Assembly (NCBI GenBank): GCA_900617105.1 | Contig: UYFQ01000723.1 | Coordinates: 1 to 64,000 of the forward strand | DNA length: 64,000 nucleotides | Direction of reading: 5' to 3' | Source of the DNA: Hydrurus foetidus | Lineage: Eukaryota | Shown here: positions 1 to 64,000 of the stretch, piece by piece | Layout: the number at the start of each line of letters is the position of its first letter | Position numbering within the stretch: position 1 is the first letter of the stretch | Position numbers and translations under genes: made by a program | The notes under the pieces: generated by a model | Told to the model about the DNA's origin: nothing | The model's database searches: none | The model's input: only the letters and a program-made list of their open reading frames with translations

Positions 1-65
1 TATTTTAAATGCGTTTTGTCTGTCTGCTAAATGTTGATTCAACTGGATCGGCTAAACTTGCTTGC

Positions 66-248
66 AACGAAAAAGGCTTGGCGTTGTTGGGGAATTCCGT
101 CCGCCCATAACCGAAGCCCAATGATTGCAATATTGCTGATGTTTTATTCATAAGCCAAATTTATAACGTCAAGCCCGAACTGAAGCACAATAAAGAACAA
201 ATGTTGAGGCAATATTCGTCAAGCCCCAATAATGCCAAACCTAATGTT
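66..248. repeat. attC-like array repeat 1
   Basis: AACGAAAAAGGCTTGGCG...GCCAAACCTAATGTT; about 7 bp shorter internally than other copies. Confidence 0.95.
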
Positions 249-259
249 GTGTGCCGTAA

Positions 260-740
260 TTATTCGTCCATAAAGTCACTTCCAAATAAAGTATAATCCT
301 ATTTGCCCTTCACTTTAGCTTTGTCCATAAAAAATGAGACATCTCTTTATTCCTTTTGTTTGTTTGTCCATTAAAACATAGCAATTTCTCCAACGTCATT
401 GTCAATGTCAAACTTACTTTTTGTCGAAACCTACTGAAAAGAGTTTTTAACATTTTCAAAATAAAGTCTTGAACTCAACTGTCATAAATCAAAGTCTATA
501 TGTAATGTCTAATATTTTTAATGACTGCCTCAAGTCTAACCTACTCCTCCAATTAAACTCAAAACACCTGAAGACTAGGCTTGATTTTCTATTTCTTTTT
601 GTAATATTCAATTCCATTGTCGCCCTTTGTCAACATAAGTCAGTTTTGAAACTTTACGAAAACTGTCCATCATTGAAATAGATAATTTTGACACGTCAAC
701 ATTAAAGAATATTCATTGAGTTGTTGAGTAAAAGTCATTG
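260..740 (-). CDS. Cassette B hypothetical protein (frameshifted; limits approximate)
   Basis: Fragmented minus-strand reading ending ...FGSDFMDE* beside the cassette end; no family recognised. Confidence 0.35.
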
Positions 741-811
741 TCTGTGTAATGAAATTTGTCGTCAAAATGATAGAAATATGTAGATTATTTTGTATTCTTA
801 TTATGGCACAC

Positions 812-994
812 AAAAGGCTTATGTTTGTTGGGAATTAGCATTCCGTCAGCCCATAACCGAAGCCCAATGATTGCAATATTGCTGATGTTTTATTCATAAG
901 CCAAATTTATAACGTCAAGCCCGAACTGAAGCTCAATAAAGAACAAATGTTGAGGCAATATTCGTCAAGCCCCAATAATGCCAAACCTAATGTT
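812..994. repeat. attC-like array repeat 2
   Basis: Same repeat; left end garbled (caaaaggcttatg). Confidence 0.9.
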
Positions 995-1021
995 GCACGT
1001 TGTTTTGTCGGTCTGACAATC

Positions 1022-1520
1022 TTAAATTCAACCGATACTTGTTTTTAAAATTCCAAGTTGTCTGTCTTGGTACCAAAATTTAGGACTCGTATTTGATAAT
1101 ATACAACCTGGTAAGTTTCTACTTGTCCTTTGTCAGCAAGTAATTAATTTCTTCCTGTTTTCCAAACAAGCAATTTGTATTGTCTTTTTTATGGCAAAAT
1201 GCTTGACTTGTACAAATTGTCAAAAAGTCTGTGTGAATTTTAAAGTTAATTGTTGTCCTAACAATTGGTCTGTGTCCAAGTTATAAATTTTGCTTTCTTT
1301 CTCGTCATTCAAAACGCAGTAAAAAGTTTTCTTTGGGGTTTGAAGTGTCAAGCGATAAATGTCTAAAACCTTCAATATTGATTGTGTCATTGAGAAAGGA
1401 AAACAAAAAAGCTTTTCTAAAAGATGATGAACCATTAATCATAACCTTTTTGTCCAACTTATTTTGTCCAAACAAAGTTGTCGAAAGTGTGATTAGTATT
1501 GTTAAATGAGTGGTCCTTAT
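1022..1520 (-). CDS. Cassette C (copy 1) secreted hypothetical protein
   Basis: Signal-peptide-like LILTILITLSTTLFGQ; near-identical to 7414-7925. Confidence 0.6.
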
Positions 1521-1530
1521 AAATGCGTGC

Positions 1531-1716
1531 AACGAAAAGGCTTGGCGTTTGTTGGGGAATTAGAATTCCGTCTGCCCATAACCGAAGCCCAATGATTGCA
1601 ATATTGCTGATGTTTTATTCATAAGCCAAATTTATAACGTCAAGCCCGAACTGAAGTACAAAGAACAAATGCTGAGGCTATATTCGTCAAGCCCCAATAA
1701 TGCCAAACCTAATGTT
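1531..1716. repeat. attC-like array repeat 3
   Basis: AAC at 1531 to GTT ending 1716. Confidence 0.95.
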
Positions 1717-1732
1717 AGTGGTGGCGTTTTGT

Positions 1733-2365
1733 TTTAGTTTGTCTGAATTTCACAATTGTACATAGTCCAATTTATGTTTAGTATTTGTCGGTCTTTTATT
1801 ATTGTTTATTTTTTTTGTTATAGACTTCAAGTATTGCTCCTAAAACAGAATTGTTTTGTCATACTTATTTACTTTGCTGAATGTAAATATTGTCATTATT
1901 TCATTCTCGTATCTGTCAATTTCGTTGCTATTAATAATTTGATATAAACTTTCATCGTTTTTTTCTGTTAGAATTGATTTTTCAGCTCTATAATCTTATC
2001 GAATACTGTGTCATCATACTGCTATTCAAAAACTGAAACCAAATTGTCCTTCTAAAGTCTCAAGTCTCTACTAAGGAACAATAAGCTTTGTCCTTTTGTC
2101 AGAATTTGAAACTTTAAATCATATCAAGCTCTCTCCAACAACTGGTATATGTTTGATGTCATAATGGAGTTTGTAAATCTTATAGAATTGGTTTTCAAGT
2201 GTAGTCAAGTTTCTTTGCGTTATAACATCTGTCAAAAGCTGCTATAGAAAGTTCTTTTCAATATTATCAGGGTCGATTGATTCAATGATTTTGCAAAGTT
2301 CAAATGAATCACAATTGCCATTTTCTTTTTCATGTGTTGTAAAAAACAATTGTAATGTTAAACAT
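1733..2365 (-). CDS. Cassette D (copy 1) hypothetical protein
   Basis: Near-identical to 5698-6340 but with more indels. Confidence 0.6.
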
Positions 2366-2411
2366 TGATTTCTTTATAAAATTGAGGATGTAAGTCATTT
2401 TACGTTGCCGC

Positions 2412-2600
2412 AACGAAAAAGGCTTGGCGTTTGTTGGGGAATTAGTATTCCGTCTGCCCATAACCGAAGCCCAATGATTGCAATATTGCTGATGTTTTAT
2501 TCATAAGCCAAATTTATAACGTCAAGCCCGAACTGAAGCACAATAAAGAACAAATGTTGAGGCTATATTCGTCAAGCCCAATAATGCCAAACCTAATGTT
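2412..2600. repeat. attC-like array repeat 4
   Basis: AAC at 2412 to GTT ending 2600. Confidence 0.95.
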
Positions 2601-2610
2601 GGTAGTAGTT

Positions 2611-3130
2611 TTATTCTTCATCGTTTTGTCAAAAATTAATCGCTAAATTACTATTGACAGCAAGTTCAAATCGCTTTCCAAGTTTAATTTTTCAGTTCTC
2701 TCAAAAGCTATATTGCCAATTTCTAATAAAGCTGGATTTAGTTTGTCCAACATTTTGCCCGATGAAATTTCTTCCAATTGTCCTTTTTATACTTTTATAT
2801 GTTAAATTCTTCAAAATTTCTCAATTCAAATTCTGCTGGATTACAAAGTCGACTACCATTTAATGGTTTAAATAATTCTGCTTGTTCAAAAATCTTTGTT
2901 TGCCATATGTTCGTCATATAATACTTCTTATTCCGTTGATTTGACTTTTCAACTGATTTTAATTGAGTTTGTCTTTCTGTCAAAATTAATTGAACTTTTA
3001 CAGCAGCGTTAGGGTCAGTCCAAATATTTATAGTATAAATTTTAAAATCTGATATTCTTTTTACTATTCTACTAAATGCTTTGTCAACTAAAATACTCAT
3101 TTCAGTTATGTACAAAGTCTTGTCAAAACT
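2611..3130 (-). CDS. Cassette E hypothetical protein (limits approximate)
   Basis: ORF 2795-3187 (...FKIYTINIWTDPNAA...LCNPAEFELRNF) continues in another frame to the cassette end. Confidence 0.5.
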
Positions 3131-3185
3131 TGATTTAAAAAATTGAATAAATATTAGGAATTTTTGGGTCTTTAAAAATTGCACC

Positions 3186-3373
3186 AACGAAAAAGGCTTG
3201 GCGTTGTTGGGGAATTAGATTCCGTCTGCCCATAACCGAAGCCCAATGATTGCAATATTGCTGATGTTTTATTCATAAGCCAAATTTATAACGTCAAGCC
3301 CGAACTGAAGCACAATAAAGAACAAATGTTGAGGCTATATTCGTCAAGCCCCAATAATGCCAAACCTAATGTT
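3186..3373. repeat. attC-like array repeat 5
   Basis: AAC at 3186 to GTT ending 3373. Confidence 0.95.
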
Positions 3374-3384
3374 GGCTGCAGTAT

Positions 3385-3920
3385 TTATTTTCTTTGAAAT
3401 AGTTCAATAATTTGTTCTTTGTCGAAACAGATAAGCTTTAAAACATTCTCTCCCCAATGGTTTGATTTAATTGCCAACTCATTTGTGAAATTGAATTTAA
3501 CTATACCACCTTTTAACATTGTCATTTGACTCTGTCTTAGCAAAGGTGTCAACTCAATTATTCTATCAAAATGAAGACTTGTGTCTTTGTTTAATCGCTC
3601 TGAAATATGCACACCATTTATTGAAGGAACCCAATGTCCTTTATAACCAATGTCCAAAAATTGTGTATGAAATTAATGATGTCGCATTAAACAAATTCAA
3701 CTTGTTTCTAAAATTTTTACCTTAAACTGTCAATATGGATACTGTCTTTGATTTGTCCACCAATCCAATTCATATGTGGTGGTAACTTCATTTTTAGGTT
3801 TCTTTGGTTCTGTTGATAAAATATTTTGTTTACCAAAGTCTGTTGTATAAAAGTAAATAATACTTAGTCCAATAATAACTATTGCAAAAATTATCAATAT
3901 CCATTTAATAAGTTTTCTCT
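3385..3920 (-). CDS. Cassette F membrane-anchored hypothetical protein
   Basis: N-terminal hydrophobic stretch KWILIIFAIVIIGLSIIYFY; C-terminal part is ORF 3385-3657. Confidence 0.55.
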
Positions 3921-3932
3921 ATAATTGCTGCC

Positions 3933-4122
3933 AACGAAAAAGGCTTGGCGTTTGTTGGGGAATTAGTATTCCGTCTGCCCATAACCGAAGCCCAATGATT
4001 GCAATATTGCTGATGTTTTATTCATAAGCCAAATTTATAACGTCAAGCCCGAACTGAAGCACAATAAAGAACAAATGTTGAGGCTATATTCGTCAAGCCC
4101 CAATAATGCCAAACCTAATGTT
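3933..4122. repeat. attC-like array repeat 6
   Basis: AAC at 3933 to GTT ending 4122. Confidence 0.95.
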
Positions 4123-4149
4123 GTTGCTTTGGTCAACCAGACGAAAGCT

Positions 4150-4625
4150 ATTGAAATAATTTTATAACCTGTCAATCATTGTCATATCTACGCTTTTACT
4201 TTTCTTTTTAGTCAAATAAATAAACTTTCCATAGTTCGTCTAAATTAGTCAAGTTTATTAACTCTTGTTTTTGTCTGCGTAAATAAACTTCAAAACTTCT
4301 TCCCGTTACAATCAATCGTTTTCAATTTTACTGTCAAGAAATCTTTGTGTCTCGTTTAAATAAAAAGCATAGTCGTCAGCACCAACATAAAAAATCTTCT
4401 CCCAACTCTTTTTCCTTTTGCAATTTGTAAACTGTCTGCATCTCTACTATTACTGCACAAGTTTGGTCTACAACTAAGTGTCAGTATTAACAGTTTTGTC
4501 TCTACTTGGTAGTTGCATTTTTGTTGTGTCAATTTGGTTATTGTCATTATTAGATGCTTGATTGCAAGATGCAAACATAGTCAGTCCAAAAAATAATGTC
4601 TTTGAAGTAAAGTTGAAAGTGTCAT
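4150..4625 (-). CDS. Cassette G putative lipoprotein (frameshifted)
   Basis: Stitched reading ...TLFFGLTMFASCNQASNNDNNQIDTTK... contains a lipobox-like FASC. Confidence 0.55.
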
Positions 4626-4676
4626 TTTATGTTTTGATTTTATTGCAAGTTTTGGTGGTCAAATAAAGTTGCAGCC

Positions 4677-4866
4677 AACGAAAAAGGCTTGGCGTTTGTT
4701 GGGGAATTAGAATTCCGTCAGCCCATAACCGAAGCCCAATGATTGCAATATTGCTGATGTTTTATTCATAAGCCAAATTTATAACGTCAAGCCCGAACTG
4801 AAGCACAATAAAGAACAAATGTTGAGGCAATATTCGTCAAGCCCCAATAATGCCAAACCTAATGTT
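4677..4866. repeat. attC-like array repeat 7
   Basis: AAC at 4677 to GTT ending 4866. Confidence 0.95.
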
Positions 4867-5489
4867 GCAAGCAGGTTTTCTTTCCTGTCGTTCTATTTTG
4901 TGTTCCTTTCAAACTAAAACCAGTTTCAATTTGTGAATGAGTTTTGTCGAACCCAAACAAGTTTTAAACATATAAATAATTACAAAATTTTTCTACGAGT
5001 TGTTCTTTGTCAAACCACAACAAAACTGCAAATGGTGAGCAAGATTTGAATTTATAAACTTCTGTTTTCTTTGTCAACTTGCAGCAATTTCAAAACCTAA
5101 AAACAAGTCTAAATTACGTCTGCTTAAAATGGTCAGTATCTTTTACTCAACTCGTCAGTATGTTTTGCCAAACTCATCAGTATCTTTTACAAACTCGTCT
5201 ATATGTTTTTGAACCTTGCTTTTGTTCTTGTTTGTTGCAGCATTTAGTCAAGCAATTTTGTCTGCACTTGGTGATTGTCCAACCAATTTTGTTATGTCCT
5301 GCTTTTTAGACTTTAGCAAAAGTCCACCAAGAACAAAAGATGAAAAAGAACTGATGCCCTAAAAACTACGAAAGCCAAATTGAAAAACAAAAGTTGATGT
5401 GGGCTTTGGCTCAAGTCTTACCAGATATTTTAAATGCGTTTTGTCTGTCTGCTAAATGTTGATTCAACTGATCGGCTAAACTTGCTTGC
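4867..5489. other. Cassette A (apparently ORF-less); further copies at 6575-7195 and partially at 1-65
   Basis: No minus-strand ORF of 60 aa or more in either full copy; plus-strand ORFs are short and unconvincing; 3 x ~22 bp tandem at 5132-5199. Confidence 0.6.
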
Positions 5490-5679
5490 AACGAAAAAGG
5501 CTTGGCGTTTGTTGGGGAATTAGTATTCCGTCTGCCCATAACCGAAGCCCAATGATTGCAATATTGCTGATGTTTTATTCATAAGCCAAATTTATAACGT
5601 CAAGCCCGAACTGAAGTACAATAAAGAACAAATGTTGAGGCTATATTCGTCAAGCCCCAATAATGCCAAACCTAATGTT
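5490..5679. repeat. attC-like array repeat 8
   Basis: AAC at 5490 to GTT ending 5679. Confidence 0.95.
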
Positions 5680-5697
5680 AGTGGCAGGCGTTTTGTT

Positions 5698-6340
5698 TTA
5701 GCTTGTCTGAATTTCACAATTGTACATAGTCCAATTTATGTTTAGTATTTGTCGGTCTTTGATATTGTTTATTTTTTTGTTATAGACTTCTTATGGGCTG
5801 TCTTCTAAAACAGAATTGCTTTGTCATACTTATTTACTTTGCTATAACTGTAAATATTGTCAATTATTTCATTCTCGTATCTGTCAATTTCTTTGTCGCT
5901 GTTATTAATAATTTGATATAAACTTTCATCGTTTTTTCTGTTAGAATTGATTTTTCAGCTTCTATAATCTTATCGAATACTGTGTCAGACATACTGCTAT
6001 TCAAAAACTGAAAACCAAATTGTCCTTCTAAAGTCTCAAGTCTCTCTACTAAGGAACAATAAGCTTTGTCCTTTGTCAGAATTTGAAACTTTAAATCAAT
6101 ATCAAGCTCTCTTCCAACAACTGGTATATGTTTGATGTCATAATGGAGTTTGTAAATCTTTATAGAATTGGTTTCAAGTGTAGTCAAGTTTTGCAAGTTA
6201 TAACATCTGTCAAAAGCTGCTATAGAAAGTTCTTCAAATATTATTTCAGGGTCGATTGATTCAATGATTTTGCAAAGTTCAAATGAATCACAATTGCCAT
6301 TTTCTTTATGTGTTGTAAAAACAATTGTAATGTTAAACAT
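5698..6340 (-). CDS. Cassette D (copy 2) hypothetical protein, possibly TraB/ChaN-like fold
   Basis: ORF 5864-6340 MFNITIVFTTHKENGNC...PEIIFEEL, with a frameshifted C-terminus (YDKAILF...AH); the fold call is a motif-level guess. Confidence 0.65.
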
Positions 6341-6384
6341 TGATTTCTATAAAATTGAGGATGTGTCATTTTACGCTTGCCGCT

Positions 6385-6574
6385 AACGAAAAAGGCTTGG
6401 CGTTTGTTGGGGAATTAGAATTCCGTCAGCCCATAACCGAAGCCCAATAATTGCAATATTGCTGATGTTTTATTCATAAGCCAAATTTATAACGTCAAGC
6501 CCGAACTGAAGTACAATAAAGAACAAATGCTGAGGCAATATTCGTCAAGCCCCAATAATGCCAAACCTAATGTT
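6385..6574. repeat. attC-like array repeat 9
   Basis: AAC at 6385 to GTT ending 6574. Confidence 0.95.
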
Positions 6575-7195
6575 GCAAGCAGGTTTTCTTTCCTGTCGTT
6601 CTATTTTGTGTTCCTTTCAAACTAAAACCAGTTTCAATTTGTGAATGAGTTTTGTCGAACCCAAACAAGTTTTAAACATATAAATAATTACAAAATTTTT
6701 TCTACGAGTTGTTCTTTGTCAAACCACAACAAAACTGCAAATGGTGAGCAAGATTTGAATTTATAAACTTCGTTTTCTTTGTCAACTTGCAGCAATTTCA
6801 AAACCTAAAAACAAGTCTAAATTACGTCTGCTTAAAATGGTCAGTATCTTTTACTCAACTCGTCAGTATGTTTTGCCAAACTCATCAGTATCTTTTACAA
6901 ACTCGTCTATATGTTTTGAACCTTGCTTTTGTTCTTGTTTGTTGCAGCAATTTAGTCAAGCAATTTTGTCTGCACTTGGTGATTGTCCAACCAATTTTGT
7001 TATGTCCTGCTTTTTAGACTTTAGCAAAAGTCCACCAAGAACAAAAGATGAAAAGAACTGATGCCCTAAAAACTACGAAAGCAAATTGAAAAACAAAAGT
7101 TGATGTGGGCTTTGGCTCAAGTCTTACCAGATATTTTAAATGCGTTTTGTCTGTCTGCTAAATGTTGATTCAACTGATCGGCTAAACTTGCTTGC
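6575..7195. other. Cassette A, second full copy
   Basis: Near-identical to 4867-5489. Confidence 0.6.
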
Positions 7196-7385
7196 AACGA
7201 AAAAGGCTTGGCGTTTGTTGGGGAATTAGTATTCCGTCTGCCCATAACCGAAGCCCAATGATTGCAATATTGCTGATGTTTTATTCATAAGCCAAATTTA
7301 TAACGTCAAGCCCGAACTGAAGCACAATAAAGAACAAATGTTGAGGCTATATTCGTCAAGCCCCAATAATGCCAAACCTAATGTT
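7196..7385. repeat. attC-like array repeat 10
   Basis: AAC at 7196 to GTT ending 7385. Confidence 0.95.
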
Positions 7386-7413
7386 GCACGCCGTTTTGGT
7401 CGGTCTGACAATC

Positions 7414-7925
7414 TTAAATTGTCAACCGATACTTTGTTTTAAAATTCCAAGTTGTCTGTCTTACAATAAAATTTAGGACTCGTATTTGATAATATACAAC
7501 CTGCAAGTTTCACTTGTCCTTTGTCAGCAAGTGCAATTAATTTCTTCCCAGGTTTTCCATAAACAAAAGGAATTACATTGTCTTTTTATGGCAAAATGGG
7601 CAAAGTTTTGACTTGTACAAATTGTCAAAAAGTCTGTGTCAGGAATTTTAAAGTTAATTGTTGTGTCTAACAATTGGTCTGTGTCAAGTTATAAATTTTG
7701 CTTTTCTCGTCATTCAAAACGCAGTAAAAGTTTTCTTTTGGGGTTTGAAGTGTCAAGCGATAAATGTCTAAAACCTTCAATATTGATTGTGTCATTGAGT
7801 AAAGGGAAAACAAAAAGCTTTGTCAAAAGATGATGAACCATTAATCATAACCTTTTGTCCAACTTATTTTGTCCAAATAAAGTTGTCGAAAGTGTGATTA
7901 GTATTGTTAAAATGAGTGGTCTCAT
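7414..7925 (-). CDS. Cassette C (copy 2, leader-proximal) secreted hypothetical protein
   Basis: ATG at 7925: MRPLILTILITLSTTLFGQNKLDK... Confidence 0.65.
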
Positions 7926-7937
7926 AAAATGGCGTGC

Positions 7938-8075
7938 AACTCAAAATATACGCATTGCCATTTTGCCAAATATTTTTGAGTCTAAATAATTGTTTTCAAT
8001 CAATGTTTGCAAATATGTACGTAGTTTCAAAACTACGTACATTTCAATATTTTTTCAACTACGTACATTTCAATA
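7938..8075 (-). promoter_or_regulatory. Array leader: attI-like junction plus candidate Bacteroidota promoter with operator-like repeats
   Basis: The final AAC (7938) is not followed by a repeat. Minus strand has TTG (8056-8058), 20 bp spacer, TAGTTTTG (8028-8035). There is a 13 bp inverted repeat at 8015-8042 and a 19 bp direct repeat at 8031 and 8057. Confidence 0.55.
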
Positions 8076-8102
8076 GTTGTATTTTTTCTTACTACTTTCT
8101 AT

Positions 8103-8441
8103 TTAAGGCTTCGCCTTTCCCATCAATCTATTGCTTCCTTCAAGGTTGCCACTTGTATTTTTAGGTTTTCATTTTCTTTTTGCAAAGCTTCAACATCGGC
8201 ATTGGGTATGGGTGCATTGCTTGGTGGCAGGTGGTTTAGCTGTGCTGCTATTTGTTCAAAAAATTATAGTTTAGCACTTGACAAATTTTAAATAGGGTAT
8301 CTATTTTGGCATTGGGATTTTTAACAAATCCTTCAACAGCACTGGCACCAATACCCATTTGCTTTGCCCAACCTGCTTTAAAAATTCTTTTTCTTTTACA
8401 TAAGCATTTAGCATATTGCCTATATGGGGAGATTCTATCAT
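8103..8441 (-). CDS. XRE-like helix-turn-helix protein with C-terminal coiled coil
   Basis: Stitched MIESPHIGNMLNAYVKEKRIFKAGWAKQMGIGASAVEGFVKNPNAKIDTLFKICQVLNYNF...LQKENENLKIQVATLKEAI. Confidence 0.7.
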
Positions 8442-8600
8442 TTTTATGCAATTTATTCACTAAAATTATAATAAAATTGTGATTTTTGTGCATTTTATTA
8501 TAAATAATAACAATTTAATTATATTAAAATTGAATTTAATTATATAATTATTAAATTTTATTTATTATTATTAGAATTAAATTGACCATTTTTATAATTA

Positions 8601-8642
8601 AATTAGGTTTAAAAGTGAATTAAATTCACTTTAAACCTAATT
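8601..8642. terminator. AT-rich palindrome (terminator or operator)
   Basis: AATTAGGTTTAAAAGTGAAT / ATTCACTTTAAACCTAATT just downstream of the 8666-9157 gene. Confidence 0.4.
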
Positions 8643-8665
8643 AATTTAGTTACAACCTAATTTAA

Positions 8666-9157
8666 TTATGGATTTGGTGTGCTTTGTCTGCCACCACCAT
8701 TGTTTTATATCTTTCCTTTAGTTTCCTGCCCTGGTTTGTGCACCTGCAACACCTGCATCTGCCAGGTTTTGATATTGTTCATAAAATACATTGGCTACTT
8801 TATAGCTTTCGGCAGCTACCACTCGTTTGGTTTGCTGCACTCTTGTTATTTGTGCCATCAACCAATTTTCGCTGTCTAATTGTTCAAAAAACTAACATCT
8901 TTAACCAACTCGGGGGCTAGTGCTGCATAGGCTGGTGGCAGCATTGCGTAAGCCTTCGGCATCGGTTACTGCCACAGCATCTTTTACAAAAACATAATTA
9001 TCTACATCAATACTGGGTGTGCATCTTCCTCCTCTTTTGTAAGGGTAACTGTTTTGCCGTTAATAATACCACTGTATGTGGTGTGGGCTGTGCCAAGCGA
9101 TGTAAGCTCGGCAGCAGTAAACGTGTTGCTAACACGATTGACATTAATGTTTGCCAT
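8666..9157 (-). CDS. Hypothetical alpha-helical protein (~160 aa)
   Basis: MANINVNRVSNTFTAAELTSL...SIDVDNYVFVKDAV...AESYKVANVFYEQYQNLADAGVAGAQTRAGKLKERYK (stitched). Confidence 0.7.
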
Positions 9158-9388
9158 AATTTCTTTGTTTTAAATGATTTAATAAATTAACAAGGCAAAA
9201 ATGAAAATTTGGTTTGATATTTTTGGGTGTTTTCACCCAAAATCATTGGGTGAAAACACCATTGTTTAAGCACAAAAAATATCTTATGCAAATTTTTAAT
9301 AATAGATAATCTCTTGAATAATTCGTCTCTCCGTCTATAGAAGAAGTCTTTAAACAATTCTGTTAGGTTGGCGTTTACACAAAGAAGA

Positions 9389-9420
9389 AAAAGGCTACTT
9401 TAAAAGAGGTAGCCTTTTTT
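9389..9420 (+). terminator. Rho-independent terminator-like hairpin
   Basis: AAAAGGCTAC...GTAGCCTTTTTT. Confidence 0.55.
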
Positions 9421-9543
9421 ATTACTTAAAACTGTGAATAATGTAATTAATAGCAGTTCTACTGTAACAAAAAGCACCATAATCAACAGCTTTGCAATAG
9501 TGATTTAACCAAAAACATATTACAAACACTAAAAACATACAAA

Positions 9544-10205
9544 ATGAAAACTTCAAAATTTTATTAATAACTGTTCTATCGATTAGCATTATTTCTACTA
9601 GCTGTAAATCGTGGAATAAATCTCAAAAGGTGCAGCCATTGGTGTTGCTGGTGGTGGTGCAGTTGGTGCAGTTGTTGGCAAAATTGCTGGCAATACTGCA
9701 TTGGGTGCTATTATTGGTGCATCGGTTGGTGGCGTTACAGGTGCAGTTATTGGACACAAAATGGATAAACAAGCAGCAGAAATGCAAAGAATATTCACGA
9801 TGCAAAAGTGGTGAGAGTGGGCGAAGGAATTGTGATTGAGTTTACAGCAAAATTTTATTTGGTGTAAATGAATCTAATCTTTCAACAGAAGCTCAAGGTA
9901 ATTTGGATAAATTAATTGTTGTGCTTCAAAAATATCTGATACCAATATTGAAGGACAAGGACACACAGACAACACAGGCTCGGCAAGTTATAATCAAACT
10001 TTGTCTGAACGCAGAGCTGCTGCTGTTTCAAACTATTTATCTCTAGTGGCATTGCTGCTTCAAGGCTTACTGTTAAAGGGTTTGGAGAAAAACACCTAAA
10101 TATGACAATAGTACAGAAGATGGGCAAGCACAAAATAGAAGGGTTGAATTTTTAGTTACAGCTAACGAAAAATGAAAGCAGAAACAAATAGAAGCAGGGA
10201 AGTAA
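9544..10205 (+). CDS. OmpA-family lipoprotein (glycine zipper plus OmpA C-terminal domain)
   Basis: KGAAIGVAGGGAVGA...MDKQAAE; GHTDNTGSASYNQTLSERRAAAV; NRRVEF. Confidence 0.9.
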
Positions 10206-10280
10206 TTGATAATTAAAAGTTGATAATTGACAATTAACCAATACAAACTTATTATTTCCTATTCACTACTAACACTAAAA

Positions 10281-10475
10281 ATGAACATAAAAAGAATTTT
10301 TGGAGCATTGCTAACAGCACTAGGCATAGCTGGACTTATTTATACGGCAATCTTATTTGTTAATAGCTCTTCTAATGGAGGCGTAACATTAAAACTCTTA
10401 TTACTTATGGCATACTTGGCTTGCTGTTTTTATTGCTGGAATTAATTTAGTTAGAACAACAAAGACGAATCATAA
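10281..10475 (+). CDS. Small two-TM membrane protein
   Basis: MNIKRIFGALLTALGIAGLIYTA...LVRTTKDES*. Confidence 0.75.
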
Positions 10476-10484
10476 TTAATAAAT

Positions 10485-10888
10485 ATGGAAAACAATTTAA
10501 ATGAAACTACTACACCACATCGCTCTGAAGTAGATCATACCATAGATGGAAGTCTTATAAAATTGACATTCACGAGTTCATTAATCAAATAAAGAACGAA
10601 AAACAATGGATGGAGGGCGATAGAAACGCTATTACTGTTTTAAAACAAATAGCAAGTATTGTGCTAGTGGGCTGCACAAAATGCTACAATGCCTAAACAT
10701 AAGGTTGATGGCACACTTAGTTTACACATATTAGATGGGGCTATACAAGTGGTAACTAATGAACAATCTGTTGATTTAAGCAAGGGCAAATGTTGGCATT
10801 AAATACATCTTTTGAGCATAGTATTTTAGCTACAGAAGAACCATTTTTGTTAACGCTTACAACCACGCCTGCAAGATTTATTGATTAA
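10485..10888 (+). CDS. Cupin-domain protein
   Basis: W..GDRNAITVFK...MPKHKVDGTLSLHILDGAIQV...HSILATEE. Confidence 0.75.
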
Positions 10889-10939
10889 GTTTTAATATCT
10901 TATTTTTTAATAGTCACATTTATTAAACCTTAAAATTTT

Positions 10940-11691
10940 TGTTTGTTTATATCAAAATATTTTTAATAATGTTAGTAGTATCTCACAGTTTACTATCGGG
11001 GTTTTAAGGAAGTTTTTATGCTCCTTACAGAAATAAAGGTTTATAAAACAATGCTACAACATTGGGTATAAATCTTTACCGTTAGTGTCTGATTACTGGT
11101 TTTATAATGGGGCTTGTATTAACACTACAATCTCGTCCAACATTAGCAGAGTTTGGTGCAGAATCCTGGTTGCCAGGTATGGTGGCACTTTCTTTAATAA
11201 AAGAAATTGCTCTGTTGTTGCTCTTGTTTGTTGCAGGAAAAATAGCATCGGTATTGGTGCAGAACTGGGCTCTATGAAGGTTACAAGAGCAAATTGATGC
11301 AATGGAAGTATCAGCTATTAATCACTTATAATTATTTGGTTGTTACCAAATTTTAGCAACCATTAATGATTCCTTTACTAGTTGTTTTTGCAGATGGCGT
11401 TGGAATTATTGGTGGTTATGTGGGCGTTAATATTCACAGTGATGTAAATATGATTCGTTACACCAATCAAGTGCTAGAGTCTATTGATTTTATTGATGCA
11501 ATACCTGCACTTATTAAAACTTTTTTCTTTGGATTTTTCATTGGATTGGTGGTTTGCTACAAAGTTTACAGCAGCTAATGGCACAGAGAGTGTTGGTAAA
11601 GCTGCTAATTCAGCAGTTGTTGTTGCATCGTTAAGTGTGTTTATCATAGATATGTTGGCGGTTCAAATTGTTGATCTTTTTATTAAAATAA
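10940..11691 (+). CDS. mlaE: MlaE-family ABC transporter permease (start approximate)
   Basis: SGIGAELGSMKVT.QIDAMEV; GTESVGKAANSAVVVAS. Confidence 0.85.
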
Positions 11692-12445
11692 ATGATAACT
11701 GACGAAAAAATATTACAAAAAGATACAGAAATTGTTATAGATATTAAGAGATTATAAATCTTTTGGTGAAAACAATGATGTATTAAAAGGCGTTAACCTA
11801 TCTGTAAAGAAAGGTGAAAATTTGGTTGTCATTGGCAAGTCAGGCTCTGGAAAATCTATTACCATCAAATGTTTGGTAAGATTAGTAGAAGCAGACAAAG
11901 GTGAAATAAAAGTATTTGATACAGATGTTACTAAACTTACTAATGCCGAACTGAATGCCATTAGAATAAGAGTGGGTTTTGTTTCAAAATGCGGCTTTAT
12001 ATGATTCTATGACAGTGAGGAGAATTTATCTTTTCCACTGAAACGGCATTCAAAAAGTTATCGGCAGATGAAATAGAAAAAGCCATTATTGAGACTTTAA
12101 AAGTGTTGGACTTGAAGAAGCAATTGATAAAATGCCATCTGAATTGTCGGGTGGAATGCGTAAAAGAATTGGTCTTGCACGCACCTTGATTTTAAACCAA
12201 AATTATTTTGTATGATGAACCAACAACGGGTTTAGACACTATAACTTCAAGAGAAATTAGTAATCTTATCTTGGAAATTCAAAAGAAAAACAAAACAACT
12301 TCTCTTATTATAACACACGATATGGCTTGTGCTAAATTAACCGGAGATAGAATTGTTGTGTTAAAAGATGGAGTTGTTATACTGAAGGAACATACGAAGT
12401 TTAGAAAAAAGTGAAGATGAATGGGTACGTTCATTCTTCGCTTAA
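11692..12445 (+). CDS. mlaF: MlaF-family ABC ATP-binding protein
   Basis: Walker [31 protein letters not shown]. Confidence 0.9.
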
Positions 12446-12467
12446 ATTATTACTAAATACCAAAGAA

Positions 12468-13264
12468 ATGAAAAAAGAAAATGGGTTTTATGGAAACTAG
12501 GAATGTTTGTAGCAATAGGTTTATTGCTGCTTGTATCAACAATATATTTTATTGGTAAACGACAAAATATGTTTGGTTCAACCTTTTCATTTAAAAAGCA
12601 AATTTACAACCGTTAGTGGATTAAAATTGGGCAATAATGTTAGATTCTCTGGCATTAATGTGGGCACTGTAAACAATATAGAAATACTATCAGACACTTC
12701 TGTTTTAGTAGAGGTTGTGATAAAAAAGAAATACAAAATTCATTAAAACAAATGCACTGGCAAGTATTGGCAGTGATGGTTTAATGGACGATAAAGTATT
12801 AATGGTATCACCAGGTATATATGATGATTCTATTGTTTATTCGCCAATAAAAGATAGTGCTTTATTGCCACAAAAGTGCTGTTGAAATGGATGACATTAT
12901 GTATAGTGTAAAAAACAGTGTAGATAATGTAGATATTATTACCAGCGAATTAGCAGAGTTTACTAAATTAAATAATGCAAAGGAGCTTTGTCTAAGTTAA
13001 TGACAGATGAAAAGTTTGGTAGCAAACTTGATGCAACGATGAATAATTTACAAGCAGTTCAAAGGATTGAGTGAAAATATGGAGGCTGCTAAACACAACT
13101 TTTATTAAGAGGTTTCTTTAAGAAAAAAGAAAAAGAGCTACAAAAAGAAAGAAGAAGAAGCTAAGAAAATAGAGGATGCTAAGAAACAAGTAGAAAAAGA
13201 TAAAAACAGACAGATAGAGAGAAGAAAGAGGTTAAAGACAATAATTAAAATAATACCACAATAG
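12468..13264 (+). CDS. mlaD: MlaD/MCE-family protein
   Basis: VSGLKLGNNVRFSGINVGTV; ASIGSDGLM; Lys/Glu-rich tail. Confidence 0.85.
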
Positions 13265-13301
13265 TTAAGAGCAGGTTTTATCATTAGTTTATTAAATTTA
13301 A

Positions 13302-13713
13302 ATGAACAACAGTAAAACAAATTTTAGAAAGTAAACCTTCATATTTTAATGTGGTTACACCAAACACGTCAGTAATAAATGCTTTGCAAGTAATGAAAAG
13401 AGAAATCTGAGCTATGTTGTTGTGATGTTTGAGGAGAATTTTCAGGGTGTGATGAGTGAAAAGACTATTCACGCAAAGTAATTCTTGAGGGCAAAATTCA
13501 ACCGATACTCAAGTAAAAGAAATTATGCTAGCGATATTCCTTTGTTGACGTTAACGATACATCTGACAAGTGCCTGCACAACAATGGATGCTTTTAAAGT
13601 TAGGTGTTTACCAGTGCTAGATGACCAACATTTTGGAGGAATTATTACACTGCGATATAATGAGAGGTATGCTCTATCGAAAAAATCAATGCAAATTCTT
13701 TGAAGTTGTTTAA
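13302..13713 (+). CDS. CBS-domain protein
   Basis: VKQILESKP...TPNTSVINALQVMK...GVMSEKDYSRKVIL...LPVLD. Confidence 0.7.
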
Positions 13714-13960
13714 TGATGATTATTAAACAAGAGCAGAAATTTGGTTGCATTTTTAACATTATATAACATTACAAGCAAATCTTTATAATAAAAGGTCTTT
13801 AGTGTTATAATGTATATAAATCAACCTAAATCAGTAGTTTTAGATTTGTTGTTTATTAAATAATAAAAATTCTTCGCACATTATAGCATACATTTACCGA
13901 ATACTGGATGCTTTTTTAGTTAATAAAGAGTGTTCGTTATAATTTTCAACTGCAAAATAA

Positions 13961-16900
13961 TTGCGAAATAAACAACACTTTTACCCAATACCCCAAAGAC
14001 TATTTCTAAAAACACCAGGCAAAAATCTTCTCTTCACAAAACAATACTACTGTAGTAAATTCATTTACTGTTGTTGCAATTGGTGCATCAGCAGGAGGTT
14101 TAGAAGCCATTACACAATTTCTGCAAAGCCTCTCTCCTACTACAGGTATGGCATATATTTATGTGCAGCACCTCAGCCCAGATCATAAAAAGTATTTAAG
14201 TGAACTGCTTTCAAAGACCACAAAAATGAAAGTGCAGGATGTGGAAGATATGGACAAGATAGAACCAACAGTGTTTATGTAATTCCCTACAACAAAGCAA
14301 TTGAAGTAACTGATGGGCATATAAAATTATTACCACGACCATCAAAATCTTATATTCTTAGCATTGATATTTTATTTTCTTCTTTAGCCGAAACGCATAA
14401 AGAAAACGTGATTGGCATTGTACTTTCGGGCAGTGCAAATGATAGCACACAAGGATTAAAGAAATTAAAACTGCTGGAGGAATCACTTTGCACAAGATTC
14501 AGCAAAATATAGTAGTATGCCAAAATCTGCCATTGCTGCTGGTGTGGTTGATTTTATTTTGTCACCAAAAGACATTGCTAAGAAATTAAACTGGATGAGC
14601 AAGCATCCTTTAATTAAAAGAAATGGTGTAAAAATTTACCCGAAGATGAAATTGATAATAACAATCTTGACCTGAAATTTATACTGCAACTTTTATATAA
14701 AAAGAATGTAGATTTTAGTTATTATAAAATGAACACCATTAAACGAAGGATTTTGCGAAGAATGGTGATACATAAAATTGCTTTAAAACAATATGCAAAG
14801 TATGTAGAAGAGGAAAGTAATGAAGTGAATTTATTGTATGAAGATTTGCTAATTAACGTTACCGAATTTTTAGAGACCGAAGCTTTTTATTGTTAAAGAA
14901 AACAGTATTACCTCGATTACCAAAAGCAAAACACAAGGCGAAGCATTGCGTATTTGGTGGCTGCTTGTGCCACAGGCGAGGAGAGTGTATTCTTTGCAAT
15001 GCTATTATTTGAAATACAAGATAATAAAATTAAACCATTCCTTTTCAGATTTTCGCTTCCGATTTAAGTGAGGGTGCCATTGCAGAAGCCAGGATTGGCG
15101 AGTATTCTGATGAACAACTTAAAATGTTTCTGCAAAAAGATTGCAACGTTTTTTACCAGAGTAAAGATAAATATCGTGTTTCAAAATTGCTGCGAGATGT
15201 GTGCATTTTGCCCACACAATATTTTAAACGACCCTCCATTTTCAAGAATGGATTTAATAAGTTGCCGTAACTTGTTGATTTATTTTGAACTGCCTGCACA
15301 AAAAGCCCTAACAACTTTTCATTACGCACTCAACGATAATGGTTGTTTAATGTTGGGCAAATCAGAAACCATTGGCTCATCTGCTCATTTATTTACTACG
15401 CCTCTTAATAAAAAATAAAATATATACCCGAAAAATAGTTCAGGTAACAACAGATTAACTGATATTACACCTCGTATTCTTCAAAATTCAATTGAGAAAA
15501 GTATCAATACAATTCCAAAATTACCGGCAACAAATGGTAATCTTAGCAATGCTTTCGATTCTTTTTACTTGCTCAGTATATGCCAGCAAGTGTGGTTATT
15601 ATATCGTGATTTAGAGATTTTGCAATTAGAGGTGCAACATCATTGTATCTTCAAAATGCTTCGGGCAAAGCCAGTTTAAATATCTTAAAAATGGCTCATA
15701 TTGAATCACATTTGAGCTTCGTAATGCCATTCATCACTCCATAAAAACAAAACAAACCGTTCGCAAAACAGGCATCGAAATGAATAGAATAAGTGATGGT
15801 TTGTTGAAAATTGTGAACAGAAGTATCGCCACTTAAAATAGAAGGAGAAGAAGATTTATTAGTTATTGTTTTACAGCAGAGCAACCAAAAAGATCATTGA
15901 CCAAAATAATAAAATGGTAATAGCAATTCCATTGCAAAAATAGAAGAATAAAAAGTTGGAAGAAGAAATTTCCGCTGCTCGTTTGATATGGCTTCTATTA
16001 CCCAAGATCAAGAAGCTGCTAACGAAGAACTGCAAAGTGCCAATGAAGAAATTGTTTCGAGCAATGAAGAATTGCAAAGTTTAAACGAAGAACTAGAAAC
16101 ATCAAAAGAAGAAATAGAATCTACCAATGAAGAATTGATTACTACCAACCAAAATTACAGGCACGCATTCAACAGGTAGAATTGTATAATTACAATCAAA
16201 TTATTCTTGATACCATTCACGAGCCAATGCTCATTCTTGATAAAAATATTCGTATCAAATCTGCCAATAAATCCTTCTGCAAAGCCTTTCACGTTTCAGA
16301 AGAAGAAAGCATTGGAATATCTTTATACAAACTGGGAAATAACCAATGGAACATTCCACGTCTGCGTGAATTAGTAGAAGAAATTATCCCCTAAAACAAT
16401 CGTTTTCAAACTTTGAAGCAGAACATACTTTTCCTGTTATTGGTCATAAATAATGTTGTTAAATGCACATCGCATTATTCAAAAAAGCAATAATGAAAGA
16501 ACTAATCGTACTATCAATTATTGATATTACAGATACAAGAAAATTAGCACTTGCACTACAAGAAAAAGAAAAGAAAATATTAGAGTTCAGTTGGAAGCCG
16601 AGAAAAAAGAAAAAATAATTGAAGACAGCGAGAACGCTACAATATGATGCTGATGCAATCGCCCTATGCCTTTGCAATATTAAAAGGGAAAGACAAAGTG
16701 ATTACACTTGCCAACGACCGTGTGAAAGAAATGGGGAAAAGGAAATGATGTAGAAGGTAAACCATTTCTTAAATTGCTACCCGAATTAAAAAAACACCCT
16801 TATCCTGCTTTGCTTGATGAGGTATATGCCACAGGTATTCTTATCAAAATGCCGAATCTCCAGCATCTATTGTACGCAATGGAATTGTTGAAACAAGTTA

Positions 16901-18600
16901 TTTTAATTTTGTTTATCAGCCCTATCATGAAGCAGATGAAACCATATCGGTGTTACTATTATTGCTATAGAAGTAACAGCTGATGTGGTGGTTAAAAGCA
17001 CTGGAAGCCCAACATAATGCAGAAAAAAAGAAAAGAAATTTTAGTAAAAACAAGTGAGCATTTTAATAGATTGGTAAAAGATTGCCTGCTGCTGTTTACT
17101 CTTGCGATGCAAAATGGATTTATCAATTTTTATAACGATGCAGCAGTTGAAGTTTGTGGTTATAAACCCAAATTGGCAAAGACCTTTGGTGTGGTTTTAT
17201 AAAATTTTTAATATTGATGTTACAGTTGTACCATTAGATAAATACCAATGGCAATGGCATTGCAAGAAGGTCGTAGTATGATGGGTGAGGAAATAATTAT
17301 TGAAAGACCCGATGGCAGCCAACGCCACGTATTGGTACATCCACAGCCACAGTTTGGCTTAGATGGCGAAATTATTGGTGCTATTAATATGGTAATTGAT
17401 ATTACTGATGAAGTGATAGCAAAAATGAATTAATAGTAGCTAAAAGCAAAGCAGAACAAAAACACAAATTGCAGAAGATGCAGTAAAAGCAAAGCAGCAA
17501 TTTTGAGCAATATGAACGAAATTCGCACACCAATGAATGCCATTATTGGTTTTACGAATGTGCTGTTAAAAACAAATTTAGATGAATCTCAAAAGAATAT
17601 CTCAATGCCATTAAAATTTCTGGCGATGCATTAATTGTTCTAATCAATGATATTTTAGACCTTACTAAAATAAATTCTGGTAAAATGACCTTTGAGCAAA
17701 CACAGTTTGATTTAAAGTATTCCATTACTACCATTCTGCAATTATTCAACCAAAAGTTAAAGAGAACAATGTTGAATTGATTAAGGAATACGACAATAAT
17801 ATTCCTTCCATTTTATTGGGTGATCCACTTCGCTTACATAAATATTATTAAACCTTTTAAGCAATGCTGTAAAGTTTACTAAAGAAGGTACCATAACAAT
17901 TTGTGTTAAAATATTGAATGAAGATGCTGAAAAATAACTATTGAATTTTTCGCTCTGTGATACTGGTATTGGCATCCCTGCAAATAAACTAAAACATTTT
18001 CAACAGTTTTGAACAAGCTTCACAGGAACCTCTCGTTCTTATGGAGGCTCTGGTTTGGGGCTAGCCATTGCAAAACAATTGGTGGAATTACAAGGTGGTA
18101 ATATTAGTGTAACCAGCAAAGTGGGCAAAGGCTCAATCTTTGTATTTACACTTGATTTTATGAAAGTAAATGCGTTGCCATACAGCAAGCAGAGCAAGCA
18201 AATAAATTAATTCAAGATGAATCTGCTATAAAGCCACTAACCAAGACTATCAAGGTTTTGGTGGCAGAAGATGTTGCTTTAAATCAATTGCTGATAAAGA
18301 TAATTTTAATGGATTTTGGGTTCGAGTTTGATATTGCAGCCAATGGTAAAAAGCGATTGAACAGTTGCAAAAATAAGTATGATATTATTTTAATGGATTT
18401 GCAAATGCCCGAAATGGATGGCTTTGAACTCACCGATTATATTAGAAACAAACTACAATCTACTATACCAATTATTGCCCTCACAGCAGATGTAACCACC
18501 ATAGATGTGGCAAAATGTTCAGCTATTGGAATGAACGACTATATATCAAAACCAATTGACGAAAAATTGCTTTATAGTAAGATTATAAAAGTATATTTAG
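13961..18600 (+). CDS. CheB-CheR-PAS hybrid histidine kinase/response regulator (many frameshifts; start approximate)
   Basis: Che[24 protein letters not shown]; Che[22 protein letters not shown]; coiled coil [33 protein letters not shown] repeats; H-box [37 protein letters not shown]. Confidence 0.85.
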
Positions 18601-18700
18601 TGAAAATACAAATGTGTGAATTATGCAAGTATCTTTTAGTACTGTGCAATTCTATAACCTTGATGCTAGACCAATTTTGTTGCGTCTATAAAAAATAAAT

Positions 18701-19266
18701 TTGAAACTATTTATAAAATATATGGTCAGCATTCGCTGCAAGATGATGGTGAAAGAAGTGTTGCGAAAGCTTGAACTTCACTTTATTGTTGTTGACTTAG
18801 GCGAAGTAGAGATAATGAAACCATTTCTACAGCACAGCGAGAGCAATTGAAAAAGAGTTATTAGATATTGGGCTGGAACTAATGGATGACAAACGAGCCA
18901 TTTTAATTGAAAAAATAAAAATGCTGTGGTACAAATGGTGCATCATTCTGACACGGAATTACGCGTTAATTTTCACATTACTTAAGTGAAAAACTCGACT
19001 ACGATTATACTTATATGGCGAACCTTTTTCTGAAGTACAAGGTATTTGAACATTTCATAATTTCATAAAGTTGAAAAGATAAAAGAACTAATTATTTATG
19101 GCGAAATTAAGAATTTAACTGAAATTTGGGAAAATGAATTATAGTAGCGTTGCACATTTATCAAATCAATTTAAAAAGCAACAGGATTATCGCCTTCGCA
19201 TTTTAAAAATTTAAAAGATAAAAGAAGCCCAATAGAAGAAATTGAAACACAAACGATAATAATTAA
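18701..19266 (+). CDS. AraC-family transcriptional regulator
   Basis: MKLFIKYMVSIRCKMMVKEVL...YLSEKLDYDYTY...YSSVAHLSNQFK..TGLSPSHFK. Confidence 0.85.
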
Positions 19267-19324
19267 AAGTAAAGTATTAGAACATTTTAAGTTTATAAAT
19301 CGGTAAGATTAAACGAAAATTGAT

Positions 19325-21745
19325 ATGGATAAATTGCAAAATCAGTAGAGACAAGTTAATTATTGCGAATAAGGAACTTGCTTTTCAAAATGAAGAGAAG
19401 GGAAAACGTGCAGCAGAATTAGTTATTGCTAATAAAGAGCTTGCTTTTCAAGATGAAGAAAAGGAAAACGTGCAGCAGAATTGGGTATCGCCATTATAGA
19501 ACTTGCTTTTCAAGATGATGAAAAAGTGAAGCGTGCAGATGAATTAATTATTGCTAACAAAGAACTTCTTTATCAAAATGATGAAAAAGAAAACGTGCAA
19601 ATGAATTAATCATTGCCAATAAAGAACTTGCTTTTCCAAAATTGATGAAGGAAAAACGTGCAAATGAGTTAATCATTGCCAATAAAGAACTTGCTTTCAG
19701 AATGATGAAAAGAAAAAGCGTGCAAATGAATTAATTATTGCTAATAAAGAACTTGTTTTCAAAACGATGAGAAGGCAAAACGTGTAGCAGAATTAGGCAT
19801 TGCAAACTATGCAAGAAGCCTTATAGAAGCCAGTCTTGATCCACTTTTCACCATTAACACGGAAGGTAAAATAATGGATATGAATAACGCTTCAATCAAC
19901 GTTTTAGGTAAGTCTCCAAAGAATTAATTGATACTGATTTTTTGATTATTTCACCGAGCCAACAAAAGCAAGAGAAGGTTATCGTGAAGTTTTTGCAAAA
20001 GGATTTGTAGCAGATTATCCATTAACAATTAAGGATCATAAATTAACAGATGTATTATTCAATGGCTCTATTTACAAAGATGAAGCAGGAAATGTATTGG
20101 GCGTTGTTGTTGTGGCAAGAGATATTACTGAACAAAAATATTTGAAAAGGATTAACCGAAGCAAAAATATTTGCCGAGTTAGCTACAACCATTGCTGAAG
20201 ATGCTCAAAGCAAAGCAGAGCTGCAATGCGTATTGCAGAAGATGCTGTGAAAGCAAAGCAGCAATTTTTAAGCAATATGAGCCACGAAATTCGCACCCAA
20301 TGAATGCTATTATTGGTTTTACAAAAGTGGTGCTGAAAACAGATTTATCTGCCAAACAAAAGAATATTTAACAGCCATTAAAATGAGTGGCGATGCATTG
20401 ATTGTTTTAATAAATGACATTCTTGATTTAGCAAAAGTGGATGCTGAGTAAAATGACATTTGAGCAAACACCTTTTAAAATGGCAATGTCTATTGCTGCA
20501 ATGTTGCATTTATTTGAAACAAAAATTCAAGAGAAAAATTTAGAGTTGGTTAAAGAATATGATACCAATATTCCAGAAGTTTTAATTGGTGATTCGGTGC
20601 GTTTGCATCAAATTATTTTAAACCTTGTAAGCAATGCTGTAAAGTTTACGAACGAAGGCAAAATCATAGCTAGTGCGTTTGAAAAGTGAAGATGAAGAAA
20701 TGTAATGCTTGAATTTGCTATTACCGATACTGGAATTGGTATTTCGGAAAATAAGTTGGATAAAATTTTTGAGAATTTTCAACAAGCATCTAGTGGCACA
20801 TCAAGATTGTTTGGTGGCACAGGTTTAGGACTTGCTATTGTGAAACAATTAGTAGAATCACAAGGTGGAAAAATTAGCGTAAAAAGTAAAGTTGATATAG
20901 GCTCTACTTTAGTTTTACTTTAAGTTTTAAGAAAACAAAAGAAGCTGCCGAAATAGAAAATGGCAGTTGAAGTGAATAGAGAAATTAAAAATATTAAGGT
21001 GTTAGTAGTAGAAGATATTGCACTCAATCAACTTTTGATGAAACATTATTAGATGATTTTGGCTTTGAAAGAACATTGCTGGCAATGGAAAAATTGCTAT
21101 TGAAAAACTACAAACAAAACTTACGATATTATTTTAATGGATTTGCAAATGCCCGAAATGAATGGTTGGAAGCCACAACATATATTCGTAACACAATGAA
21201 ATTAAATGTTCCTATTATTGCCTTAACAGCCGATGTAACCACAGTTGATTTAGCAAAATGCAAAGCAGTAGGAATGAATGATTACATAGCAAAACCTGTT
21301 GATGAAAGAGTATTGTATAGTAAAATAATTGGATTGGTAAAAAACAACAGCTATTAAATTGGAGGAAAATGTGATGAACGCAAACAAAAATTAAAGTATA
21401 TTGACTTGGAATATTTAATGCATCGAACCAAGTCGAATCTGAATTGATGATGGAAATGATTTCGCTTTATTTAGAGCAAACACCGCCATTGATAAAGCAA
21501 TGAGGAAAGTTTGCTAAAAAGATTAGCAAACTTTGTATGCAGCCGTACATAAAATGATTCCATCTTTTCTATAGTTGGCATACATACAGACTTTGAAGCA
21601 ATGGCTAAAAAATACAAGATTTTGCCAATAGTCAAACAATTAATGAAGGCATTCAAGATTTAGTGTTGCAGCTAGAAACTGTCTGTACACAAGCTTGTGA
21701 AGAATTGAAGAAGAATTAAACCGAATTAAAAACACTGGAAAATGA
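19325..21745 (+). CDS. Hybrid PAS histidine kinase-REC(-Hpt) with N-terminal 21-aa repeats
   Basis: YARSLIEASLDPL PAS; FLSNMSHEIRTP; GGTGLGLAIVKQLVE; REC; Hpt-like 21370-21745 is probably fused but could be a separate gene. Confidence 0.85.
19353..19810 (+). repeat. 63 bp coding tandem repeat, 7 copies plus a partial
   Basis: Unit encodes approximately ELIIANKELAFQNDEKEKRAN. Confidence 0.9.
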
Positions 21746-22166
21746 ATAACGAAAAAGAAAAAATTTTCTTAGTAGATGATGATGCATTGTTTTTAAAATC
21801 ATTAGAAATCGATTTTTTGGAACACAATGATTTTGTGGTTGAAACATATCCTACTGGAGAGTTGTGTATTAAAAATTTAGAGCATAAACCCGACGTAATT
21901 ATTTTAGATTATCATTTAGATGGTATTGATAAAAATGCAATGAATGGTCTGCAAACATTGGATAAAATTAAAAATTTTAATCCCGATATTCCTGTTATAA
22001 TGTTATCCTCAAGATAAAATTGATGTTGCCATTAACTGTATGCATCACAAGGCATTTGACTACGTAGTTAAAAGCGAAACTGCTTTTATGCGATTACAAA
22101 ATCATTGTTTCTATTTTCTATATAAAAAATGGAGAAAGAATTAGTTGGTATATGAATAGAATGTAA
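21742..22166 (+). CDS. Single-domain response regulator
   Basis: IFLVDDDALF...PDVIILDYHLD...PVIMLSS...AFDYVVK. Confidence 0.9.
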
Positions 22167-22308
22167 TTTTTGTTGTTAATTCCAACTACCATATATTAAT
22201 CCTATTCGCAAATGTGTGAATGCTGTAAATAATATTCATCACTATAACACTGTTGTATCAAACAACTTTGCATTGTAACAATTCAGTTACAAGTAAAGTT
22301 AATTACAA

Positions 22309-22744
22309 GTGAAAATCTTCAACCAAAAGCTACAACTAAAAAATATATTATTGGCAGGTCTGACCACAATAATAATATGTTCGTTTACCTCTTGTGCAAA
22401 AAGCAATGTTTCAAACTTCAACAGTTGTTCCTGCAGCTAGGGTTCTGTGAAAGTATCAAAAGACAGTAACAAAAATTATGTTATTAAGATTCAACACAGA
22501 TTTAGCAGAAGTAAATGGGCTTACACCACCTAAAAACTTATGTGGTTTGGTTAGTTACAGATGAAGATGTTACAAGAAATATTGGGCAAATAAAAAGCTC
22601 TTCAAGTATGTTATCATCAAAATTAAAGCAAGTTTTGAACTGTGTCTTCTAACAAGCCAACTAAAATATTTATAACAGCCGAAGACGATGGAAACGTTCA
22701 GTCTTATGGCAGTCAAATCATTATTAACTACAAACAAATTTTAA
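22309..22744 (+). CDS. Hypothetical lipoprotein
   Basis: IIICSFTSCAK lipobox; STVVPAA.GSVKVSKDSNKNYVIKI; KIFITAEDD. Confidence 0.7.
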
Positions 22745-22777
22745 GCACCCAATACTTATTAATTTAAAAACTATACT

Positions 22778-22926
22778 ATGAGCAATCTTCTTTATTTGAT
22801 AGCAGTTATTTAATCATCTTTGGGCAATTGGGTTCTTGCCTTTAACGTAAGTGCATCATTCATATTTTGTTGCTATAGCTGCCATATCTATTCTATTAAA
22901 ATTATACAAGGCAGCAAAAATTCTAA
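22778..22926 (+). CDS. lmo0937-family small membrane protein
   Basis: MSNLLYLIAV...WAIG...IIHILLL (stitched). Confidence 0.7.
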
Positions 22927-22952
22927 CAATTAATTTCAAAAAACTAAAAACA

Positions 22953-23440
22953 ATGAAAAAATTATCTTATCAAGTATGCTTTCAGTGATTGTATGTACAT
23001 TTACTTATGCTCAAAAGGAGCATCTCAATTAAATTTAGGTGTAGGTTTCTCTAACTGGGGAGTTCCTGTTTATCTAGCTTCGACCACAGAGTTAGCAATG
23101 ACATATCGCTTGGTTTGGAGTTATCGTATCATTGGTTACAAAGAGAGATATAGTGGAAATGACTACAACCACAACATTACTGGTTTTCTGGAAACGCTAA
23201 TTATCACTTTAATAGAGTATTAGATATTCCAAGCAATTTCGATTTTTATGCTGGCTTGAATGTTGGATTTTATGTGTGGTCATCACCTAATACTTATAAT
23301 GGAACTCATAGTTCTGGACTTGGACTTGGAGCCCAAATTGGTGGAAGATATTTTTCTCGCCCAAAACTGCTTTAAATCTTGAGTTTGGTGGCGGTAATGC
23401 ATTCTCTGGAGGAAAATTTGGATTAACCTTTAAATTGTAA
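22953..23440 (+). CDS. Small outer-membrane beta-barrel protein
   Basis: Signal peptide; QLNLGVGFSNWGVPVY; DFYAGLNVGF; GAQIGGRY; GKFGLTFKL*. Confidence 0.75.
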
Positions 23441-23461
23441 AATTATACCAATTAATGTAAT

Positions 23462-23498
23462 AAAAAGAGACCATAAAATTATTTTATGGTCTCTTTTT
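23462..23498. terminator. Bidirectional terminator hairpin
   Basis: AAAAAGAGACCATAAAA / TTTTATGGTCTCTTTTT between the convergent OMP gene and tRNA. Confidence 0.75.
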
Positions 23499-23499
23499 G

Positions 23500-23568
23500 T
23501 GGAGAATAACGGATTCGAACCGATGACCTTTGCACCATTAAACGCTCTACCAACTGAGCTAATTCCCC
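23500..23568 (-). tRNA. tRNA-Ala (anticodon arm garbled, possibly GGC)
   Basis: Reverse complement GGGGAATTAGCTCAGTTGGTAGAGCG...GGTCATCGGTTCGAATCCGTTATTCTCCA; G3:U70 alanine determinant. Confidence 0.85.
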
Positions 23569-23680
23569 TTGAGTTGCAAATATATAAGATTAAGATTTCT
23601 AAAAAATTTTGGAAGAATTAAACTATAAGTTTTTGCAGAGTCTTCAAATAGTCTTTTCTTTAAAATTTAAAACAAATATT

Positions 23681-24640
23681 ATGAAATCCAAAATTTAAAT
23701 TGGGTAGTTATAATGCTCTGCTGTTTTCTTTGCTTACAATATCTTGCAAAAATACAAACAATACAGATATTACTGTTGATGAATCAACACAAGCTAAGGT
23801 GCAATCTGATGATGCAACAACAGTAAACGGAGAAACAGAAAGTGTTGATGATGATGTAAATAATACTGTTGCATCTAGTGCAAGATTTTGTGGTTTAGGA
23901 AACATATTTGCTGTTGGCAATCATTTACCACCAGATGCAGATACTTCTAATCCAGGAAATACAGCCAACAGAATCATTATCACTTACAATGGAACAACAA
24001 TTGGTTGCAGAAAAACTGGTACAATAACAATTGATTTATTGAATGCACCAAAATGGGTTGAATCTGGGGCAACATTAAAATATACTTTCACCAACTTTAA
24101 AGTAGAAAATGTTTGTACTAATCGCTCTGTTAAAAATTAATGGAGAAAGATATGTAACAAATGTTAATGGTGGAAATCTAGTAAGATTAAAAGCAGGTCT
24201 TGTTCCAATGTTAAAACATAAAATAAGAACTGGAACAATTGGTTTGGCAACATTTACTGATAGCAGTGGTTCTAGAACTGCAGTTTGGAATGTTGCAAGA
24301 TTGACAACTATTAATTACCTTACAGACAACTATTATTTCAATGCAGCTGGTGATACAACAATTAACAACAAGCCTGCAACAGAATCTTGGGGAACAACAA
24401 GATTTGGTAATCCATATCAAACAATATTTACATCTGCAATAAAATCAAACACAAATTGTAAATTATGGAAACCTGGCTGGTGGTGTAATACACAGTGTTG
24501 GTAGTTTCAACTCAATTGTTCAGTTTGGATTAAATGCAAGTGGAAATCCAGTTGGACCAAATGATTGTGCAACACATTTTAAAGTTACTTGACATTAGCT
24601 AATGGTACAAGTTCAGCACTCATTAATACCATACAAATAA
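23681..24640 (+). CDS. Hypothetical lipoprotein
   Basis: LLTISCK lipobox; ORFs 23700-24140 and 24109-24504 are fragments of one gene. Confidence 0.75.
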
Positions 24641-24712
24641 TATAGTTTAGTTGGTTAAAGACCACCGACAATTAGTTTTGTCGTGGTCTTTCTATCTGAA
24701 AGGATAGTTAAA

Positions 24713-25651
24713 CTATCTGTGATCTTCCTCAGCATCCTTGTTATATGCTTTGATAATAGCTTTAACAAGTCTATGCTAACAACATCTTCTTCACTTAATT
24801 CAATGAGAAATACCTTCAATATTTTGTAAAATTCTTGATGCTTTGTGCAAACCACTTTGCATATTTCAAATCAATTTGAGTTGGATCGCCAGTAATAATT
24901 GCTTTTACATTAGCTCAATACGAGTTAAAAACATTTCAATTGTAAGTCATTTGTATTTTGGGCTTCATCAAGAATAATAAATGCATTATCAAAGTTCTAC
25001 CACGCATAAATGCTAATGGTAATTTCAATGGTTCTTGTGCTCATATAATACCCAAGTTTATCAGCAGGAATCATATCATCCAATGCATCATATAAAGGGC
25101 GTAAATACGGATCAATTTTTTCCTTTAAATCCCTGGCAAAACCAAGGTTTTCACCAGCTTCAACCGCAGGTCTTGTTAAAATAATTTTTAACCACTTTGT
25201 TTTAAGGCTCTCACTGCCAATGCAACAGCAGTATATGTTTTACCGGTTCCTGCTGGACCAATTGCAAAACAATATCGTTTTTATCACAAGCTGCAACCAT
25301 TCTTTTTGGTTTACAGTTCTAGCTCTAACAGTTTTGCCATTCGGTCCAAAACTAAAATATCATTTGGATTTTTTCAACAAAATTGTCAACTGTTTCTGCA
25401 TCATCGCCACCTAAAATTTGTTCAAAATAGTTATCACTTAAATGCCCATTTCGTTCTAGGTACTGAATAATTAAATCGATTTTTTCTTTTGCTGTGTCAA
25501 TTAATTCAGGTGCACCACTCATTTTAATTTGAGTACCTCGAGAAAGAATTTTAACAAAGGAAATTTCTTCAGCAAATCCAATTTACCATTGTTTACACCA
25601 AAGAATTCAATTGGGTTTTACTGTTTCTAGGTTGATGATTGTGTCTGTCAA
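24713..25651 (-). CDS. phoH: PhoH-family ATPase
   Basis: [55 protein letters not shown]. Confidence 0.9.
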
Positions 25652-25826
25652 AGTATTTATTTTGTTTAGCTAATCTAAGTTACAAATGAGATTACAATTA
25701 AAGTGTAGAACAAATAAGAAATTGTCTTACACGTTATACACAGAATGTTAATTGCCAAAGAAAAGCTTAAACAACCTATCAAATAAAAACAACTCACATT
25801 TTATCAACTTCTTACATTTGTTTATT

Positions 25827-27141
25827 ATGAAGAAGATATTATTTTTAGCTATTACGATTACAACGTTAAACAACATCAATGCTCAATCAACAGAAAAGTG
25901 GAGTTTAAGAAAATGTGTTGATTATGCAATGAAGAATAATATATCAGTAAAGCAAGCCGATGTGCAAGCAAGAATTGCTGCGTTACAACTAAAAGCAAAC
26001 CAAACTATCAACTACCAAGTGCAAGTTTTAGCACCAACATTGGCCCATCATTTGGTAGATCATTAGACTTATCTACAAATGGATACACCAATCTTGCTTC
26101 ATTATCTCAAAACTATAATTTACAAGGTGGAGTTGAAATATTTAGTTGGGCAAATTAAAAATAGTGCTGCTGCTGCTGAATTTAATTTAAAAGCTGCATT
26201 ATCAGATATTGAAAACAGCTAACGATGTAGCTTTAAGTGTTGCAACTTATTACCTTCAAATTTTATCTACCAATCAACAAATTAATATTACAAAAGTTCA
26301 AATACAACAAACAAAAACAATTTAGATGCAACAAGAAAACGAGTAGATGCTGGTGCTTTGCCGAATTAAACGCATTAGAATTTGAATCACAACTGCTGCA
26401 GATAGTACAAATTTAGTAGCAGCTGAAACTAACTATAATCGGCTTTATTGTCGATGAAAGGCTTGTTGAACTTAGATGCAGCTAAACCATTTGATGTTGA
26501 CATACCAAATGTTGAAACAATTCCTCTAGAAAATTTAGCAGATTTGCAGCCAGAATCTGTATATCTATTGGCATTAGATAATCAACCGAATATTAAATCA
26601 AATAGATTTAGAATTAAATCTGGAAAAAATATTTTAGTAAATAAATCTGGATTATATCCATCAATTACTGGCAGCTATGCTTTTAAGCACTGGATATAGA
26701 TTATTTAACAAACACTGGTTTTCTAAAACAGCATATTTCACACAATACAAACTTTAGACAAAATTTAGGAGTAGGGATTTCTGTTCCCATTTTTAATAAT
26801 GGAACTAATAGAATAAATTATGAGCAATCAAAATTGAATCTTCAAAATACAAAAGTGAATGAAGAACAAATTGAACAAAAATTGAAGCTAGATATTTACA
26901 CTGCTTACAATGCTGTTAATGCTTTGCAAAATTTAATGCAAGCAAAAACAAGTTGAAGTGGCACAAAAGCATTTGATTTTGCTACTAAAAGATATGATGT
27001 TGGACTACTAAATACATTAGATTTAATTACAAATCAGAATAACTTACTGAGAGCAAAAACACAAAATTAGCAGATCAATACGACTATGTTTTTAAAATGA
27101 AATTGCTAGAATTTTATAAAGGACAAGGGTTGAAACTTTAG
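25827..27141 (+). CDS. TolC-family outer membrane protein
   Basis: EKWSLRKCVDYAMKNNISVKQ; RYDVGLLNTLDL; KLLEFYKGQGLKL*. Confidence 0.85.
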
Positions 27142-27142
27142 C

Positions 27143-28113
27143 CTATTTTTTGTAGTATTGACCTTCAATTAATTTAAAGACCCTACCCTCTTGAAATGCT
27201 TTAAATGTAGCAGTTTCAGCACTGTGTGATTCTGCCCAAATTTTTATACTGGGTAGGATTAATGCAACACCAAATAACCATGATTATAGGCATCAAACAT
27301 TCCTTCTCTCACTAAATAACGTTGTTGATCAAATAGTCTGAAAGGAAATTTTCATTTTTATTTTCGTAGTACCAACTTAAAATAAATTTGGTTCTTATAG
27401 CCGTAAGTTCAGCAGCAGTAAGGCTTGTAGAACTATTTCCCAAAGTTTGCAATGCTATTTTTTCAAATTCACTTTTCACTGTTACTCCAGAATTCCCTAG
27501 ATACAATAATTTTTTATGCATCTAAAATCGTTTCTTTTATTTCGGCAGTTCTAGTTGTGTAACTTTCTAGATTCACAAAATTTCTCCATAAATAACAGTC
27601 AAAATAGTTGATTATTATTGTTATAATATAAAGCCGCATTATAATAATTGTTTGCATAATTAGGATCAAGCTCAATTCCTTTTTCCCAATTTTTAATAGC
27701 TTCACTAGTATTTTTTCAATTACATTTAAGTCGGCTAATTCACTATAAATTACACCGCTGTTGGGGAATTTAGTAAGTGCTGTTTTATACAAATTATTAC
27801 CACTCCTTATAAAGTGCTATAGACTTGTAAACCAAGTAACTGATAGGTTTCTTCACCAACAGCTGTATCCTTAAAAGTTTTTGCAGAGTTCAATGCTTTT
27901 AGCAAAATCTCTTTCAAATAACATAGATATGCAAAATCTTTTGTGCAGCAATATTATTAGGTTCGTTAGTTAAAAGCTTATTGAATACTAAAGATGAATT
28001 TTCGTAATCACCTCATTCATTAGGTTCTAGCTGTTTTGTATAAATCATTTGTTGGTTGTGCATTAGAGAAATGCCAATAATGAAAACAAGAAAACAGAAA
28101 ACAGAATCTTCAT
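27143..28113 (-). CDS. Tetratricopeptide-repeat protein
   Basis: YKTALTKFPNSGVIYSELADL; WEKGIELDPNYANNYYNAA; GMFDAYN.WLFG. Confidence 0.7.
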
Positions 28114-28184
28114 ACAAAGTATTTTTACCTCACAGTACACAACAAGAAATACGCTCTCTTCTATGTGCATATGTGTTGATTATC

Positions 28185-29378
28185 TTAATAAATCAAATGT
28201 GTTAATAATCCATCTCTCAACTTTGGTTCAAACCAAGTGCTTTTGGGAGGCATCACATTTCCACTATCAGCAATGTCAAATAATTGATTAATAGTAACAG
28301 GATACAAGCTGATGGCAGCAGCCATTTCACCACTATTTACTCTTTTCTCTAATTCACCTAACCCACGAATTCCGCCAACAAAATCAACTCTTTATCTGTA
28401 CGTTGATCAATAATATTTAACAAAGGAGTGAAAATATTTTCTTGCAAAATGGTAACATCTATAATGCCAATCAGGTCATTTGTATATGTGTGTTCACGTG
28501 AAGTTAATTTATACCAATTACCTTCAACATATAATCCAAAGTGTGCAATGTTGCTGTTATAAGTTTCTTTACCAACCAATCTCACTATAAATTTTTCAGC
28601 CAGTTTTTCAAAAATTCAGCGGCAGTTAATCCATTCAAATCTTTTACAACCCTGTTGTAATCCATTATGTAAAGTTGATTTGATGGAAATAATGTTGTTA
28701 AAAATAATCGCTTGCTGCCGTTTTATTTTCTTAAAGCTTTACTTTGGCACTTGCAGCTCTATGATGCCCATCTGCAATGTATGTACAAGGAATTTGTGTT
28801 GCAAATAAATTTGTAATTGCATCAATAACATTGCTGTCATTTGTATGTTGAATGATATCATCGGCAGTAAAATTATAAATGGGGCTTTTGTTGGTTTTCC
28901 ATTTTTCAATCAATGAATCAACTTCATCGTTATTTCTATACGCTAAAAAACATTTCCAGTTTGAGCTCCGGTTGTTTTAATATGATTGATTCTATCTTGC
29001 TCTTTTCTGGTCTTGTAAATTCGTGTTTTTAATGATGTCATTTTCATAATCATCAACACTACTTTACACATACTAAGCCAGTTTGACTTTTGCCATTCAT
29101 TATTAATTGATAGATGTAATACTCTTTGTTGTCTTGAAACAAGATGTTTCTGCTAATGAAAAATCTAAATTTTCTTTAGCAGTATCATATACTTTTGTAT
29201 GAATATCGATAGTGTCTGGTAAACAAATTTCACTTTTGGTGATGTTTAAAAACAATGTGAATTGCCTTGTACTTCAACTCTTGCCTCTGCTATTTAGCAC
29301 GTCATAAGGTCGGCTGGCAACTTGTTTTGCAAATTGAGCTTCGGGCCTAAGTGCTTTAAATGGTTTTATTATACTCAT
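28185..29378 (-). CDS. DUF1015-family protein
   Basis: IKPFKALRP; VASRPYDVLN; YIADGHHRAASA; MPPKSTWFEPK. Confidence 0.9.
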
Positions 29379-29419
29379 AAATTTTATTCTCTTTGTTCTA
29401 CAATCCTTGCTATTCTGTA

Positions 29420-29875
29420 CTATTTTGATGCTGCCTTTTGTATGTCGTTTATTATTTTTAGATGGTGCTTAGTATGTATTTCTAAAAATTTAATCGTGTC
29501 ACTCAATTTCAAATTTCCAAAATATGGATGTTTAAAATATTTATTTTTTCAATGTTTGCTAATTCTAAAATTGAAGTTTTAGTTTTTGAAGATGCACATT
29601 TAATGTATTTTCATCAAAATCAGGTTCTACCACTTGGATTTTCGCTTTACCTCTTGGTATTTTTCCAGTTAAATAAACTATATATTTAAGTGGTTTAAGG
29701 ACAAATTTATAGTTGCTGACATTTGATGTTTTGTTGCTTCTGCAATTCTATTAATTGTAAGCAATATATGTTCAATATGCCAACCAACTGACGATGCAGA
29801 AACACTTGTTTGCAAAACATTTTGCAAAGGTATTTTTGTTTCTAATTCTTGCAAAAGCATTTCGATTTTCTTCAT
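29420..29875 (-). CDS. DinB-like/DUF1569 protein
   Basis: [37 protein letters not shown]. Confidence 0.75.
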
Positions 29876-29883
29876 AAAACAAG

Positions 29884-30932
29884 TTAGTTTTGCTTGCAAA
29901 TTCTTTCATCAAATCACAAAATGCTTGCACACTTGAAAGTTCCAAAGCATTGTACATACTAACTCTTATGCCTCAACTGTTCTATAACCTTTAACCCCAA
30001 TCATTCCATTTCTTTGCATAAATCAAGAAACTCGTTTTGTAAATTTTCGTCTTCCATAAAAAACAGCATTCATATTACTTCTATCCTCTTTTTACAATTG
30101 GGCAATTAAAATGGGTAGAGAATCTGTTGTATAACAAATTTGCTTTTGCAAACACGTTTTCCATTTCTTTCAATCCTCCTTCTTTCTTAACCCAACGCAA
30201 GGTTAGTAGAGCGACATAAATTGCAAAAACTGGTGGTGTGTTTAGTAATGAACCACTTCAATGTGATTTCTATAATCAAGAATTGTAGGAATTTTCCTGC
30301 TTACATATCAAGAATATCCTTCTTAACAACCACTAAATTTACCCCAGCTGCACCCATATTTTTGAGAGCTCCTGCATAAATTAAATCAAATTTACTAAAG
30401 TCAATTTCTCTACTAAAAATATCACTACTCATATCACCAATCAATGGCATACTAACATTTGGAAAGCTATGCCATTGTGTAACCAACAGTATTATTGGTT
30501 GTAATATGCAAATATTTTGATGAACTAGGAACATCAAAACTTTGTTGATATAGGTGTACTTTCCATCTTTTGAAGATGCGGCAATATGAACGTTTCCAAA
30601 CAACTGTGCTTCTTTTGCAGCTTTACTTCCCCATACGCCATCATCACAGTAAGATGCTGTATCGTTAGAATCTAATAAGTTCATTGGCACTTGCATAAAT
30701 TGTGTGGTTGCACCACCTTGCAGAAACAAAACCTCGTATTCATCTCAATATTCATTAACTCTTTTACCAGCGATTTTGCTTCTTCAATTACTTCTACAAA
30801 CCAAGTGCTTCTATGCCCAATTTCAAGGATAGATAAACCAATACCATTAAAATTTAAAATTGCTTGAGACGCTTGTTCTAAAACTTCTTGAGGAAGGATA
30901 GATGGGCCTGAATTAAAATTATGCTTCTTCAT
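29884..30932 (-). CDS. serC: 3-phosphoserine aminotransferase
   Basis: [49 protein letters not shown]. Confidence 0.95.
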
Positions 30933-31019
30933 TTTACTTGCTTGCTAAGCTGCAAATTAAACGAATTAAAATTTAACAGAATATTTGGTGAAAATACTGT
31001 TGAAAATCGGGTTTAATGA

Positions 31020-31651
31020 TTATTTTGATCTTCTACATTTACAACACCACCACTTACTACAAATTTCATTGCATCTGAAGCCGAAAGGCTTTGAAGGTTT
31101 TAATTTTGTAGGAGGAACTATATAAGTTATTCCACTAATTGCATAAGAATGAGGGATATACACGAATAAAATCCTTCATTTCAAGATATTCTGCACGTTT
31201 GATGTGATAAAGCCAACTCTCCAAACATCTGCACTATCCACATTTACCAAAACTGGTTTATCAAATTTCTTTTTATCGCCAGCAAAAGCTTCAAAAATCT
31301 TTTCACAGATGAATAAATAAACTTAATTCCTGGTGTTTTTTCAAGTACTTTATCTAAAACCTCAACCAATCTACCTACCATAAACAATGAAGATAACCAA
31401 CCAACAAGCAATACCAAGCTTATAACAATTATAAAACCTAAGCCTGTATTTTATCAAGATTACCATTAGCATCCTCCTTAATCCAGTTAGGAAAATAGGG
31501 TGCATCATTCTTGGCACAATACCATCAATCCAATTAAAAACACTTACAATGGCAAATATGGTAATGGCAATGGGGGCTAAACTACCAGGCCTTGCAAAAA
31601 TATTTTACCAGTCTTCTAGCAAACTTTATATCTCAAATTCATATTAGTCAT
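31020..31651 (-). CDS. DUF502-domain membrane protein
   Basis: YFLQGLVVLAPIAIT; KTPGIK; AFAGDKKKFDKPVL; YIPHSYAISG; AMKFVVSGGVV. Confidence 0.85.
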
Positions 31652-31797
31652 CTATAATTTTAAGTAAAATAAATTCTTTTTAATTTAGATAGCAAAAGTT
31701 ATAAACAGCTCAATATAAATTTTGCCGTTTATCAAAAAATACTTAGGAAACTTTGGCAATCTCAAAAGTTCCCATAGTTTCGTATTCTGAATTAAAA

Positions 31798-32403
31798 ATG
31801 GAAACAAACGAAAGAATATTATTAAAAGCAGGTGAATTGTTTAGGCGATTTGGAATCAGAGCAGTAACACTTGATGAAATTGCAAACAATCTTGGCATTA
31901 GTAAAAAAACAATTTATCAATTTTGAGGATAAAGATGCTTTAGTTGATGCTGCTATGATGGCTGAATTTGAATGCAATTATCAGGATTGTATGAACTGCT
32001 CGGCACAAGCAAAAAATGCAGTTGATGAAATTTTTATGCTAATGCAAATATGGACGAGATTTTAGAAACCTAAATCCTATTATCATATTTTGATATGAAA
32101 AATTTCATTTTAAAACATTTGAAAAATTTAAACACATATGCATCAAAATTTAATGCAGATGGTTGCAGCAAATTTAAAAAGAGCATTGCTGAAGGATACT
32201 ACAGAGATAATTTAAACATTGAGATTGTATCAAGATTTAGAATGTCATCAATGTGGTTATTGTTTGACCAGAAGTTTTTCCTTCACAAAATTTGAATTGA
32301 GTAAGGTTTTTAAAGAAGTTTTAGAACTTTTCCTACACGGCTTAGTAAACCCAAAGGTTACAAATTAATTGAAAAATATAAAGAACAACATACAAATAAA
32401 TAA
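31798..32403 (+). CDS. TetR/AcrR-family regulator
   Basis: RILLKAGELFRRFGIRAVTLDEIANNLGISKKTIYQ. Confidence 0.9.
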
Positions 32404-32406
32404 ACT

Positions 32407-33712
32407 ATGCTACTACAAAAATACCAAAACTATCCCTGTATTATTGCTCCTACTAGTGATAAAAAGTAAAGGCACAAACTCCAACAGAATACAAATTTTC
32501 ACTGCAGCAAACTGTTGATTTTGCTAAGAAAAAATAATGTGCAAGTAAAAATGCACTATTGAATGTTCAAATTCAACAACAAACCAATAGTGTATGCCGG
32601 GCTGCATTACCAAATATTCTGCAAATATTGGGAACAACTTACTATATTGATATTCCAACATCATTAATACTAGGGAATTTTGGTGGTTCTCCTGGAAGGT
32701 ATATTCTTGTTCAATTTGGAACGAAATATACAACAACAGGTGGTGTAATTAACAGTTACTATTTGATGGACAAGTATTTGTTGGTTTACAGGCAAGAGAT
32801 GCTCTATGAAGTTTCAAAATAAATCAGTAGAAATTACCGAAGAAGCTATTAAGTAAATGTTCATAAAATTTACTATCAATTGGTTGTTGCAAAACGCAAA
32901 TTGAATTGTTAGATGCAAATATTGTTCGTTTCAAAAGTTGCAACACGATGTACTGAAATTTACAAAATGGTTTTGCGGAAAAATTACGATAAATTAGGTG
33001 TCACTTAATAATTACAAACCGAAAAGCGTAAAAGCTTTAATAGTATCGAGATTGGCTACATTGTTTTAAAACTTTAATAGGAATGCCAGCAAAGCAAACT
33101 TGATTCTTACCGATAAAATTACAGATACTGAGATAAAAGCTGATGCTCTAGTTGACAGTGCAAACTATGATGATAGAAAAGAATTTCAATATTTACAGAT
33201 TGCCAAAAGTTGGGTGAGTATAATATTAAACGTTATCAATTAAGTTATTTGCCTACCATTTCTTTTAATGCTTATCAAAAACAAGCACACAAAAGAAATA
33301 AATATACCTTCTTGAAAAAGGCGATTGGTTTACTACATCCTATGTTGGACTGAACATTGCAGTGCCTATATTCAGTGGGTTTAGTAAGGATGCAAAGTTA
33401 AAACAATCAAAATTAGAACTACAACAACCATAAACAATATTGCTAATTTAAAATTGAATATTGATGAAACCGAACAAGCAAAATTGAAATCCAAATCTGC
33501 AATAGAAACAATAGATATTCAAAAACGCAATATGCAATTGTGAAAAAAGTATATGGTCAAACTAAGAAAAATTTGAAACAGGAACTGGTTCAAACACAGA
33601 AATACAACTGCTTTGAAACAGAATTAAAAACCGCTCAAACCAACTATGTATTTGCATTGTACGATGCCATCATTACAAAGTAGATTACTTAAAAGCGATA
33701 GGAAAACTATAA
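32407..33712 (+). CDS. TolC-family outer membrane efflux protein
   Basis: FSLQQTVDFAKKNN; GLNIAVPIFSG; KVDYLKAIGKL*. Confidence 0.85.
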
Positions 33713-33747
33713 AAAAACTAAAAATACAACAACAATAAATAAGTAAC

Positions 33748-34916
33748 ATGAAAAAATTACAAATACTACATTCATAATAGTTGCAATGCTATTATCATCG
33801 TGTGACAAGAATCCTCTTGAAGCAAAAAGCAGAACTGGATAAACTAAAAAACGGAACAAGCAAAACTGCTGATAAAGTCAAAAATCTTGAAGCCGAAATT
33901 GCAAAATTAGACACTTCAAAAAAGAAGATATTGCAAAACTAATTGGCGCCAACCAGCTAGAAGCTGCTGATTTTAAACACTACATTGAAATACAAGGCAG
34001 GGTTGATGCTGATGTATTTCTATGTAGCCCTCGTTTAGGTGGCGGACAAGTGAAACAAATTTTCATTGCAAAAGGGCAACAAGTAAGCAAATGTCAATTG
34101 TTACTAAAAGCTTGATGATGCGGTAATTAAACAATCAATAATGCTGCAAAACAAAGTTTAGAAACAATAAAACACAGCTAACGCTTGCTAAAGATTTATA
34201 TACTCGTCAAAATAATTTTAGAAACAAGGTATTGGAACAGAAGTGCAAGTTATTAGTGCAAAAACTCAAGTAGAGACTTTAGAAAACAATTAGCAGCAGG
34301 AAATGAAAAATGTAAAACTGCTCAAGAACAAGCATCTGCATCAAACATATATGCAGATGTTGCTGGAATAATTGATGAACTAAATGTTAAAGTTGGTGAG
34401 TTCTTACTGGAAGCACACCTGGAACATCAATTCCGTAAATAAAAATTGTTAACAAAACTCATTAAAAGTTGTAACAGAAGTTCAGAAAATTATGCAGCCA
34501 AAGTAAAATCTGGCTCTAAAGTAGAAGTCATTTTAAGCGATATCAACAAAACATATAATAGCACTGTTACCTTTTAAGCAAGACTATTAATGCAAATAAT
34601 AGAAGTTTTATAGCTGAAGCTAAATTGTCTACGATGGTTTAATGAGACCAAATCAAAATGCAGTAGTTAGAATTGAAGATTACAGTGCTGCAATGTCTTA
34701 ACAACATCTGTCATCACAATTCAAATGACGATACAAAGAAAATTTGTTTACATAGCTGTACAAGAAGGAGCTAAACTCATCGCTAGGAAAAAAAAAGCAC
34801 TACAGGCTTGCGAATTAAACGGAAAATCAATTGAAGTACAAACTGAGCTGAGTTGAGACAGACCACTGAAGGTTTTCAAAGTGTGTATGATGGACAAACT
34901 ATTAAAAGTTGATTAA
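33748..34916 (+). CDS. RND efflux periplasmic adaptor
   Basis: Lipobox LSSC; FKHYIEIQGRVDA; KQGIGTEVQ. Confidence 0.85.
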
Positions 34917-34984
34917 AGTTAATCATCATTAAAACACCCAGATTTTGTAAATTAATTTCAATTGGTGAGAAATAAAAATAAATA

Positions 34985-37900
34985 ATGCAAACTATAATAA
35001 AAATATTATTAATAAATTCAAACAGTTTAAACTCACTTCTGAGCTGTTGGACTTTACAGCAGTTTATATAATGACAATTATTGTGTCATTATATGGAATG
35101 TATAAATTTAATACACGCCTAAGGAACAATTTCCAGACATTGTAGTGCCAACAATTTTTGTGCAAACTGTATATGTTGGTGAATTCTGCAAAGATATTGA
35201 AAACCTTATTACACGCCCAATTGAAACAATTGAAAGGTATTACAGGTGCAAAAGTTAAAAATTCAATCAACATCGCAACAAGATTTTAGTGCCATTGTAG
35301 CTTGAGTTTGGATACAGATGTTAAAACAGAATTAGCCAAACTAAAAGGGAAGATGCTGTTGATAAAGCTGCAACAGATTTACCAACTGATTTAACTACAC
35401 AGCCGCTGTTGCTGAGTTTGCGTTTAGTGAAATGCCTGTATGTATGTTAATCTAGGCGATTATGATGGGATGACGTTGAAACGTTATGCGAAAAATTACA
35501 AGACAGATTTGAAGAGTTAACAGAAATTAATCGTGCAGATATTGTTGGAGCACCAGAAAGAGATTCAAATTAATGTTGATCCTTTTAAAATGCAAGCTGC
35601 TAAATTAACTTTCAGGATATTAGTAATGCTATTGGATACGAGAATAAAGATGTGAGTGGTGGCTTGATTTGATGTGGGTGATATGAAAAGAACCATTCGT
35701 GTTAGGGTCAATTTGCAACAGCTTATGATATGCACAATATCGTTGTAAAACCTTACTGGTGGTGCCGTGTATTTACGTGATATTGCTCAAATTATCGACA
35801 CAGTTAAACAAACAGAAAGTTTTGCACGATTGGATGGCAAAAATGTTGTTACCCAAACATTGTAAAACGTGCTGGTGAAAACTTAATTGATGGTGCAGGA
35901 AAATTAAAAATTGTAGAAGAATTACAAGCTAATGGGCAAATTCCTCCAAAGGATAAATTAAAATTGTATTCACTGGTGACCTTAGTAAAAAACAGCCACA
36001 TCATTTAACGACCTTGTAAATACCATCATCATTGGTTTATTTTAGTACTGTTAGTCTTAATGTTTTTATGGAGTTACCAACGCATTCTTTGTGGCACTAA
36101 GTGTTCCATTAAGTGTGTTTGTTGCATTCCTGTTTTTGCCTGTTGCAAGTGGCATCATCGGCACAACAGTAACCCTCAATTTCATTGTACTCTTTGCACT
36201 CCTCTTTGGCTTGGAATTATAGTTGATGATGCCATTGTGGTAATAGAAAATACGCATAGAATTTATAACAATGGAAAAGTAAAAATCATTCTGCTGCAAA
36301 AGAAGCTGCTGGTGAGGTTTTCATTCCAGTATTAGTAGGAACTTTAACAACTGTTGCACCATTTTTCCCTTTATTAATGTGGAGGGATTGATTGGCAAGT
36401 TTATGATTTACTTGCCAACAATGTTAATCTTAACACTAGGTGCATCGTTGATTGTAGCATTTATTATCAACCCTGTGTTTGTTGTTGATTTTATGAAACC
36501 AGAAGGTAGAGAATTTGAAAACCCTAAAAAGAAATCTTTAAAAATGGTGGTTCTGGGCATTTGCAGGCTTTGGCGTTTTGCTTCATTTATCAGCTGGCAC
36601 GGCATTGCAAATTTCTTGTTCTTTATGGATTTAATGGTGATACTAAATGTTTACGTTTTACGTGGTGTTATTCATTTATTCCAAGAAAAATTATTGGTAG
36701 GATTGATGAACAAATACGAAAAATTGTTGAAATGGATTTTAGTAGGAACCAGACCAGTATGGGCTTTGCTAGTTTATTCGTTTTATTTATTGTATCAATT
36801 GTTGCAGTAAATATTAGAAATAATGATAAAACATTTTTCCCAAGTGGTGATCCAAATTTCGTTTATGTTTATTTAAAAATGCCAATAGGCACAAACACAG
36901 TTACTACAGATTCCATAACAAAATTTTAGAAAGTAAGGTATATAAAGTGTTAGATAAAGAACTTCCAGCTAAAGGTGGTATTGTAGAAAGTATTATTTCA
37001 AATGTAGCTGTAAGTGCCAATAATCCTCAAGATAATAACAGAAGTACACAAAGTAATTTGGGTAGAATTCAAGTTAGTTTTATTGAGCCTGAACATAGAG
37101 ATGGTAAAAAAACACAACCATTTTTAGATGAAATCGTAAGCAAATGAAACTGGGAATTGCTGGACAGAAATTACTGTTGAAAAAAGAAAATGGTGGCCCA
37201 CCAACTGAACCTCCTGTAAACATTGAGATTGCTGGTGACGACTTTGATGCCATTGCAAAAACTTCAATTGCTTTTATTAAATTATTTAGACACGAATAGA
37301 ATCACTGGAGTTGAAAAAATTAAAGCGGATATTGATTTAATTAATCCAGAAGTTTCTATTAAAGTTGATAGAGAAAAGCAATGAAAGAAAGGTGTTTTAC
37401 TTCACAAATTGGAATGGAAATTCGTAATGCTGTTTTGGTAAAGAAGTAAATTAAAAGATGGTGAAGATGAATATAAAATTCAAATTCGTTACAGTGATCT
37501 ACAACGCATAATATCAGTGATTTGATGAATATGCGTTTAACATTTAGAGATTTTGGAACAATGCAAATAAAACAAGTTCCACTAAATGCTGTTGCGACTG
37601 TTGACTATACAAATACTTCTGGTGGCGTAAAAAGAAAGAATTTAAAGCGAACGATTCAATTACAATCAAACGTAACAGATCCATCGTTTACAGGCCCTGC
37701 AAATGCTGAACTTACAAAGAAATAGATGTATTTAAAACCTTCTACAAATTACCAAATGATGTGAGCATTAAACAAGGTGGCGAAAGTGAACAACAAGCAG
37801 AAACAATGAGTTTTTGGGTGGTGCATTAATTACAGCATTGCTAATGATTTTCTTAATTCTTGTGTTACAATTCAAAGGAATAAGCAAGCCGTTTATTGTG

Positions 37901-38494
37901 TTAACAGAAATTTTCTTCTCTATCATTGGTGTGTTTTAGGCTATGCTTTAACAGGAATGACAATGGCATTTATTATGCTAGGTGTGGGCATTATTGGTCT
38001 TGCAGGTATAGTAATTAAAACGGAATTTTGTTAATTGAATTTACAGATGAATTGCGTGGAAGAGGTTATAAAACAAGGGCTGCAGCAATTGAAGCAGGAA
38101 AAATTCGTATCATTCCAGTATTGCTTACAGCATTAGCAACCATACTTGGTTTATTACCATTAGCAGTTGGTTTAAACATCAATTTTGGTACATTATTTAC
38201 AGACTTAAACCCTCATTTATTTTTGGTGGAGATAGTGTTGTGTTTTGGGGACCATTAAGCTGGACAATCATTTTTGGTTTAATATTCTCATTCTTCTTAA
38301 CACTCATAATGGTACCAAGTATGTATATCATTAGTGAAAGATTAAGAAGACCTATGACTCGTTTTTATGGTACTAAGTTCATAGCATTATTTGGTTTCTT
38401 AGGTCCATTCTTTTTATATTTGCTGGGTTAATGTTTTTAGTAAAACATTACAAGGAAAAAAGTTTGGATGGGAAAGTTAGTAAATGCAAAATAG
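34985..38494 (+). CDS. RND efflux permease (AcrB/AcrD/AcrF family)
   Basis: PKEQFPDIVVP; LGIIVDDAIVVIENTHR; LIEFTDELR; RIIPVLLTALATILGLLPLA. Confidence 0.9.
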
Positions 38495-38565
38495 TTGATA
38501 AGTAAATAATCTTCAAATTTTCAAATTAGAAATTTTGAAATAAAGTAGGTTGGTTTTGGTTTATA

Positions 38566-38597
38566 AAGTGCCGTTCTCGAAAGAGGCGGCATTTTTA
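38566..38597 (+). terminator. Rho-independent terminator
   Basis: AAAGTGCCGTTCT...AGAGGCGGCATTTTT. Confidence 0.65.
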
Positions 38598-38649
38598 TTA
38601 TAGTTTTATTAAAAATCTTTACTTTTAATCAGTAATTTTTAAACCAAGT

Positions 38650-39225
38650 ATGACGGAACAATCTTTAATAAAAGCCTGTAGCCAAAACAATGCTGTTGCA
38701 CAACGAGAGTTGTACAATCGTTTTAGTGGTATGCTATTTGGCATTTGTTATAGATATGCATACAATAGAGAAGATGCAGAAGATATGTTACAAGAGGGTT
38801 TTATTAAAATATTTTCACGTATTAGTAGCTTTGAAAATAAAGGAAACTTTGAAGGCTGGATGAAGAGAGTTGTTGTTCATACTTGCATTAACTATCTTAA
38901 AAAAATCAAAATTTACTGATCACATTAGTTTAGAAAATGCACAATATCTAGCAGCAAAAGAAGAAGGTATTGCTAGCAAACTTTTGGGCAAGCAAGTTAT
39001 TGAGTGTTTAAGATTAATGCCAATTGGATACAGAACTGTAATTAATATGTACGCCATTGAAGGCTTTAGCCATAAAGAGATTGGCGATATTTTAGAAATT
39101 GAAGAAAGCACCAGCAGAAGTCAATTTATTAGAGGAAAAAGTGTTTTAGAATCCATATTAATAAAGAAAAAATAATTAATTCAACAAGTGAGAAATTAGA
39201 ATGGTTGGCATTGCTGAGTAGCTAG
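38650..39225 (+). CDS. ECF RNA polymerase sigma-70 factor
   Basis: AQRELYNRFS...AEDMLQEGFIKIF...FEGWMKR; GFSHKEIGDILEIEESTSRSQ. Confidence 0.9.
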
Positions 39226-39230
39226 ATTTT

Positions 39231-40655
39231 ATGAAACAAAAGTTTAACACAAATAACGATTCAATTGAACAGCTATTACAAAAGAAGCTGATAAGTATCG
39301 TATGTATCCATCTGATAAGGTTTGGGATAATATTCGTGTAGAACTTCACGGAAAACCAAAATGGCCAGCACTTCTTTTACTTTTATTTCAATAACAGTTG
39401 CCCGACAGTTATTACAATTATCAATTATCCACCTCAAAATTTGTAGCCGATAATAACGTAAACGCAAAACAGATTAGTCATTTAGATATTTCTCATAATA
39501 CCAAACAACCAGTTTCACAATCAAGTTTAATTGTGAAAACAAATTCTTCAAAATCAAGTTCAATTCCTTTTTAGCAGATATTTACAAGCTACAAAAGAAA
39601 TTGATAATTCAGAAAATATTGTTTTGAATTTATCATCACCCAATTCTGACATTTCAAACACTGAAAAATCTAACAATACAAATCAGCAAAATATACTTGA
39701 AGACAAAAGCAAGTGAATTGAATTCAATGTATTTTAGAAAGGCAAAACGAGAAATAAATGAGCAAGTAATTAATGCATCCGGAAATGACTTTGATATTAC
39801 AAATGAACAGCAAGATTCTTCAAATTCAAGTAATGCTTCAAACAATATCCTTGTCGAAAACATTGCTATAAAAGCAATCAATCGGATGATTATTTAAATC
39901 AATTCAAAAAATAATTCAGTTTCAAAAACAATTCAACTAGTAAATGGAAAGTTCAGTTTTATTTAACGCCATCTAATAGTTACAGAACATTAGAGGATGA
40001 CAAAGCAAGACTTTCTTACACCAGCAATCAAGCAGACAGACAAGCACTAGGCACTAATATTAATGACGTTGTAAAACACAAACCAGCAGTAGGTGGAGAG
40101 TTTGGTGTATCTTTTTATATGGATTAACTAAAAATTTCTACATAAAATCTGGCTTCCAATTCAACGTTCGCCAATATGGTATTGATGCATACAGAACCAA
40201 TGGTAGTGCAGCATTTGCCTTTGTTCAAAATAATCAACTTAATACAATAACATTTCAATCTGTCTATAGCACCAAGCAAGGAAATAGTGAGATTAAATTA
40301 GAAAATCAACTATATCAAATATCAGCACCAATTGGTTTGCAATGGGATGTTGTTGATGGTGAGCGATGGGGTTTAAGTGCAGCAGCTACTATACAACCCA
40401 CTTATACACTTAATAAAAGTGTTTACGTTGTTTCTACAGATTATAAGTTTTATGCAGATGGAACACCATTTTTTCGTCGTTGGAATATTAATTCTAGCAC
40501 CGAATTATGCTTAACCCTTAAATCAAAAATGTAAAATGGTTTATTGGACCACAAATCAGGTATCAGCAACTACCAACTTATAATGATATTTATCCAATTA
40601 AAGAATACAGGGTAGATTATGGTATTAAATTTGGATTTACAAAACTTATAGCAAC
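39231..40655 (+). CDS. ECF-sigma-associated protein with low-complexity linker and C-terminal beta-barrel
   Basis: ADKYRMYPSDKVWDNI; TM segment; FYLTPSNSYRTL; GPQIRYQ; DYGIKFGFTK. Confidence 0.7.
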
Positions 40656-40775
40656 TGAATCTTTAAAACTCTGTTTTTGTTACAAGTTTTCTAACAAAAA
40701 ATAAAAAGCCCTAGGCAGCGAAATCATTTATTCCTGCATCATAAACCTAAACAAACATTAACCAAAAACATTGTT

Positions 40776-43077
40776 ATGAAAATCCTTCAATTATTGCTCA
40801 TTGCAATAATTACAATTGTTAGTAGTTGCAAAAAAAATGAAGTAACAACTACACCAGATCCTATTGTTCCTTTTGATAATGCTAAAACCGTCACTACTGT
40901 GGTTGCTGGTAAAGTAACTGCACAAGATGGAACAGCATTGAATAATGTAGAAATTACAATTGGAACTTCTACAACAGTTACAGATGTAAATGGAAACTTT
41001 ATTATTACTAAGGCAACACTTAGCGAAAAGCTGGCTTAATTAAAGCTACGAAAACTGGTTATTTTGGTGGAAGTAGAACCATTATTGCTAAAAGAAAAGT
41101 AGTAAATAATGTAGAGATTCAATTAGTAAAGAAAAATTAGTGGCGATTTTACCAATGCAAGTGGTGGAACCATTATGGTAGCAACAGGTGGTTCAGTTGC
41201 GTTTCCAGCAAATGCAATAGTTACAAAATCAGGTGCTGCATATAGTGGCACAGTAAAGTTTCTGCTTACTTTTAGATCAACAAGCAGCAATTGTTATAAA
41301 GAAATGCCAGGTGATTTGCGTGGTATTAATACCAACAATAATGAGCAAATTTTAACAAGTTATGGAATGATGGCTGTTGAGCTAAATGGCAGCAATGGCG
41401 AGGCTTTGCAACTAGCAACTGGTAAGAACGCTACTGTTACTTTTCCTATTGCAGCAGCTACACAAAGTGCTGCACCAACAACCATTCCTCTTTGGTTTTG
41501 ATGAAACAAAGGGATGTGGGTAGAACAAGGTTCTGCTACGAAAACTGGTAATAACTATGTAGGTACAGTTTCTCATTTTACGTGGTGGAATTGCGATTGG
41601 GGAAGTCCATTAATAAATCTAACACTTAGAGTTGTAGACCAAAATGGAAACCAATCAGTAATGCTTATGTACGTTTAACAAGAAATGCTGGAACTTCAAG
41701 CTGGGGAAATTCATCGGAGGCTACACACACAGTGATGGAACTATTAGTGGTGCTGTGCCTTACAATGAAAGTTTTACTATAAAAGTTTTAACAACAACCC
41801 ATCGTGTCAACTAATTTCTACCACTACCAACATTGGACCATTTACGCAAAACACAAATTATGGTGACATCGTTGTTAGTTCAGTTACAGCAAATACAATA
41901 ACCATTAAAGGAAATGTGGCTGATTGCAGTAACAATCTAGTGGCTAACGGTTATGCACTCATTAAGTTCAACAACAATTACTATTATACTAATGTGTTAA
42001 ATGGATTATTTAGTAAAACAATTGTTTCTTGTAGTACTTCGCCAACTGGCACAGCTACTGTTGATGTATTTGACTTAACAACGCTAAAACAAAATATAAC
42101 TCCAGCAACTGTAAATATCACAGGTTGGAACATTTAATATTGGACAAGTGGCTGCTTGTGTGCAGAATATTGTACGTTATATTGCTGGATTTGTTGACCA
42201 GAATGGGGCAACTGTTAATGCAACTATGAAAGTAGTTTTGTAGGTGATTCAACCCAAAGCTATACTTTACAAGCTCCAGGGGAGGTCTTAACATTTATCT
42301 TCACGCAAATAAAATAATTACTAGAAAGGTTTATGTGTATACTAATTGTGGTGGTTATGTACTGGTTGACTCAACACAAATTGGTCCTTTGCTACAGATT
42401 TTAATGCTGGAATAATTAATATTACTCTACCACAAACAAATTCATTTACAATTAGTGGAACTGTTAAAGACTGTAGTAACAATACAGTAACCAGTGGATC
42501 ATGCAGCTGCACAAATAGATGGTCAAAATTTTTCTGCACCAATTACAAATGGAAGTTTTACAATACCAGTAACTAGATGTAGCACAAATACTGTTACAGC
42601 AACTGTTATAGTTTTAGATAACATTACTCAACAACAAAATAGTACACCAATTACTGTAAGTGTTAGTAATACAAATGTCAATGTTGGGAATGTACAAGCT
42701 TGTGGAGTTAGTTTAAGTGAATTTTAAATTATACTTTTAATAATACTACTTACAATCTGATTCATTGCAAGCCTACCAACAAAACTTAACTTACATTTCT
42801 GGTTTTAAATACAGCACTGTAGTAGGTTACACAAGTTTTAATGGCAACTTTAATGGTTTGGGTATTGGCACTTATGCTTTAAACATCAATTTACAAACTG
42901 GTAATGCTGCATACAATACATCAAACAATATTCCCAATGCAACAGTAACAGCTACAATTACAGAATATGGTGTAGTCGGTCAATATATTGCGGGAACATT
43001 TACTGGCAATTTTACAATCTGGAACAACATTAACAAAACCAATATCTGGTTCATTCAGAATTAAACGAACTCAATAA
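40776..43077 (+). CDS. Large lipoprotein with carboxypeptidase-regulatory-like domains
   Basis: IVSSCKK; EMPGDLRG; LTSYGMMAVEL; YVGTVSHFTWWNCD. Confidence 0.8.
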
Positions 43078-43086
43078 AATTTATAA

Positions 43087-43122
43087 AATAAAAAGCCCAC
43101 TAAATCGTGGGCTTTTTATTTT
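43087..43122. terminator. Bidirectional terminator
   Basis: AAATAAAAAGCCCAC...GTGGGCTTTTTATTT between convergent genes. Confidence 0.75.
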
Positions 43123-43124
43123 GT

Positions 43125-45286
43125 AGTTTCCATTGTCTTATAATAAGCCATAATAAAAATAGCACCAAGGTTTTATATGGGGAATATAGTCATCAAAACG
43201 TTCTTTCAATTCTTTGCGATTGGCATATTTATTTTCTAATGTTTTCCAAAGTTGTTGCCAATTAAGATCTTTTGCCCTGTTTCAAGCTCTCCATTATTAA
43301 ATCAATCATAGCCATATTAATCACTCCTGTACCAATTTGTTTGCTGGCAATAATTTGTGCTTGTGGGCTAATATTTAAAACCTTGCTTAAACTATGATAT
43401 CCCCACAACTACCTAGCAACACCAGTTTAGCATAAGCAGTTATTTGTTTAATGCTAGATTTAACATAGTAACTGTGCCCACGATGAATTGCAATGGTTGG
43501 ATAAATGCTTAGAGAATCTAGATAATCATATAATTTTTTGTGCTGCGTCATCCAATCCTTCATCTTCATTTAAAGGACGATTTGCATAAATAGTAATTGG
43601 GTTTGTACCATTACTGCTAACTTCTACCCAATTATGTTTGTTTATAATTCTCCAGCCACTGCTTCTAAAAAGAATTTACAAAATCGTTAAAAATCTTTGC
43701 CATCTTTATCTCCATAAAAAATTGCTGTACATTAATTCTGCCTTTATCATCTTTTAAACTAATATTATTTAAAATATTAATAGAAGGAATGTTGAACACA
43801 GTTGTTAACTCTGCTTTTGCAGAAGAATCAAACGAAGCAAATATTTGATTGAGCAAACCATAGATAACTTTCCTTTTTTATTATTGTTTTGAAGGTGGAT
43901 TTGCAAATTGTTTTTACTTCTGTAGCAATAATTTTTGATAGATGAATCTCTAATGCTACCATAAGAATCTGCCACATCAACAGCTTCTTCCAAACTCAAT
44001 ATTCATCTAAGTTACTAGCAAAACTTTTAGCAAATTCTCTGCAACAGCTCTATCCATCTTTGATAAAAATCCTCCAACATATTAAACGATGCACACATTT
44101 TAAGAACTTTCTATAATAGCCGTAATGCACCATTCGCAGCAGAGTATCAGTTTGCATTTTGCCTAATCCTTCAATCATTTTAGGATAAACGCCACTAATA
44201 AAACTACTAGTATAAAGCTCCTCCTCTCCCATTATTGTTATAAATACAATTCTTCTGGAGCAAGGTTTTAATTTTATCGAAACGAACAGTAGCATTGGTT
44301 CCTCGTGCAAAGCATTGATGGGTGTTATATAATTTTCTAACGCTTTTGCTTTTATTTTATCTGTTAAAGCATCCATTGAAAAAGGCTTTTTCCTTGCTGT
44401 TTTGCACTTCATAAACATTTTGTGTTTTCACCAAAAGTTTAAAATATGCATCATCATTTACAATGGTTTTATTAATGTCTTCAACAGTCAAATGCTTGGC
44501 AATAATTTCATCTAAAATGGAAATAAAAATCTCCCTTCATTAACAGATGCCATTTGGCAAACAGCACTAACCATTGGCTCTTTAATATTTTAATTCTTTA
44601 ACAAGCTCTGTATTTGATGCTGCATAATCATACAGTTCTTGTGGATTGATATATGCAAAATCAATAATCAAACTATCTGCACCTTTCAAATTGGGATATT
44701 TAGATAATATTCTTAAAGTGCTTTCAGGATTTTTTGCAAAGTTTATAAACCAAGATAAGTTTACTTTCTTCAATACCACTATTGCCTTGTATAGCAAAAT
44801 TGGCAAGTAGAATAGTGCCTACTTCCAATGGGGCATCTTCAATAATTGGTTTAATGGATTGATGCTCCATTTGAAGCACCATTGCTTGTGTGTAGCTATT
44901 AATCAAATCGTAGAGATGAATCGGAGCTATTGCGTTTCGTTTACAGTTATTAATAAATTCTTCTAACATATCATTAATACCACGAAGCCACCTATACTTA
45001 TCAGCATCAGCAATTCTTTCATCAGTTTCTACAAAATATTGTAAAAATCTACTTTACTTTTAAGGATATGTGTAACAAAAGATTTACATCAATATCGTTC
45101 GATGCAATAAAACAGAATCTCTTTTGCAATTGAGTGCTAGAATTTTTGTTGAGACTTATCAATATTATCACGAAAAATTTGCCTAAGTTGTGGAATATTG
45201 GGCACTTGATAATGCCCAGGTTGTGACATACCACTAACCCAAAACATTAAAAGAAGTATAACCGAATATGCCGACTTATTTATCAT
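43125..45286 (-). CDS. Conserved hypothetical exported protein
   Basis: Fragments FITIMGEEELYTSSF, SLEEAVDVADSYGSI, PTIAIHRGHSYYV, LVLLGSCG, QIIASKQIGTG. Confidence 0.7.
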
Positions 45287-45388
45287 TACTACTCAAATGT
45301 ATTAACTATGCACTGCTTAACAATTACATAATGCTGATTAATCCTTAGAATGTTAATTGGCTATTAATTTTGTGTAAACAAACCTTGT

Positions 45389-46056
45389 ATGGAAAACGAA
45401 TTAAAGAAAATACTTATTGCAGACGATGAGCCAGATATTTTAGAAATCATTGGATTTAATTTAGAAAAGAAGGATTTATTGTTTACAAGGCTGTAGATGG
45501 TAATGATGCTATTGCAAAAGCACAAAATTATTACCCGACTTAATTATTCTAGATGTAATGATGCCCCAAAAACTGGTATAGAAGTTTGTGGCATTCTTAG
45601 ACAAAACCCTCAACTAAAAGAAAACCAATTATTCTACTTACAGCTATTAGTGATGAGCAAACACATATAAAAGGTTTAGAATCTGGTGCAGATGATTATG
45701 TAAACAAACCATTAGCCCAAAAGTTTTAGTGAGTCGTGTTAATTCTTTATTTCGTAGAACACGAAATATTGATTTAGATAAATCTATTGAAATTGGGGGC
45801 ATATTAATAGACCCAGTTAAATTTACTGTTACCAGCAATGGCAAAATGTAGTGCTTGCTAAAAAGAATTTGAATTACTTCGTTTACTTGCATCGAAACCT
45901 GGACGTGTTTTAAGGGATGAAATCTTGCAAATGGTTTGGGGTAATGATGTTATTGTTGGCGATAGAACCATTGATGTGTGTTAGAAAAGTGAGACAAAAA
46001 TGGAGACTGATTGCATTTCAACAGTAAAGGGTGTTGGTTATAAGTTTGAATTGTAG
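45389..46056 (+). CDS. OmpR/PhoB-family response regulator
   Basis: [53 protein letters not shown]. Confidence 0.9.
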
Positions 46057-46096
46057 TCCATTAAATTATCAATAATAAATTGCTTTACTTTGAGGT

Positions 46097-47126
46097 ATGT
46101 TTAAGAGAAAAAATTTATCGATTCAATACCTTACTTTCCTATCAGCGTTTATTATTTCAATTGTAGTTACTATTGTTTTGCATTAATAACACATAACTTG
46201 GTTGTTACATTTATCAGTTTTGCATTTTTCTTACCTCTATTTATTTCTTCCTAAGCTATGTTTTCAATTGGTTTATTTATAGAAAAATAAAGTTGATCTA
46301 TAAACTTATCTATAATACCAAAGCCAATAAAAAGCTGAGTCCTATTACAAACATATTCTACCACAAAAAGTATTGAAGAGGTTGGTGAAGAAGTTGAAGA
46401 TTGGGCAACACAGCAAGCAGCAGCATTGGAATTGATGCAAAAACGAAGCATTTAGAAAGGAGTTTCTTCAGAATTTATCTCACGAATTAAAGACACCAAT
46501 ATTTGCTATTCAAGGCTATATAGAAACCATTTTGCCAGAAATGGAAGACAATTCTATCAATCAAAAATTTTAACAAATGCCCATAAAAATGTAGAAAGAA
46601 TGGTGCATTTATTAAAAGATCTTGATGAAATTACCAAGCTAGAAACTGGTGAACAACCATTAAACAAAACAAAATTTGTTATACAAGATTTAATTAAAGA
46701 AGTTTTGAAACACTGTACATCAAAACACAAAATCTTAATCTAAAAGCACAATAAAAAAGGCTGCGAGCAGCCCATTACAGTTTTTGCAGACAAGGAAAAA
46801 TTAGACAAGTGCTAAATAATCTTGTTGTTAACGCAAGTAAATATGGCAAGCAAAATGGTAACATCATTGCAGGCATTTATAAAACCGATGATAGAAATGT
46901 ATTAATAGAAATCAGTGATGATGGTATTGGTATTGCTGAAGAACATTTACAAAGAGTATTTGAACGTTTTTACAGAACAGATAAGGGTCGTAGTAGAAAT
47001 ATTGGTGGTAGTGGTTTAGGTCTTTCAATTTGTAAACATATTATAGAAGCTCATAATAAAACCATTCATGTGCGTAGCACACCCAATGTTGGCACTACCA
47101 TTGGTTTTTCTTTAGATGTTAAATAG
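46097..47126 (+). CDS. PhoR-like sensor histidine kinase
   Basis: EFLQNLSHELKTPIFAIQGY; VFERFYRTDKGRSRNIGGSGLGLSI. Confidence 0.9.
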
Positions 47127-47131
47127 ATTGA

Positions 47132-47500
47132 ATGTTTAAGATTAATAAGCAATACTTAATTGCAACTATCATACTTTTCATAATAGAATTACTCATCGAT
47201 TTTATGTTCACGATGCTATCGTACGTCCTTTATTGGAGATTTTTTAGTGGTAATTTTACTTTACTGCTTTGTAAAAGCATATTCAATATTACCATAACTA
47301 AAGCAAGCAATTTATGTGTTATTGTTTGCGTATTTTGTAGAGATAATGCAAGGATTAAAGTTTGTAGAATTAATTGGTTTAAGCAATTATAAAATTGCCA
47401 GAATACTAATTGGAACAACTTTTCGTGGATAGATGTTATTTGTTACACCATTGGAATTACTGTAGTAATAATTGTAGAGAAACTTAGATATTCAAAATAG
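47132..47500 (+). CDS. DUF2809-family membrane protein
   Basis: YLIATIILFIIELLI; HDAIVRP.IGDFLVVILLYCFVK; ARILIGTTF. Confidence 0.75.
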
Positions 47501-48286
47501 CATATAGCTCTTCTAAGTGTGGTGTTGGGCTACCACCTTTTTGTTCAAGTGTTACTGCAAAGCTTGAGCACCTTCGACAGATTTCATATTTTGAATAGAA
47601 CCATCGGTATTAAACACACCTAAATCAATTGGTTTGCCATCTTTAAGGCCCAAAGTTGGTATTGTTTATCTGATGCCGTTTGTGGTAATTGCACATTGTT
47701 TACATAAACATTACCAGTTTTATTATTCCATAAAACAACCATCGTTTTCCCAATGCTTTTGCATTGCCAGTTAAAACAAAAGGTTTGTTATTTTCTACAG
47801 ATAAGGTTGCTAGTTGATTTTTGAAATTTTGTTCATTAGATGCTTTATCTTTTTCTATTTCATCTATTTTTCTGTTCAGTGCTAACTCTTTTTGATTGTA
47901 GTTAGATTGCAAAATAAAATAAACAGACGCAGCACCAACTATTAGTGCAATAGATGCTGCAACTAAATATTTCTTGCTTGAAAACTGCTTAACTGGCGTT
48001 GTAGATTCATTAGTAAAACTGATTTTAACTCTACAATTTTTGCAACAGGTATTACTTCAACAATTTCTTTTTCTATTTCTTCAAAAATATTTTTTCTTAT
48101 ATGAGATGGAACTTCAATGGCATTATCCAAAGCAAAACCTTCAAGTGCAATTTGCACTTTTAAAAGTTCCTCTTGTAATTCGGGATATATGTGGCTCATA
48201 CATTCTACCTCTTTCTTTTCCGAGGAGAAACGTCGCCTAAAACATATTGTTCTAGAATACGATGATATGTAATCATTAATATTCAT
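47484..48286 (-). CDS. Anti-sigma factor (RskA-like)
   Basis: MNINDYISS; TM; LPQTASDKQYQLWA; KPIDLGVF; AVTLEQKGGSPTP. Confidence 0.8.
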
Positions 48287-48817
48287 CTAATTTTAAAAAC
48301 ACTTTTAAAGTTGTGAGTCCCATTCTTATTCTAGTTTTACTGTTCCCAAAGGTATATCTAATGCCTTTGATGCTTCTTCGTGAGTTAATCCATTAAAATA
48401 AATTGCCTGGATTACTACGTTTTGCTCGGTGTTAAATACTTCAGCGAGTTTTTCAACCCTATGCTATCAGTATTCATTTGCACTGTTCGCAAGCTATCTA
48501 CATATACGTTCTCTGTGTCTGTTTGGATTGATGGTCTTGAATTTGCTTTTCGCAAAGCATCTAATGCCGTGTTTTACTGATGTTCAACATCCAAGTAAAA
48601 ATAGTTGCCTTAGTATCATCGTAGCTATCAATATTCTTCCAAATCTTCAAGAAACTTTCTTGTAACACATCTTCAGCTACTTCATTTGAATTAACAATTC
48701 GTAATATAATATTGAATAGAGCACCGAGTATTTGTCATACAAATTCTCAAAGGCTTTTTTCTTTGCTTTAAGTGCTGCAATAGAAACTGGTGTGCTATCG
48801 TTGTTAATACTTGTCAA
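48284..48817 (-). CDS. ECF RNA polymerase sigma-70 factor
   Basis: AFENLYDKYS; EVAEDVLQE; YFNGLTHEEASKALDIPLGTVKTRIRMG. Confidence 0.85.
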
Positions 48818-48897
48818 TGTTTGAGGTAGCGAAAATATATGAATCCATTATACTTACGCATCAAGATTAAATAAAGTTTTCTTTATCGTAAAAAAAA

Positions 48898-49617
48898 TTA
48901 GAATATATCATTTCATCAAATCTCTAATAACAACACTGGCTGTAACAGCACCAAAACTGCTGGCAAATAAGAGATGGTGCCGTAAGCAGATTTTGTAGTT
49001 CTTACCATCTGTTAACATCAAACTTTTTAATAGGTGCTTCTGGAGAAAACACCACTTTTATTCCTCTTCTAATATTAAATCTATTTTTAAATTCTTGCGT
49101 ATTTGCTGTGCAAAGGGCAATTATAAGTTTTAGAAATATCTACTACTTTAAGTTGTGTGGGATCAAGTTTAGCACCCGCACCCATACTACAAACCATTGG
49201 TAGCCCTTTTCGTAAGCCAATGAAATAAAAGTTATTTTGGAGTAATACTATCAATAGCATCAATAATATAATCTGGATTTGTAGCAAGTTGTTCTTCTAC
49301 CATTTCTGGATTTAAAAATTGTTTTACAACTACTAATTCCAATTCTGGATTAATTGCTTGTAATCTTTCAGCCATAATCTCAGCTTTGATACACCGTGAT
49401 TGGTTGCCAATGCAGGCAACTGTCTGTTACGATTGGTTGGGTCAACAACATCTCCATCAATAATGGTCATTTTACCAACGCCACTTCTTGCAATAAATTC
49501 AGCAGCAAAGAACCAACACCACCAAGCCCAACAACCATTACGTGGCTATTAGCAAGTTTATGCAGTTTCTCCAATTAATAATTCTGTTCTTGATAACCAA
49601 GAAAAATCTGTTGTCAT
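48898..49617 (-). CDS. tcdA: tRNA threonylcarbamoyladenosine dehydratase (ThiF/TcdA family)
   Basis: HVMVVGLGGVGSFAAEFIARSGVGKMTIIDGDVVDPTNRNRQL; SMGAGAKLDPT; SAYGTIS. Confidence 0.85.
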
Positions 49618-49695
49618 ATTTGATGCATTAGATTGATTGCAAATAAAACGAAAAGCCACTAGCAATGCTAATGGCTTTTAAATATGATAAATTGT

Positions 49696-50294
49696 TTAAC
49701 GCTTTTTGTGAAATTGGTAGTGTCAAACGCATAATGTGTGTTATGTTCAAAATCGTAACGAGTTCTCACCAAAAACAAACTAATAGCAAGGGTTTTGCTT
49801 AGTGAGTATTGTTTTCCATTCATAGATAAAATAAATCTTTGTTGATTAATTTTAAGAAATCAACTTTATCGTTTGCATCTAACTTATTTTGCCATTGAGC
49901 TTTTACGTCGTTACAATCTTGCAAAACCAGTTGTTTACCTTTAATATTCCACTGCACTTGATTGGCATTGTTTATTTGTATAGTATCTAGAGAAAGTTGA
50001 GCTGAATCTCCTTTTATCAATTTATAGCTATGTAAAAACTGTTTTTCCCTAAGCGAGTAAAATATATAAAGCTACTGTCGTTAACATTAACAACTAAGTA
50101 GTTTTCGTTACCAAACAATTGCTCCAAAAGGTCTAATTTTTATAGGCTTTTTCTTTCAATGCTGGATTCTCAGCACTACTGTTTGATGCAACATTGCTTG
50201 TATCTGCAACCTTTTCACTTGTTTGCTCACTATCGGTACAAGATGATAAAACAAAACAAATTGAAATAATAAAATAATAAAATGTATGCTTCAT
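49696..50294 (-). CDS. Hypothetical lipoprotein
   Basis: MKHTFYYFIISICFVLSSCTD. Confidence 0.65.
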
Positions 50295-50358
50295 AATATT
50301 TACAAAATTGCTGCTTCACAAAAGTAAAGCAGCAATTATATTAGATTTTAAAAACAAA

Positions 50359-51836
50359 TTAGTTGCCATTAAATTTTGTCCAAACTTTCCACCAAGTATC
50401 ACCCACAGCACAAGCACCTACATAATTTACAACAGTAAAATCTGGTTTTCCACTTGTTGATGTGGTTAGTTTTGTACTTGCAAAACTTGCACCAGTTGCA
50501 GCAGGAACAGCAGTGCTATTAGGATTAAAATCTGGCAATGTATAATTAAATGGAGCTGTTAATCCAACATCAGTATTGTTAGCTAACATTGTATTGCTAT
50601 AAGCTGGGGTACTAACCCAAGTTGTAATGCTTGCAGTTGTTGCACCTGTTGCAGCAGTTGAGCTTGCAGCATATTTAACAGCATTGCTTGAAGTACCAGA
50701 AATGATATTATTTTGAAAATTTAAACCACCAGCGGGAGATAAATTCAAGTCTGTTGGAACACCTTTGCTTGCATCAATTAATAACCCTGTAACAGAACCA
50801 CCGTTCCAACCCATAATCAATGAATTGAAAATGCTTTGCTCACAATTTCTACGCAATTGAGCACCTGCCAAAATAAATTATTACCAACTGTAGCAGATGT
50901 TGCCTTAGGCCCTAACACAGTCATATTACTAAATACAGCAGATGTTTTACAGGAGCAATGATTGTTCCATTAGTTCCTGTAATTGGGGTAACAACTGTCA
51001 AAGCTGAACTTCCATTTGCATCATTGTCACACTCAAAAGCCTCACTTTTACTAACGTCAGCAACAGAACTATCTCTTAAAGATATTCCAAACTGAATTTT
51101 ACCACTAAAACCATTATCGGTGTCAAAATCATCATCTAAAGTTCTAAAAGAAATTAAGTGTTTACAATTTACAGTACCACCAAACCACTCAAAACTATCA
51201 TCGTTTGCATAAGATACTTGCACATAATCTACGACAGTTTGATTACCTACACCACCAAGTGTTAAACCATTAATTTCTTTATCGGCAGAAATGCAAAACC
51301 AGCATATTCTATACGAACATAACGTAAAATACCGCTATTATCTGCAACGTTTGATGATAAACCTAACCCATATAATCCAAGACCATCACTATTGTTAATA
51401 CCGCCCTCAATTTCGCCAACACCTGCTGTACCATTGAAAGATGAGTTAGTTGGTGCATTACCTAAAATCACAAGACCTGCCCAATCTCCACGTTGTGGTG
51501 TTGCAGCTTCACTTGTAAATACAATGGGTCTGTCAACAGTTCCATCAGCAATAATTTTTGCACCACGGCAAATAATTAAACATCCATTTTTCCATTTTCA
51601 CCAACAATTTTTGTTCCTGGTTCAATAGTTAAAATTGCACCATTAGTTACATAAACTAAACCACGTAATTTATAAACATAGTCTGCTTTTAAAGTACGAT
51701 TCGTAATAATTCTACCTTCTAAAATTGTGTTTCCGCAGTTGTTTGAACAGTAGTTGTTGTTCCACCATCGACTTCAATTTTTCTACAACCTGTTGCAAGT
51801 AATCCAATACTGCTGCCAAAATGAAAAGCTTTTCAT
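50359..51836 (-). CDS. Beta-rich lipoprotein partner of the TonB-dependent receptor
   Basis: LATGCRK; GLVYVTNGAILTIEPGT; NSGILRYVRIEYAG; YANDDSFEWFGGTVN; DDDFDTDNG. Confidence 0.85.
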
Positions 51837-51867
51837 TGCTTGATTTTTATTGTTTTTTGTGAGTGTT

Positions 51868-54661
51868 TTATTTAATTGTATATCCAAATGTTAAACTAAA
51901 GTTGGTGCCATATTTTCTAGCAATGGCAATAGCATCTCCACCGTTCATATCAAACTTTTATTATCATTCAAATCGTGATAGAAGTAAGCCGTTTTATTAA
52001 TGATATCAGAGATATTTAATTTAATTTCAGCTTTATTTTCATTATTTTCTTAGCAATTTGCAAGTCAAGTAACGGACGAGGATTTTCCCAAACTGGTGGA
52101 TAGTCTAAACCACCAACATATAGTATTCTTCTACCAATTTGGTTAAATAATAATGTTGTTGACAAGCCTTGTTTTTCTAAATCATACTGCAAACCAAAGT
52201 TGATTAGATATGGACTTTGACCTTGCATTGGTCTATCTAATTGGGTATTCTTACTTTGAGCTCTATTGTATATATAAGATAGATTTCCTTGGAATGTAAA
52301 GTTTTTAATGCCCGAGTAAAATCTAGTTTCTTTCTAAACTCAAACTCCAAACCATAGCCAGATGCTTTATCAGCATTAATGTAGTTAAATGTGCTGGAAC
52401 TACCAGCACCAGTTTGATTAAAAACAACTCAATAGGTTTATCAAAGTATTTATAGAAAACACCAAAAGAACAGCTCTCCAGCCTTTGGATATATCTCAAA
52501 TCTTAAGTCTGCATTAGTAACTTTGTTCTTTCTAAAAGTGGATAACCTGTAATAGTTGCACCCAAATCGAAGTCGTAGAATGCAAATGGACTCAACTCAC
52601 GAAACTCTGGTCTAACAACAGTTTGAGAGCCAGATAAACGAATATTAACTTTATTATTTACTTTGTATGTGATATTTACACCAGGCAAAAAGTCATCTAC
52701 CTTGCTATAAACATGCCTCGTATCAGATTTTTAGTACTACCAACTAATTGATCAAAATTCTCCCAACGTAAACCCCAAGTTGCTTTTAAGTTTTTGGTAA
52801 CTTGATTATCAAATTGTATGAAGCCTGCATTTAAAATTGAATTAGCCATATAGCGATATTGATTTCCACTAATCTCATTTAAAGCAAATAATGTACTTGT
52901 GGGGCTTCCATCACCAAAATTTTCTGGGCTAAATATTTTATCTTCAGTTAATAATCTTAAGCTCTCATTATTCCCTGCAGGTATATAAGTTGCAAATGGT
53001 CTAGAATTAAACAGCCTATCTTTAATTTGTAACATATAACCAACCTTCAACGTTTGTGGATGACCATTCACTAATTTGGTTTTCGTGATATCTCCACCAG
53101 TTGTATAAATATAATCACTCAGTGAACCATAATAACGACTACCACTTTTTGTGATCCGTTTGATGCAGATACCAATAGTAAATATGGTTTATTGGGTGAT
53201 GTTACATCTTCATTATATTGTATTCTTCTTTGGTCAGGTATGTATTGGTCTAAAATATTAAAACTACCATACCAATGAATTTTCGCTTTTAATTGAGTAA
53301 GATTGTGGTCTCCTGCCAATTGAACATTATAAAAGTATTAGCTTTAAATGCTAATTCACTTGCTGATATTATCACCATCAACAGGATTATTTTCAAAATC
53401 TTTACCAGTACGTTTTGTAACATAATTTGCTGTGCTAACATTGAAAATATTTTGAGGGATATTTTATGATTACTACCTAACTGCAATGTTAAATTACCTA
53501 AAGCACCCATAAAACATCATTACTGTATTTATTATTATAGTAATCAAACTAGTACTAGCTATGCTATTTTGAATAGAGTATAATCTGTTCTCGTATTCAT
53601 TTCTTTTAAAACTATTATTATAGTTTAATGCAAGTACAGCACCTAGCTTATTATTCTTTCCAATATTCTTTGCAAACCCACCACTCAACTGTAAACTTCT
53701 GTTTAAAGTAGGAATAACATTTGAGTTATTTTTACTTGTTGACCAAATATTTTGAAACCCTTTGCGTATTCCGTTTTTGTGCTTGATTCAAATTATTGAA
53801 AACAGTTTTGTAGGAAAATTGTCAGCCAAAGCACGTTTGCCATCATCAAATCCAAGAAAGTCAAGCTTTCCACCTTGATATGTGTAAAATCACTTCCAAT
53901 TGTTTGTGTATTAAACCCAGTGCCAATTTGAATATTGAAGTAATTTGAAGTAGGAACGTCTTTGGTATTTACTTGCACCAAACCACCTGCCCACTCTCCT
54001 GGTAATTCTGGAACAAAGGCTTTGTTCATAATAATATTATCAATAGTAGATGCAGGAAAAATATCAAATGAGAAAGTTTTTCTATCTGGCTCTGTACTAC
54101 TTAATAAAATACCATTCAACATTGCTTGATTATATCTGTCTGCCAAACCACGAACAACAAGATATTTGCCATCTTGAACAGATGTACCAGTAACACGTTT
54201 TAGGATTTCACCAGTATTTTTATCGGGCTTCTTTTAATAGCTTCTGCAGATATAACCTGTGCTACAGTATTTGTGTTTTGATAACTAATAAGAGCATTAA
54301 CAGTTTCTTTCTTACTTGATGTTGCCTTAATTACTACATCATCCAACTTTCCTGTTTTAGCTTCTAAAACGACATAAACATCATTTTGTAGACCTGATTT
54401 TGTTTCAATTTCATTAACACGTTTGGTTGCAAAACCAACAGCAGAAATTTCAATTTCGTACTTCTTACCAACTTCTAGTGTCAATGTAAAACGCCATCAA
54501 CGTTAGCAGTGGTTCCGCCTTTTACCAATGATAGTAATACTTGCACCCGAAATTGGTTTATTATTTTCTGCTGTAACCTTACCAGTAATTTTAGCAGTAG
54601 TTTGAGCAAATGAGAAAAGGCAAACGAAAAATAAAATGGTTAATAGACTAAATTGTTTCAC
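51868..54661 (-). CDS. TonB-dependent receptor
   Basis: N-terminal carboxypeptidase-like domain; VVRGLADRYNQAMLNG; SQTVVRPEFRELSPF; RPMQGQSPYLINFGL. Confidence 0.9.
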
Positions 54662-54697
54662 TTCGTATTTTTACGCTGCAAAAGTGAAACTTCCATA

Positions 54698-54758
54698 TTA
54701 ACTCAATGTTAACACACAATTACCTTCAAGTTAACATTATTTTAACTACCCTATTAAT
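54698..54758. promoter_or_regulatory. 11 bp-periodic TTAAC boxes (OmpR/PhoB-type binding array)
   Basis: TTAAC or TTACC starting at 54698, 54709, 54720, 54731 and 54742, upstream of the receptor start. Confidence 0.55.
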
Positions 54759-54866
54759 TGGTTCGTTTGTGAGTATCAAATTATTTACGAGTAAAAAACA
54801 AGGTCTGTCGACAGAATCGATAGACCTTGTTAAATTAAATTAAACTATGTTTTGAGAATTGTTTAA

Positions 54867-55070
54867 CTACAACTTTTCTGCTAGCTTCTTTTTGTCACGT
54901 AGTTTCTTTACTCCTGCAACACCTGCAGCTGCTAGTAATAAAGTACCGCCATCTACTGGCACATCTGGACTACCTCCTGGATCGGGTTGACTGTGTCCTA
55001 CCATTGGGATAGCTATAGCTATTAACATCGTTAATACTATCATCCCTATTCTGCTGTGTATTCTTTTCAT
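54867..55070 (-). CDS. Small PID-CTERM protein-sorting domain protein
   Basis: Signal-like N-terminus, then PDVPVDGGTLLLAAAGVA.GVKKLRDKKK. Confidence 0.75.
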   Translation of the reverse strand: MKRIHSRIGMIVLTMLIAIAIPMVGHSQPDPGGSPDVPVDGGTLLLAAAGVAGVKKLRDKKKLAEKL

Positions 55071-55127
55071 AAACTATGTTTTATTTGTTGTTCGTTTTGT
55101 TTTGTTCTCTTTACTAATTACTAACTA

Positions 55128-58100
55128 CTATTCTACCACTAACACTGTTTGTTTAAAGCTATTGCCTTTAGTGTCTGTTAACTGCAATTGATAAGTGCCC
55201 GATGCTAATGTTTTGTTTAACTGCAAACTTGTGCTGCCATTGCTACCATTGTGGTTCATTGTGTTCATCCACACTTGTTGTCCTGATACATTGTATAACA
55301 CTGCTGTGTAACTGCCTGCTGTTAAATTGTTCATCTGTAATCCTATCACATTGCTGCTGCTCTTCACTGGGTTTGGATAAACCGTAATGCTCTTAACTCC
55401 TTTGTCGCTCATCTCTACTCTTACAATCGCTATATACTTTGTTGTTGTTGTAGCTGTTGATTGTATGCGATAGTAGTTAACGCCTATTACTGGGTTGTTG
55501 TCTACTATGCTGTAAGCATTGGTTGTATTACCATTCTTAGCTGTGGCTTCTGATAGTTTTGTGAAACTTGCTGCATCTGTTGATTTCTACAGTGTATGTT
55601 TTACATTGTTTTCTGCAATGGCTTCCCAGTCTATTTTGATGTTGTTGTTGTTTTGCTTGTAGGCTTTTACTGTTAAGCTATTGCTTGTTGGTAAATTGCC
55701 TGTTGCATTAAACACTACATAGAACCTGCTTGCTGCATTGCTACCTGTTACACTGGTTACATTGAAGCTTACTAAAGTGGTGTTGGTTGCTTTGGCGTTT
55801 CAGTATTTAAGAACTTATCTACCAATTTGCAGCTGCTTACACTTGCATCAAAATTGATTGGGTTTAGCTTGAATTCATAGTTACTGCCTATTGACAAATT
55901 TGCAATGCTTAAAAATAAACTATCTGTACTAGTAATGTGTGGACGTGCTTCTATTACTAGGTTAGCATTATTTCTTACCAACGATATTTTCTATATCTGC
56001 ACTCCATTTATAAGCATCATCAGCATCTACTATTGCACTATAGCCATTACCAAACTTAGCTCTAATTCCGTCAATTTCTGCTTTACTACCATCGGTTTTG
56101 ATATATGATAGTTTGATATTAAATTCATCTGACAATCCGTTTCTGTACCTGCTGTTTGATCGTTTTGATTACTTGTATTTTGTTTGATTCATTGAATACA
56201 CATTTACACCACTTGCACTAGTTGGAACAACGAAAAGCATTGACCACTTTGAAAATATTTTGTAGTACTTCCTGCTGTTGGTGCCCCCACGACATTCTAT
56301 CAAATGTTACATACGCTCCTGTAACTCCAGAGTAACTGCTTGGACGATTTGGATCCCATACATAAACGAAATTGGGAATACTACCATTGAATGTTGCTGT
56401 ACTCATATCTACTGTGCAAGCATAAGGGTTACCAACTAACCAAGCTTTGTTAGCTGCTCCACCATAAGTGAAAGTTTGGTGCCAGTTTGCAATTTACCTT
56501 TTGCAGCTAGGGTTGTTGCTACAAAAGCATTAGGATTATAGCCATTTGGGTTACAGTTCTATCGCCTCTTACAAACATAAAAAGCCTTTGTTATCTGCAT
56601 TTCCATTTGTTCCAGCAATTGCCTCTGTAGTGGTATTGGTTATCTTGTTCCAAGCTCCAGTAGTACTGTTATATGTCATTAAACTTGCACTAATTGTAAC
56701 ATCATCTATACCATTTGTTGCACTTGGTCCTGTAATTCTTGTTCCATAATTACCACTATATCCAAAATTACTTTGCCAGTTTCGATACGTATCCTTGACT
56801 TATGCCATTGTATGATACTGGAGCTGTAATCGCTCTCCAGCCTTGACTTTGCTTGTGTATATATCTTTCTACGGTTACTTGACCACTGATTGTGCCGCCT
56901 ACTTGATCTACATAAGCAGTATTATTATTTCTGAGCCAGAAATACTTCTTAATACTAAAGCATCTCCTGTATTTAATGTGCCTGCACTTAAACTTAGTCG
57001 CTCTAATAAATTTAGTTTGTTGCCTAAGCTTACACTTCCTCCGCTGCCACTTACCACTAAATTTTGTAAAGCATTTGTGCCATTAATTGTGCTTGCATCT
57101 GCACTTGTTGTTTGATCAAAATAAACTGTACCAACACTAGTAGTAGATGTTACAGTTAATTTACTTGCGTTACTTCCCACTAAACTATTACTAGCATCCA
57201 TACCACTTACTGTACCATTTAATGTTAAAGTGTTTCCATTTAAAGCAACCTTAGAAGTTGATAGTGTTAATGCACCACTAATAGTAGCATCACCACCCAA
57301 AGTTTTAGTAGCCATTGAAGAGTTGCTTGCTGTTAAACCCCACTATATGTACCAGTAGAGATAGTTTGTGCTGCATTTGCATTATAGCTTACTAACATTG
57401 ACCAAGTTCTGCCTGTTGGTATTGGTGTTGATCAGTATTTTGGGTAAGCAAAGTTCCCGTACCACTTGTTGTAATTGAACTACCGCTTAATTGATTTGTT
57501 CCTAAATCGAAGCTAAATCCAGACGAAATAGTTAGAAGACCACTAATAGTTTTTGCAGTATGTAGCGTAACATTTGCTCAATGGTTACATCTTTTGGTTG
57601 TTCAGAACCCGTTACTGGCCAAATATCATTGTTTGTAGTTAATGCAGTATTGATAACCAATTTACCACTAGTTCCATAAACAATTTTCCCCGTAGAATTA
57701 AGCGTAATTGTTGTTGAACCATTAATTGTTAACGTTCCATTTACTGTTAGTGTTTGACCAGCAGCCACATTTAAAGTACCTCCAGAAACAGTTAAATTAT
57801 TAATTGTTTGACTATTATCGTACGAGAGAGTACCAGAAGATAAATCAAAGTTTGATGAAGTTGGAACTATATTAGAGGCAGATGTACGAAATGTACCTCC
57901 GTTTACAGTATAGCTTGTTGAAGACATAGCAACTCAGAAGAAAGCTCGCCTCAGAAACAACTGTTGCTCCAGAAAATGATTGAGTTCCATATAAAGATAA
58001 AATACCTGTGCCTTGTTTGGTAACACCACCTGTGCCTGTAATGCTATTTTGAAATCTCGTTCCACTCCAACCACCAGAAATAGTTAAATTACCAGAACCA

Positions 58101-58916
58101 AGCGTTACACTGCCACCATTGCTAGTACCAGTTTCGCTTACAGAAGCTACAGTTGCATTAAATCCATTTAAGTCTAATGTACAACTGATGAAACTGTAAT
58201 AGTTGAATTATTGCCAAAGCACCAGCACTACCACTCTGTGCAATATTAGCTCTTAAAATTCCTCCTGTTATAGCTGTGGTTCCAGTGTAAGTATTTAACG
58301 CACCCATTACAGCTGTATTAGTTTCGATTTTACTAATACTCATTGTTCCAGATCCATTAGAAACAGTGCCATTTAGCGTTACTGTACCAGAACCACCGCA
58401 CGAGGCTCTAAGCACAAGTACTTTCGTACCTGTGTTATTTTGAGCAGAAATTGTTGCACTAGTTCCAAATGTTAAATTTCCGGAAGATGCATTCAATTCA
58501 ATACCATAAGCTGGCGAAGTACTAGAACTAGTATTTCCAACTTGCAACGGAAAATTAATTGTTTGAGTATTGCCCGAAGCATTATAAATCGCTGGTATAT
58601 TGTTACTAAAATCATAGAAAATGTTAGTGGTGGAACCATTAATTGTTCTTGAATTACCACTTGCACCAAATGTGATTCGATAACGATTAGTTGCTGATAA
58701 GTTGTTGGTCATTGTAGTACCAGCACTACCATCAAAAAAAGTATTTCTGCACCGCCCGGAACTGCTCCAGTAGAACCATTCCAAAAGTAATAGGAAGTAC
58801 TCAGCCAGAAGCATTGTTGGCAGGGCTTTGGTCGTTTCGCCAAGAAAAGGTTGTTTGAGAATTTACAAAAGTACTGATGCAAGAAATCAGCAAAATAGAC
58901 AGTAAACTTTTTTCAT
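55128..58916 (-). CDS. Large T9SS type-A sorting domain protein with autotransporter-type beta-strand repeats
   Basis: Signal peptide; NTYTGTTAITGGIL repeats; WLVGNPYAC; C-terminal ITVYPNPVK...LASGTYQL...QTVLVVE. Confidence 0.85.
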
Positions 58917-59131
58917 ATTTAAGCAATTTAATATTTGACGGAATAATAGGTAATATTATGCAATCGTTTTCAAGAAAGACAAAGCTAAGTAAAGTGTATA
59001 TTATACACAAATATATTTTACCCTTAAGATTTTGCGTGCATTCAAGGAACTTGTGTTGAAATTTATGAGCAAGAAAAACTGTTCTCCTATATTTGTTTTG
59101 GATACTTTTTAAGAATTATTCAAATAAAAAT

Positions 59132-59709
59132 ATGGCAGAGCATTTAATACTGAACAACTCAAACAAATTCCACCACGTAAATACAAATCATCAGAAATGA
59201 TTTGCAAACTGGTGATTTAATTTTTGCAGTGGCAATTATTTTTTAGCCGACTCATTCAAAATTCACAAAAAGTACTTGGAGCCACGTTGGTATTGTTTAT
59301 AAAGATGAGGCACTTGATAGGATTTTAATATTAGAAAGTGAAAAAGTATTTGGTGTTCGATTTGCTCCTTTAAGTAAATATTTAAAAGACTATCACGGCA
59401 AAACAAACCTTATAAAGGTTATTTAGTGTTGGCAAGAATCCAGAAATTCAACTTACTGCTTTGCAAAAAGCCATCAGCTATGGAATGGATGAGTTAACAA
59501 ACCTTATGATAATTGGGAGATTATTCGTATTGCCATTAGAATATTATTTAAGATCACAAGCGTGAACACAATAGAAGTTATATATGCAGTGAACTGGTTC
59601 AGAGTCTTTTAATAAAGCAGGCATTAAGTTCTTGGATAATGACACCAAAATTTCACCAGAGGATATTTGGCAAAATGAACGCGTTCAATTTTTATATAGA
59701 CTTTTATAA
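59132..59709 (+). CDS. YiiX/YebB-like permuted NlpC/P60 protein
   Basis: TWSHVGIVYK; ILESEK; PYDNW; YICSELV; ISPEDIW. Confidence 0.8.
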
Positions 59710-59777
59710 ATTTTAATCATTATTTCGCTATGTAAAACAAGCGACCGATATTCGCACAAAACGAACAGTTGTTAGTA

Positions 59778-60950
59778 TGAGTCTTTCATTTGATAATACC
59801 AAAATAGCATTTGCTTACAAATCAACCAAAGAATTAGGTAAGGCAAAATTTCTTTTCAGTACAATGAATTATCCATTTTTGTACCGCTTGGAACAAGAAT
59901 TACTCCTTCTTAATGAAAACAGGATTGCCAGTTGATGGCATTATTAGAAATACCATCTTTAGACAATTTGTTGGTGGTGAAACCTTAGCAGAAACCGCTC
60001 CTGTGGTTAATTTACTTGGAGAATATGGTGTTCAAGTAATTCTTGATTATGGTGTTGAAGGAAAAGAAGGCGAAGATAATTTTGACAAAGCAACTGAAGA
60101 ATTTGTTAGAGTAATTGAATATGCTTCTTCAAAAACATTCCATTTATTAGTATAAAAGTTACAGGTTTAGCAAGGCTTTCACTTTTGCAAACTTTAAATG
60201 AATCTCCACGTTTAAGAAGTGGTATTAATGATAATGAAACTGAAATAGACGAGTGGGAAAAGGTGAAAGATCGAATGTATCATATCTGTGAAATAGCTTC
60301 AGAAAAAATGTGGGTGTTTTAATAGATGCAGAAGAAAGTTGGATACAAGACCCAATTGACAGATTGGTGATGGAAATGATGGAGGAATTTAACAAAGAAA
60401 AAAGTTGTCGTTTATAATACTATTCAACTATATCGCCGTGATAGATTAGAGTTTTAAAATTATCTCATCGCATTGCTAAACAAGGTATTTTTATTAGGAA
60501 TTAAACTTGTTCGTGGTGCTTATATGGAAAAAGAAAGGAAAGAGCTCAACAAAACGTTATCCAGATCCAATTCAAAAAATAAAGAAAGTACCGATAATGA
60601 TTTTGATGCTGCAGTTGGCTATTGTATTCAAAATATAAACGAAATTGCATTTATAGTTGCATCTCACAACGATAAAAGCAATCTGTTAACTTACGACTTA
60701 CTCAATCAAAAACATTCCTTTAAATCATAATCATATTCATTTTCACAATTATATGGAATGAGTGACAATATTACTTTTAATCTTGCAAAAGCAGGCTGCT
60801 CAGTTAGCAAGTATCTTCCTTTGGACCAATAAGAGATGTAATTCCATATTTAATGAGAAGAGCTCAAGAAAATAGTAGTATGAGTGGTCAAACAGGTAGA
60901 GAACTTTCTTTGCTGAAACGAGAAATTGAACGAAGAAAAAAAAGAACTAA
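59778..60950 (+). CDS. Proline dehydrogenase
   Basis: SFDNTKIAF; FVGGETL; LIDAEESWIQ; IKLVRGAYMEKE; QLYGMSD; YLMRRAQEN. Confidence 0.9.
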
Positions 60951-61074
60951 TTGATTAAGCGATATTTTACAATATCGCTTTTTTCAATTTGTACCAAATA
61001 ATTTCCTTAAACTTCAATGGCATCAATATTGACATAGTTTCGCACCCAAATTATTTTTGATTTAGATATACAAG

Positions 61075-63443
61075 ATGAAAGATAGAAATTTTTTATGACA
61101 GGAGAAGACAATGATTTTTTTACCCATAATTCCTATTACAGAAAATGAAGATCAAGATAAAGATTTAGTAATTCAGACACAATTGCATTACTTCCTTTAA
61201 GAAATACAGTACTTTTCCAAACGTCGTTTTGCCAATTACAGTCGGCAGAGATAAAAGTATAAAAAGCTGTAAATGATGCTTATAAAGGAGATAAATTAAT
61301 TGGTGTTGTTGCACAAAAGACACTGTTATTGAGGATCACGAAGCAAAGGATTTGTGCAATATTGGAACCGTTGCAAAATCATCAAGCTTATTAAAATGCC
61401 AGATGGTGGCACAACCATTATTATTCAAGGTAAGCGTAGATTTGAAATTACTGGAATCGTTTCTTCTGACCCATATTTTGTTGCTAATATTCAGCAACTA
61501 AATGATATTGAAAGTGAATCTGACGATAATTTTTTAGCTCGTATTTCTACTATCAAGGATTTAGCTGCACAGATAATTCAGCTGTCGCCTAATATGCCAA
61601 CAGAAGCTTCTATTATTTTAAAAATATAGAAAGCCCAACATTCCTAATCAATTTGTAGCAGTCATCTTAATAACGATTTACTTCAAAAACAAGCTCTGCT
61701 TGAAAACAATGACGTTAAGGCCAGAGCCGAAAAAACTAATAGAACTTTACAAACAGAATTGCAGTTTGCAGAACTGAAAAAGAAAGGTTTCAAACAAAGC
61801 AAGAGTTGAAATTGACAAACAACAAAGAGACTATTTTCTTCAACAACAATTAAAGAGTATTAAAGATGAATTAGGTGGCGATAATAATGAGCGTGAGATT
61901 GCTGAAATGAAGAAAAAGGCTGAAACAAAAATGGCCTGAAGCAGCAAAAACAGTGTTTGAAAGCAATATTGCTAAGTTGGAAAGAATGCATCCACATACG
62001 CCAGATTATTCTGTAATTTATAATCACTGCGATTTGATGCTTGACTTACCTTAGCAAGATTATACTGCTGATAATTATGATTTAAAAATGCAAAAAAGTA
62101 TTGGATATTGACCATTACGGAATGCAAAAATTAAAAACAGAATATTAGAATATCTTGCTGTATTGAAATTAAAGGGAGATATGAAGAGCCCAATTCTTTG
62201 TTTTGTTGGTCCTCCAGGAATTGGTAAAACTTCATTAGGAAAAGTATTGCGAATGCTGTTGGAAGAAGATATTCAAGATTAAGTTTAGGTGGCTTACACG
62301 ATGAAAGTGAAATTCGTGGACATCGCAAAACTTATATTGGTGCAATGCCTGGAAGAATTTTACAAAATATCAGAAAATGCAAAAGCAGCAATCCAGTAAT
62401 GATTTTAGATGAGATTGATAAAATTGGTAGTGATTTTAGAGGTGATCCCTCATCAGCATTATTGGAGGTTTTAGACCCAGAGCAAAATGGCAATTTTATG
62501 ATAACTATTTAGAATTAGAATACGATTTAAGTAAAGTATTATTTATCGCAACTGCAAATAATCTTCAAAATATTCAGCCAACTTTACGAGATAGATTAGA
62601 GATAATTGATTTAAGTGGATACGCTGTTGAAGAAAAAATTGAAATAGCAAAAAGACATTTAATTCTAAACAACAAAGAGGCTCACGGTTTAGCAAAAGTG
62701 AATTTAAAATTGGTGATTCAACTTTACAAAGCATTGAAAACTACTCAAGAGAAAGTGGTGTTCGTGAACTTGACAGGCAACTAGCTGGTTTAATGAGAAG
62801 CATTGCTAAAGAATATGCAATCAAGGAAAAGTAAAGCCAACAATTACAAGTGCTGATGTAGAAGATTTTAGGTCAGGCAAGATATAACAACGAAATATAT
62901 AAGATTGCAAATATGGCTGGCGTTGCAGTTGGTTTAGCTTGGACTTATGTTGGTGGCGATATTTTATTTATTGAAACAGTTTTAAGTGAAGGCAAAGGAG
63001 AGCTAAAACTTACAGGAAACAAGGCAATGTGATGAAGGAAAGTGCAACAACAGCCTTAACATATTTACAAGCCAATGCAAAAACTTGGTGTTGATCTGAA
63101 CTTTACAAAGAAGAATATTCATATTATTGTGCCAGAGGTGCAACACCTAAAGATGGGCCAAGTGCAGGTATAACAATGCTTTCAGCCCTAACATCTGCAT
63201 TTACAGGAAGAAAAATAAAGCCTTTTTTAGCTATGACTGGCGAAATTACTTTACGTGGTCAAGTGTTACCAGTTGGTGGAATTAAAGAGAAAGTATTAGC
63301 TGCAAAAGATCGGGTTTAAAAGAGATAATAATGTGTTATCAGAACCAGAAAGATGTCGATGAAATTGATAGCAACTTTATAAAAGGGATACAATTTCATT
63401 ATGTTAAACAATGCAACAAGTAATTGATTTAGCATTGGTTTAA
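61075..63443 (+). CDS. lon: Lon ATP-dependent protease
   Basis: [55 protein letters not shown]. Confidence 0.95.
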
Positions 63444-63478
63444 CAACATCATTCACTGATATGTTTTTAATAAGAATC

Positions 63479-64000
63479 TTAAACAAACTGTAAAAATCAA
63501 GCTGTTTGTTTAAGATTTTTTTATCAGCACCCAACCATTTATTTAACAATGTTGCATACACATCTTTAAAATCAACTTTGTATTTTAAGTCGCCATCTTG
63601 CAAATCAGCTAAATCAGGCAATGCATTTATCATTCCTTTTTGCTTTAATCCACCACCGATTAAAAACATATTATTTGCAGTTCGTGATCAGTTCCTCCAC
63701 TTGCATTTTGCGATACTCTTCTTCCAAATTCACTAAAACTCATTAACATCACATCATCAAATCTATTGTTTGTTTTCAAGTCTTTTACAAATGCAGTAAC
63801 TGTTCATCCATTTCTGTAAACAACTTTTGTTGTTGATATTGTTGGTTTACGTGTGTATCAAAACTACCCAAACTAACATAGTAAACTTTAGTATTAATCT
63901 CAGAAAAATAAGTGATGCAATTGTTTTTAAATTCTTGCCTAATTCACTATTAGGATATGTTGTAGCAGATGGATGCTGCTGACTTTGTAAAATATACTCT
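63479..64000 (-). CDS. DUF1501-domain protein (C-terminal part)
   Basis: YVSLGSFDTHVNQ; MSFSEFGRR; GDLKYKVDFKDVYATLLNKWLG. Confidence 0.85.

Follow-up and report, generated by a model that had tools for sequence, protein, structure and literature searches.

Head of a gene-cassette array from Bacteroidota, likely integron-like and likely served by a non-IntI tyrosine recombinase

The stretch of DNA analysed here (the window, 64 kb) is read with good confidence as the head of a Bacteroidota gene-cassette array made up of ten repeat sites and a docking site. The array is likely integron-like and likely belongs to a tyrosine recombinase other than IntI, the gene of which is missing at this locus. 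The cassette system is found across Bacteroidota. In a draw of 201 genomes (64 with a match, 40 of those examined), cassettes of this kind follow a recombinase that has an extra N-terminal domain in at least 19. Window positions 9339-13728 are 77% identical to the Chitinophagaceae MAG G007, and shorter stretches of this region show 73-75% identity to three further Chitinophagaceae MAGs. The sequencing runs listed for the window include no RNA run, and all shares are below 0.2. A search by title and abstract found no description of this cassette system; most subscription journals and supplements lay outside that search, so one may exist.

The first-pass annotation had described ten near-identical repeats running from AAC to GTT and separating co-oriented cassettes of one-gene size, and both observations were confirmed. 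All sites are on the minus strand, measure 183-190 nt and are 95.8-98.4% identical to the copy at 4677. They are located at 66..248 (site 1, AAC..GTT, 183 nt), 810..994 (site 2, with a damaged AAC end), 1531..1716 (site 3), 2412..2600 (site 4), 3186..3373 (site 5), 3933..4122 (site 6), 4677..4866 (site 7, the reference copy of 190 nt), 5490..5679 (site 8), 6385..6574 (site 9) and 7196..7385 (site 10); no eleventh copy was found within the 64-kb window. The segments between the repeats are 542-711 nt long, and their reading-frame pieces are all on the minus strand, the genes being fragmented because the window is rich in insertion/deletion errors. Site 7 has inner arms of about 20 bp, unpaired spacers of 4 and 6 nt and direct repeats within the site at offsets of roughly 39, 109 and 160. 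At site 5, contigs from four sequencing runs pile up, and many of them diverge within 12 bases of the GTT. An Rfam scan of positions 1-12000 returned three chance matches only, far below the gathering scores. Self-complementary cassette ends, an attI-like site and cassette duplicates were observed in addition to the features annotated earlier.

Each cassette begins with 14 bases that can pair with the 14 at its own end, apart from a mismatch fixed at position 11. Across 209 cassettes, own-end pairing reaches 0.78-0.97 at positions 4-10 and 0.83-0.88 at positions 12-14 and is 0.00 at position 11; in 300 shuffles the variable positions gave 0.29-0.55. Between the two flanks of a single site, pairing stays at chance level and there is no duplication (354 sites). 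Own-end complementarity fits circular cassettes and not MITEs. The core GTTRNNNG given by the annotation was correct, position 8 being G in 95% and position 11 being A in 97% of 209 cassette starts, which extends the core to GTTRNNNGNNA. The unit consists of a single gene with little room upstream, followed by an AAC..GTT site of about 190 nt; in self-complementary cassettes outside the window the longest ORF is forward in 174 of 189, reverse in 4 and absent in 11. Cassette order varies between arrays, with neighbours conserved in 0 of 20 comparisons, 12 of which concern one 200-nt cassette family of one genome. Twelve homologous pairs gave no clear signal as to which of its two flanking sites a cassette travels with, and the assignment of site to cassette therefore rests on the docking-site layout. 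The cargo includes some defence genes, 12 of 150 proteins matching PADLOC at E<=1e-6. Insertion sequences have landed within sites.

The cassettes of the window all lie on the minus strand. Cassette B' (7383..7940, ends pairing at 13 of 14 positions) is the first and is joined directly to the docking site; A' (6572..7198, 13/14) is second and C' (5677..6387, 12/14) third. These three docking-site-proximal cassettes are copies of cassettes further down the array. A' shows 0 substitutions relative to cassette A (4864..5492; 13/14 with position 11 unpaired; homolog in locus L023), C' differs from cassette C (1714..2414) by 9 substitutions and 50 gap columns, and B' differs from cassette B (992..1533; 10/14) by 13 substitutions and 48 gap columns. 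The start of a third copy of A (1..68), 98.5% identical to 5426-5492 and 7132-7198, leaves the window. Segment D (4120..4679) has unmatched ends (5/14) and is possibly a hybrid or truncated cassette. Cassettes E (3371..3935) and F (2598..3188) both pair at 10 of 14 positions and have homologs in a contig of run X5 and, beside a site, in a contig of run X10, respectively. Cassette G (246..812) carries a gene without a Pfam family; its full-length homolog in L079 (73.5%) has a border at its site and encodes a protein likewise without a Pfam match. Duplicates at the front would be expected from cycles of copy-out and insertion at the array front; as the window is error-rich, they could partly be assembly errors. 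Duplicated cassettes are also present in arrays of another genome (L073, L044).

The attI-like docking region (7938..8090, minus strand) consists of short direct repeats followed by a conserved CG(T/C)ATATTT..GA-GTT end. G007 has two copies of it, at 94% and 86% identity, and the sequence directly following the recombinase gene of L174 and of L177 is 73-78% identical to it. The likeness ends at the GTT, after which 8 different cores follow in 8 loci, the window included, and the first cassette is joined to the region without an intervening site. On the same strand there follow a Cro/C1-type HTH gene, frameshifted in this read (8100..8493; HTH_26 with E 0.003, below the cut-off), and a gene without a known family (8680..9160), which is a tblastx homolog of a 164-aa gene in L026. 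In L026, the homolog of the HTH gene directly precedes the recombinase gene and the 164-aa gene lies two places upstream of it on the ORF map; this syntenic locus has the recombinase exactly where the window lacks one. A sigma-70 scan for a Pc promoter of the array gave 8 matches against 5.0 +/- 2.5 in shuffles, Bacteroidota promoters lying outside the scan model.

In complete loci, a tyrosine recombinase gene for 330-590 aa is located just upstream of the docking site on the same strand. The annotation had placed the recombinase beyond the window, and this agrees with the results: the associated family was found in other genomes, and neither tblastn nor a frameshift-tolerant DNA profile detected such a gene in the 64 kb, the far end of the array being beyond the window. 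In the control for this search, a sequence with 3% simulated indels still scored E 4e-116. A homolog of the array-type enzyme P0001 is present at E<=1e-50 in 40 of 50 site-bearing genomes; the 10 in which none was found are mostly fragmented MAGs. Downstream sequence of at least 600 nt was available for 25 recombinase loci; 18 of these have a co-oriented site behind the gene, never one in front of it, and the other 7 showed none within 1.2-1.5 kb. Self-complementary boxes in 44 independent loci (40 from the phylum-wide draw and 4 plasmids) number 53 downstream on the same strand, whereas the three directions used as controls gave 2, 3 and 6.

The best solved-structure match of the enzyme, by sequence and by Foldseek, is VchIntIA (PDB 2a3v), while VIA-align places archaeal XerA (Z 22.3) and VchIntIA (Z 21.2) about level. 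The check for the IntI-specific I2 insertion, proposed at first pass, showed it to be absent, with 23 aa between the aligned blocks compared with 66 aa in 2a3v. Spacing within the catalytic domain separates the 39 array-linked enzymes, all at 63-71 aa, from the 9 IntI1-like proteins, all at 108. Against TIGR02249 the recombinase scores 180.6 bits (cut-off 265), and the best NCBIfam model, NF040815, gives 195 bits, below its cut-off of 220. The extra N-terminal domain tracks the arrays, occurring in 19 of 23 enzymes with boxes and 1 of 15 without, a comparison that is not phylogenetically independent, 12 short enzymes forming one clade. The domain is present in 1-3 copies per enzyme and is carried by 2,610 clusters. 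Candidate likenesses are DUF5710, seen in 6 of the 21 members compared (E 4.5e-5 at best; P0001 at 21.6 bits, cut-off 26.5), and HARP, in 1 of 21 (E 0.047); a PDB profile search gave no match, Atlas matches were unnamed clusters only, and the single-domain model is poor (pLDDT 52.8). In a quick tree, host XerC and XerD form clades apart from the array enzymes (SH-aLRT 99); no branching order between IntI and the array family is claimed, since the base is open and the IntI sample is at least 74% identical to IntI1 throughout. In G001, at least 4 arrays accompany one array-type enzyme. A 300-aa recombinase of the same genome, located inside arrays or at their edges, was rejected as the array enzyme: it travels with an IS91 transposase and points in the opposite direction.

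The sites have a covarying inner stem of about 20 bp, the arms of which pair at 15.4 of 20 positions without gaps versus 10.4 of 20 when arms are swapped; 53 of 75 non-redundant stems reach at least 15 of 20 with no gap at all, and in 64 of the 75 the spacer on the 3' side is the longer one, by 2-4 nt. Arm sequences vary freely among sites of one array while mutual complementarity is kept, which points to selection on pairing and not on sequence. The annotated arms with an unpaired spacer next to AAC/GTT held up, but the bulged T did not: 7 of the 10 repeats in the window have it, as against only 42 among 98 comparable sites from elsewhere, and it is thus not a conserved extrahelical base. Inner stems pair through mismatches rather than bulges, mostly A.C on the top strand. 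Folding models favour the bottom strand in 56 of 70 cases by a small difference of 1.9 kcal/mol, and a single site with its flanks as in the array is no more stable than shuffled sequence (z 0.14 and 0.71). The modelled outer-stem probability is 0.82-0.88 in circles versus 0.17-0.21 in arrays. Site length is 182-202 nt in the family of the window (354 sites), and related sites measure 45-139 nt. The profile of the sites of about 124 nt was built on the same loci that were later scanned, and its counts are left out of the evidence; a degenerate whole-site pattern was uninformative (1 match versus 2 control matches in 5 genomes).

We infer recombination in this system from the sequences. The recombinase would excise a cassette with its downstream site as a circle, for which the GTT of the docking site would be the point of insertion. 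As both attI likeness and the identity of the cassette change at GTT, the crossover would lie within these three bases. Recombination likely acts on single-stranded DNA in folded form, probably on the bottom strand, in which the role of the flipped-out bases read by the insertion of IntI would fall to fixed mismatches and the asymmetric spacer. Since only the circle contains the whole 14-bp outer arm, insertion would be favoured over excision and long arrays would stay stable. The window locus probably lost its recombinase gene by deletion or became separated from it, and recombination would then depend on an enzyme acting in trans from another locus; the array may be frozen. No circle junctions were seen in the assembled contigs of the sequencing runs. 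A joint in a contig of run X10 that goes back on itself was rejected as a circle, being a homologous cassette beside a site.

The same cassettes and enzyme could also recombine as double strands in the manner of lambda or cer, the internal direct repeats serving as arm-type or accessory sites for the N-terminal domain and the hairpin symmetry being a by-product. Such a reading would suit the internal motif at three fixed offsets (about 36-39, 105-108 and 156-159 in 343 sites), the lack of a stable fold in mid-site, length modes near 124 and 188 nt, about six helical turns apart, and an enzyme that lacks the IntI insertion and has the extra domain in 1-3 copies. It is nevertheless improbable given arms that vary freely yet stay complementary, strand-biased mismatches and chains formed by sites as short as 45-85 nt. 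Misassembly of noisy long reads across the repeats, which would make the order and duplicates of the window artefacts of a real array, is quite unlikely: the many indel errors, the gap columns between copies, the damaged site 2 and the unmatched ends of segment D speak for it, whereas the substitutions separating B from B' and C from C', the different neighbours of each copy and the duplicates in another genome speak against it. Even so, it would leave the system itself untouched.

A classical CALIN, with unusually long attC sites and a true IntI elsewhere in the genome, is largely refuted and has very little probability left. AAC/GTT cores, the unpaired spacer, the gene-then-site order and the attI-type head are as in integrons, and the comparison with IntI rests on genomes other than that of the window. 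However, attC sites are defined in PMC3053210 by the cores RYYYAAC and GTTRRRY and a size of 57-141 bp, whereas the sites here measure 182-202 nt, and GTTRRRY occurs in 12 and RYYYAAC in 13 of 193 cassettes; the annotation was right that the sites are longer and their core differs. The related sites of 45-139 nt lie within or close to the attC size range. The conserved bulge is also absent, and no TIGR02249 match above the cut-off was found in five site-bearing genomes, including two chromosomes in a single contig each. A CALIN in the strict sense is thus not supported, the attI-like head being kept as well, while the annotated reading of either a divergent integron or a separate system that shuffles cassettes is supported by variable cassette order and the associated recombinase family. 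Least credible of all is a MITE or REP-like element inserted between fixed genes. Copies are highly identical in the window and near-identical in distant genera, but cassette ends are complementary while repeat flanks are neither duplicated nor paired beyond chance, same-strand chains lie behind a docking site and recombinase, and the fixed gene order named earlier as the mark of such elements was not found in any of the neighbour comparisons.

On a plasmid of Riemerella, tet(X2), a tigecycline-resistance gene, is a complete cassette of the array type flanked by the same cassette borders. On Acinetobacter plasmids, tet(X3) sits behind a truncated recombinase of the array family and a docking-like site. 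The window repeat itself had no blastn match among plasmids. The surroundings of tet(X2) and tet(X3) offer an explanation for the first mobilisation of these genes, which is useful for surveillance. With moderate confidence, the system is regarded as a second, phylum-wide means of gene capture in Bacteroidota, parallel to integrons and missed by IntI/attC searches: a recombinase without the IntI insertion would read hairpin mismatches aided by the extra N-terminal domain, direction would come from the 14-base self-complementary ends, a single enzyme would act on several docking sites of a genome, and tet(X) and other resistance and defence genes of Bacteroidota would have the system as their natural vehicle. 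If the mechanism holds, single-strand cassette recombination is possible without the IntI insertion; a sister enzyme would then allow tests of how integrons arose, and a large pool of unannotated cassettes would open up. Surveys with IntegronFinder have given almost no integrons in Bacteroidetes, with one complete, in Salinibacter (PMC9024848), and none in 540 genomes of Elizabethkingia anophelis (PMC11523902).

An integron is recognised, according to PMC4889954, by the IntI-specific insertion (intI_Cterm, alpha-I2 region), and under the working rule given there recombinases without it beside attC are not integron integrases. The array enzyme lacks this insertion of about 40 aa and has an extra N-terminal domain. 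XerA, XerC, XerD and the IS91-paired tyrosine recombinases have the same fold and likewise lack the insertion; the IS91-linked enzyme is 35% identical to the array-type recombinase, and both it and the short Bacteroidota enzymes of about 280 aa are without the N-terminal domain or head no array. Treponema chromosomal integrons are described as true intI integrons. Unlike attC, the array sites range over 45-200 nt, have the extended core instead of GTTRRRY, show mismatches in place of the two extrahelical bases of the folded bottom strand and possess the cassette-specific outer arm of 14 bp. With sedentary chromosomal integrons, such as that of Vibrio cholerae with VchIntIA, and CALIN the array shares co-oriented, mostly one-gene cassettes, a palindromic AAC..GTT site and a GTT-ended docking site, and, as in CALIN, no integrase gene lies near the window array within 64 kb. 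Repeats homogeneous within a host, defence cargo, insertion sequences in sites and the closest solved enzyme are further points in common. The array system fails IntI and attC membership, but with its unpaired spacer by AAC/GTT, attI-like site and mobile cassettes in variable order it likely works like an integron.

At 1..7940 of the window, the ten repeats described in the first-pass annotation lie at the places given there, with lengths of 183-190 nt and identities of 95.8-98.4% to the copy at 4677, and no further copy was found in the 64-kb window. On the left the array extends past the edge of the window, and its right end, at 7940, has no repeat; the genes flanking it show 73-77% identity to Chitinophagaceae MAGs. 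The window DNA is rich in errors, reading frames being broken every 40-150 codons, housekeeping genes included. The inter-repeat segments are 542-711 nt long and carry gene pieces on the minus strand. Three segments are duplicated: cassette A occurs three times, B and C twice each. Copy-out cycling duplicates cassettes. Rfam gave no match for the repeat region, and folding of one site in its array context was not better than that of shuffles. The region at 16021-21329, with repeats resembling coiled-coil and paralogous gene pairs, has no relation to the array.

A 31-letter pattern from the end of the repeat occurs in at least 135 stretches of the genome collection. Among the matches listed, the record titles nearly always name Bacteroidota, among them Chitinophagaceae, Hymenobacter, Spirosoma, Mucilaginibacter and Flavobacterium, and proteobacterial titles appear on a few MAGs. 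Four array-bearing MAG contigs (L031, L049, L068 and L091) titled Bosea, Rhizobium, Limnohabitans or Asaia are probably mis-titled or mis-binned Bacteroidota DNA. After iteration of the profile, the unique cassettes numbered 209 and the unique full-length sites 354, the latter being 182-202 nt long. In other lineages, related sites measure 45-191 nt and cluster near 124 and 188. The IMG/VR contig IMGVR_UViG_3300028826_000141 (loci L001 and L002) bears at least 11 site copies with other cassettes, as well as a DDE transposase and an AAA ATPase. These two genes belong to a transposable-prophage-like block between two stretches of cassette array; this may reflect the insertion of a prophage into an array and not an array carried by a phage. 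The same contig has a mosaic site (L002:9839-10025) with ends of the window type and another middle, the switch lying at the internal repeat motif.

With positions counted from GTT, the start of a cassette pairs with its own end at frequencies of 0.97, 0.97, 0.96, 0.93, 0.94, 0.93 and 0.78 at positions 4-10 (209 cassettes) and of 0.83-0.88 at positions 12-14. In shuffled partners the variable positions pair at 0.29-0.55; the nearly invariant G:C of position 8 reaches 0.93 in the shuffles too. Position 11 never pairs, with A at the start in 97% and mostly C at the end. Because own ends pair while the flanks on either side of a site match each other only at chance level, it is the circularised cassette that forms the symmetric unit. 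The end-pairing pattern therefore excludes insertion of a MITE between fixed genes. Fixed gene order, as expected of MITE or REP elements, was not observed either: the same neighbour was kept on none of the 20 testable sides in 13 homologous cassette pairs, 12 of these sides belonging to one family in one genome. In the window itself, own-end pairing is 13/14 in three cassettes, 12/14 in one and 10/14 in three, the remaining three being damaged or unmatched. The segment at 4120-4679 has unmatched ends and lacks the usual core at its end, as a hybrid, a truncation or a read error might.

The longest ORF runs forward in 174 of the 189 self-complementary cassettes outside the window and in reverse in 4, with none in 11; 13 further segments, not self-complementary, were left out of this count. 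Between GTT and the start codon the gap has a median of 41 nt, and between the stop and AAC one of 20 nt. A cassette family of about 200 nt in genome G013 (L073 and L044), too short for a sizeable gene, is present at least 4 times in that genome.

Within the sites, the inner arms pair at 15.4 of 20 positions without gaps, and swapped arms at 10.4 (75 non-redundant of 255 sites). Unpaired inner-arm positions on the top strand are mostly A.C (93) and T.G (34). In 64/75 sites the 3' spacer exceeds the 5' one by 2-4 nt; the single bulged T, proposed earlier as part of the structure, did not hold as a general feature, being found in 42 of 98 comparable sites. In 70 sampled of 190 sites, the outer stem has a modelled probability of 0.82 (top strand) and 0.88 (bottom strand) in the circle, and of 0.17 and 0.21, respectively, in the array context. 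The folding model predicts the bottom strand to be more stable than the top in 56/70 sites, by a mean of 1.9 kcal/mol. A direct-repeat motif is found in the middle of the site at three fixed offsets; accessory repeats are in use at lambda and cer sites. In the arrays of genome G001 (L147, L148, L150-L153), two IS110, one IS1182 and one IS91 element were repeatedly found within sites or at their borders. The IS110 elements insert just behind the internal repeat motif, and the IS91 element has its own tyrosine recombinase.

One array, in a Mucilaginibacter MAG assembled as a single contig, is headed on the cassette strand by P0001, a tyrosine recombinase of 366 aa, whose gene is followed by a motif resembling window 7938-7960. 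At this one locus, the gene immediately upstream of the recombinase is ssb (L154:11342-11704). Homologs of P0001 at E<=1e-50 were found in 40 of the 50 site-bearing genomes searched, out of 68 candidates. Of 33 distinct recombinase loci, 8 with less than 600 nt downstream were set aside and 25 scored: a site lies downstream in the same orientation in 18 and upstream in 0. The other 7 have no site within 1.2-1.5 kb downstream, and three of them show the docking motif.

For an independent test, 201 Bacteroidota genomes were drawn, 64 of which had a match at E<=1e-55; the flanks of 40 were examined together with 4 plasmid loci. Downstream of the recombinase (318 kb), a model-free search found 53 self-complementary boxes on the same strand vs 3 on the opposite one; upstream (309 kb), it found 2 and 6 on the two strands. 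In the 38 loci that could be scored (the flanks of 2 were too short), boxes were present behind 19 of 23 enzymes that have the N-terminal domain vs 1 of 15 that lack it (Fisher p 5e-6, without correction for kinship). This domain weakly resembles DUF5710/HARP; HARP domains bind DNA junctions. Recombinases of about 280 aa (L248-L271), similar to the array enzymes, make up a conserved Bacteroidota clade that lies in housekeeping surroundings and has neither the N-terminal domain nor an array.

The best PDB match of the array recombinase by sequence is the integron integrase VchIntIA (2a3v; E 8.5e-31). Foldseek also ranks VchIntIA best with a predicted model (pLDDT 85.8), and VIA-align places it level with XerA. 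The IntI insertion is absent from the array-linked recombinases, and no IntI exceeded the cut-off in 5 site-bearing genomes. A quick tree sets the array family, IntI and IS91-linked enzymes apart from XerC/XerD, leaving the order among the three open.

The attI-like docking region at window 7938-8090 shows 94% and 86% identity to two docking regions in genome G007 and 73-78% to the sequence immediately following the recombinase gene at two other loci (L174 and L177). In each copy the likeness stops at GTT, after which a different cassette follows. Two genes, one of HTH type and one of unknown family, lie upstream of the window site; the homologs of both in Parasediminibacterium paludis (L026) are followed by the recombinase, docking site and cassettes. 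Docking regions often adjoin an HTH gene and Bacteroidota-specific genes of no Pfam family (L288, L289, L026 and window 8680-9160). A recombinase gene is absent from the syntenic position and from the whole 64-kb window, also with a frameshift-tolerant DNA profile (control E 4e-116), in agreement with the earlier placement of the recombinase outside the window. Docking sites without an enzyme are common: genomes G007, G009 and G005 each have several, and G001 has at least 4 arrays and one enzyme. On the simplest reading, the recombinase gene at the window locus would have been deleted or relocated, and the array would be served in trans.

PADLOC matches at E<=1e-6 were obtained for 12 of 150 cassette proteins (the longest 150 of 201), about 7 of them strong, and comprise restriction-modification, bSEFIR and candidate systems. 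Pfam gave no family for the window's own cassette fragments or for two intact homologs. Cassette ends belonging to the system are also borne by tet(X2), tet(X3) and estT-tet(X4) on public plasmids. On plasmid pRA0511, tet(X2) (L274:6280-7620, NC_019261.1) has complete self-complementary ends, the position-11 mismatch and a site of about 127 nt behind it; catB on this plasmid is reversed inside its cassette. On a public plasmid, tet(X3) (L202:6050-8180) follows a truncated recombinase of the array family and a docking-like site, its ends matching partly and its site being cut off. The estT-tet(X4) block of a public plasmid (L275:1520-3660) begins with a docking-like end and core.

Thus, the window locus is a real integrase-less array with its own docking site, and it belongs to a widespread, apparently undescribed integron-like system. 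No published description of the cassette system was found in a search that left supplements and subscription journals outside. An integron-like mechanism of cassette movement is quite probable. For comparison, PMC4889954, PMC9024848, PMC3053210, PMC3607928, PMC11523902, PMC8618304, PMC2426708, PMC5458099 and bioRxiv 2024.07.02.601686 were used. By the IntI insertion, core consensus, size and extrahelical bases, the window system is not a member of the integrons, but it resembles them in layout, cores and inferred crossover.

Follow-up and report, generated by a model that had tools for sequence, protein, structure and literature searches.

Layout of the Array

The window, by which we mean the whole 64,000 nucleotides analyzed here (positions 1 to 64,000 of contig UYFQ01000723.1, Hydrurus foetidus assembly GCA_900617105.1), harbors a row of one-gene cassettes of an integron-like kind, and the host of this array is a Bacteroidota bacterium. 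A repeat of about 189 nt, running from AAC to GTT, is present in 10 copies that end at positions 248 to 7385 (a repeat search gave 10 matches, with 0 expected by chance). Each cassette follows the same order: GTT, a single gene on the minus strand, AAC, and a hairpin. The GC content is 0.31-0.35, the longer ORF pieces of the 10 cassettes lie on the minus strand, and no Pfam family was found for three ORF pieces of the window. The repeat itself gave no match in plasmids. Flavo-1 RNA (RF01705) was considered as its identity and rejected, since there was no Rfam match at E up to 1 and the published alignment differs in sequence.

The hairpin sites are found on the + strand at 66..248, 812..994, 1531..1716, 2412..2600, 3186..3373, 3933..4122, 4677..4866, 5490..5679, 6385..6574, and 7196..7385. 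The first is the attC-like site of cassette B, its + strand being the bottom-strand equivalent, and in the second a deletion garbles the left AAC. All cassettes are given for the minus strand. Cassette B (246..813) extends from GTT to a garbled AA and carries a frameshifted gene with a homolog in L079. It is followed by noisy copies of cassettes C (992..1533, 89% identical to 7383-7940) and D (1714..2414, 92% identical to 5677-6387), by E (2598..3188, ORF piece 2795-3187), F (3371..3935), and G (4120..4679), and then by A (4864..5492), D (5677..6387, ORF piece 5864-6340), a second, 99% identical copy of A (6572..7198), and C (7383..7940). This last is the array's first cassette and has no hairpin in front of it. 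A third copy of A runs off the start of the window and ends at 68.

The window is rich in indels, with as many as 42 gap letters between duplicate cassettes. Among the sequencing runs searched, the best share of the stretch was 0.24 and no contig spans the array; a contig from a different run covers the whole of cassette A at 4864..5492, with 1 other letter and 4 gaps. The duplicates of A, C, and D may be real or may reflect assembly error, two readings that these runs leave indistinguishable.

Beyond the first cassette lies an attI-like entry site (7938..7956, minus strand), which matches the consensus seen downstream of the recombinase gene in relatives except for one base missing from a T run. 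Accessory repeats follow at 8015..8075, inverted at 8015-8026/8031-8042 and direct at 8031-8049/8057-8075; similar repeats are found behind the recombinase in L132, L134, and L135, and by analogy they may play a role like that of the attI1 direct repeats. The L134 recombinase, at 1180-2352, is that of Parasediminibacterium paludis. Two frameshifted genes come next on the minus strand. The first (8129..8388) is of the Cro/C1-type HTH class, with a homolog directly before the recombinase in genome G005, and the second (8730..9157) is a homolog of a 164-aa gene two places before that recombinase.

Pairing of the Cassette Ends

The first-pass annotation of this DNA had proposed that the bases after GTT at the left end of a cassette pair with those before AAC at its own right end, and not with the other flank of the repeat. 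This is borne out in the window, where positions 1-12 of the 10 cassettes give 81 Watson-Crick own-end pairs against 45 across the hairpin (permutation mean 54, p=3e-5). Cassettes B, A (4864 and 6572), and C (7383) each have 11 of 12 pairs plus a G·T at position 8, and D (5677) and F have 10 and 8, also with the G·T. The copies of C at 992, D at 1714, E at 2598, and G at 4120 are out of register through small indels, in agreement with the earlier remark that E is one base off and the left end of G garbled. Position 5 had been described as always C:G and position 8 as always T:G; both trends are present, at 7/10 (G:C) and 6/10 (G·T), but neither is universal.

Relatives extend the pattern. Among 225 distinct relatives' cassettes, which are related to each other so that the counts are not independent events, own ends form 9.40 of 12 pairs, whereas neighbor ends form 5.03 and shuffles 4.82; pairing is thus better within a cassette than between cassettes. 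It has a sharp edge, stopping at position 13. The covariation anticipated for homologous arrays spans positions 1-12, with all four pair types at 3, 4, 6, 7, and 9-12 (209 distinct end pairs). Position 8 is Watson-Crick in 4 cassettes and G·T in 170. The fixed base there is T on the AAC arm (217/225), with G as its partner in 176, such that the proposed invariance of the T:G pair is correct for the T but not for its partner. Most cassettes without a G partner at 8 have a G at 9 behind a one-base bulge, and when bulges are allowed 177 G·T and 27 bulged cases are found among 224 cassettes of up to 1500 nt. Position 1 is a purine in 224/225. The claim that nearly all mismatches are G:T was overstated, as the non-paired cells at positions 1-7 comprise 43 G·T, 21 A·C, and 101 others.

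The pairing was replicated in 47 new cassettes from 18 loci picked by their recombinase (position 8: 0 Watson-Crick, 38 G·T), in 21 first cassettes, and in 10 cassettes from the order of G156, a Paludibacteraceae genome, that were found without the profile (8 G·T, 0 Watson-Crick). Own-end pairing around a fixed G·T is therefore confirmed as real and general. The stem exactly brackets the gene, with the start codon a median of 38 nt in and the stop a median of 15 nt from AAC; a coding-strand gene is present in 216/226 cassettes with a clear ORF, and 46 further cassettes have no clear ORF.

The Inner Hairpin Stem

The inner stem of the hairpin mirrors the outer one, with G at 5 and a G·T at 8 whose T is again on the AAC-bearing arm. 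The G·T at 8 is found in 155/194 and G:C or G·T at 5 in 175/194. Inner stems can be aligned without gaps across 14 positions, bulges being confined to a minority, their arms covary as the cassette ends do, and the spacer geometry is 7/5 nt. As the inner stem bears the mirror signature, the terminal repeat appears to form the outer half of a recombinase site with two-fold symmetry. The first-pass annotation had overlooked both this mirrored signature and the recombinase. The inner box also has a conserved C·A on the + strand, in 148/194, which would favor the other strand.

Pairs of cassettes sharing the upstream gene have hairpins at least 0.95 identical in 7/9 cases, whereas those sharing the downstream gene have hairpins at least 0.9 identical in 1/11. 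The hairpin is thus inherited with the upstream gene, and the gene-distal GTT is the point of exchange. Because the hairpin travels with its upstream gene as attC does, the + strand is taken as the equivalent of the attC bottom strand; the 7/5-nt spacer and the hairpin-less first cassette agree with this likeness, which had been drawn before.

Folding of the Two Strands

In a circularized cassette the own-end stem was expected to stack directly on the hairpin. The models concur, the circular junction being on average -7.2 kcal/mol relative to the linear one, with an AAC:GTT pairing probability of 0.92 compared with 0.40. A stem of about 12 bp had been contrasted with a usual 4 bp in attC, but that baseline is too low: attC own ends in the circle pair over 9-11 nt including AAC (Bouvier 2009, PMC2727003), and our Vibrio control paired 6 positions.

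It is unlikely, although of the alternatives it fares best, that within this same system the strand is picked thermodynamically, the G·T wobbles letting the + strand fold better. The + strand is indeed lower in 170/212 full junctions (means of -34.8 and -32.6 kcal/mol, a mean difference of -2.2) and in 203/212 arm-only models (-2.6 kcal/mol), and its positions 9-12 are paired at 0.59 compared with 0.51 on the minus strand. However, the core (0.92/0.91) and positions 1-7 (0.89/0.88) pair equally on both strands, so that the minus strand folds as well over positions 1-7, and the average advantage of the + strand is only 2.2 kcal/mol; folding energy as the strand selector is not supported. Moreover, the invariant base is T and its partner is merely tolerated, the C·A of the inner box acts in the opposite direction, and strand choice in attC rests on a protein-read base (PMC2727003). 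With so little separating the two folds, recognition of the G·T by the enzyme is a likelier role than control of folding.

The Recombinase and Its Entry Site

In relatives the arrays begin at a hairpin-less attI-like site behind a co-oriented tyrosine recombinase gene. Downstream of the recombinase, 62 hairpins, in one orientation throughout, were found in 23/50 loci with at least 1.2 kb of flank; the other 27 loci showed no hairpin downstream, their flanks being short and the profile trained on one subfamily. Upstream, sites in the opposite orientation occur in 5/63. The cassette-start motif is similarly placed, downstream in 45/82 loci compared with upstream in 8/93, and marks a conserved site about 70-350 nt after the gene. 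This attI-like site is a plain inverted core, with C at -13 in 38/44 and T at -16 in 27/44; the copy in the window lacks the T at -16. No recombinase gene was found in the window, where the attI-like site and flanking genes are kept, which implies that the array there is inert or served in trans. Among the five array-bearing genomes four had the recombinase, and in the fifth, G004, sites were present but no recombinase gene was found.

The recombinase scores 176-193 bits against TIGR02249, below the cut-off of 265, with a gap in the profile at about 182-237. It is about 42 residues shorter than VchIntIA (2a3v) across the I2 region and so is without the I2 insert, the protein segment with which textbook integrases recognize folded sites; VchIntIA is the best structural match of its predicted model. 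In a quick tree of 99 rows, in which three groups were sampled, it falls outside the IntI1/IntI2/IntIA clade and is placed as a dedicated non-XerC/D enzyme; a sister relation to IntI is beyond what this tree can show, and the IS91-linked rows are long branches. An extra N-terminal domain of about 70 aa is also present. A fold search with its pLDDT-65 model gave a best Z of 6.4, tied among eIF1, CASTOR, and the N terminus of T4 UvsW (for the last, a match of Z 6.0, rmsd 2.6, and 66 aligned). No nameable family was found, the atlas matches being unnamed Bacteroidota clusters; a HARP-like domain is no more than a lead.

A Model for Cassette Movement

We think it probable that the array is an integron-like store in which the 12-base terminal stems are the outer half of a folded + strand site, cut by an I2-less tyrosine recombinase that would choose between the strands through T8. 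In the circle, the own ends re-form on AAC/GTT a stem made of 7 bp, the G·T, and 4 bp. Each box of about 15 bp may be bound by one recombinase subunit that reads T8-NN-C5-NNNN-AAC, a motif that appears mirrored in the double-stranded attI-like site. The + fold would place T8 opposite G in both boxes, whereas the minus fold would place C8 opposite A in both, and the wrong strand could thereby be rejected without extrahelical bases. Only the circle allows the full stem to form, which would favor integration over excision; resolution is presumably replicative, as in integrons. An integron-like enzyme without I2 likely mobilizes the cassettes in the form of folded single strands; the covariation and geometry point to recombination that is single-stranded and bottom-strand specific. 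Several points weigh against this model: the conserved C·A of the inner box, for which it gives no account, the recombinase gene that is missing from the window and was not found in G004, the 27 recombinase loci with no hairpin downstream, the 5 with opposite-orientation sites upstream, and the modest conservation of T at -16 in the attI-like site.

Other explanations fare worse. The ends might be double-stranded inverted binding sites, such as transposon-like terminal repeats or Xer/pdif-like modules, that require no single-strand fold. G5 and T8 are conserved in sequence, the enzyme is Xer-like and without I2, and at the attI-like site there is just an inverted core, all of which would suit such sites. 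We nevertheless regard them as very improbable, because positions 1-4, 6, 7, and 9-12 vary freely and still pair within the cassette, the hairpin arms covary likewise, the hairpin travels with the cassette, and a fixed non-pair at 8 is meaningless for symmetric duplex ends. Still less probable is an ordinary CALIN, in which a true IntI would act in trans on classical attC sites. The AAC/GTT boxes, the 5-nt spacer on one arm, the gene-distal GTT crossover, and the single gene per cassette are attC features; however, no TIGR02249 match over the cut-off was found in 5/5 array-bearing genomes, the ungapped inner stem is devoid of a conserved extrahelical base, array heads carry another recombinase, and a Vibrio integron used as control does not show the signature. 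Finally, a role of the end pairing in RNA, in transcript closure or cassette creation by reverse transcription, would fit a stem that brackets the gene but is hardly credible, since the transcript is the minus strand, whose two stems each have A·C at 8, the paired ends make up one half of a mirrored site that adjoins a DNA recombinase, and no reverse transcriptase was noted at array heads, albeit without a systematic search.

The integron-like model can be taken further, to a proposal that may hold but which we favor somewhat less than its denial. Here, the family would be a second, phylum-wide integron lineage that never gained I2. The single-stranded substrate would be picked by a code of mirrored G·T pairs, with T8 read on the AAC arm in each box and present in the bottom-strand fold only. 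The 12-bp stem would license the circle only, and the extra N-terminal domain would act as a fold sensor. If true, this would provide a living answer, without I2 or extrahelical bases, to the chicken-and-egg problem of integron origin, and a mechanistic account of rAID-1.

Relation to Known Systems

No description of this site geometry was found in the literature searched. The closest described system is rAID-1 of Bacteroidales, in which a XerD-like tyrosine recombinase lies 5' of co-directional low-GC genes with integron-like repeats between them (bioRxiv 10.1101/471110, Ross et al.). That account defines rAID-1 by a recombinase more than 44% identical to B. fragilis BF9343_RS08045, immunity cargo, at least 2 co-directional downstream genes of GC up to 41%, repetitive intergenic sequences, and a Bacteroidales host; its description of the platform gives no site geometry, structure, crossover, strand, or mechanism. 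The window resembles rAID-1 in its co-directional, low-GC genes and repeats (10 cassettes and 10 repeats). It differs in having no recombinase, and the family probably differs in that records with the same repeat are mostly from Chitinophagaceae and the cargo is broad, with 1 SMI1/KNR4 match among 150 relatives' cassette proteins. This site geometry, together with the recombinase family, extends to the order of G156, which makes rAID-1 a probable branch of the family.

With integrons and CALINs the system shares the array order, the hairpin-less entry site, the hairpin downstream of each gene, and the GTT crossover, as well as the bottom-strand geometry, the own-end complementarity in the circle, and the recombinase fold. 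The sites have attC-type boxes (RYYYAAC...GTTRRRY, crossover at R'), with flanks that are not strictly RRRY/RYYY, and the entry site adjoins the recombinase at the array start as attI does. In contrast to integrons, the recombinase has no I2, carries the additional N-terminal domain, and is encoded in the same direction as the cassettes. In place of the conserved extrahelical base of the L box, the site has a C·A together with G·T marks that mirror each other; its spacer measures 7/5 nt, and its outer stem continues for 12 bp past AAC/GTT.

Two phage systems are also comparable. The CALIN of Polaribacter phage P12002L also places AAC...GTT hairpins in a phage of Bacteroidota, and IntI1 recombined one of the two on the bottom strand (PMC9892861), but its sites were rejected as members of the family, as the profile found one arm only, at 7.2 bits in 48.7 kb. 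CTX phage uses a folded single strand without extrahelical bases that is recombined by I2-less XerCD (PMC4792948). CTX, however, relies on XerCD borrowed from the host, acting at dif, and lacks a cassette array, whereas here a dedicated enzyme is found at array heads.

Spread and Cargo

Complete integrons are almost absent from Bacteroidetes according to IntegronFinder 2.0 (PMC9024848). Relatives of the recombinase match in 83/150 genomes of the class of G005 (E up to 1e-40, G093 left out) and in 94/201 of the order of G156, tallies that count recombinases rather than arrays and include IS91-linked relatives. The joint origin of the I2 domain and extrahelical bases has been called a chicken-and-egg problem (Escudero et al. 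2016, PMC4792948), and a cassette system with neither bears on it. The site rules (T8, G5, the 7/5 spacer, and the 12-bp stem) are precise enough for testing with a few oligos; they make it possible to detect a large overlooked gene reservoir and may offer a new programmable single-strand site. Arrays reach tens of kb (G001). Of the relatives' cassette proteins, 92/150 have no Pfam family. Among the cargo are restriction, Abi, TIR, and OLD-type genes, along with two proteins of beta-lactamase fold.

End pairing in related arrays

A search with a pattern derived from the repeat returned 139 stretches (131 loci), from genomes labelled mostly Chitinophagaceae together with other Bacteroidota, and 40 more stretches of 20 kb were sampled from five array-bearing genomes. 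Sites were detected by their hairpin arms alone, and cassette ends were never used. The 299 sites so detected are mostly 120-129 or 180-199 nt in length; they peak near 123-126 and 187-196 nt, a spacing of about 65 nt, even though the central sequences differ. The pairing set holds 234 cassettes (225 distinct) from 45 sources, and these are mutually related, so that counts and replications among the relatives are not independent events.

The first-pass annotation had claimed that the bases after GTT pair with those before AAC of the same cassette, and not with the opposite flank of the repeat, and the relatives bear this out. Over positions 1-12, mean pairing in the 225 distinct cassettes is 9.40 for own ends versus 4.82 for shuffled ends (maximum 5.12), and in a subset of 172 it is 9.65 for own ends versus 5.03 across the hairpin. 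Pairing at positions 13-20 is at or under background. The expected covariation is also found: across 209 distinct end pairs, the variable positions show all four pair types. The two pairs said to be invariant prove to be strong preferences: position 5 is G:C in 203 of the 225 cassettes, and at position 8 the AAC arm carries T in 217, the pair being exactly G·T in 170 and Watson-Crick in 4. None of the 225 has 12 perfect pairs. Among the 224 cassettes of at most 1500 nt, 177 have G·T at position 8 and 27 more acquire it after a one-base bulge. The pattern is replicated in 47 new cassettes from recombinase-chosen loci (38 G·T and 0 Watson-Crick at position 8) and in 21 first cassettes. In the order of the Paludibacteraceae genome G156, where the site is present in 11 of 20 stretches sampled, 8 of 10 cassettes found without the profile carry the G·T.

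As a control, 10 Vibrio integron cassettes are paired at positions 1-6 in 7-10 cases, decaying to 1, 1 and 0 at positions 10-12, and a fixed G·T is absent from them. Own-end pairing of 9-11 nt is described for attC in the available text of Bouvier et al. (PMC2727003), so positions 1-7 lie within the known range. The supposed excess of a stem of about 12 bp over the usual 4 bp thus shrinks, and what is new is the position-8 mark and the four pairs beyond it. Very short cassettes of 194-195 nt, at loci L033 and L069, keep their end pairing intact but contain no real gene.

Symmetry, strand and inheritance of the site

The own-end stem and the inner stem of the hairpin together form a symmetric site. 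Across 194 distinct hairpins, the outer signature recurs in mirrored form on the inner stem, with G:C or G·T at position 5 in 175 and, at position 8, G·T in 155 and a Watson-Crick pair in 11; this stem is paired out to position 14. The second letter of the inner box is C·A in 148 hairpins, and 133 have a 7/5-nt spacer separating the boxes. This spacer compares with 6/5 on the bottom strand of the aadA7 control, as given in the part of the PMC9892861 supplement available, and the + strand therefore corresponds to the bottom strand. Among repeated cassettes, sites sharing an upstream gene have near-identical hairpins in 7/9 pairs, against 1/11 for those sharing a downstream gene and 1% for random pairs, and shared-site identity stops just past AAC(G) on +. 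Because the hairpin follows the upstream gene and identity ends there, the crossover, like that of attC, is placed at the gene-distal GTT. Of 272 cassettes, 46 have no clear ORF; in the remaining 226, the gene lies opposite + in 216. The proposed equivalence of + to the attC bottom strand thus stands on spacer geometry and, independently, on hairpin inheritance, and by analogy, were cleavage on the AAC-bearing 5' arm as with IntI, the + fold would be the substrate.

Folding energies speak to a different part of the earlier proposal. When 212 circular junctions were rebuilt and folded with DNA parameters, mean energy was -34.8 kcal/mol on + and -32.6 on minus (+ lower in 170/212), and pairs 1-7 formed with probabilities of 0.89 and 0.88. 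In this both-strand check, which the first-pass annotation had set beforehand, minus folds nearly equally well, which comes close to refuting its claim that T:G favours + folding. Its stacking of the stem on the hairpin in the circle fares better: the linear in-array junction is weaker by 7.2 kcal/mol, and AAC:GTT pairing is 0.40 when linear versus 0.92 when circular. Circle-specific closure is therefore strong, and energy-based strand bias weak.

The recombinase and the entry site

TIGR02249, the integron integrase model, gave no match over cut-off in the five array-bearing genomes. Four of the five encode a recombinase that matches the model at either end and lacks its middle part, and it stands at the array head, co-oriented, in all 7 cases with a detected array. 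It has Phage_int_SAM_4 and Phage_integrase domains, an extra N-terminal domain matching no named family, and intact catalytic residues across 66 aligned homologs. It is about 42 residues shorter than VchIntIA across I2, the IntI insert that reads folded attC; the best structural match of its predicted model (pLDDT 88.7) is VchIntIA (2a3v), and a quick tree places the family outside IntI and XerC/D. In 109 loci picked by recombinase protein, 62 hairpins in a single orientation lie downstream of the gene in 23 of 50 loci with at least 1.2 kb, and seven, all reversed, lie upstream in 5 of 63.

The cassette-start motif follows the recombinase gene in 45/82 loci versus 8/93 upstream. It is preceded by C at -13 (38/44), T at -16 (27/44), A at -8 (37/44) and T at -7 (38/44), a mirror of GTT-N4-G5-NN-A8 about a 5-nt spacer. 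An attI-like site of this kind ends the array in the window (7938-7956, minus strand). Past this site lie homologs of the two genes found in front of the recombinase in Parasediminibacterium paludis, one of the Cro/C1-type HTH class and the other encoding 164 aa (window 8129-9157; L134 25-1138), possibly a regulator of the cassette system. Only about 190 nt occupy the position expected for the recombinase gene of about 1.2 kb, and no recombinase match was found across the 64 kb. The stretch from recombinase position to entry site contains direct and inverted repeats that are specific to each locus (window 8015-8075; L132, L134 and L135).

The array in the window

Positions 1-7940 hold 10 copies of a repeat of about 189 nt, starting with AAC and ending with GTT, where the pattern search expects none by chance; segments of 540-710 nt space them. 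Own-end pairs at positions 1-12 are Watson-Crick in 81/120 cases, versus 45 across the hairpin and 54 when permuted (p=3e-5). Six in-register segments have G:C at 5 and G·T at 8, and the remaining four are indel-shifted. Indels are frequent in this DNA: no stop-to-stop frame within 7900-64000 exceeds 234 aa, the length of the longest, and duplicate segments are up to 42 gap letters apart. Copies of cassettes C, A and D at the array front would be consistent with re-insertion at the entry site, or may have arisen by assembly error. A contig from another run spans cassette A from end to end, differing by one letter and four gaps. A lone cassette-right-end look-alike (AAC then GAAAAA) lies outside the array at 10154-10172, and no hairpin partner was found for it.

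Proposed mechanism and known systems

From the observed anatomy, covariation, symmetry, inheritance and linkage of the system, a mechanism can be proposed. Each box would be read by the recombinase as T8-NN-C5-N4-AAC. The + fold would retain T8 opposite G in both boxes, the minus fold would convert both to C opposite A, and the strand could thus be chosen without extrahelical bases. The full stem would exist only in the circle, which would favour capture. We consider it probable that these are integron-like cassettes with a folded + site and an I2-less recombinase; the T8 read-out step is tentative, at slightly worse than even chances.

The system works like an integron but lacks I2 and extrahelical bases, two defining tests, which are described in the available text of PMC2095811; the problem of the origin of I2 is framed in that of PMC4792948. 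The platform also resembles rAID-1, as far as it is described in the accessible part of 10.1101/471110. One complete integron is reported for Bacteroidetes in the part of PMC9024848 available. The phage sites assayed in PMC9892861, as seen in its accessible portion, do not match the profile of this family. The available portions of PMC8138268, PMC8618304, PMC9723704 and PMC2864571 hold nothing specific to this system, and searches of the openly accessible literature turned up no description of this mirrored G·T arrangement.

Elements and genomes associated with arrays

The Ferruginibacter chromosome G001 has four arrays with shared cassettes (C1 0.14-0.19, 2.17-2.24, 2.53-2.61 and 5.80-5.83 Mb), with 11, 32, 24 and 10 complete sites detected and a head recombinase found at only one. 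At one hairpin site of this genome (L146 12609-14688), a 300-aa tyrosine recombinase and an IS91-like transposase lie reversed to the array. Further copies of this recombinase are near C1:2.60 Mb and 5.83 Mb, and a similar annotated pair is on a Clostridium plasmid (L295); in the quick tree, IS91-linked recombinases are long branches inside the array-linked group. Array contigs in genomes labelled Bosea, Rhizobium or Methylophilus (L016, L033, L041, L061 and L069) probably reflect mislabelling or mis-binning of Bacteroidota DNA, or transfer. On a Chondrinema plasmid, a homologous recombinase is followed by a first cassette gene and then, in reversed orientation, by a group II intron RT (L292 8708-9988), a placement that recalls attC-targeting introns.

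Follow-up and report, generated by a model that had tools for sequence, protein, structure and literature searches.

Duplicated cassettes in a putative integron-like array without a recombinase gene on a Chitinophagaceae-like contig

Integrons that carry an IntI integrase excise one folded strand of a cassette, replication restores the donor array, and the cassette is pasted as a copy to the first position, as described in the accessible part of PMC3458562; the same copy-and-paste to the first position has been shown for IntI1, according to the accessible text of PMC8024014. The accessible part of the IntegronFinder 2.0 paper gives almost no complete integrons in Bacteroidetes (PMC9024848). 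Surveys that require IntI find almost none in this phylum, yet the tyrosine recombinase analysed here matches 154 of 401 Chitinophagaceae genomes at E<=1e-100 (247 of 401 are without such a match). Judged by the accessible text of its description, the closest described platform is rAID-1 of Bacteroidales (bioRxiv 10.1101/471110), one criterion of which is a 5' XerD-like recombinase more than 44% identical to BF9343_RS08045. The accessible part of PMC13616975 makes no mention of the platform considered here, and a literature search with most subscription journals outside its reach found no report of duplication, polarity or in-trans action for this recombinase family.

In this study we analysed a stretch of 64,000 nucleotides (the window) from contig UYFQ01000723.1 of the Hydrurus foetidus assembly GCA_900617105.1. 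Our preferred reading, to which we give about an even chance, is that the repeated cassettes of its array were cut out and re-inserted at the entry site by a non-IntI tyrosine recombinase of about 390 aa, presumably encoded elsewhere, with the originals left in place. A single window is insufficient for such a claim, and finished relatives carry most of the case.

Cassette order and copies in the window

The first 7.9 kb of the window hold ten repeats of 177-184 bp between cassettes that begin with GTT and end with AAC on the plus strand. The cassette genes are on the minus strand and point away from a unique leader (7938 onwards). In the assembled contig the cassettes follow one another as A (partial) B C D E F G A D A C. 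All features of the array lie on the minus strand. From the window start they are the 5' end of the first copy of cassette A, cut by the window start (1..68); repeat R1, the attC-like site of B and a noisy copy (69..245); cassette B, single in the window and with a weak homolog (32%) in another array (246..810); R2, the site of C1, garbled at one end (811..991); C1, the distal copy of C (992..1533); R3, the site of D1 (1534..1713); D1, the distal copy of D (1714..2414); R4 (2415..2597) with the single-copy cassette E (2598..3188); R5 (3189..3370) with the single-copy F (3371..3935); R6 (3936..4119) with the single-copy G, which has a homolog of 76% DNA identity in genome G268 (4120..4679); and R7, the site of A2 (4680..4863). 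The four slots nearest the leader follow, with A2 in slot 4 (4864..5492), R8 (5493..5676) as the site of D2 in slot 3 (5677..6387), R9 (6388..6571) as the site of A3 in slot 2 (6572..7198), and R10 (7199..7382) as the site of C2 in slot 1 (7383..7940). D2 encodes a member of a protein family of about 210 aa without Pfam or PADLOC match. The cassette pieces scanned gave no match in Pfam or PADLOC, which leaves immunity genes possible, and these pieces and the repeats gave 0 matches in Rfam. We also observed that GAC is fourfold enriched in the cassettes in a strand-specific manner.

Among all 45 pairs of the ten complete cassettes, three are duplicates, and the remaining 42 pairs have 53.7-57.7% identity. 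A2 and A3 are 99.0% identical (0 mismatches, 6 one-base indels), D1 and D2 91.9% (9 mismatches, 32 gap events) and C1 and C2 89.4% (13 mismatches, 30 gap events), and the partial first copy of A is identical to the end of A2 and A3 in 67 of 69 columns. The earlier note on this DNA had given the same coordinates, without the terminal GTT/AAC triplets, and its order of the array is reproduced, with multi-copy cassettes in all four slots nearest the leader. Its argument that the duplicates have different neighbours and that tandem duplication is no explanation also holds, as none of the 11 adjacencies occurs twice, which rules out tandem block duplication. It had further called the leader-proximal cassettes copies of the distal ones. 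The duplication is confirmed, but which copy is the original is unreadable from the sequence; distal copies as old, decayed originals are ruled out, since the copy differences are mainly indels.

Cassette duplication is far beyond chance, whereas the polarity towards the leader is modest in the window alone (p=0.036-0.106). Given the 11 slots, the probability that all four proximal slots hold multi-copy types is 35/330 = 0.106, and that all seven distal slots differ is 12/330 = 0.036; as the array continues beyond base 1, copies of B, E, F and G may lie outside the window.

The window's repeats are 92-100% alike. The breaks at GTT/AAC, which the earlier note took as a discriminator, are for this reason non-discriminating, because homologous recombination inside the repeats would give the same picture. 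What does discriminate is the position of C2, joined straight to the leader at GA|GTT without an intervening repeat. The same likeness makes it a weak test in the window to ask whether a repeat travels with its cassette. The repeats behind the copy pairs are non-identical (R7/R9 98.4%, R3/R8 96.7%, R2/R10 94.6%) and have different letters at 2-3 of 5 variable sites. Among the ten, the best match of R9 is R7 and that of R3 is R8, but R10 is identical to R6, so two of the three copy pairs have the best-matching downstream repeat.

The attC sites of IntI integrons form a hairpin with extrahelical bases and recombine as the bottom strand. The terminal stem of the repeat studied here is 60-88% Watson-Crick paired at most positions across 160 repeats. 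Repeat folding beats base shuffles in 56 of 60 and 54 of 60 cases, and the bottom strand folds better in 27 of 60, so no bottom-strand preference was detected in this set. Against dinucleotide shuffles the window's own repeat shows no gain in folding (z -0.48, +0.37).

Entry site, recombinase and duplicates in relatives

The window's backbone is syntenic with and 77-88% identical to that of G003, a Chitinophagaceae MAG and the closest genome compared, and a 20-base repeat pattern matched 54 stretches, mostly from Chitinophagaceae. The leader (7938..8106, minus strand) matches three of five genomes tested, G003 (87-94%), G005 (73-75%) and G001 (77-78%, partial), and 4 of 401 family genomes at E under 1e-10. 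At five loci of G003 and G005, as in the window, it ends GA|GTT before a different first cassette each time. It lies directly after the stop region of a 389-aa tyrosine recombinase in G005, and partly so in G003. This conservation shows the leader to be a real, attI-like insertion site, with GTT at the fixed point of entry. A first metagenome scan for the leader gave 0 matches and a second gave 58, none of them aligning to the window's leader.

No recombinase gene was found in the window with tblastn of seven recombinases (best E 1.7); the array, cut at base 1, is a cluster of ten sites without integrase in 64 kb. In G001 the order is a 164-aa gene, a 113-aa gene, the recombinase, the leader and the cassettes, and the window has the same order without the recombinase. 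Frameshifted homologs of the 113-aa gene (8129..8388), which directly precedes the recombinase in G001, and of the 164-aa gene two genes upstream of it (8730..9157) are both found on the minus strand of the window. A 9-base motif (8107..8115, minus strand), which lies upstream of the recombinase gene in G002, G003 and G005, immediately precedes the leader both in the window and in three further loci that have no recombinase. Since it adjoins the leader there, the recombinase gene was probably lost cleanly and the entry site kept. The motif occurs in the short upstream part of only 3 of 40 wider recombinase loci, and is therefore a trait of the window's clade.

The recombinase of the relatives has about 390 aa (389 in G005, 399 in G004) and the domains Phage_int_SAM_4 and Phage_integrase. 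Against TIGR02249, the integron integrase model, it scores 167-177 bits in two stretches, with a cut-off of 265 and none of five genomes above it. Residues 179-256 of VchIntIA align to query positions 276-311, which makes the recombinase about 42 residues shorter across the IntI insertion. The cognate enzyme of the relatives is a tyrosine recombinase without this insertion, and not IntI. Plasmid homologs are all below 60% identity, with no Bacteroidales enzyme, among the 15 of 239 matches listed. For the downstream regions 40 recombinase loci were fetched, chosen for long contigs, and 34 of these have enough downstream sequence. The repeat occurs within 2.6 kb downstream of the recombinase in 26 of the 34, and 411 of 412 repeat hits are in cassette orientation.

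Recombinase-less leaders are also present in G003, which encodes the recombinase. The finished chromosome of G004 has five array regions and a single recombinase, of 399 aa; the four other, recombinase-less arrays are headed by leaders with 82-86% identity to that of the recombinase. The earlier note had proposed a working recombinase in trans; one gene beside recombinase-less arrays in a finished relative, and no such gene in the window, are in keeping with the trans part of this proposal. Cassettes recur in G004 within arrays (slots 4/29, 8/13, 7/27, 18/26) and between arrays. In G118 six of the first eight slots are duplicated, with long, intact ORFs. Both G118 and G381 have in their first slots copies of cassettes that also sit in other arrays of the respective genome.

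Downstream of the cassette, the repeat is 96.3-100% identical in 14 of 14 duplicate pairs (10 from G004 and 4 from G118, some sharing copies). Upstream of it, repeat identity is 54-69% in 11 of these pairs and 99.5, 91.8 and 89.8% in the other three, against a background with a median of 67.7% and 2 of 561 pairs at 99% or above. Since the downstream repeat is shared in all 14 pairs, the mobile unit in the relatives is a gene plus its downstream repeat, cut at GTT, as in site-specific and not homologous recombination.

The duplicates of the relatives also lie towards the leader. The 32 duplicated slots among 340, which come from four genomes and are not independent, some arrays being incomplete in the fetched sequence, have a mean relative position of 0.373, nearer the leader (permutation p=0.0018; p=0.008 without G118 and p=0.04 for G004 alone). 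The nearer copy of the six within-array pairs is not significantly proximal (p=0.17). Left out before the counts were an IS110 group, a 475-bp element in G105, one cross-genome pair, five pairs with a downstream repeat below 95%, and array d of G004 (9-kb gap rule). The large repeats of G004 were considered as group II introns and this was ruled out; they proved to be IS1182, two types of IS110 and an IS91 element that encodes a 300-aa recombinase of its own. The comparison with sister genomes, which the earlier note had suggested, agrees with it, as leader-shifted duplicates with new neighbours recur in well-assembled relatives. Polarised re-insertion, as claimed there, draws its strength from these relatives.

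Proposed mechanism and alternative readings

By analogy with IntI integrons, each repeat would fold as a single-strand hairpin, one strand would be excised, and replication would restore the donor array. The excised circle would then integrate at the leader and push older cassettes outwards. The four latest insertions would have been, in order, A, D, A again and C, and the host genome would presumably still encode a working enzyme. The earlier note took semi-conservative excision as established; this stands for IntI and attC, and does not extend to a cognate enzyme that is not IntI and to repeats without a bottom-strand preference. Local copying is favoured by the order and boundaries of the cassettes, by a leader conserved before varying first cassettes, by the shift of the relatives' duplicates to the leader, by the absence of substitutions between A2 and A3 and by G003, which has the enzyme together with leaders that lack it. 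Counting against it are the repeat of C2, which is not that of C1, the modest polarity in the window, the 247 family genomes without a recombinase match, the folding of the window's repeats no better than dinucleotide shuffles, the uneven, unpolished contig, and the finding that no run contig joins neighbouring cassettes.

The quality of the contig bears most on an assembly mosaic, which we consider unlikely, though a serious rival. The contig would have been stitched from molecules of different cells, or of several arrays in one genome, with differing cassette orders; the switches would lie in the 1013 bp of repeat+A+repeat or in the roughly 1100 bp of repeat+D+repeat. Every adjacency would then be real in some molecule, and so would the shuffling, but not the copies within one array. 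The contig is indeed unpolished and frameshift-ridden, with 9 ORFs of at least 130 aa in 8000-64000, the longest of 218 aa, and 3.5-13.9 frameshifts/kb in the backbone (12 genes against the proteins of G003). It is also uneven. D1 has 12-17 frameshifts against four homologous proteins, or 20-28 per kb, and D2 has 2 in total, about 3 per kb. D2 is thus much less noisy than either D1 or the backbone, a difference expected if reads had piled up on one copy. The single-copy G has 10 frameshifts in about 470 nt, about 21 per kb; counts for B and C were left out, as their homologs are distant or partial. Cassette G, which lies beside A2, is as noisy as D1, so noise marks no join, and the idea that the distal 2.4 kb are a lone noisy read joined on is not supported.

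Public sequencing runs provide a further view of the copies. Of 21 runs listed, all as contigs, the best shares 0.13 of the window's words. The runs contain the repeat family, alleles of A and F, and parts of B and C. The allele of A is whole in run X3 and mostly present in X1 and X8, and a contig of X2 covers F with 17 other letters and 9 gaps in 599. None of the contigs in the five runs aligned spans two neighbouring cassettes, and the runs are silent on order and habitat. Compared with A2, the same six indels occur in three public runs. Of these, two are private to A2, three are homopolymer deletions common to A3, and one is a run short in both A2 and A3; A3 has further private indels. The public alleles differ from A2 by 5 letters in 560, 12 in 673 and 7 in 293. 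Since A2 and A3 have 0 substitutions between them, they are one allele.

The homopolymer deletions common to A2 and A3 could speak for a mosaic, but long reads are known to produce shared deletions of this kind systematically. Private errors are present in every copy as well, so none is a pasted consensus. The pattern of shared and private indels against the public runs shows that the copy differences are read errors, and the divergence gives no age. The repeat variants R8 and R9 look mixed, relatives keep several arrays with cassettes in common, and shared blocks extend to 1 kb, as a mosaic would need. However, the 11 distinct adjacencies would require several switches, and the same pattern is found in well-assembled genomes.

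Another reading, which we regard as improbable, accepts the order and insertion by the recombinase at the leader, with the copies coming from the DNA of sister cells or from another array, without semi-conservative excision here. According to the accessible text of PMC12614218, transformed single-stranded DNA is a source of cassettes that Vibrio integrons take in with no replicative step. The first-slot copies of other arrays' cassettes in G381 and G118 would fit such an import, as would cassette A, which circulates in three or more public runs. A local source is favoured, however, as the cassettes in the four proximal slots all have matches in this same array.

Exchange between the near-identical repeats of 184 bp, by homologous recombination or gene conversion, would need no working recombinase, and the originals may then be the proximal copies. 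This reading draws on the likeness of the window's repeats, on the variable sites that differ behind the copies as they would in hybrids, and on the lack of a recombinase in cis, but is very unlikely, as repeat-repeat exchange could not have placed C2 against a leader with no repeat in front, R9 and R3 are closest to the repeats of their partner copies, and in relatives with divergent repeats the downstream repeat moves and the upstream one does not.

Local copying by the recombinase therefore remains our preferred reading, and it has in common with the mosaic and the import that all three need an active or recently active recombinase. Duplicates with new neighbours are the genomic footprint by which live shuffling can be told from a gene cluster that is static. 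If the copies were left by replication, the IntI insertion would be dispensable for hairpin recombination. More tentatively, and as somewhat less than an even prospect, we suggest a wider picture in which a Bacteroidota recombinase without the IntI hallmark does integron-style copy-and-paste, one gene provides the enzyme for a network of non-autonomous entry sites that arose through clean gene loss, the window records four successive re-insertions, and the cassettes carry a strand-specific signature, the GAC enrichment.

Comparison with known systems

The window shares several features with rAID-1, as far as the accessible text of that work describes it. Both have integron-like intergenic repeats, an XerD-like tyrosine recombinase in 5' position (in the relatives of the window) and a distinct motif between recombinase and first gene. 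rAID-1 is defined by at least two co-directional downstream genes with GC of at most 41%, and the co-directional cassettes of the window have a GC content of 0.32-0.34. In contrast to rAID-1, the window has no recombinase in cis, and its host is Chitinophagaceae-like and not Bacteroidales. The cargo of rAID-1 is toxin-immunity genes, whereas the cassette pieces scanned here match neither Pfam nor PADLOC. The main text on rAID-1, in its accessible form, has 0 occurrences of 'duplicat'. By its description, the attC-like element of 140 bp that follows the Riemerella anatipestifer gene aph(3')-IVb is a further likeness. This gene, also from Bacteroidota, integrates together with the stem-loop downstream of it and in the absence of flanking homology; the accessible text has 0 occurrences of 'integrase' or 'recombinase' (PMC13148043).

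The differences from IntI integrons lie in the enzyme and its sites. The cognate enzyme of the relatives is without the IntI insertion, has an N-terminal extension of about 100 aa and is co-oriented with the array. The sites are about 185 bp long with no bottom-strand folding bias detected, and no integrase gene adjoins the attI-like leader in the window.

The organisation resembles that of sedentary chromosomal integrons and CALIN, with co-oriented, promoterless-looking cassettes that have GTT...AAC inverted ends, copies that have gained new neighbours close to the entry site, arrays that lack a cis recombinase and IS elements at the sites. With sedentary integrons in particular the array shares a unit of gene plus downstream site, with crossover at G|TT, and a fixed entry site ending in GTT. 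The window's array is best described as integron-like, without a recombinase gene and with its entry site intact, and it appears to work like a sedentary integron although its relatives' enzyme is not recognised as IntI. CALIN, clusters of attC sites with no integron integrase close by, are described as degraded integrons; unlike them, the recombinase-less loci considered here keep an attI-like leader, and, if our reading is true, such arrays with an intact entry site would be active and not fossils.

Entry sites without a recombinase gene

In the recombinase-less leaders (attI-like entry sites at array heads) of three genomes, we find that the motif known from upstream of the recombinase gene is directly joined to the sequence known from downstream of it. 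These joints lie at window 8107-8115 and, in relatives' genomes, at L032:2900-2910 and in L099 and L045, and their chromosomal settings differ. The motif and leader without the recombinase is a non-autonomous entry-site module. In G003, a Chitinophagaceae MAG and the closest to the window among the genomes compared, a truncated leader with no cassette behind it lies downstream of the sole recombinase gene found (L098:2309-2362), and the arrays are attached to recombinase-less leaders.

Upstream of the 164-aa gene lies a palindrome of 37 bases (window 9222-9260), which is conserved in G003 (L266:8543-8579). The module sits there in a different chromosomal setting than in the window, and the homology between the two stops near window 9340. 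Elsewhere in the window, a putative signalling cluster, labelled from its ORF text, holds a paralogous pair of putative sensor-kinase-like segments (17439-18586 and 20203-21329; 71%), a tandem repeat with a period of ~63 bases (19356-19806) and a putative coiled-coil repeat with a 21-base period (16021-16158).

Repeats and copies of the leader

Within the leader, one inverted and one direct repeat of ~18 bases (window 7980-8070) are conserved in G003 and in a further relative, G005. These repeats are candidate binding sites for the recombinase. At array heads of the finished chromosome G004, the leader is present in two or three spaced, diverged copies (C1:2241500-2242000; C1:2532000-2532500), and two of its array regions, d and e, carry additional copies in their interior.

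Mobile elements in the arrays of relatives

The G004 array regions (C1:2170001-2250000, 2530001-2610000, 5800001-5832000 and 140000-192000) contain ~17 IS1182 copies, which sit at the GTT end of repeats. IS110 elements of two types have inserted within repeats, and an IS91 element that encodes a 300-aa recombinase is present three times, in distal parts of arrays. One 23-slot array of G105 (L188:6800-17480) holds four copies of a 475-bp element whose ends resemble the repeats.

GAC signature of cassette genes

The trinucleotide GAC is ~4x enriched on the coding strand of cassette genes, in all three frames, both in the window (246-7940) and in relatives' arrays (L074-L091, L176-L265). By frame, 143 cassette genes have 13.6/4.4/6.3 GAC per kb, against 3.6/1.2/1.2 in 81 host genes, and GAC accounts for 0.65 of their Asp codons compared with 0.21. 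For the window cassettes the figures are 30 per kb versus 4. Read error is ruled out as the source, since finished genomes show the enrichment too. GAC enrichment could be a marker for cassettes.
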